From Gammaproteobacteria bacterium (GTDB lineage Bacteria; Pseudomonadota; Gammaproteobacteria; JAADGQ01), in contig WFXF01000041.1 of NCBI GenBank assembly GCA_015490755.1, positions 64,002-128,001 of the forward strand: DNA of 64,000 nt. The letters run 5' to 3'. Position numbers and translations under genes: made by a program. The first letter of the stretch is position 1. Every line of letters begins with the position of its first letter. Below the pieces are notes generated by a model. It was not told the origin of the DNA. It did not search any database and saw only the letters and a program-made list of their open reading frames with translations. Shown piece after piece: positions 1 through 64,000 of this stretch.

Positions 1-42
1 TATGATCCCACCTTCAGCAGAATCGGTGGTTTTTATTAAGCC

Positions 43-1791
43 ATGAATGTGAGCAGAAAAAAAATAAGAGTCCAACCTATTATTCAGCAGCGACGAATAT
101 TGTTGCTCGTTATATTAGGTGTTTTTGCTATTGCGTTAATGGGGCGGGCAGCTTATTTACAGATTCTTAATAAAGAGTTTTATCAGGGAAAGGCCAAAAA
201 CCATTCAAGCACAGTCATCATTGCATCTCATCGTGGAATGATTACTGATCGCTTTGGTGAACCATTGGCCGTGAGTACTCCGGTCTACTCTGTCTGGATG
301 AATCCTCAGAAGCTTGATGCCGACTCCAGACAACTCCCTCATTTGGCGCATATATTGGATATTAAAGTATCCAGAATTCATCAGTTACTAAAAAAATATG
401 AAAACAGCTCCTTTGTTTATTTAAAGCGGCAAATAGAACCGAGTCAGGCTGAATGGGCAAAAAAAATTGGTTTGAATGGTGTTTATATTCAGCGAGAGTA
501 TCGGCGCTATTATCCATCAGCAGATGTTATGGCCCATGTGACAGGTTTTACCGATATTGAAGATCATGGCCTTGAAGGGCTGGAAAAAACTTACGATGCG
601 TTTTTAAGCGGTACAAATGGCAAAGAGCGTGTATTAAGGGATAGTCGGCGCCGAGCGATTGAAAAAATTGATCGTATGCAAGAGCCTGTTCCAGGTAAAG
701 ATTTAAAGCTGAGTATTGATCGTCGTCTGCAGTACCTGGCCTATCGAGAGTTGAAAATTGCCATAGATAAACATAAAGCATTATCAGGGTCAGTTGTCAT
801 GCTGGATGTTAAATCGGGCGAAGTGCTGGCAATGGTGAACTCTCCCTCTTATAACCCGAATGATTGGTCTTCCCGTAAAGGGAGCTCTTTACGTAATCGC
901 GCGGTGACGGATATTTTTGAGCCCGGTTCCACAATCAAGCCTTTTGTGGTGGCAGCTGCTCTGGATACTGGACGCTATTCACCAGAGACAGAGATTAATA
1001 CGGCTCCCGGTTATTTTAGAGTCAATGCACACTTGACGGTGCGAGATATAAAAAACTACGGTTTGATTGATGTCAGCACGATCATTAGTAAATCAAGCAA
1101 TATTGGAATGAGTAAAATTGCCTTGTCACTGGAGTCTGATCTGTTATGGCAGACTTTTTCTGATGTCGGTTTAGGCATGATTACTGGCAGTGGCTTCCCT
1201 GGTGAGGCGGATGGTCGGTTGAGTTATCCCGGGCGCTGGCATGAAGCGGAACGTGCGACTTTATCATTTGGTTACGGATTGTCATTGACTCCATTACAGT
1301 TGGCACGCGCCTATTCTGTGTTGGCTGATGATGGTTTGATTAAGCCTGTATCATTTACTGTAATTGATGAAACACCGGTGAGTGAGCGTGTATTTCAGGC
1401 AGAAACAGCTGCACGGTTGCGGACTATGATGGAAAAGGTTGTGGCTGATGGCGGAACTGCAACACGCGCACAAATTCCCGGGTATCGCATTGCAGGTAAA
1501 ACAGGGACGGTTAAAAAATCTTCGAGGTCAGGCTATAGCGAGGATAAATATTTATCAATATTTGCAGGAATGGCACCCGCCAGCGATCCGCAGTTAGTTA
1601 TGGTTGTTGTTGTCGATGAACCGCGTGAAAATGGCTATTATGGTGGAGTTGTTGCTGCGCCTGTATTTTCAAAAGTGATGACTGGTGCGCTTCGTTTGAT
1701 GGATATTCCACCGGATCATCTGGAGTCATTGGACGCCCATATGGTGCTGGGTTCTGACGCGCCTGAATCTTCCCTGGCGGGTATGTTATGA
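43..1791 (+). CDS. ftsI: Peptidoglycan D,D-transpeptidase FtsI (PBP3)
   Basis: 582-aa ORF. It has an N-terminal TM anchor and the transpeptidase motifs STIKP, SSN and KTGT. It sits at the head of a dcw cluster. Confidence 0.9.
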   Translation: MNVSRKKIRVQPIIQQRRILLLVILGVFAIALMGRAAYLQILNKEFYQGKAKNHSSTVIIASHRGMITDRFGEPLAVSTPVYSVWMNPQKLDADSRQLPHLAHILDIKVSRIHQLLKKYENSSFVYLKRQIEPSQAEWAKKIGLNGVYIQREYRRYYPSADVMAHVTGFTDIEDHGLEGLEKTYDAFLSGTNGKERVLRDSRRRAIEKIDRMQEPVPGKDLKLSIDRRLQYLAYRELKIAIDKHKALSGSVVMLDVKSGEVLAMVNSPSYNPNDWSSRKGSSLRNRAVTDIFEPGSTIKPFVVAAALDTGRYSPETEINTAPGYFRVNAHLTVRDIKNYGLIDVSTIISKSSNIGMSKIALSLESDLLWQTFSDVGLGMITGSGFPGEADGRLSYPGRWHEAERATLSFGYGLSLTPLQLARAYSVLADDGLIKPVSFTVIDETPVSERVFQAETAARLRTMMEKVVADGGTATRAQIPGYRIAGKTGTVKKSSRSGYSEDKYLSIFAGMAPASDPQLVMVVVVDEPRENGYYGGVVAAPVFSKVMTGALRLMDIPPDHLESLDAHMVLGSDAPESSLAGML

Positions 1792-3296
1792 AGCAAAGTA
1801 CCATGAAAAATCTTCAGGATTTACTGGTTGATTGTCCGTCAGTGGAAGCCGTTGATTGTGAGGTTTATGGCATTACAATGGATAGCCGTAATGTTCAACC
1901 AGGTGATCTCTTCCTGGCATGTTCGGGAGTGGCAAGTCAAGGCCACTTTTTTGTTGAGCAGGCTATTCAGTCAGGTGCTGCCGCGATACTTTATGAAACA
2001 CCTGTGCCGTTTGCTATATCAGAAAAAGAGTTGAATGAGTTACCTGTTCCTACAATAGCTTTTCCAAATTTAGGTGAGAGAGCCGGAAAAATTGCCAGCT
2101 GCTTTTATGATCACCCATCAGCAGATATGATCGTGGTAGGAATTACCGGAACCAACGGCAAAACTTCGTGCTGTCATTTTATTGCGGAGGCATTGCATGA
2201 TAGCGGGTTATCTTGTGGTGTAATTGGAACATTGGGTAATGGTCTTTACGGTTCGTTAAAAAGAGCAACACATACAACGCCAGATGCCATCAAGTTGCAG
2301 CAGCTATTGGCGCAGATGCGTGACCAGGGTGCATCGCATGTGATCATGGAGGTGTCATCGCACGGTATACAACAACATCGAATTGCAGGGGTTCAATTTG
2401 ATGTGGCTCTGTTTACTAATTTGAGCCGTGATCATCTTGATTATCACGGTGATCTGGTGAGCTATGCCAATACAAAAAAACGCCTGTTTGTTGTGCCTGG
2501 TTTACGCTTTGCGGTGATTAATGCTGATGATCCAGTAGGGCGAGAATTGCTTCAAGAGTTATCTGAAAAATCGTCGAACAAAGCAAAATGTTTAAGTTAT
2601 GGTTTGTCAGATTGTGAAAGCAGTGTTCAGGGTCATACATTGAAGTTGATCTCTTGTGGATTGACTATGCAAGTGAAAACACTTTGGGGGCAAGGTGAGC
2701 TGAAAAGTTCGTTGCTGGGCCGGTTTAATGCCAGCAACTTGTTAGCTGTTCTAACGGTCTTGTTATCACTGAATATTTCCCTTGCTGATGCAATTTGCCG
2801 TTTGGCCTATCTGAAAGCTGTACCCGGGCGTATGGAGTCTTTGGGTGGTGAGCAGGGGTTACCATTAGTTGTAGTCGATTTTGCACATACTCCAGATGCT
2901 TTGATGCAGGTATTACAAGCATTGAGATTACATTGCGATGGGGCTCTTTGGTGTGTATTTGGTTGTGGTGGTGATCGGGATTCTGGCAAGCGATCCGAGA
3001 TGGGAGCGATTGCGCAGCAGTATGCGGATCAAATTGTGATCACTAATGATAATCCGCGTTTTGAATCGCCAGAAGCGATTGTTGAAAATATTTTGCAGGG
3101 AGTGCAAACCGCTGAACAGGTAAAAGTAATCAGTGATCGTGCTGAGGCGATTCGTTATGCCATAAGCCATGCCGCTGCTAATGATACGGTGTTGGTTGCC
3201 GGAAAAGGGCATGAAAACTACCAGATTGTTAATGGTGAAACCATACCATTTAGTGACCGCGAACAAGTGATTTCAGCACTAAAGGAGGCCGCGTGA
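1788..3296 (+). CDS. murE: UDP-MurNAc-tripeptide synthetase (meso-DAP adding) MurE
   Basis: 502 aa. Mur ligase P-loop GITGTNGKTS. Overlaps the ftsI stop by 4 bp. dcw position. Confidence 0.9.
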   Translation: MKQSTMKNLQDLLVDCPSVEAVDCEVYGITMDSRNVQPGDLFLACSGVASQGHFFVEQAIQSGAAAILYETPVPFAISEKELNELPVPTIAFPNLGERAGKIASCFYDHPSADMIVVGITGTNGKTSCCHFIAEALHDSGLSCGVIGTLGNGLYGSLKRATHTTPDAIKLQQLLAQMRDQGASHVIMEVSSHGIQQHRIAGVQFDVALFTNLSRDHLDYHGDLVSYANTKKRLFVVPGLRFAVINADDPVGRELLQELSEKSSNKAKCLSYGLSDCESSVQGHTLKLISCGLTMQVKTLWGQGELKSSLLGRFNASNLLAVLTVLLSLNISLADAICRLAYLKAVPGRMESLGGEQGLPLVVVDFAHTPDALMQVLQALRLHCDGALWCVFGCGGDRDSGKRSEMGAIAQQYADQIVITNDNPRFESPEAIVENILQGVQTAEQVKVISDRAEAIRYAISHAAANDTVLVAGKGHENYQIVNGETIPFSDREQVISALKEAA

Positions 3297-4669
3297 TGAA
3301 TATGTATTTATCAGACGTTGCTCACGCTGTTGATGGTATGTTGATTGGGGATGATTGCTTGTTTCAGTCTGTGACAACAGATAGTCGTACTCAAGTTTCA
3401 GATAGCTTGTTTGTTGCACTGAGCGGTGAAAATTTTGATGGCCATGATTATATAGAAAAAGCACAAGATAACGGTGCGGTTGCGGCATTGGTATCGCGAC
3501 AAATAGATTGTAATTTACCTCTGGTTGTGGTGCCTGATACCAAAATGGCTTTGGGGAAATTAGCCGCTGCCTGGCGAGCGCGTTTTAAAATACCGTTCAT
3601 CGCTATAACGGGCAGTAATGGCAAAACGACAGTTAAAGAGCTTGTTGCTTCAATTTTACGACAGTGTGGCCCAGTGTTAGCGACAAAAGGGAACTTTAAT
3701 AATGACATAGGCGTGCCTTTGACGCTGTTATCATTGCGTCATGAAGATCAATTTGCTGTTGTTGAAATGGGGGCTAATCATTCAGGCGAAATCGCTTATT
3801 TAAGTCATTTGGCTCAGCCTGCTGTGGCGGTTCTTAATAATGCAGCGCCTGCGCATCTCGAAGGTTTTAAAACGGTCGAGGATGTAGCAGAGGCTAAGGG
3901 TGAAATTATTGATGGATTAAGTGTCGATGGAATCGCTATTTTGAATGCAGATGATCCATTTTATAAAGCCTGGTGCAGGCGGGCGGGTGTACGACGCTGG
4001 ATCAGTTTTGGTTTGAGTGGCTCAGCCGATGTTCATGCCTATATCGATGACGGCTCTTTAAGTGACGGACTTCAAACAACAAGCTTTCGCATGACAACCC
4101 CGGCAGGGAGTATCCTGATTCATTTGCCATTGCCGGGTTTGCATAATGTTAAGAATGCCCTGGCTGCGACGGCGGCATGTCTGGCAGTCGGCATTGATTT
4201 GGCTGTGATCAAAAAAGGGCTGGAAAGTGTCGATGCGGTTGAAGGGCGTTTGAATATTAAAGAGTGCGGCCATGGTTTAACGGTGATTGATGACTCTTAC
4301 AATGCAAACCCTGCGTCGGTTCAAGCCGCATTATTGTTATTGTCGAAGCAGGTTGGAAAACAGCGTGTATTGGTTTTGGGTGATATGGCTGAGCTCGGTG
4401 ACACAGCAAAAAAATTACATCAGAAAATTGGAGTTCAAGCCCGTGAGTCAGGTATTGATTTTCTGTATGCAACAGGAAAGTTGAGCTACTCAACCGTAGA
4501 GGGATTTGGTAAAAATGGATTTTATTTTGAAAATAAAGAGCAGTTACTTAAACAGTTACAAGCTGATTTGAGCCATAAATTAAAATCAGATGTGATTGTA
4601 TTGGTAAAAGCTTCACGTAGTAGTCGTCTGGAGACAGTTGTCCAGGCTCTGCACAAAGGAGCGATATAA
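3293..4669 (+). CDS. murF: UDP-MurNAc-pentapeptide synthetase MurF
   Basis: 458 aa. Mur ligase motif [13 protein letters not shown] overlap with murE. dcw order. Confidence 0.9.
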
Positions 4670-4673
4670 CAGT

Positions 4674-5759
4674 ATGTTGTTATACCTGACAGAATATTTG
4701 ACACAGTTTCATAGTGGTTTCAGTGTTTTCCAATACCTGACGCTGCGTGGAATTCTGGGTGTGCTGACGGCCTTGATTATTTCATTCATCGTGGGTCCCT
4801 ATATGATTCGAAAGCTAAGCTTTCATCAAATTGGCCAAAATATACGTGACGATGGTCCTGAGAGTCATTTCAGTAAAGCGGGCACTCCAACGATGGGTGG
4901 GGCGCTGATTATTGTGACGATCGCAATCAGTACACTTTTATGGTCGGATCTCAGTAATCGATTTGTCTGGCTTGTGCTGGTGACAACGTTACTGTTTGGA
5001 ATAATCGGTGCGGTGGATGATTATAAAAAACTGGTTTATGGAAACAGTAAGGGACTCTCTGTCGCGCAGAAATATTTATGGCAGTCCATCGCAGCATTAG
5101 GGGTGGCGACCTTTATGTATTTCACTGCTTCGAGTCCTGCTGAAACAACGCTGATTATTCCATTTTTCAAGGACTTTGCTTTTGAGTTGGGAATGGTCGG
5201 TTTTATTGTATTGTCTTACTTTGTCATCGTTGGCACCAGCAACGCGGTGAATTTGACCGATGGACTGGATGGATTGGCTATTTTACCGACAGTCATGGTG
5301 TGTGTGGCGCTCGGGATTTTTGCTTATGTGACGGGGCATATCAAATTTGCGGAATATCTGGGGATTCCCTATATCCGAGGTGTGGGTGAGGTGGTTGTTT
5401 TTTGCGGGGCATTGGCTGGTGCCGGGCTGGGTTTTCTCTGGTTTAATGCTTATCCTGCTCAGGTATTTATGGGGGATGTGGGTGCGCTTGGTCTGGGTGC
5501 GGGTTTAGGCGTTTTGGCGATCGCTGTCAGGCAGGAGTTGGTTCTGTTTATTATGGGAGGCATATTTGTGATGGAGGCTGTTTCAGTCATATTGCAAGTG
5601 GCTTCTTATAAATTGACCGGTAAGCGTATTTTTCGCATGGCGCCATTACACCATCACTATGAGTTGAAAGGTTGGCCCGAGCCACGTGTGATTGTACGTT
5701 TCTGGATTATCACTGTGATACTGGTTTTAATCGGTCTATCGACACTGAAGTTGCGTTAA
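4674..5759 (+). CDS. mraY: Phospho-N-acetylmuramoyl-pentapeptide transferase MraY
   Basis: Polytopic membrane protein with the conserved MraY N-terminus MLLYLTEYL. Start moved to the ATG at 4674, preceded by AAAGGA, right after the murF stop. The track ORF begins earlier at 4638, inside murF. Confidence 0.85.
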
Positions 5760-5761
5760 TT

Positions 5762-7174
5762 ATGATGAATCATCAATCACAAAAAACAATCATTAAAGCT
5801 TCACAAATAAAGGCTATGCCTTTGCCTGAGTCAGCTGTTGTGATCGGATTGGGGAAAACAGGTTTGTCGTGTGCCCGTTTTCTTGAACAGTCAGGTGTAC
5901 ATGTGACTGTAGTGGATAGTCGCAATGAACCACCATGTTTGATTGAACTGCAAGAGCGGGTTCCTGGGGTTGATATCTGTGTAGGTGGTTTTGATAAAGC
6001 TCTGTTTTGTACAGCAGAATTGCTTGTTGTTAGCCCGGGTGTGGCACTGGGTACACCAGAAATTCGTGAAGCTATAGATTTTGGTGTGCCGGTTATTGGT
6101 GATATCGAGCTGTTTGCCCGATATGCAACAGCTCCTATAATTGCAATTACAGGATCGAATGGTAAAAGCAGTGTAACGACACTGGTTGGAGAGATGTTCA
6201 AGCAAGCTAATCGTACCGCTATTTTGGGTGGTAATTTAGGTATACCTGTGCTGGATCTGTTCGAACAGGATAAACCCGACTGTTATGTGCTTGAGCTTTC
6301 CAGTTTTCAACTGGAGACAACATTTTCACTGAATCCTGCGGCAGCGGTCATTTTAAATGTTAGTTCGGATCATATGGATCGCTATGATAATGAAGAGGAT
6401 TACTTGGCTGCAAAACAACGAATTTATCAGGGTGATGGTGTGGTCGTGATCAATGCCGACGAGCCTTGCTTGCAGCAAGATATTGATCCAGCACGTAAGC
6501 AGGTACGATTTGGTTTAAAACAATTTGTGCGAGCAGATGATGATTTTGGTGTGGAGCAATATCAGCAGCAGTTGTGGTTGATGAAAGGAGCAAAGCATTT
6601 ATTGCCCGTTTCTGATTTACCTCTACAAAGTAAACATAATCTTTTAAACTCAATGGCTGCACTGGCATTGGGTTCTGTGCTTGAGCTCCCTATGCCTGCA
6701 ATGCTTGAAGCATTGCGTAACTTTAAAGGATTGGCACATAGAACTCAGTGGATTGCAGAAAAAGAGGGTGTGACCTGGGTTAATGACTCCAAAGGCACTA
6801 ATGTTGGCGCTACACTTGCAGCACTTGATGGAATGTCAGGCAAGGTTGTTCTGGTTGCAGGGGGAGTTGGCAAAGGTGCTGATTTTTCACCCTTACGTGA
6901 AATTGTATCGACAAAAGTACGAGGTGTTGTCTTGATTGGGCAAGATGCCCTCTTGATTGCAGATGCCCTTGCCGGTTGTACAGCGATTGAATATTCCGAT
7001 TCAATAGAAAATGCGGTGTTATGTGCAAGTCAAATTGCGGAGCGTGGCGATACGGTTCTGTTTTCTCCTGCATGTGCCAGCTTTGATATGTTTAGTGGTT
7101 ATGAAGCGCGTGGTGAATGTTTTAAAGAAGCTGTTGAAAATTTTCTGAAAATTGATTCAGGGGATGTTACATGA
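5762..7174 (+). CDS. murD: UDP-MurNAc-L-Ala:D-Glu ligase MurD
   Basis: Motifs GLGKTG and ITGSNGKSS. Start set at the ATG at 5762 just after the mraY stop. The track ORF's upstream extension overlaps mraY in another frame. Confidence 0.85.
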   Translation: MMNHQSQKTIIKASQIKAMPLPESAVVIGLGKTGLSCARFLEQSGVHVTVVDSRNEPPCLIELQERVPGVDICVGGFDKALFCTAELLVVSPGVALGTPEIREAIDFGVPVIGDIELFARYATAPIIAITGSNGKSSVTTLVGEMFKQANRTAILGGNLGIPVLDLFEQDKPDCYVLELSSFQLETTFSLNPAAAVILNVSSDHMDRYDNEEDYLAAKQRIYQGDGVVVINADEPCLQQDIDPARKQVRFGLKQFVRADDDFGVEQYQQQLWLMKGAKHLLPVSDLPLQSKHNLLNSMAALALGSVLELPMPAMLEALRNFKGLAHRTQWIAEKEGVTWVNDSKGTNVGATLAALDGMSGKVVLVAGGVGKGADFSPLREIVSTKVRGVVLIGQDALLIADALAGCTAIEYSDSIENAVLCASQIAERGDTVLFSPACASFDMFSGYEARGECFKEAVENFLKIDSGDVT

Positions 7175-8328
7175 ATGCTGTCAGTATGGTGGATTCACGT
7201 TTATCTCAGCCTCTGGACTATGGGTTATTGCTCAGTATGTTGTTTTTGTTGGGGCTGGGTATTGTTATGGTGGCTTCAACCTCTATGGGAATCAGTGAGA
7301 GCAAGTTTGGCGAGCCATTCCATTATTTATCGCGCCAACTGTTATTTGTAGTTGTGGGTGTTTTTTTTGCTATCGCTGTTTTTAAACTTCCATTGCAACT
7401 TTGGCAGCATATTGGGTTTGTACTGCTATTGATTAGTGTTGCTTTATTGATTGCGGTATTGATTCCTGATGTAGGGAAAACGGTGAATGGTAGTTCACGC
7501 TGGTTGCCAATGGGGCCTTTTAATTTTCAAGTGTCAGAATTTGTAAAACTTGTTGTGCCTATCTATATGGCTGGTTATTTAGTGAGGCATGCTGAAGAGG
7601 TGAGGGGGTCATTTTCTGGTTTTTTGAAACCGATGGCTATTCTTTCTGTTTTTGGTGTGTTGTTGTTATTAGAGCCTGACTTTGGGGCGACAGTCATTAT
7701 CCTGACAACAGCTCTGGGGATGTTGTTTTTATCAGGGGTGCGTTTTGGTCAATTCTTTTTGTTGCTTGTATTGATTGCTGCAGCTATGGCTATGTTAGCT
7801 ATTTTTTCGCCTTACCGCTGGGAGCGATTGACAACTTTTCTTAATCCGTGGGCAGATCCCTTTGATAGTGGTTTTCAGTTAACCCAGGCCTTGATTGCTT
7901 TTGGTCAAGGCGAGTGGTTTGGAGTCGGGCTGGGTGGCGGTGTTCAAAAATTGTTTTATTTGCCGGAAGCGCACACTGACTTTTTATATGCAACACTGGC
8001 CGAAGAGCTGGGGCTTATGGGGTCACTTCTGGTTATTTTGTTATTTGGTTTTATCGTTTGGCGTGCTTTTGATATTGGTCAACGAGCGCTGCGAATAAAA
8101 AAGGTATTTGAGGCTCATTTGGCACATGGTCTGGGGTTGTGGTTTGGCTTGCAGGCTTTTGTGAATCTGGGTGTGAATATGGGAATGTTGCCCACCAAGG
8201 GTTTGACTTTGCCATTGATGAGTTATGGTGGCAGTAGTTTGATTGTGACCTGTATTGCAGCGGCACTTTTGTTACGTATTGATTACGAAGTGCGTGGTCA
8301 TGTGAAAAAGCAGGAGCAGTCGGGATGA
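7171..8328 (+). CDS. ftsW: Lipid II flippase / SEDS peptidoglycan polymerase FtsW
   Basis: 385-aa polytopic SEDS-family protein. Overlaps murD by 4 bp. dcw position. Confidence 0.9.
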   Translation: MNAVSMVDSRLSQPLDYGLLLSMLFLLGLGIVMVASTSMGISESKFGEPFHYLSRQLLFVVVGVFFAIAVFKLPLQLWQHIGFVLLLISVALLIAVLIPDVGKTVNGSSRWLPMGPFNFQVSEFVKLVVPIYMAGYLVRHAEEVRGSFSGFLKPMAILSVFGVLLLLEPDFGATVIILTTALGMLFLSGVRFGQFFLLLVLIAAAMAMLAIFSPYRWERLTTFLNPWADPFDSGFQLTQALIAFGQGEWFGVGLGGGVQKLFYLPEAHTDFLYATLAEELGLMGSLLVILLFGFIVWRAFDIGQRALRIKKVFEAHLAHGLGLWFGLQAFVNLGVNMGMLPTKGLTLPLMSYGGSSLIVTCIAAALLLRIDYEVRGHVKKQEQSG

Positions 8329-9461
8329 ATGCATCAGCGCTTAAAAATTATACACCGATGCGTATTATGGTCATGGCAGGTGGCACTGGCGGGCATGTTT
8401 TTCCTGCGCTAGCGGTTGCAAATGAGTTGCGTACTCAAGGCGCTGAAATAATCTGGATGGGTACACGCTCAGGTTTGGAAGCGCAGATTGTGCCTAAAGC
8501 AGGTATTCAAATTGAATGGGTCACTATTTCCGGTTTACGTGGTAAAGGGCTGTTCAGTCTGTTATTGGCACCATTTCGGTTATTAGTTGCACTGTATCAG
8601 GCTTTGAATATTTTGATGCGACACCGTCCGATGGTTGTATTGGGGATGGGTGGTTTTGTTGCAGGGCCGGGTGGGTTGATGACCTGGTTATTGCGTAAGC
8701 CTCTGTTGATTCATGAGCAGAATGCGGTGGCAGGAGTGACGAATCGTCTCTTGGCGCGCGTGGCAACAAAGGTGGTCACTGCGTTTCCTGCTGTGTTGCC
8801 CAAAGCTGTGCATTTGGGTAACCCGGTTCGTAAAGAGATTGCCTGTTTGCCTAAACCCGGTGAACGTTTTGAAAATCGTCAAGGTGCATTACGTCTATTG
8901 GTGATAGGGGGGAGTCTGGGAGCGGCTGTTTTTAATGAAGTGGTTCCAGCTGCTTTAGCGCAGTTGGCTCAAAAGCAGGGCAAAGATATTCCGCCGATTG
9001 ATGTCTGGCATCAAGCCGGATCACGTAACATTGAAGAGGCCGAATCACAGTATCGTAAAATGAATGTCGAAGGTCGTGTCGAACCTTTTATTGATGATAT
9101 GGCTGCGGCCTATGCATGGGCAGATGTTGTTTTATGCCGAGCGGGGGCATTGACAGTTTCTGAGCTGGCAGCAGCCGGTGTTGCATCTATTCTTGTGCCT
9201 TATCCTTATGCGGTTGATGACCATCAAACACACAATGCAAATTATCTGGTGTCAGCCGGAGGTGGCAAATTATTGCCGCAAAATCAATTGAACGTAGAGA
9301 GCTTGAGTCAATTAATTGGCACTTTGAGTCGAATTGAGTTGCTTGAAATGGCCCAGGCGGCACGGAGCGAGGCAAAACCTGATGCAACTCAATTGGTTGC
9401 ATCGTTATGTCGAGAGCTTGCAGAAGAGGGTATCGGAAGCAGTCAGGGAGAGGTTCAATGA
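8325..9461 (+). CDS. murG: UDP-GlcNAc:lipid I GlcNAc transferase MurG
   Basis: 378 aa. N-terminal [10 protein letters not shown] motif. Overlaps ftsW by 4 bp. Confidence 0.9.
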
Positions 9462-10891
9462 TCAGGGAAAAACATGCACAGCAAAAAATCATTTTAGAGC
9501 CGATGCGACGTATCAGGCGCATTCATTTTGTCGGCATTGGTGGTGTCGGCATGGGGGGAATTGCTGAAGTTTTGCTGAATTTGGGTTATGAAGTTTCGGG
9601 TTCAGATATTCAGCAAGGAGCTATGACAAAGCGTTTGGATGATTTAGGTGCTAGAATTTTTATTGGGCATCAAGCTGAAGCTGTTTCCGGGAGTGATGCT
9701 GTTGTTGTATCAACAGCAGTAAGTCAGGAAAACCCTGAATTAATCGCTGCGAATGAACAGCGCATTCCTGTCGTGCCACGAGCTGAAATGCTTGCAGAGC
9801 TGATGCGTTTTCGTTATGGCATTGCAGTGGCAGGAACACATGGCAAAACAACAACGACAAGTCTGATCGCGACTGTTCTGGCTGAAGGTGGGTTAGATCC
9901 CACTTATGTTATTGGAGGCAAGCTCAATAGTGCGGGCAGGCATGCTCAGTTAGGTGCTGGGCGGTATCTGGTTGCTGAAGCAGATGAGAGCGATGCTTCA
10001 TTTCTCTATTTGCAGCCTATGTTGGCGGTAGTTACAAATATTGATGCGGATCATATGGGAACGTATGGCGGTGAATTCAGCCGTTTACGGCATGCGTTTA
10101 CTGAGTTTCTGCATCATTTGCCGTTTTATGGATTGGCTGTGATGTGCATTGATGACCCTGTTATTCGTGAGCTATTACCGTCACTGAATCGGCCGTTGTT
10201 AACTTATGGCTTTGATGATAATGCGGATATTCGAGCATTTGATCTGGAGGAACATCAAGGGAAATGTACGTTCAAAGTCACTTTTCCTGATCAAGAGCCA
10301 TTGCTTGATATTACACTGAATATGGCTGGGAAGCATAATGTATTGAATGCACTGGCAGCGATTTCTGTCGCTCATGAGCTGGGGGTCGATGGTTTGGCGA
10401 TTCAAAAATCATTGGCAGATTTTCAGGGTATTGGGCGGCGCATGCAAGTTAATGGTGATATTGAGATTGCACAAGGTCGAGTATTGCACATTGATGATTA
10501 TGGGCATCACCCCAGCGAAATTGAAGCAACTTTGAATGCCGTTAAAAAAGGTTGGCCAGAGCGTCGCGTTGTTGTTGTATTTCAGCCGCATCGTTATACA
10601 CGCACGAGAGATCTGTTTGAAGATTTTGCGAAAGTGCTTTCCGGGACGGATGTTCTGGTTCTTCTGGATATTTATGCGGCAGGTGAGGAGCCTATTTCTG
10701 GAGCAGACGGCCGGGCACTTTCCAGGGCGATTCGTTTACGTGGTCATGTTGATCCAGTTTTTATTGAGAATACCGGCGAGCTGCCGGATGCTTTGAAAGC
10801 GCTGCTTGCTGATGGCGATATTGTTTTGACAATGGGAGCGGGCAATATTGGAGCGGTAGCAGCTACATTGGCACAAGATTTGCTAGGATAG
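9458..10891 (+). CDS. murC: UDP-MurNAc:L-Ala ligase MurC
   Basis: Motifs [13 protein letters not shown] and GTHGKTTTT. Start set at the ATG at 9458, an ATGA overlap with the murG stop. The track ORF starts earlier at 9407 inside murG. Confidence 0.85.
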
Positions 10892-10895
10892 TGTT

Positions 10896-11795
10896 ATGAA
10901 TTCAGCGCAGAGACTACAAGAACAACGAGGCCAGCTTCTAATAGAAGAGCCGATGTCTCGCCATACTTCATGGCGCGTAGGTGGGGTGGCTGAGAATTTT
11001 TATATTCCTGCTGATATCGACGACCTTGTGCTGTTTCTTAAACAGTTGCCCACAGATGAAAATTTATTCTGGTTTGGTTTGGGCAGTAACTTGCTGGTTC
11101 GTGACGGAGGTATTAAAGGTACTGTGATCTGTATGACCGGTGTGCTGAATACAATAAAAAAAATAGATGAGTTGCATATTGAAGCAGGGGCAGGAGCCTC
11201 TTGTGCAAAGTTTGCGCGATTTTGTGTGCAATCCGGATTAACCGGGGCTGAGTTTCTTGCGGGAATACCGGGCACAGTCGGTGGGGCACTGACAATGAAT
11301 GCGGGTGCTTTTGGTGGAGAGATCTGGCCGCTTGTAGAGCAAGTTGAGGTGATTAACCGTTTTGGAAGACGAGTGTGGCGTTCGAGAGATGAGTATCGCT
11401 ACTCTTACCGTCATGTTGATGGCCCTGAAAATGAGTGGTTTGTATCTGTACGGCTCAAATTGAAAGCAGGTGATAGCGTTGCGGCAATGGCACGGATTAA
11501 AAAGTTACTGGAGCAACGTAATGCAGCACAACCGATTGGTTTGCCTAGCTGCGGTTCAGTATTCAGAAATCCTGAGAATGATCATGCGGGGCGGTTGATC
11601 GAGGTATGTGGTTTAAAGGGATATTCGCTGGGTGGTGCAATGGTCTCTGAAAAACACGCAAACTTTATCATCAACAAAGGTAATGCAACTGCGTCAGATA
11701 TAGAGTCGTTAATGAATTTTATCGTCGTCACGGTTGAAAAACAGTGCGGTGTGCGGTTGAAAACAGAAGTGCATATTGTAGGGGTTGCTTCATGA
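10896..11795 (+). CDS. murB: UDP-N-acetylenolpyruvoylglucosamine reductase MurB
   Basis: 299 aa with an FAD-binding fold (GLGSNLLV, GxPGTVGGA). dcw position. Confidence 0.88.
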   Translation: MNSAQRLQEQRGQLLIEEPMSRHTSWRVGGVAENFYIPADIDDLVLFLKQLPTDENLFWFGLGSNLLVRDGGIKGTVICMTGVLNTIKKIDELHIEAGAGASCAKFARFCVQSGLTGAEFLAGIPGTVGGALTMNAGAFGGEIWPLVEQVEVINRFGRRVWRSRDEYRYSYRHVDGPENEWFVSVRLKLKAGDSVAAMARIKKLLEQRNAAQPIGLPSCGSVFRNPENDHAGRLIEVCGLKGYSLGGAMVSEKHANFIINKGNATASDIESLMNFIVVTVEKQCGVRLKTEVHIVGVAS

Positions 11796-12742
11796 TTGAT
11801 GAACGACAAAATAAAATAGATGACCCTGCAGATTTTGGGCGTGTTGCTGTATTGGCGGGTGGAACATCTGCAGAAGGTGATATTTCACTGAAAAGTGGCC
11901 ATGCAGTATGGCAGGCTTTGTGTGCACGCGGCGTTGATGCGACTTTAATTGATACAGCAATCGAAAAATCAAAACTCTTGCAAAAGCTTGTGGATAATCA
12001 GTTTGATCGAGTTTTTATTGCACTGCATGGACGAGGTGGTGAGGATGGATTGTTGCAAGGTGCTTTGGAAATACTGGATATACCCTATACAGGCAGTGGT
12101 GTTTTAGGTTGTGCCATCAGCATGGATAAAGCGCGTTGTAAAATGGTATGGAAGGGAGCAGGTCTGCCGACACCTGATTTTTATATTTTGGATAGTGCAG
12201 ATGCTTGTCTCCGTGCAGTCGAAAAACTGGGTTTGCCGCTAGTGGTAAAACCTGCGCGTGAAGGTTCCAGTCTGGGGATTACTGTTGTTACAGCACAAGA
12301 GCAGATGGAAGCTGCATGGCATGCGGCATTAGAGTTTGATGATTATGTGATGGCTGAGCGTTGGATTGATGGTGACGAGTATACCGCAGCAATTGTTGAA
12401 GGAAAAAGCCTGCCGTTAGTACGTATTAGCCCTCATGATGGCTTTTATGATTATGCGGCAAAATATGAGGTGGATGATACGCAGTTTTTTTGTCCATGTG
12501 GTTTGTCTGAAGAAGTAGAAGATAAATTCCAAAAAATGGCATTGGAAGCTTTCAATTCCGTAGCTGCCCGAAGTTGGGGGCGGATCGATTTTATGCTCGA
12601 TGCAGCGGGAAATCCTTGGTTAATAGAAGTGAATACTGTGCCTGGTATGACAGATCATAGTCTCGTGCCTATGGCTGCAAAAGTAGCAGGGGTTGAATTT
12701 AATGATTTGGTATGGCGTATTTTGGAAGGTTCTGCGGTATGA
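11792..12742 (+). CDS. ddl: D-alanine--D-alanine ligase
   Basis: ATP-grasp motifs (ALHGRGGEDG, PLVVKPAREGSS). Start set at the ATG at 11792, an ATGA overlap with murB. Confidence 0.85.
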   Translation: MIDERQNKIDDPADFGRVAVLAGGTSAEGDISLKSGHAVWQALCARGVDATLIDTAIEKSKLLQKLVDNQFDRVFIALHGRGGEDGLLQGALEILDIPYTGSGVLGCAISMDKARCKMVWKGAGLPTPDFYILDSADACLRAVEKLGLPLVVKPAREGSSLGITVVTAQEQMEAAWHAALEFDDYVMAERWIDGDEYTAAIVEGKSLPLVRISPHDGFYDYAAKYEVDDTQFFCPCGLSEEVEDKFQKMALEAFNSVAARSWGRIDFMLDAAGNPWLIEVNTVPGMTDHSLVPMAAKVAGVEFNDLVWRILEGSAV

Positions 12743-13512
12743 TCTGGCGAAAAAACCGTAAAAAAATTAATCGACGTACTCCACTTGAACGAGAGAGACG
12801 TCAGTGGTTGAAGCCTGTTTGGTTTGTGCGAGGCGGTTTGGTTGTAGTCTGTGCAAGCATTATGGTGTGGGGTGCGGTTATGTTATCAGACCCAGGAACA
12901 ATGCCACTAAGAAATATTCAGGTCGAAAGTGAGTTTCGCCATATTGATGCGGATCAGATAAGGAAAGTTGTTGCAAAGTATGCATGGCAGGGGTTTTTGA
13001 GAATCGATACTGACACTATAAAAGCAGATCTAATGGCTGAGCCCTGGATTGCTACGGTAGATATAGAGCGGGTATGGCCTGATGAGTTGTATGTGAAAGT
13101 AACCGAGCATAAAGCAATTGCTCGTTGGGAGGGGGGCGGTTTAATTGATGAGTCGGGCGAATATTTTTCTCCTGATGAAGATACCTTGCCTGAGGGTATG
13201 GTAATGTTTTCTGGAGATATAAACCATGCTCAGGGAATGGCGCAGTATTATATGAAAAACAGAGAGATTATATCTCAGTTGGGCTTGAATATTGTGCAAG
13301 TCAGGCTTGATGAGAGGCATGTCTGGCATATCACATTGAGTAATGGTATGGCTTTGATTTTAGGGCGTAAAGAGAGTATGCAGCGTTTGCAGCGCTTTGT
13401 TCGTTGGTACCCTCAACTGGAAGGAGGCACGATAAAGCAGGTTGATTTACGGTATAGCAATGGTTTTTCAATTCAATGGCAAGAACAAACAGAGGAGGCC
13501 GCAAAAGCTTAA
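12739..13512 (+). CDS. ftsQ: Cell division protein FtsQ
   Basis: Basic N-terminus, one TM segment, then POTRA-like region. ATGA overlap with ddl. It sits between ddl and ftsA. Confidence 0.8.
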   Translation: MIWRKNRKKINRRTPLERERRQWLKPVWFVRGGLVVVCASIMVWGAVMLSDPGTMPLRNIQVESEFRHIDADQIRKVVAKYAWQGFLRIDTDTIKADLMAEPWIATVDIERVWPDELYVKVTEHKAIARWEGGGLIDESGEYFSPDEDTLPEGMVMFSGDINHAQGMAQYYMKNREIISQLGLNIVQVRLDERHVWHITLSNGMALILGRKESMQRLQRFVRWYPQLEGGTIKQVDLRYSNGFSIQWQEQTEEAAKA

Positions 13513-13542
13513 GCAGTGATGCTTGAGGGAGTGCACATATCT

Positions 13543-14778
13543 ATGTCAAAAAAGTCTGAAAAAGATTTAATTGTAGGTTTGGATATTGGGACCACAAAGG
13601 TTGTCGCCATTGTTTGTGAAGTAGGTGTTGATGGCACGTTAAGCATTATTGGTGAGGGGACTTGCCCTTCACGAGGAATGAAAAAAGGGGTTGTGGTTAA
13701 CCTGGAATCAACGGCGGGATCCATTCAGCGAGCAATAGAAGCAGCAGAATTGATGGCCGGGTGTCAGATTAATACTGTCTATGTCGGTATTGCAGGTAGC
13801 CATATCAGTAGTTTTAATCTGCATGGTATGGTAGCGATTCGTGACAAAGAGGTTACTGAAAGTGATGTATCCCGTGTTGTTGATTCGGCCCGTACACTGA
13901 ATATGCCAAGCGACCAACAGATCATCCATGTTATTCCTCAGGAATATATTATTGATAAACAAGAGGGAATTCATGAGCCAGTGGGTATGGCAGGTGTACG
14001 CCTTGAGACGAATGTTCATTTGGTTTCAGCGGCATTAGGGGCTGCACAAAATATTGAAAAATGTGTGCATCGTTGTGGTCTTGAAGTTGAAGATTTAATT
14101 CTTGAACAATTGGCTTCCAGTTGCGCTGTTTTGAGAGAAGATGAAAAAGAGTTAGGTGTTTGTTTGGTTGATATTGGTGGAGGTACCACTGATATTGCGG
14201 TATTTGCCAATGGTGCAATTCGTCATACAGCTGTGATACCGATTGCAGGTGACCAGGTGACCAATGATATTGCTGTTGCATTGCGAACACCCACTAAATA
14301 CGCTGAAGAAATTAAAATTAAACACGCATGTGCTCTAGCACAAATGGCAGATCCAGAGAGAGAGATTGAGGTGCCCGCCGTAGGCGATAGACCACCACGG
14401 GTTTTGACACATCAAATATTAGCTGAAGTTGTGGAGCCGCGTTATGAAGAGCTGATGCAGCTGATACAGGCAGAGCTCCGGCGCAGTGGTTACGATGATT
14501 TGTTAGGGGCCGGTATTGTTTTAACGGGAGGAAGTTCCAAGGTTGAGGGGTTAGCGACATTGGCTGAAGAGGTTTTTCATCAACCGGTGCGTATTGGTTT
14601 ACCCTCACATGTGAGTGGTTTGTCAGACGTTGTAAAAAATCCGATTTATGCTACGGCTGTCGGGCTTTTACTGTTTGGCCATCAGCAACAGCATCGGAGC
14701 GATAATATGAATCACATAAAAAGTAATAATGATGGTCTGTGGGTAAAAGTGAAAAACTGGTTTCACGGTAGTTTTTAA
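13543..14778 (+). CDS. ftsA: Cell division protein FtsA
   Basis: The N-terminus MSKKSEKDLIVGLDIGTTKV aligns with E. coli FtsA MIKATDRKLVVGLEIGTAKV. Actin-like ATPase. GAGGGA lies 12 nt upstream of the 13543 ATG. The track start at 13516 is an alternative. Confidence 0.85.
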   Translation: MSKKSEKDLIVGLDIGTTKVVAIVCEVGVDGTLSIIGEGTCPSRGMKKGVVVNLESTAGSIQRAIEAAELMAGCQINTVYVGIAGSHISSFNLHGMVAIRDKEVTESDVSRVVDSARTLNMPSDQQIIHVIPQEYIIDKQEGIHEPVGMAGVRLETNVHLVSAALGAAQNIEKCVHRCGLEVEDLILEQLASSCAVLREDEKELGVCLVDIGGGTTDIAVFANGAIRHTAVIPIAGDQVTNDIAVALRTPTKYAEEIKIKHACALAQMADPEREIEVPAVGDRPPRVLTHQILAEVVEPRYEELMQLIQAELRRSGYDDLLGAGIVLTGGSSKVEGLATLAEEVFHQPVRIGLPSHVSGLSDVVKNPIYATAVGLLLFGHQQQHRSDNMNHIKSNNDGLWVKVKNWFHGSF

Positions 14779-14836
14779 TGCGGTTCTTTGTCTGAGTCAT
14801 GAGTCGTAGTTGTTTTTAGTTTTAAAGGGGTTGGAT

Positions 14837-16060
14837 ATGTTTGAATTTGTGGATACATGTACGTCAAATGCTGTCATTAAAGTGATTGGTGTTGGTGGAG
14901 GTGGTGGTAATGCTATTGACCATATGGTAATGGCAGGTATGGAAGACGTTGAATTTATCAGTGCAAACACGGACGCTCAGGCTTTAAAAAACTCTTCTGC
15001 AAAAACAATTTTGCAACTGGGTGACAATATTACTAAAGGCTTGGGAGCCGGTGCAAACCCCGATATCGGGCGTGAGGCTGCAAAAGAGGATCGTGAACGT
15101 ATCATGGAGGTTCTTAACGGAGCTGATATGGTCTTTTTAACAGCAGGAATGGGTGGTGGTACTGGTACCGGAGGTATTCCTGTTGTTGCAGAGTGTGCAA
15201 AAGAGCTGGGCATTTTAACGGTTGGTGTCGTGACTAAACCTTTTCCATTTGAAGGGCCAAAGCGTGCAGCTATTGCTAATGAAGGGATTGCCGAGCTTTC
15301 AAAGTATGTTGATTCGCTGATTATTGTGCCGAACTCTCGTTTGTTGGCGGTGCTTGGAAAGAATGCTTCATTGCTGGATGCCTTTAAAAAAGCCAATGAT
15401 GTTTTGAAGGATGCTGTGCAAGGTGTTTCGGAATTAATTACCAAGCAAGGTATGATGAATGTTGACTTTGCTGATGTACGTACTGTTATGTCTGAAATGG
15501 GGATGGCAATGATGGGTTCTGGTGTTGCTCAGGGTGATAGTCGCGCTAAAGAGGCGGTTGAAGCGGCAATGTCATGCCCATTTCTGGAAGATGTTAATTT
15601 ATCAGGTGCGCGCGGTATGTTGGTGAATATTACAGCCGGTCTTGATATGTCTATGGGTGAGTTTGAAGAGATTGGTAATACAGCCAGGGGGCTGGCATCA
15701 GATGGGGCTACAGTGATCGTAGGTACTGTTTTCGAAGCTGATATGGGTGATGAGTTGCGTGTGACAATTGTTGCAACCGGGCTTGATAAGGCGAATCCAG
15801 CCGCGGCTGAAAAAGTTGAAGCTTCAAAAAGAGAGAGTGTTGAAAAGAGTGCACCTGTTGTTGCACCTGAATCTGAAATCTCTGAAAAAGTGGAACGTGA
15901 GCCTGTTCGTTTAAATACTAAAGACGCTGTTGATAATGGCAAGCTTGAATTTGGGGTGTTTAATCCTAATAGAGCACCAAGAATAAATCAGGATCGTCTG
16001 GATCACGACAACCTGGAATATTTGGAAATTCCGGCATTTTTACGTAGGCAGGCAGATTAA
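14837..16060 (+). CDS. ftsZ: Cell division GTPase FtsZ
   Basis: MFEF... followed by tubulin signature GGGTGTG, with acidic C-terminal tail and conserved terminal peptide. Start at the ATG preceded by AAAGGGG. The track ORF starts at an upstream in-frame codon. Confidence 0.92.
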
Positions 16061-16212
16061 GTAGCATGATCCGCTTTATATAGGTAGGTTGTTAAAGGAA
16101 TATTAGGTTTCATTGTGGGGGTGTGCTAACATTTTGCGAATTTTTTGAGGCTTGGGAGTCTTGGTTTAAAGGCTGTCTATAGTAAATGCCGGTTGCAGTG
16201 AGGATGTTGGCT

Positions 16213-17130
16213 ATGATCAAACAACGAACGCTGAAAAATACGATTCGAGCTACAGGGGTTGGATTGCATACAGGTGAAAAAGTATATTTGACTTTAAAGC
16301 CTGCTGCGCCAGATACAGGTATTATATTTCGTCGTGTTGATTTTGATGAGCCTGTTGAGATAACAGCATGTCCTGAAAATGTTGGAGATACACAGCTTTC
16401 TACAACTTTAGTAAAAGGTGATGTTCGTATTTCTACTGTAGAGCACCTTCTATCGGCATTAGCGGGTCTGGGTATCGATAATGCCTATATTGAATTAAGT
16501 GCTTCTGAAGTTCCTATTATGGATGGTAGCGCCGGACCATTTGTATTTTTAATTCAATCTGCGGGCATTGCTGAACAGAATATTCCCAAGCAGTTTATTA
16601 AGATTAAACAACCTGTCGCTGTATATGATGGCGAAAAGTGGGCAAAATTCACCCCTTTCAATGGGTTTAAAGTCTCTTTTTCAATTGATTTTGACCACCC
16701 TGCTTTTCGGGGGCGGGCTCAAAAAGCCGAAGTGGACTTTTCTTCAACGGCTTTCGTTAAAGAGGTGAGTCGTGCGCGCACTTTCGGTTTTATGCGTGAT
16801 TTGGAAATGTTGCAAAAAAACCAGTTGGCATTGGGCGGAAGCCCTGATAACGCCATTGTCATGGACGAACAACGAATTTTGAATGAAGACGGTCTTCGTT
16901 ATGATGATGAATTTGTAAAACATAAAGTACTTGATGCAATTGGCGATCTCTATTTATTAGGGCACAGTTTAATTGGTGAGTTTACAGGCTACAAATCGGG
17001 GCATCATTTGAATAATAAGTTATTGCGTGCATTGGTGGCCGATGAAAGTGCATGGGAGATGGTTACCTTTCAAGGTGGTGAACATGCACCAATCAGGTAT
17101 ATGCAGGCAATTAATAAATCAGAAGAGTAA
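16213..17130 (+). CDS. lpxC: UDP-3-O-acyl-GlcNAc deacetylase LpxC
   Basis: [21 protein letters not shown] matches the E. coli LpxC N-terminus. Start at the ATG preceded by GAGGA. Conserved position after ftsZ. Confidence 0.9.
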
Positions 17131-17147
17131 AAATAAATTTGTGACCT

Positions 17148-17618
17148 TTAATGTTTGCCAGAGTTGTTCGCTCCTCGGTTTGACAATCTCTTGAGCGCAG
17201 CTTTCAAGGTTTCATCTTGTGTACTATTGGCTGCCTGTGCGATGAGTTGGGCACTCTTGTCGGACATCTGTACGACTCTGATCTGCTCCTCCTCAGTCCG
17301 GTATTCCCGAGGGCGAGTTTTGATTCGTATTGAATTCAGTTGCTGAAGCTCTTTATGCTTTTTCATATGGCTCAAAATAGCTGGAATATAAAAGCGAATC
17401 TTGGTGCTCCAGGCAGGTGAATCTGTAATGAGAACAAGGTTTATGCCGCTACGATTCATTTTGATATTGGCGATCTGGCAATGAGGCGCAACATTCGCTG
17501 GTAAAATAGTGCATAAATAACAGGTCAGTTCATTTAGGTAGCTGGCGCGGTCAAGCAGGCTTTTGATCTCCGTTGAAGAGCCAAAGAGCAGTTTGTTGAG
17601 CGGTTTTGGTGAGTTCAT
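17148..17618 (-). CDS. DUF721-family protein (possible DciA-like), divergent between lpxC and secA
   Basis: 156-aa ORF with a Cys-containing N-terminal half. DUF721 proteins typically occupy the lpxC-secA interval on the opposite strand in many gammaproteobacteria. The DciA link is recalled knowledge, not verified here. Confidence 0.45.
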   Translation of the reverse strand: MNSPKPLNKLLFGSSTEIKSLLDRASYLNELTCYLCTILPANVAPHCQIANIKMNRSGINLVLITDSPAWSTKIRFYIPAILSHMKKHKELQQLNSIRIKTRPREYRTEEEQIRVVQMSDKSAQLIAQAANSTQDETLKAALKRLSNRGANNSGKH

Positions 17619-17700
17619 ATTGGTTGCTTGCTTTTCAAGGGTTGAGAATCGTGGCTCTGCCTATATATAAATATAAATTTTTTGGATATTGGTCAATTAA

Positions 17701-20424
17701 ATGATAAGCGGATTTTTAAGCAAAGTTTTTGGTAGTCGTAATGAGCGGTTATTAAAACAGATTCGAAAAACGGTTGTAGAGATCAATGCGCTTGAAGACG
17801 CATACGTTGAACTATCTGACCAGGAGTTGCAAGATAAAACGCTAGACTTTAAACAGCGTCTGGAAAACGGTGCAACGCTTACGGATATTTTGCCTGAAGC
17901 TTTTGCCGTCGTGCGTGAAGCGAGTAAGCGTGTACTGAATATGCGTCATTTTGATGTGCAGCTCATCGGTGCAATTGTACTGCATGAGGGCAAAATCTCG
18001 GAAATGGGCACGGGTGAAGGTAAAACTCTGATGGCGACATTGGTCGTTTACTTGAATGCATTGCTGGGTAAAGGCGTGCATGTTGTTACCGTGAATGATT
18101 ACCTGGCTCAACGTGATGCGACGTGGATGATGCCTCTGTACGAATTTTTAGGATTGACAACTGGCATTATTCTTTCGGGACAGGACTCTGAGACTAAACG
18201 AGCAGCCTATGCTGCAGATATTACATACGGTACCAATAATGAGTTTGGTTTCGATTATCTGCGCGATAATATGGCTTTTAGTCTGGAAGATAAGGTTCAG
18301 CGAGAGCCATTTTTTGCGATCATTGACGAAGTCGATTCAATTTTAATTGATGAAGCGCGTACGCCTTTGATTATTTCTGGCCCTGCGGAAGATAGTTCTG
18401 AGCTCTACAAAAAAATTAATGAGCTGATTCCGAAGCTGACCGAACAGGAAAAGCAGGGTGAGGGCGAGGAAAATGATGGGCCTGGTGATTACTTTCTTGA
18501 TGAAAAGAGTCGTCAGGTCTACCTGACTGAAGAGGGTCATGAGCATGTTGAAAATATGCTGATGGATGCAGGTTTATTGCAAGAAGGTGAAAGTCTTTAC
18601 GACTCTTCAAATATCAGTTTGATGCATCATGTCAATGCTGGCTTGCGTGCCCATACCCTGTTTCAGCGGGATGTGCATTATCTGGTGCAAAACAAACAGG
18701 TTGTGATTGTTGATGAATTCACTGGGCGTACAATGCCAGGAAGGCGCTGGTCAGATGGACAGCATCAAGCGGTAGAAGCCAAGGAAGGTGTGCCGATTCA
18801 GAGTGAAAATCAGACGCTGGCATCCATTACATTTCAAAATTACTTCCGTCTTTATGAAAAGCTGGGGGGTATGACCGGAACAGCCGATACTGAAGCATTT
18901 GAGTTTCAGCAAATTTATGGCTTGGAAGTGGTTATTATTCCGCCGAATCGTCCGAATGCCCGAATTGATATGGCTGACTCGGTTTATTTGACGGCTAAAG
19001 AGAAATATGCAGCGATCGTTGAGGAGATTCGTACATGTATCTCGAATGGTCAGCCAGTCCTTGTTGGAACTGCATCAATCGAGAGCTCTGAAACCCTATC
19101 GGGCTTATTGAAAAAAGAGAAAATTAAACATAGCGTATTGAATGCCAAGCATCATGCCCAGGAGGCTGAAATTATTGCGCAGGCGGGGCGGCCTGGCGTA
19201 TTGACAATTGCAACCAATATGGCCGGTCGAGGTACGGATATTGTATTGGGTGGTAATCTTGAGGTTGAAATTTCTGCATTAAAAAACCCGGATGATAAAG
19301 CTGCTGTTGAACGTTTGCGCAAAGCGTGGGAGGAGCGTCATCAGCAAGTGCTGGATAGTGGTGGTTTGCATATTATAAGTACTGAACGCCATGAATCGCG
19401 CCGAATTGATAACCAGTTGCGCGGTAGATCTGGTCGTCAAGGGGATCCAGGCTCCAGCCACTTTTATTTATCTCTTGAAGACAGCTTGATGCGTATTTTT
19501 GCTTCAGGACGTATTTCTGCATTAATGCAAAAACTAGGGCTTGAAGAGGGTGAGTCAATAGAGCATCCATGGGTCACAAAAGCGATTGAAAATGCTCAGC
19601 GTAAAGTGGAAGGGCATAACTTCGATACTCGTAAACAGTTGTTAGAGTATGATGATGTTGCGAATGATCAACGCAAAGTTATTTACGAACAGCGCAATGA
19701 ATTGATGGCTTCTGAAGATGTCAGTGAAATGATTGGTGTGATGCGCCAGGATGTTGTTTTTTCACTAATTAATGACTATATACCACCTCAAAGCCTGGAG
19801 GAGCAGTGGGATGTTCCTGGTTTGGAAGCGGCTATCGAACGTGAGTTTGGAGAGAAATTTGATATCCGTGGCTGGTTGGATGAGGATGATGATTTACATG
19901 AAGATACGTTGCGAAGCAAAATATTGGATGAGTTGGTAAAAGCACATCAGGAAAAAGAGGCAGGTGCAGGTGCAGCCGTGCTGCGTCACTTTGAAAAGGC
20001 TGTAATGTTGCAAGTGCTGGATAATCTTTGGAAAGAGCATCTGGCGGCTATGGATCACCTGCGTCAAGGTGTTCATTTAAGAGGTTATGCGCAGAAAGAT
20101 CCTAAACAAGAGTTTAAACGTGAAGCCTTTGAAATGTTTGGTATGTTGCTTGAACGCATCAAACATGAAGTTATTGCTATTGTTTCGAAAGTGCAGGTTA
20201 ATACAGAAGCTGATGTTGCTGCCGTTGAAGAGCAGCGTCGTAAGGCCAATCGTTCAATGGATATGAAGCATGAGCAGGCCAGTGCGATAGGTTCTGGCGA
20301 CAATGCTGCTAATGAAAAAGGTGATGAGACCTTTGTACGAAAAGATCGTAAAATAGGGCGTAATGAGCCTTGTCCATGTGGATCGGGTAAAAAATATAAA
20401 CAGTGTCATGGGCGATTGAGTTAG
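17701..20424 (+). CDS. secA: Preprotein translocase ATPase SecA
   Basis: 907 aa. DEAD-like motor motifs and the C-terminal zinc-binding tail [14 protein letters not shown]. Confidence 0.95.
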
Positions 20425-20436
20425 GTTAAGAATAAA

Positions 20437-21657
20437 GTGGCGGTAGGGTTAACTGGATTATCAAAATTATTACCTGTTGATGGCATACGTTTAAGCGCTG
20501 TCAATGCCGGAATCAAGCAGACAGAGCGTGCTGATGTTGTGCTCATTGAGATTGCTGAGGGGGCTAAAACAGCGGCTGTTTTTACACAAAATGCTTTTTG
20601 TGCGGCACCTGTTATTGTTGCTCGTGAATTTCTGGAGTCAATGAGCCCACGTTTTTTATTGATCAATTCCGGTAATGCCAATGCTGGAACGGGTGATAAA
20701 GGGCTGATCTATGCTTATCTCTGCTGTGAGAGTTTGGCCGCAGCTGCAAATTGTCAATCGGCCCGGATATTGCCATTTTCAACGGGTGTGATTGGTGAGT
20801 TATTACCAGTGACTAAAATTCTGGATCAGTTTACATCTTTGCTTGACATGTTATCTGCGGACTCTTGGGCAGAAGCTGCGCATGGCATCATGACTACAGA
20901 TACTGTTGCAAAAGGCCTGTCTCGACAGATAGAAATTGATGGTCAGAAAATTACGGTGACGGGTATTGCAAAAGGGTCTGGAATGATTCGTCCGGACATG
21001 GCAACAATGCTGGCATATATCGCAACCGATGCCGCTCTCTCCCAGGATCTTCTGCAACATTGTCTGGAATCTGCCGTTTCCAGCTCTTTTAATAGCATTA
21101 CGATAGATGGAGATACTTCAACCAACGATGCCTGTGTTTTGATGGCGACGGGTAAAAGTACGCTTCCTGAAATAACTGATATAACATCAAAAGAGTACAC
21201 TCTTCTGGAAAAGGCTGTGAAAGAAGTCTGCGAGTACTTGGCAGCATCAATTATCCGTGATGGTGAGGGAAGTACAAAGTTTGTCACAGTAGAAGTATTT
21301 GAAGGTCAAAGTGAAGCAGAGTGTCGTGAGGTTGCTTATACTGTTGCACAATCTCCATTGGTCAAAACAGCGCTATTTGCCAGTGATCCTAATTGGGGGC
21401 GAATATTGGCTGCGGTCGGACGCGCAGGTATCGCTAATCTTGATGTAGATTTAATCTCAATATATCTGGGTGAAGTTTGTATTGTTCGTAAAGGTGGGCG
21501 TGCCGCTGAGTATACTGAGTCTGCAGGTGTTGATGTGATGGCAGATGATGAAATTACTATACGAATTAATCTGGGTAGGGGCGATGCCCAGGCACGAATC
21601 TGGACGAATGATCTCTCCTATGATTATGTACGTATTAATGCGGAATATCGAACTTGA
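20437..21657 (+). CDS. argJ: Bifunctional ornithine acetyltransferase / N-acetylglutamate synthase ArgJ
   Basis: 406 aa. Autoprocessing-site region ATMLAYIATDA. GTG start. Confidence 0.85.
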   Translation: MAVGLTGLSKLLPVDGIRLSAVNAGIKQTERADVVLIEIAEGAKTAAVFTQNAFCAAPVIVAREFLESMSPRFLLINSGNANAGTGDKGLIYAYLCCESLAAAANCQSARILPFSTGVIGELLPVTKILDQFTSLLDMLSADSWAEAAHGIMTTDTVAKGLSRQIEIDGQKITVTGIAKGSGMIRPDMATMLAYIATDAALSQDLLQHCLESAVSSSFNSITIDGDTSTNDACVLMATGKSTLPEITDITSKEYTLLEKAVKEVCEYLAASIIRDGEGSTKFVTVEVFEGQSEAECREVAYTVAQSPLVKTALFASDPNWGRILAAVGRAGIANLDVDLISIYLGEVCIVRKGGRAAEYTESAGVDVMADDEITIRINLGRGDAQARIWTNDLSYDYVRINAEYRT

Positions 21658-21716
21658 ACCTGATTGCTGTAAAATTTATTAATTCTTAATATTAGCGCTG
21701 AAACAGGAGTTAAATT

Positions 21717-22532
21717 ATGGATATGGTTGTTATATTGGTTGCGGTGGCTTTTTTGGCTGTTGGGATGGTTATTGGTGGTTTTATCGGTGCATCATCTAGT
21801 AAATCGGCAAAAGAAGCGAAAGGATTGCGTAGTGACCTGGATCAGGCTCATGATGAATTAAACGCTTATAAAGAACAGGTGAGGCAGCACTTTTCTCGTA
21901 CTTCTGAACTTGTTAATAATATGACAAGTAGTTATCGGGCAGTGCATGAGCATTTGGCAAGCAGCGCCCAGGATTTATGTGATGGCTCTGTTGAAAATCT
22001 CGATTTGAGGACACCGGAACTGCTGGTATCTTCGGACTCTAAGGGAAAAAACGGGTTGGAAAATTTAGCACCTCCATCAAAAATGGAGGCTAAAGAAAAT
22101 CTGGCAGTAAAAGCACAAGCAGCAAGTGAAGCAGCCGCTTATGATGCCAGAACATTGTTTGAAAAAATTGGAGGTGGCTCCAAGGTTGAAGTGGCTACCG
22201 ATGCATTTGTTGAAAAACTGTCATCAGATGAGCGTACTAAAGAGGTTTATAGTTCTGTCCCAAAATCACAGCATAAGGCATTTCTAACCTTTGCTTTTGG
22301 TGGGGCAGATGATTATAGCGAAAAGGATCTAAAAAAGCTTAATAGTGTACACTTTGATGCTGTGGTGGAACACTTGCGATCAACATTGGGTGAGTTGGAT
22401 ATGTCTCCTAACTTAACTACAGAAGTATTGAATTTAGTTCGAGCGGCTCACCCAGTCATTGATAAAAAGATAGCGGTCGATGGTGTGGCCAAAGCTTCTC
22501 TTAAAAACGAGACGCCACAGGTTTATCATTAA
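21717..22532 (+). CDS. Fusion protein: YhcB/ZapG (DUF1043)-like membrane-anchored coiled coil + C-terminal truncated-haemoglobin-like (2/2 globin) domain
   Basis: Residues 1-~90 are a TM helix plus ELNAYKEQVRQHFSRTSELVNNMTSSYRAVHEHLASS. This aligns closely with E. coli YhcB ELDEYREELVSHFARSAELLDTMAHDYRQLYQHMAKSS. Residues ~145-271 are LFEKIGG..VE...DAF..KL..D......F.......HKAFLTFAFGG..DYS..DL......HFDAVVEHL, which follows the trHb group-1 template (compare M. tuberculosis HbN). A low-complexity linker separates the two parts. Confidence 0.6.
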   Translation: MDMVVILVAVAFLAVGMVIGGFIGASSSKSAKEAKGLRSDLDQAHDELNAYKEQVRQHFSRTSELVNNMTSSYRAVHEHLASSAQDLCDGSVENLDLRTPELLVSSDSKGKNGLENLAPPSKMEAKENLAVKAQAASEAAAYDARTLFEKIGGGSKVEVATDAFVEKLSSDERTKEVYSSVPKSQHKAFLTFAFGGADDYSEKDLKKLNSVHFDAVVEHLRSTLGELDMSPNLTTEVLNLVRAAHPVIDKKIAVDGVAKASLKNETPQVYH

Positions 22533-22577
22533 GATTTATGGTGCATAGTAATGAAAGTCCGTTTGGGCGAGGCTTTT

Positions 22578-23063
22578 TTATTTTTTATCCATGACTAGAA
22601 AGCTATAGTCATACGCATTTTGTTCATCTGCCTTATGATCTGTGCGCTCTATCGTAGTCCATTCCTGCAGGTCAAACTCGGGAAAGTAAGAGTCCCCTTT
22701 AAAGTCAGCATGCACTCTTGTTAAATAAAAGCGCTGCGCGAGTGGTAGTACTTGTTTGTAGAGTGATGCCCCGCCGATAATCATCGCTTCTTCTTTAGTG
22801 TCTGCCTTTTGTAAGGCTTCTTCAATAGAGTGCGTAACAATACACCCTTCAGCATGAAAACCTGAATCTCGGGTGATAATAATGTTGGTTCGACCCGGTA
22901 GCGGTTTACCGATCGATTCATAGGTTTTACGCCCCATGAGAACGGGTTTTCCCATCGTTTTACTTCGGAAAAACTTCATGTCAGCAGGAAGTTTCCAAGG
23001 CAGTTGGTTGTTGATACCGATGACTTGGTCATTTCCCATGGCGGCGATAATTGAGATGGTCAT
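22578..23063 (-). CDS. folA: Dihydrofolate reductase
   Basis: 161 aa. ISIIAAMGNDQVIG and LPW motifs, DHFR fold. Confidence 0.9.
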   Translation of the reverse strand: MTISIIAAMGNDQVIGINNQLPWKLPADMKFFRSKTMGKPVLMGRKTYESIGKPLPGRTNIIITRDSGFHAEGCIVTHSIEEALQKADTKEEAMIIGGASLYKQVLPLAQRFYLTRVHADFKGDSYFPEFDLQEWTTIERTDHKADEQNAYDYSFLVMDKK

Positions 23064-23068
23064 ATATG

Positions 23069-23863
23069 TTAAATGGCAATAGGTGCTTTGATACTTGGGT
23101 GGCTTTGATAATTTGTCAGTGTAAAGTCATCATAACAAAAATCAAACAGTGATTTGACCTCTGGGTTAATTTCCATACTTGGTAATGGATAAGGTGTGCG
23201 TGCCAGTTGAGTATCTACCTGTTCAAGATGGTTGGAATATAAGTGGGCATCCCCCAGTGTATGAATAAATTCTCCCGCTTTTAGATCGGTGACTTGTGCA
23301 ATCATCATGGTGAGCAAGGCATACGATGCAATATTGAAAGGTACGCCGAGAAAAATGTCGGCACTTCGCTGATAGAGCTGGCAGGACAATTTTCCATCTG
23401 CTACATAAAACTGGAATAGAGCATGACATGGAGGCAGCGCCATCTTGTCAACTAAGGCAGGATTCCAGGCAGTTACGATCATACGCCGTGAATCAGGGTT
23501 GCTGCGGATCTGTTTGATTACGTCACTTATTTGATCAATGGCTTTGCCTTCAGGGGTTGGCCATGAGCGCCACTGAGAACCATATACAGGACCCAGGTCA
23601 CCATTTTCGTCCGCCCATTCGTCCCAGATTGAAACGCCGTTCTCTTTAAGGTAACGAATATTGGTATCACCTTTAAGAAACCACAATAGCTCGTGAATAA
23701 TAGATTTAAAATGAAGCTTTTTGGTGGTTACCGCCGGGAAACCTTCCTGCAAATCAAAGCGCATTTGATAGCCAAATGTACTGAGTGTGCCTGTCCCTGT
23801 TCGATCCTCTTTTTTTATGCCGTTATTTTTTACATGACGCATCAAATCGAGATATTGCTGCAT
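23069..23863 (-). CDS. thyA: Thymidylate synthase
   Basis: 264 aa. Conserved ThyA active-site region (PCH..FQFYV) and the C-terminal AI(A/V)I-type tail. Confidence 0.92.
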
Positions 23864-23981
23864 AAATTTTTAAGCCCTGTTTATGTTTTTTATATTAAAT
23901 ACGCAAGATTATAGCAGTTAAAAAAGGTATCATGTGTGGAGTTGTAAATAACAAATATGATTGATATAAATCAAGCGCAGT

Positions 23982-26900
23982 ATGAAAAAACTAAAACGTA
24001 ACGATATAAGAGAAGAGTGTGGTAATCGTCACTATCAACGTGGTTTAGACTATTTTAATGCCGGTTTGGTCTCCAGCTTAGAGTATGAAGAAGTTGCCAG
24101 TGGGTTTGTTGTGCACTCAATGGTTAAAGGCAGTGCGCGAAAAAGTTATAAGCAAAGAATCGAAATTAATCTATCTGATCTGTTCGATGTCAGCATTGAT
24201 GGTGACTGTAGCTGCCCAGTGGGTTTTAACTGCAAACACGTTGTTGCGGCCTGTTTGCAGTTTCAAAAGGCACTGGAGTCGGGTGTGAAAACAGAAAGAA
24301 AGCCCGACCTGCGTGCGGCACTGGGTTGGTTAGATAATATGGCCGTCAGCTGTAAAGAGAAGCAGCCTCAAGATCCAGAGAGTGGTTTTATTGCTTATAT
24401 ACTCGATTCCAGTAACAAGAAGGGAGTATTAGAGATTAAGTTGCTTGCCACCAAACCACTGAAAAAAGGTGGTTTGAGCAAGGGACGCGCTATCCAGCTT
24501 TATGCAATTAATTACAGTTATTATAGCAGTGGTTATGTTCTACAGGATATTGATAAAGAAATTTCCAAACTACTGGATGCCATACAAAGTGCATCAATGT
24601 ATGGCAATATTGAAATCTATGGCGAGCTCGGTTTTGTTGCGCTGAGTAAAATATTGCAGACAGGTCGCTGCTTTTGGCGCTCAACCCAAGGCACACCTTT
24701 ACAATTGAGTGATGCGCGCTCACTTAAGTTGCAATGGCAGAAGAAAGATAACAACGCTATTTTACAAACACTGGTTGAACCGGCAGGGCAGTTGTTATTG
24801 ACAGAACCCCCACTCTATCTTGATGCAGATGATGGTGTGATCGGCGCTTTGCTGGATGTACCCTATTCACTGGATCAGCTGGAAAAACTGCAGCAAGTGC
24901 CCGCAGTGCCGCTTGAATTGGCCGATGAATTTAGCCGCAAGTTGATTACTGCTCTGCCAGGTCTACCGCTGCCGCCACCGGGGAAGGTGGAGCTCCTTAC
25001 GATCGAAAACGAACCGCCACAACCTGTATTGATGTTAATGGGGGAATCCGCGCCATCGGGTCATCATGTTCATATGATGCGGTTGCGTTTTGCCTACAGT
25101 GGTTATGAGCTGTCACTGTATCCACAAACTGAATGGCGCAATCTGGAAATTGATAATAAACTTCTGCGGGTGCATCGTGACCTTTCGGTTGAAGAGGAGG
25201 CGATCGGTTTATTGCTATCATTGGGTTTTGATCCGATGAATAATGGTGAAGGTGATGTCGCTTTTGCCAGTTTCAGTAAAAATATATCAGAATCAGCCGG
25301 GCGTTGGCAGCAATTCATTGAGGAGGTTGTGCCAGAGCTTGAACAGCAAGGTTGGCAAATAAAGAGCAGTGAGAGCTTTCATCTCAAGTTTCACCAGTCA
25401 CAAGATTGGGATGTAGAAATTGAGGGTGAAAATGACTGGTTTGATCTGCGTTTTGATATCGAAGTCAATGGTAAAAAAGTACCGCTGTTGCCTCTGGTGG
25501 TTCAACTGTTATCCGAGTACGACCAGGAGGAGTTGCCTGAAGTTCTGACTTTGCCGTTAGGGGAGCATGAATATCTGACACTGCCCAGCGAGCAGATAAA
25601 GCCGGTGATTGATACACTTTATGAGCTTTATAACGGCGATAGTTTAAGTGATGACGGCTCTCTGAAGATGTCTCGATTCGATGCCGCCCGTTTAGCAGAG
25701 CTGGACGAAAACAGTGAAGCACTGTTGCGATGGCAAGGTGGTGAAGCGCTGCGTGAATTGGGTCGCAAACTCAAAGACTTCCAGGGAATTGCAACAGCCA
25801 GAGTTCCAACTGGACTGAAAGCAACCCTTCGTGACTATCAGCAAAACGGATTGAATTGGCTACAGTTTTTACGTGAATACCGCTTTGGTGGCGTACTTGC
25901 GGATGACATGGGATTAGGGAAAACCGTACAAACACTGACGCATCTGCTGCTTGAAAAGAGTGAAGGGCGTATGGATAAACCCTGTCTGATTATCGCCCCC
26001 ACCAGTCTGATGAGTAACTGGCGGCGTGAGGCTGAGCAGTTTACCCCTGATTTAAAAGTGTTGGTATTACAAGGGCCAGAGCGCCGCAACTACTTTGATC
26101 AGATTGAAAATTATGACTTGGTACTCAGCACCTATCCGCTGTTGGTGCGTGATGAGTCACACCTGCTGGCTCACGAGTACTATTACGTAGTACTGGATGA
26201 GGCGCAGATTATTAAAAATCCCCGCGCCAAAGCAGCAAGAATTATACGCCAGTTCAAGACGGAAAACCGTCTCTGCCTCACGGGCACACCGATGGAAAAT
26301 CATCTTGGTGAACTGTGGGCGCTATTTGATTTTGCCATGCCCGGTTTGCTTGGTAGTGATAAACAGTTCAAGCAGCTGTTTCGTACACCCATTGAAAAAC
26401 ATGGAAATGACGAACAACAACTGCGCCTGACAAAACGTATCGCACCCTTTATGTTGCGTCGCACCAAGGCTGAAGTTGTCACAGAGTTGCCAGAAAAAAC
26501 TGAAATTATTCGTACAGTGAGCTTAGGTAAAAAGCAGGCAACGCTTTACGAAAGTATTCGATTGACTATGGAGAAAAAGGTACGTGACAGTATCGCCAGT
26601 AAAGGTCTGGCTCGTAGTCATATTATGATTCTCGATGCACTACTTAAACTACGCCAAACCTGCTGTGATCCCGCGATACTGTCACTCAAGCAGGCGCAAG
26701 CAGTGAAAGAGTCGGCTAAAATGGAGTTGTTGATGGATATGGTGCCTGAAATGCTCGAAGAAGGAAGGCGTATTTTGCTGTTTTCACAATTCACTAAAAT
26801 GCTGGCCATTATTGAAGATGCTCTGAAAGAGCGTGGTATTGCTTACAGCAAACTCACGGGCCAGACCCGCAAGCGAGATGAAGCGATTGAGAAATTCAAA

Positions 26901-27224
26901 AGTGGCCAAGCCAATATTTTTCTTATTAGTCTGAAAGCGGGGGGGGTTGGTCTGAATCTTGCCGAAGCGGATACTGTGATTCACTACGACCCGTGGTGGA
27001 ATCCTGCCGCAGAAAATCAGGCCACCGACCGTGCGCATCGTATCGGCCAAAAGAGAGCCGTTTTTGTTTACAAACTGATTACAGAAAATACTTTGGAAGA
27101 GAAAATAGTTGCGATGCAAGCAAAAAAACAAACCTTGGCGCAAGGTGTGTATGGTAGTGGTAAAAAAGAAGAAGATGCAAAATTTTCAGCCGATGATCTT
27201 AAAGCTCTATTTGAACCGTTATAG
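23982..27224 (+). CDS. SNF2-family DNA-dependent ATPase/helicase with N-terminal SWIM zinc finger
   Basis: 1080 aa. SWIM CxCxnCxH motif (GDCSCPVGFNCKHVVAACL). SNF2 N-domain with DEAQIIKN (DExx box). Helicase C-domain with QATDRAHRIGQ. Confidence 0.85.
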   Translation: MKKLKRNDIREECGNRHYQRGLDYFNAGLVSSLEYEEVASGFVVHSMVKGSARKSYKQRIEINLSDLFDVSIDGDCSCPVGFNCKHVVAACLQFQKALESGVKTERKPDLRAALGWLDNMAVSCKEKQPQDPESGFIAYILDSSNKKGVLEIKLLATKPLKKGGLSKGRAIQLYAINYSYYSSGYVLQDIDKEISKLLDAIQSASMYGNIEIYGELGFVALSKILQTGRCFWRSTQGTPLQLSDARSLKLQWQKKDNNAILQTLVEPAGQLLLTEPPLYLDADDGVIGALLDVPYSLDQLEKLQQVPAVPLELADEFSRKLITALPGLPLPPPGKVELLTIENEPPQPVLMLMGESAPSGHHVHMMRLRFAYSGYELSLYPQTEWRNLEIDNKLLRVHRDLSVEEEAIGLLLSLGFDPMNNGEGDVAFASFSKNISESAGRWQQFIEEVVPELEQQGWQIKSSESFHLKFHQSQDWDVEIEGENDWFDLRFDIEVNGKKVPLLPLVVQLLSEYDQEELPEVLTLPLGEHEYLTLPSEQIKPVIDTLYELYNGDSLSDDGSLKMSRFDAARLAELDENSEALLRWQGGEALRELGRKLKDFQGIATARVPTGLKATLRDYQQNGLNWLQFLREYRFGGVLADDMGLGKTVQTLTHLLLEKSEGRMDKPCLIIAPTSLMSNWRREAEQFTPDLKVLVLQGPERRNYFDQIENYDLVLSTYPLLVRDESHLLAHEYYYVVLDEAQIIKNPRAKAARIIRQFKTENRLCLTGTPMENHLGELWALFDFAMPGLLGSDKQFKQLFRTPIEKHGNDEQQLRLTKRIAPFMLRRTKAEVVTELPEKTEIIRTVSLGKKQATLYESIRLTMEKKVRDSIASKGLARSHIMILDALLKLRQTCCDPAILSLKQAQAVKESAKMELLMDMVPEMLEEGRRILLFSQFTKMLAIIEDALKERGIAYSKLTGQTRKRDEAIEKFKSGQANIFLISLKAGGVGLNLAEADTVIHYDPWWNPAAENQATDRAHRIGQKRAVFVYKLITENTLEEKIVAMQAKKQTLAQGVYGSGKKEEDAKFSADDLKALFEPL

Positions 27225-27226
27225 CG

Positions 27227-28045
27227 ATGGCCAGGGTTATACTGTTTTTTTGTTTGTTACTTTTTTCATCCAGTATAATGGCAGGCAGTCTGGATGATTT
27301 TGAAGAAAATGTAATCACCAAGCCTAAAGCCAAAAGTGAAGTGGAACCCAAAAAAGATAGTAATAAAAAAGGTAACAATAATAGATCCATCTATTTTGGT
27401 TCTTCCAATGATTGTGATGTTCTCCTGGGTTGCTTTATGGATGAGTTTTTCTGGAGAATGATGGAGGTTACAGTTTTAGTGGCTATCGAAGGCGGAAAAA
27501 TGAGTGTTGAGCGTACCCAGGGTGCTGATGCTCTTTCCAGTATGGTTCCGCGCACGATAGGTGAGCCACTGCTTCCCTTTGTTCGTTTTGATACTCACTA
27601 CCAAAATGCCAATGGTGATATCAGTGGTATTGATCTAAAAATGGAGCTTGGATATAGCTTGCTGGGTATTCATCTTCGCCATACAAAATTTCGGGAACCA
27701 TCACCTTCGGATGAGCTTGATTTAAGCTACTTTCATGCTCTTTACAGAATGTCATTGGGCAATCATGTGGGTTTTAATGTGGGTTATGGTAGAGCGATAC
27801 TGAAAGGTAATTATAAAACGAGCGGTAGCTCTATTACTTTTCCGCTGTTATTTCATTGGTCGAAAAGATTGGGGATTGAAGGTAGCTATACAGCCAGTAA
27901 CATTAATGATAATTGGTTAACAGATACAGAAATTTCTCTGCTCGTGACGGAAACATTTGGCTCATTATCACTGGGTTATCGCTCGATCCGTGGTTCGTCG
28001 AATAAAATTCAGGGGCCTTTTATAGGAGGGGCTGTGCATTGGTAA
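27227..28045 (+). CDS. Hypothetical exported protein, possible outer-membrane beta-barrel
   Basis: 272 aa. Signal peptide MARVILFFCLLLFSSSIMA. Alternating hydrophobic pattern toward a C-terminal aromatic residue (..GGAVHW). The start codon lies 2 nt after the SNF2 stop. Confidence 0.45.
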   Translation: MARVILFFCLLLFSSSIMAGSLDDFEENVITKPKAKSEVEPKKDSNKKGNNNRSIYFGSSNDCDVLLGCFMDEFFWRMMEVTVLVAIEGGKMSVERTQGADALSSMVPRTIGEPLLPFVRFDTHYQNANGDISGIDLKMELGYSLLGIHLRHTKFREPSPSDELDLSYFHALYRMSLGNHVGFNVGYGRAILKGNYKTSGSSITFPLLFHWSKRLGIEGSYTASNINDNWLTDTEISLLVTETFGSLSLGYRSIRGSSNKIQGPFIGGAVHW

Positions 28046-28084
28046 TATAAAGTGGTTGATGTACTAGGCCAACAACTCAGTAGT

Positions 28085-28233
28085 GTAGGTCGGGTTAGCG
28101 CAGCGTAACCCGACAAAGTAATTGATGAGAAACATGACACCAATCCAGTAAGCCATAACTCATTCACTGCCCGCATCCGCCGCTAACACTTTCTTTCCAT
28201 CATGTCGGGTTACGCTGCGCTAACCCGACCTAC
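28085..28233. repeat. MITE-like element copy 1 (~149 bp), perfect 30-bp terminal inverted repeats GTAGGTCGGGTTAGCGCAGCGTAACCCGAC
   Basis: The left 30 bp is the exact reverse complement of the right 30 bp. Each TIR contains its own 7-bp stem (CGGGTTA..TAACCCG). The same element recurs at 50058 and 51190. Confidence 0.8.
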
Positions 28234-28359
28234 GTTACTTATGCTTATTTAAAACGGCTCTTTACATTATTACCTCAAGCCACAAACCTTGAGGACGTTG
28301 ACCTGCTGCTTCCATGGTACGTCAAGGGTGGGGTTGGTTAGACGCTTACTTTTCAGGAG

Positions 28360-28818
28360 TTACTGAATCACTAAATCTGTAAAGTATAGTTCTTGAATTC
28401 CGGCTGGATGGCTTTTCTCTTCCAGGTCTTTAACGGTATCATCCGGGCTGATATGGGCATACTTTTCCAGGTTTTTTTGAACAATTTCCAAGGCTTCATG
28501 GCGAATACGTTCACGTTCTTTAGCATTTTGCATGGTCTCTATTTTTTGATCTGAGAGGAGCATAAGTAAATCGTGGCGTATTGGTGCAGAGTGGGTTTGC
28601 AGGGCTGTGATTGCTGCTGCATCGTAACTCATGACTTGAATGGCCGTTTGCATATAACGTAAGCCACGTTTGCCATGAATGTTGACCACAAAGTTGGGTT
28701 CAAGCAAGAAATAATTTATTTTTCCAGTAGTTATGGCGTTCTCTTTGCCTCCTCCGCCCGGGGCTGAAAAAACAGGTGAAATTATCATAGTTAATATAAG
28801 TGCTAAAACCTTTTTCAT
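28360..28818 (-). CDS. FliL-family protein (orphan)
   Basis: 152 aa. N-terminal anchor, then NYFLLEPNFVVNI and a C-terminal ELYFTDLVIQ that matches the FliL signature (..YFTDFVIQ). No flagellar or stator genes nearby. Confidence 0.6.
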   Translation of the reverse strand: MKKVLALILTMIISPVFSAPGGGGKENAITTGKINYFLLEPNFVVNIHGKRGLRYMQTAIQVMSYDAAAITALQTHSAPIRHDLLMLLSDQKIETMQNAKERERIRHEALEIVQKNLEKYAHISPDDTVKDLEEKSHPAGIQELYFTDLVIQ

Positions 28819-28903
28819 AACCTTCCCTGATGTAAATTATCTGTATCATGAATAATCCCAATATTCATCGGCAGGAGAGAGCCAGAAGTTAGAAATATCG
28901 ATA

Positions 28904-29926
28904 TTAATTCCATATCAGGGGAGGCTCATTCATGAGTGCAGCTTGTTCACGCAGTGATTGAATATGTTCTTCCCAATAGTTGAGGGTATTAAACCAGGGA
29001 AAGGCAAGGGGGAATGCTGGGTCACTCCAGCGAGTGGCTAACCAAGCGGCATAATGAATCATACGTAAGGTGCGTAGCGCTTCAATCAAGTGTAGTTCTA
29101 AGGGGTTGAAATCATAAAACTGTGTATAACCCTCCAGTACATCGGCAAGCCTTGCAGTCATGTAGTTTCTATCTCCTGACAGGAACATCCATAAGTCCTG
29201 AATAGCGGGGCCCATGCGAGCGTCATCAAAATCAACAACATGCGGCCCGGCATCTGTCCAGAGAATATTTCCGGGGTGGCAATCACCGTGTAGACGCAAG
29301 TGCTGGACATTACCGGCACGTTCAAAGCACTGCTCTATCTGAGTAATTAGGTCTGTGGTCAGCGACTGATAAGCTTTCAGAAGATGACCGGGTATAAAAT
29401 CATGGTCAAGTAAGAAGCGGCGGGGTTGTATGGCAAAGCTTTCAATATCAAGTGTCGGCCGGTGTTCGAAAGGCTGCGTTCTGCCCATAGCATGAATGCG
29501 ACCTATAAAACGCCCCATTTGTTCAAGATGGTCTGGATTATCGAGTTCAGGAGCGCGTCCGCCCCGGCGGGGGTAGAGTGCAAATCGGTAGAACCTATAT
29601 TGGTGCAGGGTGTTTCCATTAGAATCAACAATCGGTGGGATGACAGGAATTTCCTGCTCGGCCAGTGCCAGTGTGAACCGATGTTCTTCGAGAATTGATT
29701 CTTCACTCCAGCGGTTAGGGCGATAGAATTTTGCGACTAAAGGTGTGCCTTGATCAAGACCCACTTGATAAACTCGGTTTTCATAGCTGTTTAAAGCTAA
29801 AAATCGACCGTCACAACGCAAACCAGTGGATTCAATGGCATCTAACATGGTGTCAGGAGTAAGGTTCGAAAAAGCTTGTAATGCTGATGATGTATCTGTT
29901 TTTTTCATTGAGAAGGTCGTTGCCAT
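28904..29926 (-). CDS. srkA: Stress-response Ser/Thr kinase SrkA (YihE/RdoA family)
   Basis: 340 aa. LHGDCHPGNILW and VDFDDARMGPAIQDLWM align with E. coli YihE. Located next to phoR. Confidence 0.85.
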   Translation of the reverse strand: MATTFSMKKTDTSSALQAFSNLTPDTMLDAIESTGLRCDGRFLALNSYENRVYQVGLDQGTPLVAKFYRPNRWSEESILEEHRFTLALAEQEIPVIPPIVDSNGNTLHQYRFYRFALYPRRGGRAPELDNPDHLEQMGRFIGRIHAMGRTQPFEHRPTLDIESFAIQPRRFLLDHDFIPGHLLKAYQSLTTDLITQIEQCFERAGNVQHLRLHGDCHPGNILWTDAGPHVVDFDDARMGPAIQDLWMFLSGDRNYMTARLADVLEGYTQFYDFNPLELHLIEALRTLRMIHYAAWLATRWSDPAFPLAFPWFNTLNYWEEHIQSLREQAALMNEPPLIWN

Positions 29927-31206
29927 CCTGGTTGGAAAATGCAGGTAAAAGTGCTGCCTCGACCGGGGGTGCTATCAATATGCAGATCAGCTCCGTGGCG
30001 GCGTAAAATTTGCTCTACTATAGAAAGCCCAAGCCCTGTTCCGCCGGTTGCTTTGGATCGACCTGGATCAACGCGATAGAAGCGTTCAGTCAAACGGTGA
30101 AGATGACCCCACGCAATTCCAATACCGTGATCTTTTACTTCAAAGCAGGCGGTGTTGTTATCCTTGTTTAGATACCACCGGATACATATTTTTTTCCCTT
30201 CAGGTGTGTAGCGTATTGCATTATTGGCCAGATTAATGAAAGCGCTGTACAGTTCATCTTTTATACCGAAGAGGTGTGTATCTGTTTCAATATGACAGTG
30301 GATCACATGCTTGCCATTGCTGATATTTTGAGCTTCATCTGTCACCTGTTGAACAAGATCGGGAATGTTAACGATAGTGTTTTTTTCTTCATTTGAAGTG
30401 GTGTCCAGCCGGGATAGCATCAAGAGGTCATCCACCAGGGTCTGTATGCGTGTGGTGGGCGATTGCAGTTTAGTAATTTGTTCACGTAATTTTTGTGGGT
30501 CAGTATCGGCTGGGGCGTTTAACAGCATTTCAAGATAGCCGAGGATGATCGTTAATGGCGTACGTAATTCATGTGATATGTTTGCAATAAGGTCGTGACG
30601 CATGGTCATCAGACGATGAATATGTGTGATATCTCTAACAACTAATAGTCGTTGATTCTCTCCGTAGGGACGAATGCGCACATCCAGTGATACGTTTTCA
30701 TCCAGGGGTGAGTTGATCTCCAGGTGCTTGCTGTAATCACCCTGGCTAAGAAAATTATGAAAGGCAGGGTTTCGTAGCAGGTTGTTGATATTTTGGCCAA
30801 TATCAGACTTTGTGACCCCAAGAGTTCGTGTTGCGGCATTGTTGATCCATTCAATCTCTTCATTTGAGGTGAGCACAACGGCAGCATCCGGTAGTGCTTG
30901 AGTCGATTTTTGAAAGCGACGAATGACTTCAGACATGCGTTTTCTGCGCTTTCTACTGCGTTGACGATTATGATAAATACGGTAAGCGAGGTCGTGCCAT
31001 ATTCCTTCCAGTTCGTATGGAGGAGGGACGATATCATTATTTAGCCAGCGTTCCAGGTGGCGCACTTGCAAGGCTTGCCATATGAGGTAAAAGAAAAGTC
31101 CAATAGCGAGAGACCATGCGATGGAGTCCAGCACCAGGCCAAAAAGAAAACAGATAAAAATAACGCCTAGAAGTCGCCATAGTTCGGTTTTCCAAAGTTG
31201 CGACAT
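29905..31206 (-). CDS. phoR: Phosphate regulon sensor histidine kinase PhoR
   Basis: 433 aa. N-terminal membrane anchor, PAS, H-box NISHELRTPLT, and ATPase G-boxes. Extensive alignment to E. coli PhoR. Paired with phoB. Confidence 0.9.
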   Translation of the reverse strand: MSQLWKTELWRLLGVIFICFLFGLVLDSIAWSLAIGLFFYLIWQALQVRHLERWLNNDIVPPPYELEGIWHDLAYRIYHNRQRSRKRRKRMSEVIRRFQKSTQALPDAAVVLTSNEEIEWINNAATRTLGVTKSDIGQNINNLLRNPAFHNFLSQGDYSKHLEINSPLDENVSLDVRIRPYGENQRLLVVRDITHIHRLMTMRHDLIANISHELRTPLTIILGYLEMLLNAPADTDPQKLREQITKLQSPTTRIQTLVDDLLMLSRLDTTSNEEKNTIVNIPDLVQQVTDEAQNISNGKHVIHCHIETDTHLFGIKDELYSAFINLANNAIRYTPEGKKICIRWYLNKDNNTACFEVKDHGIGIAWGHLHRLTERFYRVDPGRSKATGGTGLGLSIVEQILRRHGADLHIDSTPGRGSTFTCIFQPGWQRPSQ

Positions 31207-31212
31207 ACCGGT

Positions 31213-31902
31213 CTAAAAGTCCCTGGAAAGCCGATAGCCGGCACTGCGAACGGTTTGAACCATTTTTTCCAGCCCGTAAGGAGTTAGCAGTTTGCGCAGG
31301 CGCAGTATGTGTACATCCACCGTTCGTTCCTCAACGTAAATACCTCGTCCCCATACTCGGTCGAGTAGTTGTTCCCGACTATAAACTTTTTCCGGGTGAT
31401 TGAGAAGAAACTCGAGCAAACGATATTCAGTTGGGCCAATTTTGATCTCTTTTTCATCAATGAGTAGACGGTGTGAAGATGTATCCAGGCAGAGTTTTCC
31501 TACTTGTATTCGTGTGTTAAGGCCTTTTCCACTGCGGCGTAGCAGAGCATTAATACGGGCGATGAGTTCGCGAGGAGAAAATGGTTTTGTTATGTAGTCA
31601 TCCACTCCTGCATCAAGGCCACGAACGATATCGTCCTCTTCACCACGAGCAGTCAATAGAATGAGTGGGGTCTCTTGTGTGGCCTCTTCTTTGCGCAGAC
31701 GTTTGGCCAACTCTACTCCACTGATTCCAGGAAGCATCCAGTCGATTATGAAAACATCAGGCAGTTGCAACTCAACTCTTTTTAACCCTTTTTCAGCAGA
31801 TGAAACCGCAGTAACGGTGAATTTAGCTTGCTTCAAAGCTTCGGTAATCATTTCACGAATGTCATCATCATCTTCAATAAGTAATAGTGTCGGATTGCTC
31901 AT
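31213..31902 (-). CDS. phoB: Phosphate regulon response regulator PhoB
   Basis: 229 aa OmpR-family regulator. LTARGEEDDIVRGLDAGVDDYITKPFSPRELIARI and the C-terminus YVEERTVDVHILRLRK..MVQTVR..GYR align with E. coli PhoB. Confidence 0.9.
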   Translation of the reverse strand: MSNPTLLLIEDDDDIREMITEALKQAKFTVTAVSSAEKGLKRVELQLPDVFIIDWMLPGISGVELAKRLRKEEATQETPLILLTARGEEDDIVRGLDAGVDDYITKPFSPRELIARINALLRRSGKGLNTRIQVGKLCLDTSSHRLLIDEKEIKIGPTEYRLLEFLLNHPEKVYSREQLLDRVWGRGIYVEERTVDVHILRLRKLLTPYGLEKMVQTVRSAGYRLSRDF

Positions 31903-31945
31903 AAGTCAGTGTTCTCGATAAAAAATCGTTTATTACAGTCGTTTT

Positions 31946-33268
31946 TTATGACAATTTAATGACAGTTGCTGTTAAATCATGTTCATTGGATTCTGTGATC
32001 TCTACATTGACAAATGAGCCAGCGACAAGCGCAGTTTCGTTAGGCAGAAAAATAGTGCCATCGACTTCAGGGGCTTCTCGTTGGCTGCGACCCCATGCTC
32101 CCTCTTCTGTGATTCCATCAATCAGTATGCGCTCTTGTTGACCAATGCGCTGCTCTAAACGTGATGCGCTGATTTTAGCCTGAAGGGTCATGAGTTGTTC
32201 GAGGCGCTCTTCTTTGACCTCTTCGGCTATATGATTTTCGAGTGTGTTGGCTTGGGCACCTTCGACATTAGAATAGGCGAAACAGCCAACGCGATCCAGG
32301 TTGGCTTCTTCAATAAAACCAAGCAGTTGATTAAAATCATCGTCGGTTTCACCAGGAAATCCCACGATAAATGTACTGCGAATGGCAATGTCGGGGCATA
32401 TTTCACGCCAGCGTTTAATGCGTTCGAGTGTATTTTCACTATGAGCGGGTCGCTTCATTTTTTTGAGAATATTTGGACTTGCATGTTGAAAGGGTACGTC
32501 GAGATAAGGCAGTAACCTTCCTTCTGCCATTAGCGGGATGACATCATCGACATGAGGGTAAGGGTAGACGTAATGCAGTCGAACCCAGATACCGAGTTGG
32601 CATAATGCGGCGGCAAGGTCATAAAATCGTGTTTTGATGGGTTGCCCTTGCCAGAAATGAGTGCGGTATTTTGTATCAATTCCATAGGCGCTGGTGTCTT
32701 GCGATATAACCAGTAGCTCTTTGACACCTGCATGTGCAAGCTTTTCAGCTTCTTCCATCACATCGTTGGATGGGCGGCTGACAAGTTTGCCGCGTAGGTC
32801 AGGAATAATACAAAATGTACAACTGTGATTGCAGCCTTCGGAGATTTTTAAATACGCATAATGGCGGGGTGTGAGTTTTATGCCTTGTGACGGAATTGAG
32901 TGATTGTCTAGAGCATGCGGTGGGGGCAGATTCTCATGTACAATAGATAGAACCTCTTCCGATGCGTGTGGCCCTGTGACCGCGAGGACATTAGGGAAAT
33001 TTTTAATGACGGTATCCCCTTTGGCTCCAAGGCATCCTGTGACAATGACTTTACCGTTTTCAGCCAGTGCTTCACCGATGGCATCCAGCGACTCTTCTAC
33101 GGCAGCATCAATAAAGCCACAACTATTCACAATAACGATATCAGCACCTTCATAACTTGGGCTGATTTCGTAACCTTCCGCTTTGAGTGGTGTGATTATC
33201 TGTTCTGAATCAACGAGTGCTTTAGGGCAGCCAAGGCTGACAAAACCAATGCGTGAGGATTTTTTCAT
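31946..33268 (-). CDS. rimO: Ribosomal protein S12 methylthiotransferase RimO
   Basis: 440 aa. MTTase N-domain, radical-SAM CxxxCxxC (CNHSCTFC), and TRAM domain. Confidence 0.88.
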
Positions 33269-33285
33269 ATAAGTTTGAGTTGTAG

Positions 33286-34749
33286 TTAAGAGTTTTTTGC
33301 GTGTTCAATAGCACGTTGGTAAAGTGCTAAATATTGCTTGGCACTTTTTTTCCAGCTGAAATCCTGTTTCATGCCTGTTTTCATTATTTGCTTCCAGAGC
33401 TTGGGTTGTTTGTATAGTGCGATGGCTCGTTTTAGTGTTGCTAACAGAGATTCAGGTGTTGCTTCATTAAAAACAAAACCAGTGGCAATTTTAGCTTTTT
33501 GGTTCTCTTCGCTGGCATCAATAACGCTATCTGCAAGCCCACCAGTATGGTGAACAATAGGCACAGTGCCGTAGCGCAAACTATAGAGTTGATTAAGGCC
33601 GCTCGGCTCAAAGCGTGAAGGCATTAAAAACATATCTGAGCCACTTTCTATGTGGTGTGCTAACGTTTCATGATATCCAATTTGTACGGATATATTTTGT
33701 GGGTACTGGGTGGCCGCAATTTTAAATTTTTCTTCAAAATGAGGTTCACCACTGCCAAGAACCACGATCTGGACTTCGGTCGAAATTAACCATTCAATGT
33801 TGTCTAGAAACAGGTCAAACCCTTTTTGTTCAACCATTCGTCCAATAATGCCAATCAGTGGTGTTTTCTCTGAAACTGGCAGCCCCATATATTCTTGTAG
33901 TGCCGATTTATTTAAACTTTTAAAACGGACTGTTTTAGAGGTATAGGATTTAACAATATAGGGGTCATTTTCAGGATCCCACAAAGTGTAGTCAACACCA
34001 TTTAAAATTCCCACCAAACGGTCACTTCGATACTCAAGTAACCCTTCAAGGCCATAACCGAATTGTGGTGTGCGAATCTCTTTAGCATAAGTCGGGCTGA
34101 CCGTGCTGAGCATATCCGCCGTCGCAAGTCCGCCTTTAATAAAAGAGAAATGACCGTGAAACTCCACACCATCCATTGACCAGAGCTCATGAGGAATTTG
34201 TAAGTCATAAAACTCTTTTTGAGAAAATAGTCCCTGATAGGCCATATTGTGAATGGTAAAAACAGTGGCTGGACGGTTTTCTTGAGAAGCTAGAAGAGCA
34301 GGGATGAGGCCGCATTGCCAGTCATTACAGTGTACGACATCAGGTTTCCAGCTTAATCCGAGCTGATCCATCGCAATCATGGATACAGCTTTGCAAAACA
34401 GACCAAAGCGTAGGGCATTATCATACCAGTCTGCACCATCTTGATCAGCGTAAGGTCCGCCAGGTCGATCAAAAAGTGGTGGGCAGTCAATAAGCCACAG
34501 GGTGACTGAGCTACCCGGAAGTTTGCCTTCCAGTAAACGTACATGAGCAGGTGCAGAGGGCACTTCAAACCTTGCAATCTCTTTTAAATCACCTGCTTCA
34601 CGAAGTGCAGGGCTATAAGCGGGTAAAATTAGGCAAACATTGTGCTTTGATGAGTTTAATGCGATCGGCAAACTGCCTGAAACATCGCCGAGTCCACCTG
34701 TTTTTATAAGAGGTAATGCTTCACTGGTAGCAAATAGAATCGTACTCAT
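33286..34749 (-). CDS. glgA: Glycogen/starch synthase GlgA
   Basis: 487 aa. N-terminal KTGGLGDV signature. GT5 / GT-B fold. Confidence 0.88.
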
Positions 34750-34957
34750 GGTCTATTATTTTCCCTGCTATGGTCATATTTTTTGATAAGGGGTCGTTAT
34801 AGTAATGATTTAATTTTATTGACAAAACTTGGCTAATGTTTTTTTGTGCTATTAAATCTTTGTATCAGGGGGCATTAATCATAGCTAATAACTGATGCTC
34901 TATTATACGCTACGAGTTTGTCATCGTCACAGGAATATTTAAGGGAGTGAGATCATT

Positions 34958-35875
34958 ATGAAAATGGCTTTAATCGGATTAGGAAAGATGGGTGCCAACA
35001 TGGTACGTCGTTTGTGTCGTGGTGGTATTGAAGTGGTGGGGCATAATCGATCGCAGAAAATTGTTGAAGAGTTGGCTTCAGCAGAGGGAATGATTGCGGC
35101 AAAATCATTGAAAGATGCAGTTGCACAACTGCCTTCTCCAAAAATTGTCTGGTTAATGTTGCCCGATGGCGAGCCAACAGAGTCACATGTTAAACAGTTG
35201 ATTGATCTGCTTGATAAGGGTGATGTTGTGATTGATGGAGGAAACTCTAATTATCATGATAGCTTGCGTCGTGGTGTGATGCTGGCTGAGCACGGCATCG
35301 GTTTTATGGATGCGGGCACTTCAGGTGGTGTTTGGGGAGTGGATAATGGTTACTGTTTAATGGTCGGTGCTGAAAAGTCAGTGGCAGCCATTGTTGAACC
35401 CGCGTTAAAAGTTTTGGCACCTGCGGATGATCGTGGTTGGGCGCACGTCGGGCCGATTGGTTCTGGCCATTTTACCAAGATGATCCATAACGGTATTGAG
35501 TACGGCATGATGCAGGCCTTTGCTGAAGGTTTTGCACTGTTACGTGGCAAAAAGGAGTTTGATCTGGACTTGGCGCAAATTTCGGAGTTATGGCGACATA
35601 GCTCTGTTGTGCGCAGTTGGTTGCTGGATCTAACTGCTGACGCACTTAAATCAGATCAAAAACTGGAATCGGTGGCCCCTTTTGTACCTGATTCTGGTGA
35701 AGGGCGCTGGACTGTTATTGAATCAATTGACCAAGGTGAAGCGGCTCCAGTGATTTCATTAGCATTACAAATGCGTTTTGCCAGTCAGGATGGTGAAGGT
35801 TACGCCAACCGGATGCTTTCGGTTATGCGAAATGCTTTTGGTGGTCATGCGATCAAGGGTGCTGGAGGAAAATAG
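34958..35875 (+). CDS. gnd: 6-phosphogluconate dehydrogenase (decarboxylating), short ~300-aa form
   Basis: [15 protein letters not shown] Rossmann motif and the 6PGDH catalytic region. Sits immediately upstream of zwf. Confidence 0.8.
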
Positions 35876-35877
35876 AC

Positions 35878-37380
35878 ATGGAACCATGCACATTAGTCAT
35901 CTTTGGTGCAACAGGTAATTTATCACGCCTGAAATTAATTCCTAGCCTTTTTGAGTTGGATTGTGCAGGATATTTGCCTGATAATATGGTGATTCTTGCT
36001 TTTGCACGACGGCCTTGGGAGCGCGACCAATGGCTGGATGAAGTCAATGGTATGTTGAAGGAAAAATTTCCAGATGGAGTTGATCAGGAGGTTTTGGTTA
36101 GGTTTTGTGATCGTATGGAGTATTTTCAAGGTAATTTAGATGATGAGGGATCATTTAAAAAATTACGAAAAACAATCGATAGTGATAGCAAGTTTTCGAA
36201 TAATATTGCTTTTTACATGTCAGTTCGCCCTGCAGAGTTTGGATCTACGACAGCTAAGCTGGGTGATGCAGGGTTACTTGAGGAGGAGCGGGGTTGGAGG
36301 CGGGTCATTTTTGAAAAGCCTTTTGGTTATGACTTGCTAAGTGCTCAAATTTTACAGAAAAAGTTAAGTCATTATCTGGGTGAGCATCAAATTTATCGTA
36401 TTGATCACTATTTAGGTAAAGGGACGGTACAAAACGTTTTGGTGTTTCGTTTTGCCAACTTACTTATGGAGCCACTTTGGAACCGTCAGTATATTGACCA
36501 TGTTCAGATCACACACTCTGAAACGTCTGGTATTGGCAGTCGTGCTGATTATTATGAAGGTTCAGGTGCGCTGCGTGACATGATTCAGAGTCATCTGTTG
36601 CAATTGATGACCATGGTTGCAATGGAGCCACCAGCACTAATGGATGATGAATCGTTGCGTGACGAAAAGGTTAAAGTCCTTAAAAGTATTCGTCCAATTA
36701 CACAAAATGCAGTACATGCCCATGCTTTTCGTGGGCAATATAGTGCGGGTAACATTAATGGTAATTCTGTGCCAGGCTACCTTGAAGAAAAAAATGTTAT
36801 CTCCAGCAGTACAACAGAAACCTACGCTGCACTTAAACTTTATGTGGACAATTGGCGTTGGAGAGGTGTACCTTTCTATCTGCGTACGGGTAAGCGAATG
36901 GCAGAAGGAGCATCAGCTATATGCATCCGCTTTAAAGAGCCACCTACCACCTTGTTTAAAGGCAACCATTTAAATCGTGTTTCACCAAACTGGATTTTAT
37001 TGGGTATACAACCTAATGAATGTCTGAAAATGGAGATGCAGGTTAAGATGCCTGGGCTTGAAGTAGAGACACGAACGATTAGTCTGGATGCAAGTTACCG
37101 TAAAGGGCAAGAGCGTGGTACGGATGCGTATGAGGGGTTGTTGCTTGATGTGATGAACGGAGATCAGTCACTGTTTCTTCGCTATGATGAAATAGAGTGG
37201 GCGTGGCGAGTGGTTGACCCTGTTCTAAAAGTATGGTCCATGGAAAGGGATTTTATTAATACCTACCCCGCAGGTTCCTGGGGTCCAAAAGGGACGTATC
37301 GCCTGTTTGATCGTGACGATCAATTTTGGCGTCATTCACTGGATGTTTCAGCAACTGATGTCAGTTCAGAGGGATTTTAA
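35878..37380 (+). CDS. zwf: Glucose-6-phosphate 1-dehydrogenase Zwf
   Basis: 500 aa. [17 protein letters not shown] motif and the RIDHYLGK active-site motif. Confidence 0.92.
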
Positions 37381-37493
37381 ATATGTATGACAAGCATGGA
37401 AGTGATACGCATATTGATTCAGGTTTTAGTGAATATATTAGTAGTTTTTCTGCACAGGAAGAGGCAGATTTGAGGAGTAAAGAAGGTCATACA

Positions 37494-39140
37494 ATGAGTC
37501 TATTAACAGCTTCTAAACCTTGGAATGCTTTGAAGGCCCATCAACAAGTGATCGCATCTCTGCATATGCGTCAACTCTTTGATACGGATTCTGAGCGTTT
37601 TGATAAATTTTCATTACGGTTCAATGATATTTTGGTGGATTATTCAAAAAACCGTATGACGGAGGAAACACTCTCTTTATTGTTTGATTTAGCTCGGCAA
37701 GCAGAATTAAGTGTTTCAATAAAGCGAATGTTTTCTGGAGAAAAAATTAACTTTACAGAAAACCGTGCGGTGCTTCATACGGCATTGAGAAATCGTTCTA
37801 ACCGCCCTGTTTTAGTCGATGGCAAAGATGTTATGCCTGATGTGAATGCTGTGTTGCGGCACATGAGGGAGTTCACAGAATCGGTTCGTAACGGTGGTTG
37901 GGTGGGTTGCACAGGTAAACCGATTACTGATGTTGTAAATATTGGAATAGGGGGCTCTGATTTAGGGCCTGTTATGGTCACGGAAGCGTTAAAACCTTAT
38001 GCTCAAACAGGTTTGAATGTTCATTTTGTTTCCAATATTGACGGAACTCATCTGGCTGAAGCTACCAAAAATTTGAATTATGATACAACACTGTTTGTTG
38101 TTGTCTCCAAAACTTTTACGACCCAGGAAACAATTACAAACGCAAATTCTGCACGTGACTGGTTTTTTCAGCAAGGGGGACATCCTGCATCTGTTGCCCA
38201 GCATTTTGTGGCGGTTTCCACGAATGCTCAAAAGGTGTCTGGTTTTGGAATTGACCCTAAAAACATGTTCGGATTTTGGGATTGGGTTGGTGGGCGTTAT
38301 TCGCTTTGGGGTGCAGTTGGTCTTTCGATTGCGCTTTATATTGGTATGGATCATTTTGAAGAGATGCTTACGGGTGCGCATGAGATGGATGAACACTTCC
38401 GTAGTACGCCGCTTGAGAAAAATATCCCTGTCATACTCGGAATGCTGGGTATTTGGTATAACAACTTTTTTGATGCTCAAAGCCATGCTTTGATGCCATA
38501 TGATCAATATTTGAGTCGGTTTCCTGCTTACTTTCAGCAGGGTGATATGGAGAGTAACGGTAAGCGAGTGGATCGTCAGGGGCATGTTGTTGATTACTCT
38601 ACCGGCCCTATTATTTGGGGTGAGCCTGGTACTAATGGACAACATGCTTTTTATCAGCTGATCCATCAAGGCTGCAAATTGATTCCTGCTGATTTTTTGA
38701 TTGGAGTTGAATCGCACAATCCAATGGGTGAGCACCATTCAATACTGCTTTCAAACTTTTTTGCACAGACAAAAGCACTGATGCGAGGCAAAACAGAAGA
38801 TGAAGCTCGAAGTGAGTTGGAAGCGCAAGGTATGACAGGTGAAGCGCTTGAAAAATTACTGCCACATAAAGTGTTTGAAGGTAATAAGCCAACAAATTCA
38901 ATTATGTTTCAAAAGCTGACACCAAAAACACTCGGGTCACTTCTTGCAATGTATGAACATAAAATATTTGTTCAGGGGGTTATCTGGAATATTAACTCTT
39001 TTGATCAGTGGGGCGTTGAATTAGGCAAGCAGCTAGCATCCGAAATTTTGCCTAAACTCTCTTCCAAAGAAAAAGAGAGTGGTAGTGATTCGTCAACAAA
39101 TGGATTGATTAATCATTATAAAAACCATAGGGCTGAATAG
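37494..39140 (+). CDS. pgi: Glucose-6-phosphate isomerase Pgi
   Basis: Near-colinear with E. coli Pgi. Start set at MSLLTAS (37494), preceded by GAGGAGTAAAGAAGG. The track's 37-codon upstream extension is unsupported. Confidence 0.9.
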
Positions 39141-39233
39141 TAAAAACTATAGAATGGAGGTGTACGGCAACGTTGTGCCTTGATGCGAAATGCCACAGGG
39201 TCGCTGGCCCGTCAATATAAACTGGTTGATGTA

Positions 39234-40451
39234 TTAGTTTTCTAATATCTCAAAATATTTTTGCTCAACCTGGTCGGCAATTGTACGGTATGTCCGGTTT
39301 TTAATAATATATTCACGCCCCATTCTCCCCATATTCTTGGCAATATCAGGGTTGTCTAATAGATAAATGATTGCATTTGCAAACGCCTGTTCTTCATAAG
39401 GAACACAAATCCCGCCCTGGCTCTCTTTAAGTACGAGTCGTTGTTCCGGGTGGTCATTGGCTATCACAGGCTTCTGTAATGCCATGTATTCAATCAGCTT
39501 TGTCGGTGAAGTTGAGTTTAGAACGGGGGTAGGATAAAATGGTGACAGGCAAACTGCGGATTGCTCGACGTATTCAAGAGCCTTGTCTCGTGCTAAAAGG
39601 CCAGTAAAGCTGACTGCGTGGTCAATCCCTAATTTCTTGGACTCTTCAATAAGAAACTCTTTGTCTTTAGGGTCTTCACTATCACCAACAAAGATTAATT
39701 CGCAATAATCTTTTTTCTGGAGAGCCAGTTTAAAGGCTCTTAAAACAAAGTCCATTTTTCTTGATCTGTTGAGTGTTCCAAGATAAATAACTTGATTAGG
39801 GTTGACTGTTTTATTGTGACTGTTTTTTTGATCTACAATATTTTCTTCAGGAACTCCCATAGGAATAGGGGTCATTTTTCTCAGTGGAACACCATGTTTT
39901 GTAATATCCATTTTCATCTGTTCACTTTGAACAAATATATGATCTGCGGATCGACATATTATTTTGTAAAGTAAAACTTTTAGGACATTTCCACGGATGA
40001 AATATAAAAGTGGGTAACGCGCTGATTTATCGTAAAACCTATATAAAGAGTCTTCTGGAAAGGGAAAAGATAGCCAGTAAACGAATTTTTTCCCGGTAAT
40101 TTTTTTTGTAATAATTGCGACTAATGCAGATATGAATTTATCTTTGACTTGTATTATGTCGTATGTATTGTGTTTTGATAGTTTATATAGCTTGAAATCG
40201 TTTTTGATGGAATAGAGGTGCTTTTTTAGCCTTGATATAAGAGAGGTGCCATTATCTGTTTTTCCTACCCAAACAGTACTATTTAGCCAGGTTGTTTTAT
40301 AGTTATGGTTACAGTCTGTTGCAGATTGCAATATCCATTCAATGCTATGGTTGCGTGATACAAGCTCTTTAGCGAATAAATCAACAACATCAACTCTAAA
40401 AGGGGGGAATTTGTCAGAAGATATAAATAGAATTTTTAATTTTTTTTTCAT
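39234..40451 (-). CDS. Glycosyltransferase, GT4 (glycosyl transferase group 1) family
   Basis: 405 aa. GT-B C-terminal pattern (E..G....E). Markedly AT-rich relative to its neighbours. Confidence 0.6.
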   Translation of the reverse strand: MKKKLKILFISSDKFPPFRVDVVDLFAKELVSRNHSIEWILQSATDCNHNYKTTWLNSTVWVGKTDNGTSLISRLKKHLYSIKNDFKLYKLSKHNTYDIIQVKDKFISALVAIITKKITGKKFVYWLSFPFPEDSLYRFYDKSARYPLLYFIRGNVLKVLLYKIICRSADHIFVQSEQMKMDITKHGVPLRKMTPIPMGVPEENIVDQKNSHNKTVNPNQVIYLGTLNRSRKMDFVLRAFKLALQKKDYCELIFVGDSEDPKDKEFLIEESKKLGIDHAVSFTGLLARDKALEYVEQSAVCLSPFYPTPVLNSTSPTKLIEYMALQKPVIANDHPEQRLVLKESQGGICVPYEEQAFANAIIYLLDNPDIAKNMGRMGREYIIKNRTYRTIADQVEQKYFEILEN

Positions 40452-40502
40452 ACTGATTATGGGGTTATTTATACCTTTTATAGAATGCTTAGAGCTAAAG
40501 AT

Positions 40503-41795
40503 TTATTTTATGTTTTTAATCCGTCGGTAGTTTTGCGAAGCTATATAGCCCGATAGAAATAAAAAACAGACGCTTGGTTGTTGTATTGCAATGCTATTTT
40601 TATAAAATAGCGTGATGACAATGATAGGGAATACTGCTGCTGATGCTAATGCAATATTATTTTCAACGCGATTACCATATCTAAGTGCAAGGCAATCTCT
40701 AAATATCATAAACATAATGAGCATAAATATTAGAAAGCCAACTATGCCAATTTCCCATATGAGTTGGGATGCGGTAGACATTCTTCCTCCATGCTTTATA
40801 TATTTATACGAATATTTTCCAGCCGTAAGTTTTGATGTTGGCTTGGATATTGCGTTTCCAATGCCGACACCAAAAAGATACTTTATAGGTTGATTTGAAA
40901 ATACCTGAAATGGAAGAGTGATACTGTCCACTCGCCCTATAGTGTTTTTTTCTGTGCCATCACTTTTTGTTGTCGCGCCTTTGTGTAAATAGCCTTCAAT
41001 GCGATCTTCACTGAATAGCATGTTTACAATGTTTCCATCCCACCTTTTGCCGTAATGAATATTGTATACGGCTACAAAAATAACTATAAAAAGAAAACCA
41101 AATATAAAAACCGGGAAAATTTCTTTAAGTTTTTTCCTTCTATCTTCAATAAAAAATATAGGGGCGATCAGAGCTATAGGTAAAAAGAAGAGTACCGACT
41201 TTGTTTCATTTAGTGCTGCAGGAAGAACGAGGAGAGGGATTGAAATAAGTAATAGTTTTAAACTTATTTCCTTTCTTAAATAAAAAGTGATAAGAAACGG
41301 TATGGCTGCAATTGCAATTATAGCAACTAATGCTGGATCTTTAAATGTTCCTGTAACCACATCCCCTGTCAATAAATGGCTGAACTCTATAAACCTCTGG
41401 TAGAAGATTAATGGTAATTGAATAAGAATAAGGAAAAAGATTAGCTTTATGATTTTTTTTATCTGTTCATTGGAGAAGTGATATACAGCTGGAAGAAAGA
41501 AAAAAGGTATATACCTGAAATATGCTCTGATACCATAAAAGATTGAGCCTGGTTGTACCTGATTTATGATGAGCCCTGCAATGATAAGCAGTAATAGAAA
41601 AATAATAACCAGTATATATTTAAAATGTAAAGTAATTTTTTTTCTTGAAAGAGCTATGGCTATGATAACTATCACCGTAATACCTGATAGCAACTCAAGC
41701 GGTATTGTTGCGACTCCACTTGGTGCGCCCAGCTTCACCAGGCTGTATTCACCAATAAAGGCAACTATCAATATGGTATATACAAATTTAAGCAT
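40503..41795 (-). CDS. Polytopic membrane protein, O-antigen polymerase/ligase (Wzy/EpsG)-like
   Basis: 430 aa. About 10-12 hydrophobic segments. Very AT-rich. Adjacent to the GT4 gene. Confidence 0.4.
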   Translation of the reverse strand: MLKFVYTILIVAFIGEYSLVKLGAPSGVATIPLELLSGITVIVIIAIALSRKKITLHFKYILVIIFLLLLIIAGLIINQVQPGSIFYGIRAYFRYIPFFFLPAVYHFSNEQIKKIIKLIFFLILIQLPLIFYQRFIEFSHLLTGDVVTGTFKDPALVAIIAIAAIPFLITFYLRKEISLKLLLISIPLLVLPAALNETKSVLFFLPIALIAPIFFIEDRRKKLKEIFPVFIFGFLFIVIFVAVYNIHYGKRWDGNIVNMLFSEDRIEGYLHKGATTKSDGTEKNTIGRVDSITLPFQVFSNQPIKYLFGVGIGNAISKPTSKLTAGKYSYKYIKHGGRMSTASQLIWEIGIVGFLIFMLIMFMIFRDCLALRYGNRVENNIALASAAVFPIIVITLFYKNSIAIQQPSVCFLFLSGYIASQNYRRIKNIK

Positions 41796-41968
41796 AAATC
41801 GTTGTGTGTCGTTTAAATTATATAAATCTTAATAAAGTGCAATATTTTTATTTAAGTATATGATCGACCGCTTGATGAACTTAAATAAGCTTTTATTGTT
41901 GAACTTTAAGGGCTATTTTAAAAATATATACTGAGATGGGATAGGGGTTAGTTTTTGTTTATTAATTG

Positions 41969-42055
41969 TGGTGCCGAGAAGAGGACTTGAACCTCCACGG
42001 GGTTACCCCCACTAGCACCTGAAGCTAGCGCGTCTACCAATTCCGCCACCTCGGC
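41969..42055 (-). tRNA. tRNA-Leu (anticodon CAG)
   Basis: The minus-strand sequence GCCGAGGTGGCGGAATTGGTAGACGCGCTAGCTTCAGGTGCTAGT...GGTTCAAGTCCTCTTCTCGGCACCA folds as a long-variable-arm tRNA. The anticodon loop TTCAGGT gives CAG. Confidence 0.85.
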
Positions 42056-42280
42056 ATGAGGTGTTTAACAATTACTGAATCGCGGACTCTACCAAACTAT
42101 AGAATAGACTGGCAAGGAATTTTTTAATTAGCTTTGATATTTATTAAAATAATTGCCAATGCAGCATTTAATTATAGGTTGATATGCTTTATGGATTTAA
42201 ATGTGGTGTATAGCCGCTCTGTGTTTGTTAGTATTGAATTTAAATCAGAGTAATGATCCAGATTAATAGAAAAGGTTAAC

Positions 42281-44512
42281 GTGAATAAACAGGTTAAATT
42301 ATCGAGCGACCCTCATGCAACGCGGGAAGCCAGTAACTATGAGAACCCTATTGCAAGCAGGGAATTTATTATGGCGCTTTTTAGTGACGAAAGTCACTTG
42401 CTTTCATATAAGCAGATTGCTGCAATTTTAGAGTATGATGATGAGGAGCAGCTTGAAGCGTTGCGTCGTCGCCTGATTGCTATGGAACGAGACGGACAGC
42501 TGATATGTAATCGCCGTGGTAAGTATGGTTTGCTGAGTAAAATGGCTCTGCTTAAGGGGCGTGTGATTGGTCATCCGGAAGGTTTTGGCTTTTTAGTGCC
42601 TGAAGAGGGTGGAGAAGACCTTTTTCTGTCTGGACGGCAAATGCAATCATTATTGCATGGTGACACGGTTGTGGTGCGGGTCGTTGGCATTGACCGTCGT
42701 GGGCGGCGGGAAGGTGCTGTTGTTGAAGTTTTAGAACGTGCTATCAGGCAGGTAGTGGGGCGTTTTCATGAAGATGATGGTGTCACTTATGTTGTTCCTG
42801 ACGATAAACGCTTAAGTCAAGAGTTTATCATTCCTGCCAGCCATCAAGGTGAAGCTCAAGATGGTGATATTGTTGTTGCAGAGGTTGTTGCTTATCCAAC
42901 ACGTTATGCTCGGACGGTAGCGACTGTTACAGAAGTGATTGGCAAGCACATGGCGCCGGGTATGGAAATTGAAATTGCAGTGCGCAATTATGATTTGCCC
43001 GACTCATTTCCAGAGGCGATCGAAGAAGAGTTGTCAGGGCTTGCAAAAGAAGTTCCCGAAAGTGCCTGGTCAGGGCGAAAAGATATTCGTGACTTGCCTT
43101 TGGTCACAATTGATGGTGAAGATGCGCGTGATTTTGATGATGCAGTCTATTGTGAAAAAACTCCACAGGGTTGGCGATTATTGGTTGCGATTGCCGATGT
43201 TTCTTCTTATGTGAAAGCGGGCAGTGCATTAGATAACGAAGCGATGAAGCGAGGAAACTCTGTCTATTTTCCTGGCAATGTGATTCCGATGCTGCCTGAA
43301 ACGCTATCAAACGGATTGTGTTCGATTAATCCGGATGTGAATCGCTTGTGCATGGTCTGTGAGTTAGAAATTAATGATAAAGCAGAGGTTTTGAACGCTC
43401 GGTTTTATGATGCGGTGATGCGTTCTCATGCACGTCTGACCTACACTGAAGTCGCTGCAATGGTTGTGGATAATGATGAGATATTATGTGATGAATATAA
43501 AGGTTTGTTACCTGCGTTAAAAGAGCTTCATGTTTTATACAAGGTACTGCTGACAGGTCGGGAAAAGCGTGGTGCAATTGATTTTGAAACCACAGAGACA
43601 CAAATTATTTTTGGTAAAGACCGAAAAATAGAGCGCATTACACCCATGGTGCGTAATGATGCGCATAAAATGATTGAAGAGTTCATGATTCTTGCAAATG
43701 TCGCTGCGGCTCGCTTTCTTGGTGACAATAATATTCCGACTCCTTACCGAATTCATAAAGGCCCGACGGCAGAAAAATTACAAAGTCTTCAAGGGTTTCT
43801 TGGTGAGTTGGGGTTAAAACTGGGAGGGGGGGATTCACCCACAGCAGCTGATTATGGCGAGCTATTGAGAAAAGCGAAAGAGCGTCCTGATGCGCATCTG
43901 GTGCAAACAGTCTTGCTTAGGAGTATGAGTCAAGCGCTTTATACTCCCGATAATATTGGACATTTTGGTCTGGGATTTGATGATTATGCTCATTTTACGT
44001 CGCCCATAAGGCGTTACCCTGATTTGCTGGTGCATAGAGCAATTCGCCATGTTCTTGCTGGAAAAACGGCAGAAACATTTAGATACAGCCATAATGATAT
44101 GGTTTCATTGGGTGAGCACTGTTCATCGACAGAGCGCCGTGCGGATGAAGCGACACGTGATGTGGAAAGTTGGCTTAAATGTGAATATATGGAAGATAAA
44201 ATTGGTGAAGTTTTTGATGCAATAATTACTTCAGTGACCGGTTTTGGTTTTTTTGCTGAATTGAATGAAATTTATGTAGATGGCCTGGTTCATATTACAT
44301 CTTTGGGGGATGAATATTACAACTTTGATCCCGCTAAACAGCGTTTGACTGGTGAGCACTCAAATAAAACATATCGCCTGGGTGATAAAGTGCGAGTGCG
44401 TGTTGTTAAGGTTAATTTAGATGAGCGTAAAATTGACTTTGAACTGGAAGGAGTTGAATCGAAAGCAAAGCCTAAACCCAAGTCTAAACGTCGTCGAGTA
44501 AAGCGTAAATGA
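42281..44512 (+). CDS. rnr: Ribonuclease R
   Basis: 743 aa. Cold-shock/OB N-terminus, RNB catalytic domain, S1 domain and a lysine-rich tail. Followed by rlmB as in E. coli. Confidence 0.88.
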   Translation: MNKQVKLSSDPHATREASNYENPIASREFIMALFSDESHLLSYKQIAAILEYDDEEQLEALRRRLIAMERDGQLICNRRGKYGLLSKMALLKGRVIGHPEGFGFLVPEEGGEDLFLSGRQMQSLLHGDTVVVRVVGIDRRGRREGAVVEVLERAIRQVVGRFHEDDGVTYVVPDDKRLSQEFIIPASHQGEAQDGDIVVAEVVAYPTRYARTVATVTEVIGKHMAPGMEIEIAVRNYDLPDSFPEAIEEELSGLAKEVPESAWSGRKDIRDLPLVTIDGEDARDFDDAVYCEKTPQGWRLLVAIADVSSYVKAGSALDNEAMKRGNSVYFPGNVIPMLPETLSNGLCSINPDVNRLCMVCELEINDKAEVLNARFYDAVMRSHARLTYTEVAAMVVDNDEILCDEYKGLLPALKELHVLYKVLLTGREKRGAIDFETTETQIIFGKDRKIERITPMVRNDAHKMIEEFMILANVAAARFLGDNNIPTPYRIHKGPTAEKLQSLQGFLGELGLKLGGGDSPTAADYGELLRKAKERPDAHLVQTVLLRSMSQALYTPDNIGHFGLGFDDYAHFTSPIRRYPDLLVHRAIRHVLAGKTAETFRYSHNDMVSLGEHCSSTERRADEATRDVESWLKCEYMEDKIGEVFDAIITSVTGFGFFAELNEIYVDGLVHITSLGDEYYNFDPAKQRLTGEHSNKTYRLGDKVRVRVVKVNLDERKIDFELEGVESKAKPKPKSKRRRVKRK

Positions 44513-45273
44513 GCGGTGCAATACCCGATATAAAAAAAGACGAAGTATTGATTTATGGTTTGCATACGGTGACAGCCGCTCTTAAAAAGCGCCCAAAAGC
44601 GATATGCAGCCTATGGTTTGATGATTCACGTCATGATGAGCGCATGAAGTCTTTGCTTAGGTTAGCAGAAAAATTTTCAGTGCCACTGTATAGCGTACCT
44701 AAAAAAAATATTGAAGCGGTTTGTCCGGAGTCATCACATCAGGGAGTGGTGGCGATTGTCAAGAGTGTTTCTCCGCGAGGTGAAAGTGATCTTCTGGAGA
44801 TGCTTAAACATTTAGAAGAACCTCCCTTTTTACTGATCCTTGATAATATTCAGGACCCTCATAATTTAGGCGCATGTATACGTACTGCGAATGCATGTGG
44901 TGTACATGCGGTGATTGTGCCTAAGGATCGTGCAGTAGGGTTGACTCCTGTAGTGCGCAAAGTCTCTTGTGGTGCAACTGAAAGCACGCCTTTTGTGCAA
45001 GTGACTAATTTGGCACGTACCATGCGTATGTTGCAAAAACAAGGTATCTGGATGATCGGCGCTGCTATGGAGGGTAAAAGCTCTGTTCATCAAGCGTCAC
45101 TGACAGGAGCTCTTGCTTTGGTTATGGGAGCAGAAGGGCGTGGTTTGCGCCGTTTGACTCGGGAAAATTGTGATGCATTGATTAATATTCCTATGGTAGG
45201 TGATGTTGAAAGTTTGAATGTTTCAGTTGCCACGGGCGTTTGTCTTTATGAAGCTCATCGACAACGACAGTAA
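44509..45273 (+). CDS. rlmB: 23S rRNA (Gm2251) 2'-O-methyltransferase RlmB (SpoU family)
   Basis: 254 aa SPOUT methyltransferase. Overlaps the rnr stop. rnr-rlmB synteny. Confidence 0.8.
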   Translation: MSGAIPDIKKDEVLIYGLHTVTAALKKRPKAICSLWFDDSRHDERMKSLLRLAEKFSVPLYSVPKKNIEAVCPESSHQGVVAIVKSVSPRGESDLLEMLKHLEEPPFLLILDNIQDPHNLGACIRTANACGVHAVIVPKDRAVGLTPVVRKVSCGATESTPFVQVTNLARTMRMLQKQGIWMIGAAMEGKSSVHQASLTGALALVMGAEGRGLRRLTRENCDALINIPMVGDVESLNVSVATGVCLYEAHRQRQ

Positions 45274-45303
45274 AAAACAGTTAACAGGATTGAAAAATAA
45301 ATT

Positions 45304-46722
45304 ATGAGTGTTCGTACCCGTTTTGCACCGAGTCCAACAGGTTATTTGCATGTAGGTGGTGCACGCACCGCGCTTTTTTCATGGCTCTATGCTCGTAAGC
45401 ATGGTGGTTCATTTATTTTACGTATCGAAGATACTGATCAGGAACGTTCTACTGCTGAGTCGGTTAATGCCATTTTGGAAGGTATGACATGGCTCGGCCT
45501 GGAGTATGATGAAGGTCCGTTATATCAGACTGACCGTTTTGCTCGATATGACGAAGTGATCCAGAAGCTTTTGGAGGAAGGTAAAGCTTACTATTGTTAT
45601 TGCTCAAAAGATAAGCTGGAAATTATGCGTGCCAAGCAGATGGCCCGTAAAGAGAAGCCTCGTTATGATGGCTGTTGTCGGAATGGAGTTGATTCACCGC
45701 CCGAAGGTGTCAGCCCTGTTGTTCGATTTAAAACTCCGAAAAATGGCTCTGTAGTGATTGATGACCGGGTTCGCGGTCAAGTGGTTTTTCAAAATAGTGA
45801 ACTGGATGATCTGGTTATTGCCCGTTCTGATGGCACACCAACCTATAACTTGACTGTTGTAGTCGATGATCTGGATATGGGGTTAACTCATATTATTCGA
45901 GGTGATGATCACCTGAATAATACGCCCCGCCAGATTAATATTATGAAAGCATTAGGTGTTGTTGATATTCCGAGTTACGCTCATGTTCCCATGATTTTGG
46001 GGGATGATGGCAAGCGACTTTCAAAGAGACATGGTGCCGTGGGTGTCATGCAGTATCGTGATGATGGTTACCTTCCTGAGGCATTATTAAACTATTTAGT
46101 GCGGTTGGGTTGGTCTCATGGTGACCAAGAGATCTTTTCTTTAGATGAGTTGATCGAGTTGTTTGATGATAAAGATATTAATAATTCAGCATCTACTTTC
46201 AATACAAGTAAGCTGCTCTGGCTGAATCAGCACTACATAATGAATAGTGCGCCAGAGCATATTGCACACCACTTAAGTTGGCATATGGGTCAATTGGGTA
46301 TCGATCCAAGTCAAGGGCCAAGCCTTGTTGATGTTGTGCTTGCAACGAGAGAGCGCTCAAAGACACTGGTTGAAATGGCGCAGGGTAGTTTGTTTTTTTA
46401 TAAAGATTTTGAAGAATTTGATGTCAAGGCAGCTAAAAAGAATTTGAAAGCCGCCATTCAAAAGCCACTGATGGCACTGCGTGACCAGCTGGAAGCACTG
46501 GAACTCTGGAAGGGTGAAGCGATCTACAATGCAGTTATTGAAACGGCTAAGAGTTTTGAGATAAAAATGGGTAAATTGGCTCAACCACTTCGTGTTGCGA
46601 TTACGGGTAATTCAATGTCACCACCGATTGATATTACTGCCGAATTGATTGGCAAGGAAAGAGTGTTGAAACGCATTGATTTCGCATTAAAGTATATACA
46701 AAATCGTATGGATAAAAATTAG
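45304..46722 (+). CDS. gltX: Glutamyl-tRNA synthetase
   Basis: 472 aa. Class I motifs: HIGH region ([15 protein letters not shown]) and KMSKS variant (LSKR). Confidence 0.92.
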
Positions 46723-46734
46723 TAAAAAAAAGTC

Positions 46735-46763
46735 TTGACGAACATAATATCGTTACGTATTAT
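46735..46763 (+). promoter_or_regulatory. Sigma-70-type promoter of the tRNA-Ala/tRNA-Glu operon
   Basis: TTGACG (46735-46740), a 17-nt spacer, then TATTAT (46758-46763). A GC-rich discriminator (CCTTAGCGCG) follows. About 18 nt upstream of the tRNA-Ala 5' end. Confidence 0.6.
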
Positions 46764-46781
46764 GCCGATTCCTTAGCGCGA

Positions 46782-46857
46782 GGGGCCATAGCTCAGCTGG
46801 GAGAGCGCTACACTGGCAGTGTAGAGGTCGGCGGTTCGATCCCGCCTGGCTCCACCA
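46782..46857 (+). tRNA. tRNA-Ala (anticodon GGC) with G3:U70 identity pair and encoded CCA
   Basis: GGGGCCATAGCTCAGCTGGGAGAGCGCTACACTGGCAGTGTAGAGGTCGGCGGTTCGATCCCGCCTGGCTCCACCA. Cloverleaf folds. The anticodon loop CTGGCAG gives GGC. Confidence 0.9.
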
Positions 46858-46893
46858 AAGTTATGGGTCTCGTGCTAGAGAGGTAAGTCCTAC

Positions 46894-46969
<76 letters not shown>

Positions 46970-47014
46970 TACATATCCGGTTTTCAACCGGGATGCTGTA
47001 GTAAATACAGCAAT

Positions 47015-47554
47015 CTAAAGTCTCTGGTCAAGCACGATGTGCTTGACCAGAGTTTTTAGTAACTCTTTCCAGCGCTTGCTGGATGTCTCTTCGAAAGTTC
47101 TAGCCAATGTTTTTAGTGTCTTGGCCATGTCAGACTCGCTGAGGTTGGCAAGTACCTTCTGTACGGAGGTTTCTTGCTCCACGCGACCTATCTGCGCCTC
47201 AAGGCTTCTACGCTGGGCGGTCAGCTCGTTAACCTTCTCAAGCGCTGGATCTGGGTCATCCAACTTTACGATCAAATCCATCGTTTTCTTGATCTGACTG
47301 TTGATGAGCGTGATTTCATCGCGAAACCCAATAGTCGGGTCGTTGAGTGTTGAGTGTGCTGCTTTCCTTGTGCTTTTAGTCACATCGGCGATAAATTTAG
47401 GATAGACCATATCGCCCAATATCTTATTCGTGAGTGCTGTATCGACAATGGACATATTGAGCCAGCGGCTTTTCTTGCCGCGTTTGGGTTTGGTGCGGTA
47501 GTGTTGTTGCCGGTCGCCCATCCACTGCGTATTATTGCGAACGTGAACACCCAA
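47015..47554 (-). pseudogene. Probable C-terminal remnant of a recombinase (coiled-coil plus a terminal large-serine-recombinase-like tail); assignment speculative
   Basis: 179-aa ORF with no upstream catalytic domain. Coiled-coil segment LEKVNELTAQRRSLEAQIGRVEQE and tail LVKHIVLDQRL. GC-rich. Its start codon in the track is TTG. The 3' end abuts the tRNA terminator. Confidence 0.25.
47023..47057 (+). terminator. Rho-independent terminator after tRNA-Glu
   Basis: Perfect 13-bp stem TCTGGTCAAGCAC / GTGCTTGACCAGA with a 3-nt loop, followed by GTTTTT. Confidence 0.7.
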
Positions 47555-47844
47555 TGGCGGTCATCGTGAACATCAACTTCCACCGCCCCTGCTTTTTCCC
47601 GGAAACCTGCACCGATGCCAGGGGAAAACAGCGCAAGGTCTACCGCTACGAGGACATGATGACGCCCTATGACAAGCTTAAATCACTCACCAACGCCAAG
47701 GATTATTTGAAGCCTGGTCTCAGCTTTGAAATACTCGACAAGCTCGCTCACCAGATCAGCGACAACCAGGCGGCGGACCGGCTCCAAAAGGCCCGCCAGA
47801 CACTATTCAAAACCATTCATGGGCGGACCCTGAAAACCGGCTGA
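47554..47844 (+). pseudogene. Short GC-rich ORF, possible C-terminal fragment of a DDE (rve-like) transposase/integrase
   Basis: 96 aa. The N..RP(C) segment (NFHRPCFF) and MTPYDKL resemble the YN..RPH...TP.E tail of IS3/IS481-type transposases. No upstream catalytic domain. Weak. Confidence 0.2.
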
Positions 47845-48155
47845 CAAAACACGCTCTCACCCTCTCTTCAGACTCATTTATGGATTGGAAAATACTGACC
47901 GTCTAATTGGTTTATCTGACGGTGCCAGTAGTCTATGGATAGTTCCTGTGAGAGAGAATGTTCATGTGGTACATCTTGTGTGTATTCCCAAACTCATGAT
48001 TTTTCAAAATGTGAATTGAGGTGGTCTGCTCAACCTCCCCAAAAAAGAGGCGCACCAAGCCGTGTTTTCATGGTGTAGTTGGTAGAGTGGGAATTCCCTG
48101 AGTCGTAAAACAGGGCCAGGCGACTCGCCTGCCATTTCGAGTGCAAACGGCGTCT

Positions 48156-49073
48156 TCAGCTCCAGGGGCCGCCTGGTTTCCACTTCAAGGTAAAATTCTC
48201 CTCACACACCAAAGCCTGCGTTGGTGGAACAAGAAACTTCTCCAGGAAATGGCAAGTATCTTCCAGTGACAGCGGTGTGGCGACGAGCATCCCTTTTCTC
48301 AGGAAAGCATTCCACTGCATGTTCTTTTGCCTATCTTCATAAAATTCGGGACTAAACCCGGATGGCGTCTGTTTCGGCAGTGGTGTGCGACGACACGAGA
48401 AGGTGTTGCCGACTGCTTCGGACAATATTGATCCGTCGAAATCAAACGAACGGGCAATGACCCAAATATCGTAGAAATCTTTCATTCGGCTATTCGCCAT
48501 GCCCAGATTGACCAGCGCTTGGTATTTTTCCGCCACCACCGTTTCTCGGGGATACGCTCTCAAACGAGGTGTGGGTGTATCCAACAGAGTGGGATATTCG
48601 ATCTCTCTTGCTTCGGGTGTTACGACATCCCCAAAACCGATGTCGGCATGAATCGATATTCTGGCTCCGGCCAGATCACCGAACAATTTTACCCGCATGC
48701 CTCCATATTCTGATTCGTCGCGAATTGCCTCAACTCGCACACTCTCTGGCGCTAGGGTTATACCGTCATCCTCGACAGGGAAGTTACAGAGTTCCTGAAA
48801 GATTGCTTGCAGGCTTAGTTCACTGCTGTCGCCAAAGCCAAGAAAATCAACATCGCGTGTTGGACGGTGCGGTTGATCACTCCAAACCATGAAAAGCATC
48901 GCGCCCTTCAGAATAAAGCGATCCCGATAGTTTGATTGGCTTAGGCGGTACAAGAGCCGTTCCAATCCGTATTGAGTCAGGAGTAGTTGGAAATCTTCAC
49001 CTCTTTTCCGTGCCAGTGACAGTAATCGGTCACGCATTGAGGCTGCAGTGTTTTCCCCACGTTTATCATTCAT
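48156..49073 (-). CDS. abiEii: AbiEii/AbiGii-family nucleotidyltransferase toxin (type IV TA, DUF1814)
   Basis: 305 aa. The N-terminus MRDRLLSLARKRGEDFQLLLTQYGLERLLYRL is typical of AbiEii. 4-bp overlap with the upstream antitoxin gene. GC-rich. Confidence 0.75.
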   Translation of the reverse strand: MNDKRGENTAASMRDRLLSLARKRGEDFQLLLTQYGLERLLYRLSQSNYRDRFILKGAMLFMVWSDQPHRPTRDVDFLGFGDSSELSLQAIFQELCNFPVEDDGITLAPESVRVEAIRDESEYGGMRVKLFGDLAGARISIHADIGFGDVVTPEAREIEYPTLLDTPTPRLRAYPRETVVAEKYQALVNLGMANSRMKDFYDIWVIARSFDFDGSILSEAVGNTFSCRRTPLPKQTPSGFSPEFYEDRQKNMQWNAFLRKGMLVATPLSLEDTCHFLEKFLVPPTQALVCEENFTLKWKPGGPWS

Positions 49074-49681
49074 GTCGCGACTGACTCCAGGTAGGGACGC
49101 ATGACATTGCGGACACGGCAGATATCAGCGTAGTGCCACAGATCATCCATAGTACAGCGCCGCGCCTGCCAACACTCCCTGAGTGCCTCAATGGCAACGT
49201 CCAGGCCGATTTTATTCCGGTATTTAAAACAGTCTGCAACCGTTTTGGCAGGGCAATATACCTGTACAGTGACTCCCTCGATTTGGTGTTTTTCAATACC
49301 CGCATCAAGGGTAGTTTGGGAGAATCGCACGATACGCAGCGGTGGATACTCAATACGCGGTCGCCAAGCTTTTTCACCTATGGCTAGCCAGACTTCAAAT
49401 GGCGCTTGGGTTGTAAGTTCGTGAAAGCGCAGAGCGGATAGTAGGCAGACCACGCCCTTGGGTACTCGTTTACAGACCTCGGCCAGTGAATGGTGTTCAG
49501 TAGCGTCGCTCCCTGGCAGGACATAAAGGCCACGGCCAATCCGTTGTAGTTTACTGGCATCACAAAGGCGGCTGAGATAGGTTCTGGGGATGCCGTGGGA
49601 ATCCAGGTCTCGGGGACGCAGAACGCCCTTATTCTTGACCATCTCCAGGACTCTTTCTGTGTGTGTGGCTCTGAGTTTCAT
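49070..49681 (-). CDS. abiEi: AbiEi-family antitoxin / transcriptional autoregulator (type IV TA)
   Basis: N-terminal wHTH (VLRPRDLDSHGIPRTYLSRLCDASKLQRIGRGLYVLP), characteristic of AbiEi_4. Start set at the ATG at 49681 (MKLRATH). A perfect inverted-repeat operator lies immediately upstream. Confidence 0.7.
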   Translation of the reverse strand: MKLRATHTERVLEMVKNKGVLRPRDLDSHGIPRTYLSRLCDASKLQRIGRGLYVLPGSDATEHHSLAEVCKRVPKGVVCLLSALRFHELTTQAPFEVWLAIGEKAWRPRIEYPPLRIVRFSQTTLDAGIEKHQIEGVTVQVYCPAKTVADCFKYRNKIGLDVAIEALRECWQARRCTMDDLWHYADICRVRNVMRPYLESVAT

Positions 49682-49687
49682 GGCATT

Positions 49688-49739
49688 AATGTTACAATAC
49701 CTAGTGTAATGCATACAACTCTTTAGGTATTGTAACATT
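49688..49739. promoter_or_regulatory. Putative AbiEi operator: perfect 16-bp inverted repeats AATGTTACAATACCTA / TAGGTATTGTAACATT separated by 20 bp
   Basis: Seen directly at 49688-49703 and 49724-49739, just 5' of the abiEi start on the minus strand. AbiEi antitoxins are known to autoregulate via paired inverted repeats. Confidence 0.6.
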
Positions 49740-50008
49740 GAGGGGTATTTCTTATAGTAGCTCGGTTGTCATGTAACATGTTGATTGTTTTTGATAAATG
49801 CAACTTCTTTGGCAACACAGCTTGTCTGTTCTTTGTGATCAGCAGATACCGGATATCTATCGCGTACCCTTGGGGACGCCATATTTGGCCTGTTATCCAC
49901 TGCAAACCTGTAGTGGATTCAGCAATCTAAAGTCTCTCGACCAGAGGTCTTATAGGTTATTTACAGCGCTCTTTCGGTATCGGCCGGAAGTTCTCAGCGA
50001 AATTTTTC

Positions 50009-50345
50009 GGCTCTATGTGATTTATAGTGGGTAGGTGTCATAATCTGCAGTCGTAGTGTAGGTCGGGTTAGCGCAGCGTAATCCGACAAAGTAATTGACG
50101 AGAGACATGACACCAATCCAGCAAGCCACAACTCATTCACTACCCACATCCGCCGCTAACACCTTCCTTTCCATCATGTCGGGTCAGCTCCTCCCGCTAG
50201 AAAACATCATAACGCATTGACATATAAAGAAAATGCGATAAAAAGTTTACGAAATAATTATGTTTAACTTATTGACTATAAAGTAAAATTTTCTCTGTCG
50301 GGAGTTCTTGATGTCGGGTTACGCTGCGCTAACCCGACCTACGTT
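50009..50345. repeat. MITE-like element copy 2, extended form, with a 127-bp nested insertion
   Basis: Shares the 49-bp left extension GGCTCTATGTGATTTATAGTGGGTAGGTGTCATAATCTGCAGTCGTAGT with copy 3. The 30-bp TIRs are at 50058-50087 and 50313-50342. The internal 127 bp (50184-50310) are absent from copies 1 and 3 and are flanked by a duplicated ATGTCGGG. Confidence 0.75.
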
Positions 50346-50524
50346 ACTCTGCTCTGCCTGAAGAGCGTAGTGCGGGAAATACGCACGCTACGTTCTATGG
50401 GAATCGGTGAGGGATGCCGTGGGGCATCCCCCTATCCCGATTAGCTGTTCACGAAGCTTTCTCAATATCTCAAGTTTATGGAATATTTGGCGTAATTACA
50501 TTATAGTTACTTAATATTTCTGGA

Positions 50525-50794
50525 TTGGAGAGAATAAAAATGGCTCATTTAGTTAAGATCGGAAATTCTCAAGGTATTAGAATCCCTAAGCCTTTAGTTG
50601 AGCAGGCTCACCTGGAAGGAAAAGAGCTTAAGTTACAGTTGGTTAACGAGGGCTTGCTTATTACACCTGAAAAAGAAGCTAGGAATGGGTGGAAAGAAGC
50701 AATAGAAGGAGTGATTTCGGATCAAGGCCAAGAAGCACTAGATAGTGAATGGCTTGATACCCCTTTGGCTTCGGATGATGAACTAGAATGGTGA
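50525..50794 (+). CDS. mazE: MazE/PemI-like antitoxin (SpoVT/AbrB-type swapped-hairpin domain)
   Basis: 89 aa. VKIGNSQGIRIPKPL AbrB/MazE motif and an acidic C-terminal tail. Overlaps the downstream toxin gene. Confidence 0.75.
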   Translation: MERIKMAHLVKIGNSQGIRIPKPLVEQAHLEGKELKLQLVNEGLLITPEKEARNGWKEAIEGVISDQGQEALDSEWLDTPLASDDELEW

Positions 50795-51111
50795 TGGTAA
50801 AGCGATTTGATGTATGGCTCGTTGATCTCAATCCTGCCAAGGGGCGAGAAATCAATAAGACACGGCCCTGTATTGTGATATCTCCAAATGAAATGTCAGC
50901 GTTGTCTACGGTACTTATGGCTCCAATGACAACAAAGGGCTTTGATTTTCCTTGCCGTATTAAGTGTAGGTTTAAGGGCAAAAGTGGTCTGATCTTGCTT
51001 GATCAAATTAGGGCGATAGATAAGTCTAGGTTGGTAAAAAAGCTTGGAACAATTAGCGCCAAAACACAGATCGAATTGTGTTCCTGTTTACAGGAGATGT
51101 TCGAGCATTAA
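50788..51111 (+). CDS. mazF: MazF/PemK-family endoribonuclease toxin
   Basis: 107 aa. RFDVWLVDLNPAKGREINKTRPCIVISPN matches the MazF/PemK N-terminal signature. Coupled to mazE. Confidence 0.78.
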   Translation: MVMVKRFDVWLVDLNPAKGREINKTRPCIVISPNEMSALSTVLMAPMTTKGFDFPCRIKCRFKGKSGLILLDQIRAIDKSRLVKKLGTISAKTQIELCSCLQEMFEH

Positions 51112-51140
51112 AACAGCTAACGAATAAGGTTAGATCTGAA

Positions 51141-51347
51141 GGCTCTATGTGATTTATAGTGGGTAAGTGTCATAATCTGCAGTCGTAGTGTAGGTCGGGT
51201 TAGCGCAGCGTAACCCGACAAAGCAATTGACGAGAAACATGACACCAATCCAGCAAAGCAAGCCACAACTTATTCACTACCCACATCCGCCGCTAACACC
51301 TTCCTTTCCATCATGTCGGGTTACGCTGCGCTAACCCGACCTACGTC
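51141..51347. repeat. MITE-like element copy 3, extended form, intact
   Basis: Same 49-bp left extension as copy 2, then the 155-bp core at 51190-51344 with perfect 30-bp TIRs. About 95% identical to copy 1 over the core. Confidence 0.8.
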
Positions 51348-51742
51348 TGAGTTTCAATCCCGTTCATAAGTCCATAAGTCCGGTCAGTTATTACCTGTCG
51401 TGTCGTAAGTTATTGTTTTTAAAAGCCCGAAAACACAGTTTTCGGCCCATCTCCAATTTCTGCTGACACCTCCTGACAGGCTTTGTCTATAATGGCAGTT
51501 TTTTTCCTTTAAAATCAATCATCTATTTGCTTTTTATAAGCTATTGATTAATATAGGTTTTCGTTACTTATCACCATATGCCAAGGCTTGAATGTTTGGT
51601 GGGCCGATAAGAATGATTCTTGTTTGTGACTAGATCTATAATTCTTTAATCTCTTGGAGTCTGATTCTCCGTGGCTTGCCACGTTATAAAAAAGTTGTTG
51701 CGATGAAATTTCAATGGCTGTGAAATGTTTCTCAATAATTGC

Positions 51743-52348
51743 TTATCTTTTATACCAATGCTGACGCAGTGCCGTGAAAACTTTATTGGGGTATTTAGAG
51801 CTTCCAAGGCTGCCATTATAGCGGCCTAATGCTCGCGTATAATTTCCTTTTTCCATATCCAGGTAGTGACGCAAAATCGTGCAGCCAAAGCGTAAATTAA
51901 TACTGACATGAAATAAGTTGTCATCAGGACGACCAATTTCTTTGAGCCAGAAGGGCATGATTTGCATAAGGCCACGAGCGCCCGCAGAAGAGATCGCCCA
52001 GCGATCAAAATTACTCTCTACGTCAATGACGGCTAAAACCATTTCCGGCGGCAGATTGGCACGTTTGGCTTCAAAATGAACGGCTTTGAGAAGTTCAATG
52101 CGTTTTTTATCATCTTTGATCCGTTTTTTGAGCCGATGGGAATAATCAGTGAGCCAGACCTCGGCATCAAAGCGATTTTGAAAGCTGTCAGTCTCATTGA
52201 TGGCCTTGATCAAGGCGTTACGTAGTGTTTTATCTGAATGTTGAGGGGATGTTGAGGCAAAAACTTCACTGTTAAAAGCAATTAAAGCCAGGCATACAAG
52301 AAGGCTGATGACCAGCCTTTTTTGTATATTAATCGTCCCTGCTTTCAT
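51743..52348 (-). CDS. Lytic transglycosylase (Slt-domain) family protein
   Basis: 201 aa. Signal/anchor sequence, then the catalytic motif ESNF....S.AGA.GLMQ (VESNFDRWAISSAGARGLMQ). Immediately downstream of proS. Confidence 0.75.
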   Translation of the reverse strand: MKAGTINIQKRLVISLLVCLALIAFNSEVFASTSPQHSDKTLRNALIKAINETDSFQNRFDAEVWLTDYSHRLKKRIKDDKKRIELLKAVHFEAKRANLPPEMVLAVIDVESNFDRWAISSAGARGLMQIMPFWLKEIGRPDDNLFHVSINLRFGCTILRHYLDMEKGNYTRALGRYNGSLGSSKYPNKVFTALRQHWYKR

Positions 52349-52367
52349 TGATTTTTATGCTTGAAAT

Positions 52368-54074
52368 TTATATTTTACTTGTAATAAACGATATCACCTG
52401 GTCAATAGCGATATCCCGTGCTTCGCTGTCACTGCGATATTTGTATTCAATAGTACCGGCTTCCAGGCCACGATTACTGATCACTAACCGGTGTGGGATA
52501 CCAATCAACTCCATATCGGCAAACATAATTCCTGCACGCTCTTTTCGATCATCAAATATGACATCAATATCGGCGGCTTGAAGTTCTTCATAAAGTTTTT
52601 GTGCGGTTTCACGCACCTGTGTGGATTTGTGCATATTCATGGGAACCAGAGCAACCTGAAAGGGTGCCAGTGCCTGGGGCCAGATGATGCCTTTGTTATC
52701 ACTGTTTTGCTCAATGGCTGAGGCAACGATGCGTGAGACTCCGATGCCGTAACAACCCATCTGCATCGTAACTTTTTTACCATTTTCATTGAGGCAGGCG
52801 GCGTTCATGGCAGTGCTGTATTTATCACCGAGCTGGAATATATGGCCGACTTCAATGCCACGGGCGATAGAGAGTTGACCCTGGCCATCGGGGCTGGCAT
52901 CACCTTCTACAACATTACGCAGATCAGCGACTTGAGGTTCTGGCAGGTCACGTCCCCAGTTCACGCCAGTTAAATGTTTGTTATTTTCATTGGCACCGCA
53001 AACAAAATCAGCAAGGTGTGCTGCACTGTGGTCAGCAATGATGGTGATTTCAAGGCCAACCGGTCCGACAAAGCCTGGTTCACAGTTTGCAATGGCTTTG
53101 ACTTGCGCTTCCGATATCAATGTAAGTGGTGTTGCAATGGCCTCCAGTTTTTCAGCTTTAGTCGTATTTAATTCGTGATCACCGCGTAGCACCAGTGCAA
53201 CGATTGAACCTTCTTCACTACCTTGTACAAGTAAAGTTTTGATGCAATGAATCGCATCAATTTTGAGGAAATCACTGACATCATTGATGCTTTTTTGGTT
53301 TGGAGTATCAACCGTTTTCAGAGAAGCATTTGCGCCCGGTCGATCACCTGACGGTGCAACTGCTTCAGCGAGCTCTACATTTGCGGCGTAATCGCTCGCA
53401 TTCGAGAATGCGATGGCATCTTCACCGGAATCAGCCAATACATGAAATTCATGGGATGTATTGCCGCCAATGCTGCCTGTATCTGCCTGAACAGGACGGT
53501 AGTCTAGCCCTAATCGATTGAAAATACGTGAGTAGGTGGCAAACATTGTATTGTAAGTTTCTTGCAATGAATCTTGATTTGCATGAAAAGAGTAAGCATC
53601 TTTCATTAAAAATTCACGGGCACGCATCACGCCGAAACGAGGGCGAATTTCATCACGGAATTTTGTCTGTATCTGATAAAAAATAGCAGGTAGTTGCTTG
53701 TAACTGTGAATCTCCTTGCTGACAAAATCTGTAATTACCTCTTCGTGGGTGGGGCCAAAACAGAATTTACGGTGGTGGCGATCATTGAGGCGCAGAAGTT
53801 CAGAGCCGTATTGATCCCAACGTCCAGACTCTTCCCAGAGTTCGGCGGGTTGTATTGCTGGCATTAATAGCTCCTGTGCGCCGACACGATCCATCTCTTG
53901 TCGTACGATAGCTTCTACTTTGCGCAAAACGCGCAGCCCCATCGGTAGCCAGATATAGAGGCCGGAAGCCAGTTTACGGATCATACCGGCGCGTAACATA
54001 AGTTTGTGGCTGGTGGTGACCGCCTCGCTCGGTGTCTCTTTGACGGTGGCGAGTAGAAATTGTGTGGTACGCAT
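52368..54074 (-). CDS. proS: Prolyl-tRNA synthetase
   Basis: 568 aa class II aaRS with the bacterial-type editing-domain insertion. The N-terminus [15 protein letters not shown] is typical of ProS. Confidence 0.92.
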
Positions 54075-54115
54075 GGGGTGGGTTTATCCTTAAATATTAC
54101 AAATAACTAAAAATT

Positions 54116-54964
54116 TTAAAGTGACTTAAAGCGCATTGAAAGATCAATGGCGCGTATATCTTTGGTCAAGAGGCCAATCGAAATATAGTGAACTCCTGTT
54201 TCAGCGATACTGCGCAAAGTATCGATTGAGACGTTGCCAGATGCTTCTAGTTGGGCCTGGCCTTGATTGAGTGCAACCGCTTCATTGAGTTGTTCTATGG
54301 TGAAGTTGTCCAGAAGTAAAATGTCGGCCTCTGCATCAAGTGCCTGTTGCACTTCATCAAGATTTTCTACTTCAACTTCAATGGGCAGTTCAACGCCGGT
54401 TCTGCGTGCGGTATCGACGGCGGCGGCAATGGAACCACAGGCCATAATGTGATTTTCTTTAATCAATATGCCGTCATAAAGCCCCGTTCGGTGATTAAAA
54501 CAGTTGCCGCAGGTGACTGCATATTTTTGTGCAAGACGCAGGCCAGGGATAGTTTTGCGTGTGTCGAGCAATTTTACTGGCAGGTCACTGACAATATCAG
54601 CATATGTTTGAGCACAGGTTGCAGTTGCAGAGAGGGTTTGTAAAAAATTAAGTGCGGTTCGTTCACCGCTGAGCAGTTCACGAGCGGGGCCATAAAGTTG
54701 GCAAAGTACCTGGTCGGGCTCAACTTGGTCACCATCTTCCACTTGCCAATGAATCATGATGTTACCACTCAGCTGTTCGAAGGTATTGTTAAACCATGTT
54801 TTACCGCAGATGGTTGCGTATTCACGGCAGATTACAGTCGCTTCGCAACAGGTATCTACAGGGATCAGGGCGGCGGTGAGGTCGCCATCACCTAAATCTT
54901 CGGCTAAAGCCAGGCGAACGGTTTCCAGTGTACTGTTGTTTAACATAATACTGCTTACGATCAA
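54116..54964 (-). CDS. nadC: Nicotinate-nucleotide pyrophosphorylase (quinolinate phosphoribosyltransferase)
   Basis: 282 aa. Conserved NadC core (LLDTRKT.PGLR, GG..NHR.GL.D..LIK.NH). Confidence 0.85.
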
Positions 54965-55258
54965 TTGAAAAAACAGGTGTTTTATTTTATATGGTTTTTG
55001 ATTAGTATTGGGACTCTTTTTGAAGTTTTTTCAAATTCTTTAATCATAAAAAGTTTAATAAATTTTTTATGCATTGTGAAATTACCCGCAGTTTTTCTGA
55101 ATAACGTATTCAGGCATTCAAGTGTTGGCTTACGTTCGCCGATTTCAAGAAAGATTATTCAAATTACCAGGCCGTTGCACTGAAAATTGCCTTCGTCTTC
55201 AGGGAGAGAAGATTATTTGTTCATTGCGTAGGTTGTTTCAGCGATTATTTAAAAGAGG

Positions 55259-56575
55259 ATGATGTATATGATGAAACAAAAGGTTCCACTGATTATTATG
55301 GGTACCATCTTTTCTACGACTGCTTTAGCCGTTCCTTTCAGTGGTATGGATCCACGTTCAATGGCTATGGGAGGGACGGGTGTCGCTTCAGCAACAGGAG
55401 CAAATGCCGGTTATTTCAACCCTGCATTATTAGCAGATCCTCAAAAAAACGAAGATTTCAGGTTAATTTTTCCTTCGATAGGTATGGGGGTTGCTGATCC
55501 TGATGAGTTGCTGACAGAGCTGGAAGATTTCCAGGATGGTAATGTGATTGGTAATTTTAGTGATGCGATTGATGCTTATAATCGGATATTGAATTCTCCG
55601 GTTCCAACAACGGAGGCTGGAGTCAATCAGCTGAAAAATAATATTCAGAATAAGGCTGCAGATATTGTAAGCAGTGGTAATATACTTCTTCAAGAGTTGG
55701 TTGACCTTTCTGATAAAGCATTACAATTTACTTTGAATGGAAGTGCTGTAATGGCCATGCCGGATGAAAACCTGGGTTGGTCTGTTAATTTGGCGGGTTG
55801 GGCTTCTGGTGGAATGTTGCTGAATGTGGCGGCCAGTGACCAAAATGAAGTTCAGAGTATTTTAGATGCAGTTGAAGATGTTTCAAATGGAGTGATACCT
55901 AATGATATTTCTACTCTTTCAGGTCTCACCGATCCAACAAATACATTAGAGTCAGCACTGTTGGGTCGAGGTATTGCGGTGGCTGAAATTGGAGTATCAA
56001 TAGCACGTAAATTTGAGTTGGGAGGAATTGGTTTTTCTGCGGGAGTGACTCCGCGTTACCTGCGTGTAGATACCTTTGATTATGAGATTAATATTGATGA
56101 TGCTGAAAAAATTACTTATGACCAGGGGCTGGTATCTGATACTGCTGTGACTGCTGATTTGGGTATTGCCCGGGATTTTGGTAATGGCTGGCGAGCGGGC
56201 TTTGTTGCAAAGAATGTTATTTCACAAGAATTTGTAACTGCCAATAATTATATGATTGAGCTAAACCCGATGCTGCGAGCGGGGGTATCTCATCATACAG
56301 GGTGGAGCACCGTTGCATTAGACGTTGATTTAACGGAGAACGACCCGACTGGAATGGATTCGGCAACGCAGTACGTTGCGATTGGTGGTGAATTGAATGG
56401 TTGGGAGTGGGTGCAAATACGTGCAGGTTACCGAACTAATCTCAGCGAGAATGATCGTGATGTTTTTACCATAGGTGCAGGTATCTCACCATTTGGGGTT
56501 GTTCATCTTGACCTGGCTGTGGCAGGTAATGATAAGGAAGCAGCGGCATCTGCCCAACTAGGTTTGAGCTTTTAA
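55259..56575 (+). CDS. Outer-membrane beta-barrel protein, TraF_2 (PF13729)-like
   Basis: 438 aa. Signal peptide, then the MGG.GVA.A.G..A.YFNPALL motif typical of the TraF_2 family. C-terminal ...LGLSF with terminal Phe. Not in a conjugation-gene context. Confidence 0.5.
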   Translation: MMYMMKQKVPLIIMGTIFSTTALAVPFSGMDPRSMAMGGTGVASATGANAGYFNPALLADPQKNEDFRLIFPSIGMGVADPDELLTELEDFQDGNVIGNFSDAIDAYNRILNSPVPTTEAGVNQLKNNIQNKAADIVSSGNILLQELVDLSDKALQFTLNGSAVMAMPDENLGWSVNLAGWASGGMLLNVAASDQNEVQSILDAVEDVSNGVIPNDISTLSGLTDPTNTLESALLGRGIAVAEIGVSIARKFELGGIGFSAGVTPRYLRVDTFDYEINIDDAEKITYDQGLVSDTAVTADLGIARDFGNGWRAGFVAKNVISQEFVTANNYMIELNPMLRAGVSHHTGWSTVALDVDLTENDPTGMDSATQYVAIGGELNGWEWVQIRAGYRTNLSENDRDVFTIGAGISPFGVVHLDLAVAGNDKEAAASAQLGLSF

Positions 56576-56632
56576 AATTGTTGAAACTGTAGGGGTAACC
56601 TTTGTGGTTGCCCCTGCAAAAATGATCTTTGT

Positions 56633-57265
56633 TTAGCGAGTTCCAAAGACCACAATAGTTTTTCCTTTCGCTGAAATGAGCTCCTGCATTTCCATCTCTT
56701 TTAAAACACGGCCAACCATTTCACGTGAGCAACCGACGATTTTTCCGATTTCCTGACGGGTAATGCGAATCTGCATACCATCGGGATGCGTCATTGCATC
56801 GGGCTCTTTGGCAAGTTCGAGTAGAGCACGGGCGATACGTCCAGCGACATCCATAAAAGCCAGATCACTGACTTTGCGACTGGTGCTGCGCAAGCGAGAA
56901 GCCATTTGTGCTGCAATTTTGAAAGTGATTTTCGGGTCTTCTTTGGCGACATCGTAAAATTTTGAATAACTGATTTCAGCCACTTCACACTGAACACGTG
57001 TGCGTACCCAGGCGCTACGATTCTGTTCTTCACCAAAGAGTCCCATTTCACCAAAGAAATCACCGGCATTCAGGTAGGTTAAAACAATCTCACGCCCTTC
57101 ATCATCTTCAATGAAAACGGCGACAGAACCTTCTACGATATAATACAACACATCCGATTCATCACCCGCATAAATGATAATGCTTTTCTGGGGGTATCGT
57201 CTGCGATGACAATGGGAAAGAAAGTTCTCCAATGTTTCATCAGGTTTTTTTGTATACAGATCCAT
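56633..57265 (-). CDS. crp: cAMP receptor protein (CRP/Vfr)
   Basis: 210 aa. Near-colinear with E. coli CRP, including TLEWFLSHCH-like, GDFIGE-like and the DNA-recognition helix [20 protein letters not shown]. Confidence 0.92.
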
Positions 57266-57381
57266 TGAAAAATATCCTCATCCTTATCTTTAATTAAAGT
57301 AAATAGGTACTTTATATGAGAGTAACTTTGTATAATTGTTCAATATTAAAACGATTATACGAATTATATCGGGAGAAGTGT

Positions 57382-57798
57382 GTGAAAGTTTGCATTAAAT
57401 GGATAGAGAATGCCATGTTTGTGGGTGAGTCTGGCAGTGGGCATGCCGTAGTAATGGATGGCCCGCCTGACGGAGGAGGGCGCAATCTGGGTTTTCGGCC
57501 TATGGAGATGCTACTGCTGGGTTTAGGTGGATGTACCACTTATGATGTGATTCATATATTAAAAAAATCCCGACAATCGGTAACTGATTGCAAGGTAGAT
57601 ATTACAGCGGAGCGTGCTGATTCTGATCCCAAAGTATTTACCAAAATTCATGTGCATTTTATTGTATCGGGTATTGGGCTTAAGGAGGGTGTGGTCAAGC
57701 GTGCGGTGGATCTCTCTTCAGAAAAATATTGCTCGGCATCAATTATGCTGGGTAAATCAGTTGAAATGAGCCACGATTTCTGCATTGTATCGGAGTGA
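57382..57798 (+). CDS. yhfA: OsmC-family protein YhfA
   Basis: KVCIKWIENAMFVGESGSGHAVVMDG aligns with E. coli YhfA ARVKWVEGLTFLGESASGHQILMDG. Divergent from crp as in E. coli. Start set at the in-frame GTG at 57382 after GGGAGAAG, which gives a ~138-aa product. The track's longer N-terminus is unsupported. Confidence 0.75.
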   Translation: MKVCIKWIENAMFVGESGSGHAVVMDGPPDGGGRNLGFRPMEMLLLGLGGCTTYDVIHILKKSRQSVTDCKVDITAERADSDPKVFTKIHVHFIVSGIGLKEGVVKRAVDLSSEKYCSASIMLGKSVEMSHDFCIVSE

Positions 57799-57831
57799 GT
57801 TTTTTAAATTAAGTAGTAGGAACTGTTTTAG

Positions 57832-58632
57832 ATGGAAAAACCTATGAAATTAAAATTGCATGGATTTAATAATCTCACTAAAACTTTAAGTTTTAATATC
57901 TATGATATCTGTTATGCCAAAACGAAGGCGGAGCGCAGCCAGTATATTGGATATATCGATGAAGAGTATAATGCTGAGCGACTCACGGGTATTTTAAGCG
58001 AAGTGGCCAACATCATCGGAGCAACCATTCTTAATATTGCTCATCAAGATTACGAACCGCAGGGTGCGAGCGTCACGATGCTGGTTTCTGAGGAACCCAT
58101 TATTGCCGAAACATTATCTAATTCAGATGCGCCTGGGCCATTGCCAGAAACAGTGGTTGCACACCTCGATAAAAGCCATTTGACGGTGCATACCTACCCG
58201 GAGTATCACCCTGATAAAGGTGTTAGTACATTTCGGGTGGACATTGATGTGTCTACTTGTGGCCGTATTTCACCGCTAAAAGCTTTGAACTATCTGATTC
58301 ACAGCTTTGATTCAGATATTGTCACAATGGATTATCGAGTGCGTGGTTTCACTCGTGATGTATTTGGAGAGAAGCACTTTATTGATCATGAAATTAATTC
58401 AATTCAAAACTTTATTGCAGATGATACAAAAAAAATCTATGAAATGATCGATGTGAATATCTATCAGGAAAATATTTTTCACACTAAAATGATGTTGAAA
58501 AAATTTACTTTGGAAAATTATCTATTCAATAAAAATGATAAAAATATTTCCGGGAATGAAGCTCGTCAGATCACCAGACTATTAAGGCATGAAATGGCTG
58601 AAATCTTTTATGGTAGAAATATGAGGTACTGA
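57832..58632 (+). CDS. speD: S-adenosylmethionine decarboxylase proenzyme (class 1b)
   Basis: [70 protein letters not shown] is near-identical in pattern to E. coli SpeD. The start could instead be the internal Met at 57844. Confidence 0.9.
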
Positions 58633-58673
58633 TTTAAGCCGGCAGAGAGTAGTTCTCTGCCGGTTGGGCAGAT

Positions 58674-59249
58674 TTAAAAGTTAGAGGCAACGAAATCCCA
58701 ATTGACCAGGCCCCAGAACGCTTCAACATACTTGGGACGAGCGTTACGGTAGTCGATATAGTACGCATGTTCCCAAACATCACAAGTTAACAATGGCGTT
58801 TTATTATCTGTGAGTGGACAGCCCGCATTGCTGGTGTTCATGATCTCTAAAGAGCCGTCCTGATTCTTGACGAGCCATGTCCAGCCTGAGCCAAAGTTGG
58901 TCGTTGCGGATGTTGAAAAAGCCTCTTTGAATGCATCAAATGAACCGAATGTGCTATTCATTACATCAGCGAGTGTGCCTGCAGGTCTGCCTTGACTGTC
59001 AGGAGTTAACCCGTTCCAGTAGAATGTATGGTTCCAGGTCTGAGCAGCATTGTTAAAGAGTCCACCAGAAGATTTTTTGATGATCTCTTCCAAAGTAGCC
59101 TCTTCGAAGCTGGTTCCTTTGACCAGATTGTTTAAGTTAGTGACATAGGTGTTGTGATGTTTGCCGTAATGGTACTCTAAAGTTTCTTTTGAAATAGTCG
59201 GTGCAAGTGCATCCATTGCGTAAGGCAGCTCTGGTAATTTGTGATCCAT
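58674..59249 (-). CDS. sodB: Fe superoxide dismutase
   Basis: 191 aa. [31 protein letters not shown] and FNNAAQ.WNHTFYW align with E. coli SodB. Confidence 0.9.
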
Positions 59250-59324
59250 TTGAAAAACCCTTTGAATTTTTGGTAAGGAAATTAGACATCAATCTTCATC
59301 AGGCGTTCCCAAGGAACTTGATTT

Positions 59325-60902
59325 TTACTCTTGAGAGCGCAATACAGCGACATATTGACTGTTTTTTGGGGCTGAGATCGTTATTTTTTCGCCACCATAA
59401 ACAGTCACATCAGATCGGTTCCACTGATTATTACGTACGTCCAGCCAATCTATCTGAAAGGTCTCTGGGCTCTTTCTCAGGTCAAGTTGTACTGTTGCAT
59501 CATCACGGCCGGTGAAATAGATGGCATACTCTCGTTCTGGGTTTTCCAGCAGGTAGGCTTCATTGCTGGAGCGCTGTGATAGCCTGGCGTTGTTGGGAAC
59601 CATATCAAATAAATTGACACCATCAGCGAACATGCGGACGCTCTTGATCTGTTTCTGACCTTCAGGAGTGAGCCCAAATCCATGGTTTTTGGCTGAGCTG
59701 CTGGGTGGGGTCGGGCGGTGAAAGCGTACGGCTGCTGCACCACCAAATACCAGACGCCACATTTTGTCTTCATCATCATACCGCCCTTTGGCTTCAGCCT
59801 CTTTGGATGATCGGTAAATTTTTACTGCATTGATCGGCTTTTTTCTGTTTTTAAGCTGTTCGCGAGCATAGATGATCTCATTGTATTGAGTTTGTCCACC
59901 CAGCTGGTTTACCTGAGAGATCTCAAAAAAATCAGTATTAGACTGTAGTGCTTCCTGCTGCTGAGGCTGAGTCATGTAATATTTGTCAGCCATATCCGTC
60001 ACATAGATTGTTTTACCTTGAGATTTAGCATAATCAGAGGCAAAAGTAACCCAATAGTTGGCCCATTCAATAGGAATAATCCACTGACGTTCATTCTGTA
60101 CGTTATAGAGTACATTATCGTATTTTAGTGTGCTGTCGAGAACACGACGAATGAATTTTTCCTGATAGCCTCGAACCATCGCATTGTCGTTAGACATACC
60201 AGGAATTGTGTAATGAAAGCCAATATTTTTCCACTCTTTTTCCCAAGTGGCAATCGTGGTGTTGGTGGTGGGGATACCACTCTCTTCTGCACTGTAGTTT
60301 ATGTTGTTTTTTGGGTTCCAGGAAAGTTTGTCATAACGAAAATAGAAATTACCCAATTTTCCACTCAGGTTACCGTCAATGAAATCAAATGCTTCCCAAA
60401 ATGTAAGTTGGACTATTATGTCACGTTTTCTTGCTTCGGTAAGTAACCTTTCAAGGCGTTGAAAGTATTCCGGGTTGAATATGTTGAGGTCGTACCCTTT
60501 TTCGGTTTTGGCGTGGGGCATCACATCATTTTGATCCAGGCCAGAGAGATTATTGTGAGCGTGGTTTAATACATTGCGTATATAATTGCCGCCAGAGCTC
60601 TGTAATAGATCAAGGTGTGCTACCATCTCGTCGATGGGCCATTGAAAGAGTCCATCATCATTTTCACCACCAATGAGCAGTATGGGCTGAGCCTGGTATT
60701 CCCAATAGTAAGGTTTATTGATACTGGGCTGGATCAATTTTTTGCTACTGGGTTGCTTTTGTATCGATTCAGATAGTGCTGTTTCAGGTAGATCTTCCAG
60801 CGTTGTGCTGTCATTTTTGCCACCACAAGCCACCAGAATGAGTATGAAAAGCAAAGAGATGGTGATCAGTCGAAACCACGAAAGGATTTTTATAATAATC
60901 AT
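59325..60902 (-). CDS. Lipoprotein, putative glycoside hydrolase (TIM-barrel, GH5/DUF4038-like); function uncertain
   Basis: 525 aa. Lipobox LVACGG. Central region with NYIRN...FNPEYFQRLERLLTEARKRDIIVQLTFWE is reminiscent of GH5-type barrels. Function not verified. Confidence 0.4.
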   Translation of the reverse strand: MIIIKILSWFRLITISLLFILILVACGGKNDSTTLEDLPETALSESIQKQPSSKKLIQPSINKPYYWEYQAQPILLIGGENDDGLFQWPIDEMVAHLDLLQSSGGNYIRNVLNHAHNNLSGLDQNDVMPHAKTEKGYDLNIFNPEYFQRLERLLTEARKRDIIVQLTFWEAFDFIDGNLSGKLGNFYFRYDKLSWNPKNNINYSAEESGIPTTNTTIATWEKEWKNIGFHYTIPGMSNDNAMVRGYQEKFIRRVLDSTLKYDNVLYNVQNERQWIIPIEWANYWVTFASDYAKSQGKTIYVTDMADKYYMTQPQQQEALQSNTDFFEISQVNQLGGQTQYNEIIYAREQLKNRKKPINAVKIYRSSKEAEAKGRYDDEDKMWRLVFGGAAAVRFHRPTPPSSSAKNHGFGLTPEGQKQIKSVRMFADGVNLFDMVPNNARLSQRSSNEAYLLENPEREYAIYFTGRDDATVQLDLRKSPETFQIDWLDVRNNQWNRSDVTVYGGEKITISAPKNSQYVAVLRSQE

Positions 60903-61027
60903 GTTACTGAACTTTAGTCATTTTTTGAGTGGATGCTATAATCGCTTTTGTATCAAAAAATTACTGTGTGTTGGCTGACAATGTGTACGTGAATTGTGTC
61001 ACAAAGTATTCGATTTCAATACTGTTC

Positions 61028-62593
61028 TTATGGATAAAAACTCTCTTTGGATATATTTGAGGTATTTGTTACGGGAGCCTTTTTAATCTTTTTTATAGCG
61101 CGTCTTATAGTGATATCATCAGGAGCGTCACCTTTACCATAGCTCGATTTTTGTACCGCACGGATAACATCTCTGATTTCAGTATCAATTTCATGATGTT
61201 GTTCCCATTGGTTGAGTCCTTGCTCCAATGTCTGGCTGTTCAAGGCATCAAGAAGTAATGCTTTGGGAGACGAAGAGCTAGTTGGTTTTGGGTGAACGTT
61301 TTGATGGATTGTCTTTTTTGTATGGGTGAATCGTTCTCGTTGCCAAAGTATTAAAATGATGATGCACAGCAGGGCAAATATAAAAGTCAGCCATTGCCAA
61401 ACCGATGGTGAGCTGAAGGAGAGTGGTTCTTCGTGGGACTCAGCCGGTACAGTGGTTATTTGTGGAGCTGCTGTTGATGATGGGGCGATTTTTATTGTTG
61501 ATCCTTTTAATACAGTTTTTTCAACGTGGCCGGTCTCCGGGTTAAAAAAAGGGACCTCTATCGGTGGTAATGTGATCGTTCCTGCTGTTATTGGTATCAA
61601 TGAAAAATGATAAGTAACCGTATGACTGAGTGTTTCAGGCGTTTTATTTGCTATTGTGACTGGAGCATCACGATAGATTTTGAGCTTTGGTGTGCTTGAA
61701 AGTGTTCCGAGTATTTGAGGGAGTGCGTTTGCTTGAGCGGGGCTACTCAGTTCCACTTTCCAGGAAGAAAGTTGACCCACCGAAGGTGTATTGTTCAGCT
61801 CAGTTTGAGCAAGCATGACTGAGCCGACAATCATGTTTTTGGGAACAGAAGCTGGAAGTGGTTTTACTTCTATCACTTGTTTTTGCACTGGAAAACGTTG
61901 CTTGCGCCCATCTTTGGTCACAATCCAGAGATCGGGCAGATAGAGAACTTGCTGGCCGCTTTGTGACGGATAAACAGCCCATGAGAGCCGTGTAATATTG
62001 TAGTCAAACCCCTTGCTGTTTTCCCGACGTTCAGATTGAGGCAGGTTGATCGTATCTGAAATAAAAGGTTCAGTATCCAGCTTTCCGCCGAGTTTGGCTT
62101 CGCTGAGTTCGGTGCGATGATAAAGGTCGATGTATGTCGTGAGTTGTTGATTGATCCAGACAGATGAATGAGAGAGTCCGCTTTTTATAAATACTTCAGG
62201 GGCAGGGTTTTGATTTTCAATAACATTGATAATGATCTCTTCAGTTTTTAAGCCATCAATTAAAAAAGGTGGAATGGTAAGTTTTCCCGGTTGTTTAGGA
62301 AAAAGTTCGACACTGATGCTGGATGTTGATCGTCCATGATTGCGATAAATATTGAAGCGGTTTTCAGCGCGTGGTGTGCCCAAGTCAAATAATTGGGTGA
62401 GAAGTGATAAATCAATATTAGGTGAAATTCCTTGCGCGCGCAGGCGTGTATCACTATTTTTTAATGTCAGTTTGAGCGTCAGGTGCTCTTCGGTAGTGAT
62501 CTGGTAACGGTCCACTTCGGCAATGAATGTTGCAGAGAGCGTAACATGACTTGATAGAAGTAAAACCAGAAAAGTGAGCGCTCTGATTACCAT
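61028..62593 (-). CDS. batD: BatD-family protein (aerotolerance operon component, DUF11-like, C-terminal TM)
   Basis: 521 aa. Signal peptide, long beta-rich extracytoplasmic region, one TM near the C-terminus, then a basic tail. It lies downstream of, and overlaps, a vWA-TPR gene as in Bat operons. Confidence 0.55.
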   Translation of the reverse strand: MVIRALTFLVLLLSSHVTLSATFIAEVDRYQITTEEHLTLKLTLKNSDTRLRAQGISPNIDLSLLTQLFDLGTPRAENRFNIYRNHGRSTSSISVELFPKQPGKLTIPPFLIDGLKTEEIIINVIENQNPAPEVFIKSGLSHSSVWINQQLTTYIDLYHRTELSEAKLGGKLDTEPFISDTINLPQSERRENSKGFDYNITRLSWAVYPSQSGQQVLYLPDLWIVTKDGRKQRFPVQKQVIEVKPLPASVPKNMIVGSVMLAQTELNNTPSVGQLSSWKVELSSPAQANALPQILGTLSSTPKLKIYRDAPVTIANKTPETLSHTVTYHFSLIPITAGTITLPPIEVPFFNPETGHVEKTVLKGSTIKIAPSSTAAPQITTVPAESHEEPLSFSSPSVWQWLTFIFALLCIIILILWQRERFTHTKKTIHQNVHPKPTSSSSPKALLLDALNSQTLEQGLNQWEQHHEIDTEIRDVIRAVQKSSYGKGDAPDDITIRRAIKKIKKAPVTNTSNISKESFYP

Positions 62594-64000
62594 GGATCTT
62601 CCTTGGACGTGGTCATGCTTTGTCGATCATGTTCCTGAAACTGATATTTAAGCAGTGGGTTTGGGGGGGTATTGAGTGCTTTCATCTGTTGCTCTGCTTT
62701 AACAACTCTCTCTTTTTGGGTCATCTCTTCTTTTCCAGCCAGTGTTGGATCAATCGACCCTGTTTCAGCGGGCCTGTTTTGTGATAAAGACTTAATCTTT
62801 TGGTTTGAGTTGCCTGACGATGGTAATAGTGTTTTGATCAAATTCAAATTTAATATGGCCTCTTTATAGTTCTTTTTCCAGTGCAATGCTCTTTGATAAG
62901 CGATTTGTGCTTTCTCAAACTGGTGCAGCCTGGTTAAGGCGTTAGCTTCGTTGAATGATGTATGTGCACGTTGATCATTTGTCTCAGCCAATTTAAATGC
63001 TTGCTGATAAGCATAGATCGATTCTTGCCACTTTTGTTGTCGATAATAGGCAGCACCGAGCCCCATATAGCCGTTATAAGTGAGAAGAGTCTGGTAGAGT
63101 TTTATGGCTTGTGGGTAATGACCACTTTTGAGTGCATTATGTGCTTGTTGTTCCTGCCACACATTAGCATGGCTCGGATCAGGAGTTGCTAACAACAGAG
63201 GCAATAGAGTCAAAAGTAAGATTGAGTTGTGGCGGTACATTCTTTGATATAAAAATAGTAATAAGCTGATTGAAAGCAGCCATGGAAAAAGCTCGACTTT
63301 ATTGTTTGTCACCTGGATGGGGTAGTGATTTGTTTCTGTTTGTTGGCGCAGCAGCTTTATAATTGTTTCCCAATCACTATCATCATTTTTTAATGATATA
63401 TAATTTTCAGCTCTTGTTATTGATGAGAGCTTTTCGGATTGTAAGCGGGAGATGACAAGTTTTTGGTTTTGACGAATAAAATATCCTGACTGACTCGGGA
63501 TGGGGCCACCGTCTGGAGTACCCATTCCAATAATAAACAGAGGACTTTTTAGATTGTTTTTCCCCACTTCAAGTACCGTTTCATTATGAATTTCACCATC
63601 ACTAAGCAAGATGATAGCGCGTCCGTTTTTATTGCCCTGGTTAAGCAGTTTTTCAGCCTCAATCAATGCTTGCCCCAGATTGGAACCTCTTTTTGTCACA
63701 AGCGAAGGTTCCAGTGCATTGACAAAATAAAGAAAGGTATTGTAATCAAAGGTGAGTGGCAATACGGGATAGGCATTTGCTGAAAAAGCGACCAGTGCAA
63801 TGCGGTCACCCTTGAGCTTTTGAATAAAATCACCCAATTCCAGCTTGCTTCGTGCAAGTCGATTTGGGGGGATGTCTGTGACTTGCATCGAGGGTGAAAT
63901 ATCAATAATCACTGCAATATCGACCCCTGTGCGTGTGGAGGTCTCTTGGTCGGTAATAATGAATGGCCCAGCTAATGCGGTGATGCCTAAACTCCAGGCA
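62587..64000 (-). CDS. BatB/BatC-like fusion: vWA domain (MIDAS DISPSM) + TM + TPR repeats; 5' end beyond window
   Basis: Minus-strand frame stays open to the window edge (...GVDIAVIIDISPSM...) with no start codon. vWA, a central TM segment (WLLSISLLLFLY), then TPR repeats (YMGLGAAYYRQQKWQESIYAYQQAF...). Confidence 0.6.
   Translation of the reverse strand, partial: AWSLGITALAGPFIITDQETSTRTGVDIAVIIDISPSMQVTDIPPNRLARSKLELGDFIQKLKGDRIALVAFSANAYPVLPLTFDYNTFLYFVNALEPSLVTKRGSNLGQALIEAEKLLNQGNKNGRAIILLSDGEIHNETVLEVGKNNLKSPLFIIGMGTPDGGPIPSQSGYFIRQNQKLVISRLQSEKLSSITRAENYISLKNDDSDWETIIKLLRQQTETNHYPIQVTNNKVELFPWLLSISLLLFLYQRMYRHNSILLLTLLPLLLATPDPSHANVWQEQQAHNALKSGHYPQAIKLYQTLLTYNGYMGLGAAYYRQQKWQESIYAYQQAFKLAETNDQRAHTSFNEANALTRLHQFEKAQIAYQRALHWKKNYKEAILNLNLIKTLLPSSGNSNQKIKSLSQNRPAETGSIDPTLAGKEEMTQKERVVKAEQQMKALNTPPNPLLKYQFQEHDRQSMTTSKEDPW

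Follow-up and report, generated by a model that had tools for sequence, protein, structure and literature searches.

In the 64-kb stretch of DNA analysed here (the window), the interval from ~46958 to 49871 is probably what decay has left of an integrative element whose own large serine recombinase (LSR) inserted it at the 3' end of tRNA-Glu. The islet contains an intact abiEi-abiEii pair and two gene fragments. It is an ordinary kind of object, but its integrase family is under-described. ARAGORN identified the target gene, tRNA-Glu(ttc) with a UUC anticodon (46894..46969, plus strand), as an intact gene at one islet boundary, together with a tRNA-Ala(ggc) gene at 46782-46857. The GC content of the islet interval (46970-49866) is 49.4%, against 43.4% for the remaining window. 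It ranks 7 among 612 sliding 2.9-kb windows and holds the highest 3-kb window in the GC profile. The initial annotation had described an acquired islet, GC-richer than its host, at the 3' end of tRNA-Glu with a second copy of the tRNA end downstream, and the repeat and windowed GC tests support an integrated islet of foreign composition between the regenerated tRNA-Glu and its displaced 3' end.

Direct repeats and attachment sites

The last 15 nt of tRNA-Glu, CCCTTGGGGACGCCA, occur exactly twice in the 64 kb (46955-46969 and 49867-49881), even with two mismatches allowed, whereas 0.04 copies are expected by chance and none of 100 shuffles gave two matches. The exact identity extends to 17 nt (…CCATA; 46955-46971 and 49867-49883), the left copy at 46955..46971 (plus strand) being CCCTTGGGGACGCCATA. 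The duplication 2.9 kb downstream had been noted before. Within the window the repeats form a single pair and not a general multi-copy family, which would have spoken against integration.

A second block of 18 nt, CAGCAATCTAAAGTCTCT, was also found in exactly two copies (47008-47025 and 49920-49937) with up to three mismatches, against a chance expectation of 0.05. In both copies, 38 nt separate the block from the end of the tRNA, so the spacing is identical in the two places, as claimed earlier, but one nucleotide longer than the 37 bp given. The block had been counted as part of the attL/attR footprint; it does not belong to a long att site but is coding sequence from the 3' end of the LSR gene, in which the frameshifted ORF described below has its stop codon. 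Nor do the ends resemble each other in two isolated blocks only, since the similarity extends over 85 nt at 75% in the repeat search and over ~190 nt at ~77% in the MAFFT alignment. Compared with the attL copy, the attR copy has a deletion (18-19 gapped alignment columns) that takes the left arm and loop of a hairpin.

From the inverted repeat and the symmetry count, attL was placed at 46936..46981 (plus strand), with the B arm in the tRNA T-arm (46936-46957), TT at 46958-46959, and the P' arm GGGGACGCCATACATATCCGGT at 46960-46981. The attR site (49848..49893, plus strand) comprises the P arm ACCGGATATCTATCGCGTACCC (49848-49869), TT at 49870-49871, and the displaced tRNA 3' end with the flank of the earlier resident (49872-49893). 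The P and P' arms are complementary about TT at 19 of 22 positions, and at 16 of the 18 outer positions (binomial P = 2e-8), which indicates that both islet ends belong to one attP. The reconstructed attP, ACCGGATATCTATCGCGTACCC-TT-GGGGACGCCATACATATCCGGT, is a 46-bp imperfect palindrome centred on TT on the tRNA acceptor strand. The attP of an LSR is typically compact (~40-50 bp) and imperfectly dyad-symmetric about a central dinucleotide that is not itself palindromic, and the reconstructed palindrome is, judged by its sequence, an attP of this type. The central TT would be the crossover dinucleotide, although the sequence alone would place the crossover at any position in the 17-nt identity. 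A natural P-TT-P' site beside an intact LSR of the family, in the phage-like contigs L099 and L100, is symmetric at 15/22 positions and has the inner P-arm sequence ATCGCGTACCC in common, whereas attL sites are symmetric at only 8-10/22. As in a cis-mobilisable element (CIME), both att sites of the islet are intact and the recombinase is dead.

Two recombinase pseudogenes

The younger LSR pseudogene lies at attL (46935..47554, minus strand; residues ~310-515) and was recognised by profile, HMMER, tblastn, and translation. Its 179-aa ORF (47554-47027, minus strand) corresponds to LSR residues ~310-484, in the C-terminal ~40% of a ~516-aa protein. A 1-nt deletion near 47028 follows, after which residues 485-515 are read in another frame (47027-46935, PETLDCCIYYSIPVENRICMASPRGVEPLLP) and enter the tRNA. 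The ORF matches phrog_95 'integrase' (positions 389-557 of 651, E 7e-10) and gave 104 HMMER matches, of which the scanned full-length ones (P0006, P0007, P0014, and P0018; 516-524 aa) all carry PF00239 Resolvase; this agrees with its earlier reading as a recombinase/transposase-like fragment and the earlier guess at a serine recombinase. It is 51% identical to residues 319-484 of the intact 516-aa L088 LSR, which has Resolvase and Recombinase domains, and the stub is 85% identical to P0260. PF00239 is found in intact relatives such as L088 and P0006, with PF07508 present or absent. In contrast, the stub has lost its resolvase catalytic domain and the greater part of the recombinase domain, so that, being also frameshifted, it leaves no functional recombinase gene on board. 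Because the window is without a resolvase domain, we infer LSR catalysis at the tRNA-Glu site from the relatives.

In intact relatives, the LSR gene runs through attP into the tRNA, reading …LDPETLDCCIHY…MASPRGFEPLLPP*. Fifty-four of 114 full-length relatives end in ASPRG[FV]EP..PP*, which is tRNA-Glu in reverse reading, and 46 further relatives have the ASPR core with other tails, some plainly P-arm-like. The sequences suggest that integration rewrites the C-terminal tail of the LSR, the crossover being inside the last ~15 codons of the integrase. The tail of the free, attP state is encoded by the P arm (…MASPRVRDGW…), and that of the integrated state (…MASPRGFEPLLPP*), present in the 54 relatives, by the antisense strand of tRNA-Glu. 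The P arm codes for ASPRVRD, a tail that agrees with the C-terminus of P0243 and with the natural attP of L099/L100.

The older LSR remnant lies right of attR (49868..50007, minus strand), comprises residues ~456-508 only, and ends at a MITE (~50009). It was delimited by tblastn, translation, alignments, and the MITE boundary. Its translation, ETLDC*IHYRFAVDNRPNMASPR, is interrupted by a stop within the frame, and part of the hairpin has been deleted. The tblastn identities are 73% and 87%. Its closest subtype is L089/L088, unlike the attL-side LSR, which groups with the L087/L096 subtype. The LSR 3' end in the attR flank is thus the older and more decayed of the two, which indicates at least two serial integrations, and the second block would owe its presence at attR to an earlier resident element of like kind (tandem integration). 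Each attR-type junction found (the window, L084, and L093) continues into another LSR-type end, a pattern that fits tandem accretion but includes no clean attR beside naive host DNA among these three.

Hairpins, transposase fragment, and AbiE operon

Just inside attL, within the LSR coding sequence (…LVKHIVLD…), a hairpin followed by TTTTT (47022..47057, plus strand) is the predicted intrinsic terminator of the tRNA-Ala/tRNA-Glu transcript. The stem had been described as a perfect 13-bp one at 47023-47057; the strong hairpin and its T-run are there, but the perfect stem is 14 bp long with a 3-nt loop and occupies 47022-47052. Intact relatives have the hairpin with a 1-nt bulge and the reading frame kept.

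The second gene fragment (47554..47844, plus strand) is the 3' part (~86 codons) of a gene for an rve-type DDE transposase/integrase, found by tblastn and BLASTP. It has no Pfam match itself; over 86 aa, it shares 41% identity with positions 343-428 of an 'integrase' of 432 aa on the Polaromonas plasmid CP087967. This protein adjoins TniQ, and its rve match falls just below the Pfam gathering cut-off (31.5 vs 32.6 bits). The earlier reading of the fragment as recombinase/transposase-like agrees with this. The fragment abuts the truncated 5' end of the LSR, which marks a deletion junction at ~47552; as read from the sequence, the LSR is truncated by a deletion abutting the transposase gene fragment. 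A non-coding spacer follows (47845..48116), without an ORF of at least 60 aa and without similarity to the corresponding part of L093, and is presumably a transposon-end remnant. It is bounded by a terminator-like hairpin downstream of abiEii (48117..48131, minus strand), at which the homology with L093 also stops on the left.

The abiEii gene (48156..49073, minus strand) encodes a full-length 305-aa nucleotidyltransferase toxin matching PF08843 (E 7e-47, positions 1-229 of 238) and PADLOC AbiEii (E 1e-125, 5-298 of 299). Among 8000 candidates scored, 7953 were homologues at E<=1e-30, and nearly all of the best 120 are 305 aa long. The abiEi gene (49070..49681, minus strand), for the antitoxin/transcriptional regulator, overlaps abiEii by 4 nt (ATGA, 49070-49073). 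Its probable start is the ATG at 49681, which gives 203 aa and agrees with the gene calls of three relatives; the reading frame stays open as far as 49738, and another call, of 190 aa, begins at 49642. AbiEi matches PF13338, an AbiEi_4-type N-terminal winged-helix domain (E 1.7e-11), and PADLOC AbiEi (E 1.4e-95, model positions 2-197 of 198, from residue 25). The pair is intact, in agreement with the earlier annotation of an AbiE module. Directly upstream of abiEi is a perfect 16-bp inverted repeat, AATGTTACAATACCTA / TAGGTATTGTAACATT, with a 20-nt spacer (49688..49739); both arms are identical in L093, where the spacer differs. By analogy with the published autoregulation of AbiE, the repeat is a putative AbiEi operator. 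The operon at the right end of the islet is apparently intact and autoregulated, as far as sequence can tell, and its persistence would probably be due to its being addictive and/or phage-protective.

Related contigs and mobility of both ends

The pattern of a tRNA-Glu 3' end, 30-46 nt, and the second block was matched in seven metagenome contigs. In six, an intact tRNA-Glu with a body unlike that of the window runs into the same element end of ~130 nt. The other, L084, shows a junction of attR type whose P arm is symmetric to known P' arms over ~8-9 nt only, as counted by eye. The tRNA-Glu bodies vary between hosts as far as the T-loop and then match the element sequence identically, which suggests that the gene from ~46958 to its 3' end was supplied by the element.

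The contig L096 belongs to another organism, its gltX DNA being 69% identical, and has the same P' arm without a mismatch after tRNA-Glu and an in-frame LSR that shares 82.5% DNA identity and 85% protein identity with the window stub; in L087, the P' arm differs at 1 of 22 positions. L093 carries abiEi-abiEii and the identical P arm at 94% identity, joined to another right flank. The AbiE and P-arm end and the P'-arm and LSR end thus occur in other organisms with other flanks, and both ends are mobile. Left of abiE, the DNA of L093 has the look of a transposon end, with four TCGTCCAxxTG repeats. In L099, YqaJ and SSB adjoin the LSR. Naive tRNA-Glu flanks (eleven sites at the loci of ten other species) are without an LSR and mutually unrelated. 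Related contigs with the islet content but no repeat boundaries would have spoken against integration; those found have the same ends and other flanks. Neither an empty site nor an excision junction turned up; of the conspecific contigs, only L001 and L002 (99.9% identical) are long enough to show the site, and both are occupied by the islet.

Alternative explanations

A tRNA gene with a direct repeat of its displaced 3' end is the standard signature of a tyrosine-integrase island, and serine recombinases were stated in 2014 as not known to target tRNA genes (PMC4383910). Both points favour a classic island of that type whose integrase gene was wholly lost, the serine-recombinase stub being unrelated cargo or debris. 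We consider this very improbable, since the LSR gene or its remnant starts exactly at the att core and reads through it in nine of the ten contigs that carry the element end (the tenth, L093, stops ~30 nt beyond the core), and since the C-termini of 54/114 family proteins encode the tRNA-Glu 3' end. The 22-bp symmetric arms with a 2-bp centre are also LSR-like and unlike a tyrosine core with arm sites. The tyrosine-recombinase model (PF00589) matched none of the four principal ORFs in 46970-49866 (LSR stub, rve stub, AbiEii, and AbiEi), to which the scan was confined. The 'classic' tRNA attL/attR footprint of the initial annotation thus stands as a sign of integration, but the att geometry and the stub indicate an LSR, not the usual tyrosine integrase. 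Very improbable, too, is an origin without site-specific integration, by a diverged segmental duplication of the region downstream of tRNA-Glu or by homologous recombination via flanking homology. The likeness of the ends over ~190 nt at ~77%, not over a short exact core alone, would suit it, but this long similarity arises because the ends are two different LSR gene 3' ends, of different subtype (L089 at attR; L087/L096 at attL). In other organisms, the same ends lie beside different tRNA-Glu bodies and flanks, the ~190-nt sequence is absent from naive tRNA-Glu flanks, and a duplication gives no account of the inverted P/P' symmetry.

AbiE might also have been brought later into an existing LSR remnant by the neighbouring rve-type transposon and so not be cargo of the LSR element. 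The transposase fragment is ~310 bp from abiEii, the repeat-bearing DNA left of abiE in L093 is also transposon-end-like, and AbiE pairs are seen in many unrelated contexts. However, abiE in L093 runs without a break into the identical P arm and the att core (94% identity) and the outer flank is a different one, so that this linkage would be older than both insertions. Moreover, the P arm pairs with the P' arm at attL (19/22), and the transposon-like DNA left of abiE is unrelated between the window and L093. A late arrival of AbiE is improbable.

Proposed mechanism and history

If the islet is the remnant of an LSR element, the following history may be proposed. In this family, the LSR gene would lie at the left end of the element, directed towards the tRNA, with the ~46-bp attP (P arm - TT - P' arm) within its last ~15 codons and a P' arm that copies the tRNA 3' end (GGGGACGCCA). 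Exchange at the central TT would leave an intact tRNA-Glu at attL, regenerated because the P' arm reproduces the tRNA 3' end, and would move the original 3' end to attR. The element would also bring a strong hairpin able to terminate the tRNA operon. A related element would already have been at the site, ~140 bp of its LSR 3' end being left right of attR. A later deletion, from LSR ~codon 310 to inside the rve-type transposase gene, would have removed the catalytic domain and anything between, and a 1-nt deletion would then have frameshifted the LSR tail. Left today are both att sites, the dead stubs of the LSR and the transposase, and the abiEi-abiEii operon. The original element was perhaps a ~3.3-kb mini-element of LSR and AbiE, or may have been far larger. 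The claim of a defence islet that lost its mobility holds insofar as only recombinase and transposase fragments are left, but, given the possible sizes, it need not have arrived as a ready-made islet.

More speculatively, the tail swap could be a built-in sensor of the integration state that tunes the stability or directionality of the integrase, with the tRNA-Glu site as an accretion hotspot. Integration-dependent immunity of mycobacteriophages, in which attP lies inside a regulatory gene, offers an analogy, and we hold the idea to be unlikely. If true, dead but att-competent stubs like the AbiE islet could be re-mobilised at tRNA-Glu by incoming relatives.

Comparison with known systems

Two published systems come nearest to the islet, the ssrA islands of Dehalococcoides (DsiB) and the proviruses at tRNA-Glu in Thermotogota. 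In DsiB islands, a ~540-aa serine recombinase lies on the reverse strand directly at attL of the tmRNA gene (McMurdie et al. 2011, PMC3146451). Like the islet, they have a direct repeat of the RNA-gene 3' end at the far boundary (20 bp there, 17 bp here), an attL repeat that forms part of the recombinase gene, a point of insertion at the T-loop or in the 3' region, and tandem stacking downstream of the target, and decayed or cis-mobilisable remnants were discussed (PMC3146451). The likeness drawn here is one of architecture, and the target and hosts differ (tmRNA in Chloroflexi there, tRNA-Glu in Gammaproteobacteria-like MAGs here). No second small recombinase, such as a DsiA/CcrA-like partner, was found beside the intact relatives examined.

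The Thermotogota group-1 proviruses (MPV1 and others) lie beside tRNA-Glu, which their site-specific serine recombinases were hypothesised to recognise, and the recombinase is at the prophage end adjoining the tRNA, as in the islet (10.1101/2020.11.07.368316). The present LSR clade is also partly phage-like (L099). The proviruses, likened here by description, belong to another phylum and their att architecture has been described in less detail, whereas the window copy is a dead remnant with defence cargo.

Tyrosine-integrase islands (Islander; PMC4383910) leave the same footprint of regenerated tDNA, displaced 3' fragment, foreign composition, tandem accretion, and decayed integrase. The islet differs from them in its serine family and in a compact symmetric ~46-bp attP with a 2-bp centre inside the 3' end of the recombinase gene.

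The AbiE systems of Lactococcus and Streptococcus agalactiae are type IV toxin-antitoxin / abortive infection systems. They resemble the AbiE of the islet in the two-gene operon with a 4-nt overlap, the N-terminal winged-helix of AbiEi, the nucleotidyltransferase AbiEii, and an inverted repeat directly upstream, suited to negative autoregulation and here known from sequence. The islet subfamily differs in belonging to an abundant environmental clade of Gammaproteobacteria type, in which nearly all of the best 120 AbiEii homologues are 305 aa long.

The LSRs of phiC31, Bxb1, A118/LI, TnpX, and SPbeta SprA share with the present clade the order of Resolvase, Recombinase, and C-terminal coiled-coil region, and the compact, imperfectly symmetric attP centred on a dinucleotide that is not palindromic; the N-terminus of an intact relative matches TnpX and YokA/SprA structures. 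These characterised LSRs have protein-coding or intergenic targets, whereas the present clade appears to target and restore a tRNA, and its attP overlaps the stop-proximal codons of the integrase itself.

Integration site and AbiE module of the islet

The islet occupies about 2.9 kb (46970-49866) between tRNA-Glu and a displaced copy of the tRNA 3' end. ARAGORN predicted tRNA-Ala(ggc) at 46782-46857 and tRNA-Glu(ttc) at 46894-46969, and gltX (45304-46722) lies just upstream of the pair. The 15-mer CCCTTGGGGACGCCA occurred only at 46955-46969 and 49867-49881 in the 64 kb at up to 2 mismatches (chance expectation 0.04), and the exact identity between the two repeat copies is 17 nt. Likewise, the block CAGCAATCTAAAGTCTCT was found in the window only at 47008-47025 and 49920-49937. 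The initial annotation had reported a downstream duplication of the tRNA-Glu 3' end with a second block; both pairs are present and each is unique in the window. The equal spacing of the block in the two copies also held, although the distance from the tRNA end was 38 nt rather than 37 nt. A repeat search returned the two ends as one 85-nt repeat pair with 75% identity, and by MAFFT they remained similar over about 190 nt, apart from a deletion on the right-hand side (18 or 19 gapped columns in two alignments).

The GC content was 49.4% in the islet versus 43.4% in the remainder of the window. No other 3-kb window of the 64 kb is as GC-rich, in line with the claim that the islet is GC-richer than the host, and the islet explains this GC-rich patch of the genome. 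The gene abiEii (48156-49073, minus; 305 aa) matched PF08843 (E 7e-47) and, end to end, the PADLOC AbiEii model (E 1e-125), whereas abiEi (49070-49681/49738, minus) matched PF13338 and the PADLOC AbiEi model (E 1e-95), confirming the gene pair named from the sequence. The genes share a 4-nt overlap. Directly upstream of abiEi is a perfect 16-bp inverted repeat (49688-49739), and downstream of abiEii is a terminator-like hairpin (48117-48131). AbiEii homologues are numerous (7953 at E<=1e-30), nearly all of the 120 listed being 305 aa, and the module thus looks intact. Their place in the islet flags abiEi-abiEii as horizontally acquired defence/addiction cargo. AbiEi would repress the operon through the upstream inverted repeat and neutralise AbiEii, and the pair could stabilise the stub, abort phage infection, or both.

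The 179-aa ORF as the tail of a large serine recombinase

For the 179-aa ORF, a word-indexed homologue search gave nothing at E<=1e-3, tblastn against plasmids gave no match, and the Pfam and NCBIfam matches, a faint XisF hint among them, were all sub-threshold noise. The identification rested on PHROGs and an exhaustive HMMER search. The ORF corresponded to positions 389-557 of a 651-position PHROGs 'integrase' profile (E 7e-10), and HMMER resulted in 104 matches, the full-length ones being about 490-540 aa and aligning to the ORF at residues ~310-480. All four full-length matches scanned (516-524 aa) carried an N-terminal Resolvase domain. Together, these results indicate that the part of this large serine recombinase (LSR) left in the window is its C-terminal ~40%, which is non-catalytic.

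The intact 516-aa LSR of two metagenomic relatives, L088 and L089, was submitted to tblastn against the window. Residues 319-484 aligned at 47524-47027 (51% identity) and residues 485-515, in another frame, at 47027-46935 (74% identity). P0260, the closest related protein (85% identity), has an in-frame tail nearly identical to the post-frameshift translation PETLDCCIYYSIPVENRICMASPRGVEPLLP. One base is missing from the left arm of the hairpin in the window copy (CTCTGG-TCAAGCAC versus CTCTGGGTCAAGCAC in contig L096), which creates both a perfect stem and the TAG at 47015-47017 that terminates the 179-aa ORF. The hairpin had been described as a perfect stem, and so it is, with 14 bp at 47022-47052 instead of 13 bp at 47023-47057.

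The plus-strand 96-aa ORF (47554-47844) is what remains of a DDE transposase gene at its 3' end. It had no family match of its own and aligned, with 41% identity over 86 aa, to residues 343-428/432 of an rve-type 'integrase' on a Polaromonas plasmid, adjoining a TniQ gene. The recombinase/transposase fragments of the initial annotation are thus an LSR C-terminal tail and an rve-type 3' stub, although the Pfam scans proposed there for both ORFs gave no significant match.

Position and geometry of the attachment site

A single metagenome scan for the tRNA-Glu 3' end followed by 30-46 nt and the block returned seven contigs, all from other organisms. In six of them, an intact tRNA-Glu preceded the same ~130 nt, and its body differed from the one in the window, the anticodon stem being one example; the seventh, L084, was an attR-type junction. 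In L088 and L089, this ~130-nt sequence is the 3' end of the intact LSR, which has Resolvase and Recombinase domains. The ORF passes through the hairpin (…LVEHIVLD…), the block (…PETLDCCIHY…) and the tRNA 3' end, and stops after …MASPRGFEPLSPP within the tRNA. A long bipartite att site, consisting of the second block and the 38-nt spacer, was ruled out, as the intact relatives translate straight across the block. The block is coding sequence instead, with the predicted attP within the LSR gene.

The sequence bordering the repeat on its right at attL (46960-46981, GGGGACGCCATACATATCCGGT) is the inverted complement of the one bordering it on the left at attR (49848-49869, ACCGGATATCTATCGCGTACCC) at 19 of 22 positions; for the outer 18 positions of the P and P' arms, the agreement was 16/18 (binomial P = 2e-8). 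Joined, the arms form a 46-bp imperfect palindrome centred on TT, inside CCCC-TT-GGGG of the tRNA. The attP of LSRs of the phiC31/Bxb1 type is such a palindrome, whereas tyrosine-integrase cores do not look so; the predicted att site is of the LSR-type geometry. From the dyad centre, we infer that the crossover falls at TT, and the sequence itself confines it to the 17-nt identity. LSR-mediated excision would leave the restored site GACTCCCC-TT-GGGGACGCCATATTTGGCC and the circle junction CGCGTACCC-TT-GGGGACGCCATACATATCC.

A natural P-TT-P' site, ACAGCCCATCCATCGCGTACCC-TT-GGGGACGCCACATTTAGGCTGT, lies beside an intact LSR of the family in contigs L099 and L100. It is symmetric at 15/22 positions and shares its inner P-arm sequence with the window, whereas attL sites score only 8-10/22. 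Among 114 full-length relatives, 54 had C-termini of the form ASPRG[FV]EP..PP followed by the stop, reading into tRNA-Glu, and 46 more had the ASPR core with other tails, some of them P-arm-like (e.g., ASPRVRDGW). The P arm of the window encodes ASPRVRDRY.

Mobility of both ends

Contig L093, from another sample, shares abiEi-abiEii with the window: the match starts at window position 48118, reaches the att core and is 94% identical. The P arms of the two are the same, and the flank of L093 differs after …GGGGACGCCA. At the other end, the gltX DNA of L096, from another genome, is only 69% identical to that of the window, and this contig has its own tRNA-Glu body; downstream follow an identical P' arm and an LSR 82.5% identical in DNA to the window remnant. 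In ten other species' loci (eleven sites), the DNA 3' of tRNA-Glu was mutually unrelated and carried no LSR. These comparisons show that both islet ends are mobile.

The GltX scan of genome contigs gave these naive tRNA-Glu flanks; the nearest species was only 69% identical, which made a near-isogenic comparison impossible. Exact GltX occurred in four contigs: two conspecific ones (L001 and L002) are 99.9% identical to the window and occupied, a third one shown was too short, and the data held no conspecific empty site. In place of a true conspecific empty site, L093, L096 and the naive flanks answer the spirit of the empty-site comparison proposed in the initial annotation. A search for a second family member that shows attL together with attR found none (L097 and L098 have attL only), and viral contigs gave 0 matches each for the attL pattern and the P arm.

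Two probable integrations and subsequent decay

The attR flank (49868-50007, minus) corresponds to LSR residues ~456-508 of the L089/L088 subtype, with 73-87% identity. This older remnant has an in-frame stop and a deletion within the hairpin, and is cut off by a MITE at ~50009. Its presence suggests that an older relative occupied the site first, and that the AbiE-bearing element would then have entered between the tRNA body and the resident. The attR of the older element would be a third and still older copy of the tRNA 3' end, and a search of the window for it gave only chance-level 3-mismatch matches; the right end of that element was presumably deleted. The other attR-type junctions, in L084 and L093, likewise continue into element-type left ends, and most family copies beside tRNA-Glu are truncated (L085, L086, L087, L090 and L096). 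Therefore, tandem accretion and decay look typical of the family, as in the Dehalococcoides ssrA islands (PMC3146451).

The younger LSR breaks off near codon 310, where the transposase stub immediately adjoins it (~47552), which indicates a probable deletion with one end in each gene. LSR and abiE alone would make ~3.3 kb; this does not fix the original extent of the element, as intact relatives include ICE/IME-like (L088) and phage-like (L099) ones. The element would supply the last ~12 nt of the tRNA and the strong hairpin with T5. The 101-nt region folds at -45.7 kcal/mol (z = -9.3), and the hairpin probably ends transcription of the tRNA operon. The islet indicates that the tRNA-Glu 3' end and its likely terminator are element-derived. 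As both att arms are intact and a recombinase is lacking, the stub is formally a cis-mobilisable element, and we infer that a related incoming LSR could move it.

Neighboring sequences and relatives

A MITE-like repeat family, whose copies are about 160-206 nt long and have GTAGGTCGGGTTAGCGCAGCGTAACCCGACA as terminal inverted repeats, occurs in the window at 28080-28239, 50009-50348 and 51141-51346. A 126-nt insert (50185-50310) interrupts the copy at 50009-50348, and it is this copy that truncates the older LSR remnant. Two direct-orientation copies flank an intact-looking type II toxin-antitoxin module immediately right of the islet, mazE (PF04014, 50525-50794, plus) and mazF-pemK (PF02452, 50788-51111, plus), which may have arrived as cargo of the older element or by a separate insertion. 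GC content is lowest at ~39000-42000 (35% versus 43.6% for the whole window), a stretch that contains a glycosyltransferase and a 430-aa protein without a Pfam match; it abuts tRNA-Leu(cag) (41969-42055, minus) and may be horizontally acquired.

In L096 (8799-11146 and 1133-7726), the closest relative of the window LSR (85% aa identity) has its N-terminus cut by an IS3-family insertion, and a 2197-aa RHS/YD-repeat toxin gene follows the truncated LSR. In L085 (3791-11730), LSR residues 423-516 alone remain at tRNA-Glu; next come a WD40 protein and baseplate/tail genes that are Mu-like (Gp44-48, Baseplate_J). The DNA left of abiE in L093 had no similarity to window 47541-48160. Just past the abiE terminator, the reverse complement of this contig (1-100) carries four direct repeats TCGTCCA(A/G)(G/T)TG, 22-23 nt apart, which look like the multiple transposase-binding sites of a Tn7/Mu-like transposon end and are unrelated to the transposase stub of the window.

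Discussion

The islet itself is ordinary, and the att architecture of its LSR family is the more interesting by-product. The islet brings to light a large LSR clade, mostly metagenomic and mostly uncultured, with at least 1360 proteins (E<=1e-20). Its members appear dedicated to tRNA-Glu, with a compact symmetric attP readable from the C-terminal tail. The intact member L088 encodes a 1362-aa TIR-NB-ARC-WD40 protein of NLR/Avs-like defence architecture (2487-6575, plus) and, at 6620-11039 (minus), DUF4400, a TraD/TraG-like coupling protein and a TraI_2 relaxase, which suggests that at least some of these LSR elements are conjugative or mobilisable, with defence cargo. In L099 (3899-5458) and L100 (1375-2934), the LSR closes a set of phage-like genes (DUF551, YqaJ exonuclease, SSB), with YqaJ and SSB upstream of it and P-TT-P' uninterrupted, and the clade thus serves phages and ICE-like elements alike. 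As tRNA-Glu is a conserved and near-universal bacterial attB, such LSRs could be used as integration tools.

The Islander paper of 2014 restricted 'integrase' to the tyrosine family and stated that no serine recombinase was known to target a tRNA gene (PMC4383910). Finders restricted in this way would mis-annotate such tRNA islands. The mechanism of the islet is not new: tmRNA islands of the serine-recombinase type, with the repeat embedded in the recombinase gene, were described in 2011 (PMC3146451), and Thermotogota proviruses beside tRNA-Glu with serine recombinases in 2021 (bioRxiv 10.1101/2020.11.07.368316).

Follow-up and report, generated by a model that had tools for sequence, protein, structure and literature searches.

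The mazE/mazF toxin-antitoxin pair described here is probably an integron cassette that now lies outside any integron and that came to its site, or left it in a relative, by recombination between two flanking copies of a repeat. The pair sits in the tRNA-Glu/slt spacer of a 64,000-nucleotide stretch of DNA, which is called the window below. The earlier note had read the locus as a mobile cassette bounded by MITEs. Mobility is borne out to the extent that a discrete indel polymorphism is delimited by the two repeat copies, B and C; the unit that travels, in contrast, appears to be a 681-bp integron-type core.

The antitoxin gene mazE (50540-50794, + strand) encodes an 84-residue protein of the AbrB/SpoVT type (PF04014, E 4e-9) and the toxin gene mazF/pemK (50794-51111, + strand) a 105-residue protein with a full-length match to PF02452 (E 2e-28). 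The stop codon of the first and the start codon of the second overlap in the motif TGATG at 50792-50796. Scores of MazF against the NCBIfam MazF/ChpB equivalog models were 39-44 bits, under their cut-offs. An alternative ATG at 50788 would give a MazF of 107 residues; the deposited gene call has the 105-residue form, and an exact look-up of the 107-residue form returned no match. The Pfam matches, together with the 97-98% identity of repeats B and C, confirm the earlier description of overlapping mazE and mazF genes between two same-orientation repeats of about 205 bp. As to the possibility raised there that the ORFs are non-functional, both are intact in the window, and comparison with seven homologues gave dN/dS values of 0.04-0.26 for mazE and 0.03-0.13 for mazF, which points to purifying selection on the family. 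Upstream of mazE, the palindrome GTAATTACATTATAGTTAC (~50492-50511) overlaps the promoter region and is invariant at 17 of 19 positions in five homologues. From what is known of the family, MazF is a predicted sequence-specific endoribonuclease that would be neutralised by MazE, and the conserved palindrome is a putative operator at which the pair may regulate itself. The pair probably acts as an addiction or stress/abortive-infection module, as is the case for toxin-antitoxin cassettes in chromosomal integrons. Close homologues of MazF number in the thousands.

The mobile unit can be delimited by homology. The mazEF gene-cassette core spans 681 bp (50441-51121, + strand), opening with the 5' border TTAGCTG (50441-50447, + strand) and closing with the R'' box CAGCTAAC (51114-51121, + strand); behind it stands a 19-nt remnant of an attC site, gaataaggttagatctgaa (51122-51140, + strand), the rest of which is missing. 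In six loci (L132-L135, L137 and L138) homology begins and ends at these borders, the nucleotide match being restricted to 50441/3-51121 at 87-98% identity (95% in L132-L135, 97.6% in L138, 87% in L137), and a further contig, L136, starts within the core and has the same end at 51121. In L003, L005, L006 and L007 the core lies between unrelated housekeeping genes at 80-86% nucleotide and 88-94% amino acid identity; here too nucleotide homology is confined, to ~50444-51124, and the repeat is absent. The repeat is missing from all nine other loci with the mazEF core (80-98% nucleotide identity).

In vent metagenomes the core was found in attC cassette arrays. It forms one unit among ORFs and attC sites in L132 (three attCs), L137 (four attCs) and L138, an array membership that is seen in these homologues and not for the window copy. 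The array sites carry R'' boxes of the form GCCTAAC, GCCAAC or GCTAAC and R' boxes of the form GTTAGGC or GTTAGCT, 90-120 nt apart, and they fold as attC bottom strands do: the R box is paired, there is an internal loop, and the L box has single-base bulges (fold z from -3.6 to -13.7). In five of the loci (L132, L133, L134, L135 and L137) the core directly follows a G that belongs to the R' box of an attC upstream. The 5' boundary G|TTAGCTG agrees with G|TTRRRY apart from a C at the third R position (GTTAGCT). The ends of the core, TTAGCTGTT and AACAGCTAA, form a terminal inverted repeat, as the complementary R' and R'' halves of a linearised cassette should. Complete attCs follow the core in L132 and L138; in the window the R'' box and 19 nt are followed by copy C, with no full attC at the 3' end. 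Fourteen nucleotides of the remnant, GAATAAGGTTAGAT, recur behind the R'' box of the mazEF cassette in L137, where nearly the same place in the attC is occupied by an inserted element of 216 nt with an 8-nt duplication. No integron integrase or attC array was found among the nine integrase-size ORFs in 4.6-17 kb, all of which are dcw-type, or in the Pfam annotation of the homologous contigs, and the sole integrase fragment is a truncated one in a neighbouring AbiE island.

Toxin-antitoxin cassettes are well known in chromosomal integrons, for example in the Vibrio superintegron (PMC13108822). The window cassette resembles them in being a two-gene type II module with its own promoter inside the cassette, in its G|TTRRRY 5' border, in an R'' box that follows the stop codon, and in having homologues of 95-98% identity in attC arrays. 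It differs in lying outside an array with no integron integrase found, in an attC reduced to R'' plus 19 nt, and in an indel polymorphism that depends on REP-dimer repeats and not on attC x attC recombination. Two further candidates for the cassette's site were considered and rejected, namely that the repeat is itself the attC of the cassette and that the REP hairpin, which contains GTTAGC, is a secondary integrase site; in both cases the junctions lie elsewhere, and the sequence behind copy C is resident flank.

On the 5' side the core is preceded by a putative 5'-truncated group II intron stub of 81 nt comprising domains V-VI (50361-50441, + strand; RF00029). All model positions (1-77) are aligned; the score, 34.9 bits, falls short of the gathering score of 40, and the E values, from 9e-6 to 4e-3, vary with the size of the region searched. 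The alignment shows the GAGC...GUUC pairing of domain V and a CUAU in domain VI, and it stops at the 5' border of the cassette. Between the stub and repeat B lie 15 nt with no ORF, and neither domains I-IV nor a reverse transcriptase is found there. In L138 the 3' end of a different intron (39.9 bits) lies within 2 nt of the same cassette border, and both introns are in the orientation of the cassette. The stub appears to mark a former attC junction, and intron stub and repeat copy together would account for the loss of a functional attC. Classical IIC-attC introns lie on the bottom strand, opposite to the cassette genes (PMC3001079), and same-orientation and 5'-truncated introns beside attC sites have also been reported (PMC7923331). 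The window stub shares with attC-associated introns a domain V-VI 3' end at an attC/cassette junction, 5'-truncated stubs being common (PMC7923331); unlike the IIC-attC introns (PMC3001079), it and the L138 intron run with the cassette, and the window stub is only 81 nt long.

The repeats on either side of the cassette are of another kind. Copy B (50009-50344, + strand) and copy C (51141-51346, + strand) have the same orientation, their starts are 1132 nt apart, and the repeat measures about 205 bp. Each consists of a 44-nt left extension and a non-coding core of ~160 nt with inverted ends of 31-36 nt. The repeat unit is GTAG followed by GTCGGGTTA...TAACCCGAC; the inverted units read GTAG+GTCGGGTTAGCGCAGCGTAACCCGAC(A) and enclose a conserved spacer of 93 nt. 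In copy B the extension occupies 50009-50052, the left GTAG-REP hairpin 50058-50088 and the right REP hairpin 50312-50342, and a nested insert of 126 nt (50185-50310) is framed by the 9-nt direct repeat ATGTCGGGT at 50176-50184 and 50311-50319. In copy C the extension lies at 51141-51184 and the hairpins at 51190-51220 and 51314-51344. A second repeat locus in the window holds copy A (~28080-28239, + strand), a REP dimer with the same spacer and without the 44-nt extension. The six units in the window make up three inverted pairs, and the 30-mer hairpin core occurs six times in the window against none in 100 shuffles. The left end of copy A was set by comparison with the relative L139, in which the copy is missing and the spacer at that place is replaced and not cleanly empty. 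An apparent match to the extension beside copy A is the 3' end of a gene with its flank; because this sequence is conserved in L139, which lacks the repeat there, copy A does not include the extension. No matching flanks that would constitute a target-site duplication were found at A, B, C or the single copy of the cassette-free relative L128.

This architecture suggests a REP dimer whose two GTAG-tagged hairpins are set 93 nt apart, with the 44-nt extension added on the left. Known dimers of this kind combine palindromes of 20-40 bp that follow an unpaired GTAG into inverted pairs with spacers of 20-100 bp (PMC3733652). The window repeat agrees with these dimers and with REPINs in its 31-nt palindrome after an unpaired GTAG, its inverted pairing, a spacer within range, its extragenic position and the lack of a target-site duplication; it departs from them in the length of its spacer and in the additional 44-nt extension at the B/C locus. 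The exact 31-nt hairpin was found at >119 loci across very diverse bacteria in a scan of a genome collection, and an identical 31-mer in many classes and phyla is unusual for REPs. The hairpin alone is common to them; since neither spacer nor extension nor nested insert is shared, the scan brought out no further copies of the element. Spacer motifs of the repeat and the intron domain V each gave 0 matches in separate metagenome scans, none of the loci retrieved had a further copy of the L137 insert, the extension or the nested insert of 126 nt, and the REP sequence string had no match in a string search of the literature.

The earlier note had suggested a search for relatives that lack the cassette and keep one repeat, and precisely this state is seen in L128, from a hydrothermal-vent metagenome, and L129 (GCA_011051515.1), both reached by way of the protein clusters to which the flanking ProS and GltX belong and 98% identical to the window in their flanks. 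Their gene order is gltX-tRNAAla-tRNAGlu-~150 nt-one repeat-slt-proS, and the spacer between tRNA-Glu and slt holds a single repeat copy, no mazEF and no AbiE genes. The cassette difference between the window and these relatives amounts to 1,132 bp. The left flank of the L128 copy is exactly that of B (...gcgaaatttttc|ggctctatg) and its right flank exactly that of C (cctacgt|ctgag...tttcaatccc), and the 44-nt extension is common to B, C and the L128 copy. An empty site that retains one copy between the left flank of B and the right flank of C argues for recombination between direct repeats.

The differences among the copies are informative as well. Five substitutions and a single 5-nt indel separate B from C. 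All six differences fall in the left 137 nt, and the right 78 nt show none. At three of the substitutions and at the indel L128 has the state of B, and at the other two substitutions that of C; there are also six states that B and C have in common and L128 lacks. The right end of B, CCTACGTTACT, matches copy A, and the right end of C is that of L128. The identical 78-nt tract is plausibly the tract in which crossing-over took place. The pattern fits a copy B composed of a resident left and a donor right part and a copy C composed of a donor left and a resident right part; rival explanations are compatible with it too.

Recombination between the repeat copies could have run in either direction. 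Along the first route, a circular or looped DNA in which a copy of the repeat adjoined the degraded attC would have integrated at the resident repeat in the manner of Campbell; such a circle would read from the attC remnant (...GTTAGATCTGAA) through the repeat to ...CCTACGTTACTCTGC and the intron stub. The second route would be the reverse, a loop-out deletion between B and C. Of gain and loss, a gain in the lineage of the window has a slight advantage. The gain route must postulate a donor copy with the extension, which copy A does not have, and no donor molecule with repeat and cassette was found in metagenome scans for the repeat spacer and the intron domain V. The junctions also carry short CTGA(A/G)G motifs, which permit alternatives based on microhomology.

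It is unlikely, if compatible with several of the data, that the cassette was resident first, that two repeats inserted independently on either side of it and that the relative then lost it by recombination. The repeat is polymorphic among close relatives, copy A being absent from L139, other small elements strike this attC, as the 216-nt insert with its 8-nt duplication in L137 illustrates, and the single L128 copy could be the product of a deletion between B and C. This history nevertheless needs three events; moreover, it would require two insertions in one orientation, each with the 44-nt extension missing from copy A, and neither copy is surrounded by a target-site duplication.

We consider it quite improbable that an in-situ duplication gave rise to the two copies of repeat and extension, whether it was tandem or a long duplication of the target between staggered breaks on either side of a cruciform-prone REP dimer, and that the 789-bp fragment made up of intron stub, mazEF and attC remnant was captured at the junction by illegitimate or microhomology-mediated joining. 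This account would explain why the extension, missing from copy A, was duplicated along with the repeat, and why B and C have six states in common that L128 lacks; CTGAAG is present at 50356-50361 and 51136-51141, and CTGAG after copy C. Against it, the right end of B (TTACT) is like that of copy A and not that of C, and the differences between B and C are all found in the left 137 nt, a distribution that is only weakly non-random (about 0.07 by our own estimate). In addition, we know of no enzyme that habitually makes target duplications of 200 bp.

Composite transposition mobilised by MITEs, as proposed in the earlier note, is very doubtful. Here both copies and the genes between them would have moved as a unit, through a transposase acting in trans on the outer ends. 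Same-orientation copies with terminal inverted repeats of 31-36 nt do bracket a cargo, and MITE-flanked cargo has a precedent in Acinetobacter integrons, where MITE pairs flank class 1 integrons, a target-site duplication surrounds the unit and empty sites are without a MITE. The likeness extends to two small non-autonomous repeats that bracket a mobile gene module. In contrast to the Acinetobacter elements, the empty site of L128 and L129 retains one copy between the same outer flanks, where departure of a composite would leave none, and a target-site duplication is lacking, the left flank reading ...AAATTTTTC and the right flank CTGAGTTTC.... Direct copies that end in identical hairpins also offer no special outer-end pair, and the absence of the repeat from the nine other mazEF loci speaks against the proposal as well.

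That either state is an assembly error at the repeat is scarcely credible: both come from short-read metagenome assemblies and several contigs end inside the repeat (for example L130), but the two-copy structure is present in the window and in the independent 118-kb scaffold L001 at 99.94% identity and is therefore no artefact, the one-copy state occurs in both L128 and L129, B and C can be told apart since they differ at several sites, and the mazEF copies of the L128 sample (L137 and L138) have different flanks.

Returning to recombination between repeat copies, the locus, together with its actual empty site, illustrates how an integron toxin-antitoxin cassette can settle in a housekeeping spacer far from an integron. 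The boundaries of such an indel can be set by short REP-type repeats and not by a transposase, and an arrangement of repeat, cargo and repeat need not be a composite transposon. For hydrothermal-vent Gammaproteobacteria it is also a small, well-documented case of exchange between the core chromosome and the pool of integron cassettes. All of its components are of kinds already known; mildly novel is the idea that REP dimers can give degraded cassettes an afterlife based on recombination. A more general reading, to which we give little weight, is that REP dimers act as portable homology and open to integron cassettes without an attC a second route of movement through host recombination. If this were true, a cassette with a REP dimer in its attC could enter or loop out at any chromosomal copy of the repeat, and solitary toxin-antitoxin or defence cassettes could be seeded across genomes that have no integron. 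On this reading, group II introns that run with the cassette and home to the R' box of the attC might contribute to the loss of attC function.

The neighbouring AbiE genes belong to a different event. Downstream of tRNA-Glu(UUC) (46894-46969, + strand) lies an AbiE island of 2.9 kb (46971-49882) that is absent from L128. It contains a truncated integrase (47015-47554, - strand; phrog_95, E 7e-10), the AbiEii nucleotidyltransferase (48156-49073, - strand; PF08843, E 7e-47) and the AbiEi antitoxin (49070-49738, - strand; PF13338, E 2e-11), the AbiEi and AbiEii genes overlapping each other and forming a pair of the AbiE type (type IV toxin-antitoxin or abortive infection). Of Pfam, NCBIfam and PHROGs, only the last recognised the integrase ORF, as the C-terminal part of a large integrase. 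The earlier note had this islet delimited by repeats, and repeats are indeed present at its ends; they are, in contrast to what was supposed, 16-nt att copies of the tRNA-Glu 3' end (left 46955-46970, right 49867-49882) and not the MITE. These att repeats, the integrase fragment and the comparison with L128 identify the islet as a separate, decayed island of the tRNA-targeting type. With tRNA-targeting AbiE islands it shares the direct repeat of a tRNA 3' end, an integrase remnant by attL, defence cargo and a close relative without the island; it differs in the truncation of the integrase, in measuring 2.9 kb only, and in an att region that copies tRNA-downstream sequence at 75%. The post-tRNA sequence of L128 corresponds to the right-hand (attR) side of the window, and on the left-hand side about 100 nt of tRNA-downstream sequence are represented by a 75% homologue that came in with the island. 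The earlier view of a variable spot downstream of tRNA-Glu holds: the region differs in the three lineages represented by the window, L128 and L131, the last an 81% relative with other genes after the tRNA.

The mazEF core is 87-98% identical between loci and then runs into two unrelated types of attC, one found in L132 and L138, two cassette arrays that carry the same core, and the other in the window and L137, a cassette array from a vent metagenome. The homology between the two types breaks at the R'' box (window 51114-51121) and not at R', a position that is not predicted by a simple attC x attC exchange. In L137, the mazEF attC is interrupted 8 nt past R'' by a 216-nt element with imperfect inverted ends of ~25 nt and an 8-nt duplication, (C/G)AATAAGG (2768-2999 with the duplication). 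The entry point of this element lies near the position at which copy C, the right-hand direct repeat, breaks the attC of the window.

The border of the mazEF cassette is also adjoined by the 3' ends of two unrelated group II introns, one in the window (50361-50441) and the other in L138 (100-174). Both ends lie at most 2 nt from the G|TT point and are oriented as the cassette is. This shared border and orientation suggest that the homing target of such introns is the R' box of attC on its top strand, which would set them apart from the classical IIC-attC introns.

A large part of the MazF homologues that rank closest in the match list is located on contigs of just 0.5-1.3 kb. Short contigs would fit a cassette that usually lies between repeats, of attC or of another kind, at which short-read assemblies break off; the pattern is only suggestive, however, since the median contig in the searched collection is also ~1 kb.

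The exact 31-nt GTAG-REP hairpin GTAGGTCGGGTTAGCGCAGCGTAAYCCGACA occurs twice in each direct repeat of the window, at 28086 and 28203 in copy A, 50059 and 50312 in copy B, and 51191 and 51314 in copy C. More than 119 loci in the genome-collection scan carry it (L009-L127), mostly singly or as tight inverted pairs 40-60 nt apart. Carriers include Beta- and Gammaproteobacteria, among them isolates of Zoogloea, Thiocapsa, Methylobacter, Vogesella and Acidovorax, as well as MAGs labelled Nitrospirales, Verrucomicrobiae, Desulfobulbia and Patescibacteria. Such identity across taxa is unusual for REPs, and part of the matches may stem from mis-binning of MAGs.

In copy B, a 126-nt AT-rich insert interrupts the right-hand REP hairpin; the insert has weak inverted ends and is flanked by the 9-nt direct repeat ATGTCGGGT (window 50176-50319 with both repeats). 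No further copies of the insert were found among all sequences compared; it resembles another miniature element, nested within the repeat. At copy A, the 314-nt spacer of the window (28046-28359) is replaced in the relative L139 by an unrelated spacer of 115 nt (6343-6457), and the only sequence common to both is GGCCAA(C/T)AACTCAG, immediately left of copy A.

On both sides, the 2.9-kb AbiEi/AbiEii island (window 46955-49882) is delimited by the same 16 nt, an exact repeat from the 3' end of tRNA-Glu, and a truncated fragment of a large integrase (47015-47554) adjoins its attL. Locus comparison showed that L128, a 98%-identical relative, lacks the island. On the island side, ~100 nt form a 75%-identical copy of the terminator region downstream of the tRNA. 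The terminator-like hairpin 3' of tRNA-Glu, ctctggatcgagcacaatgtgctcgatccagag in L128 (12965-12930), has lost its central ~20 nt in the window (49936-49948), on the attR side of the island.
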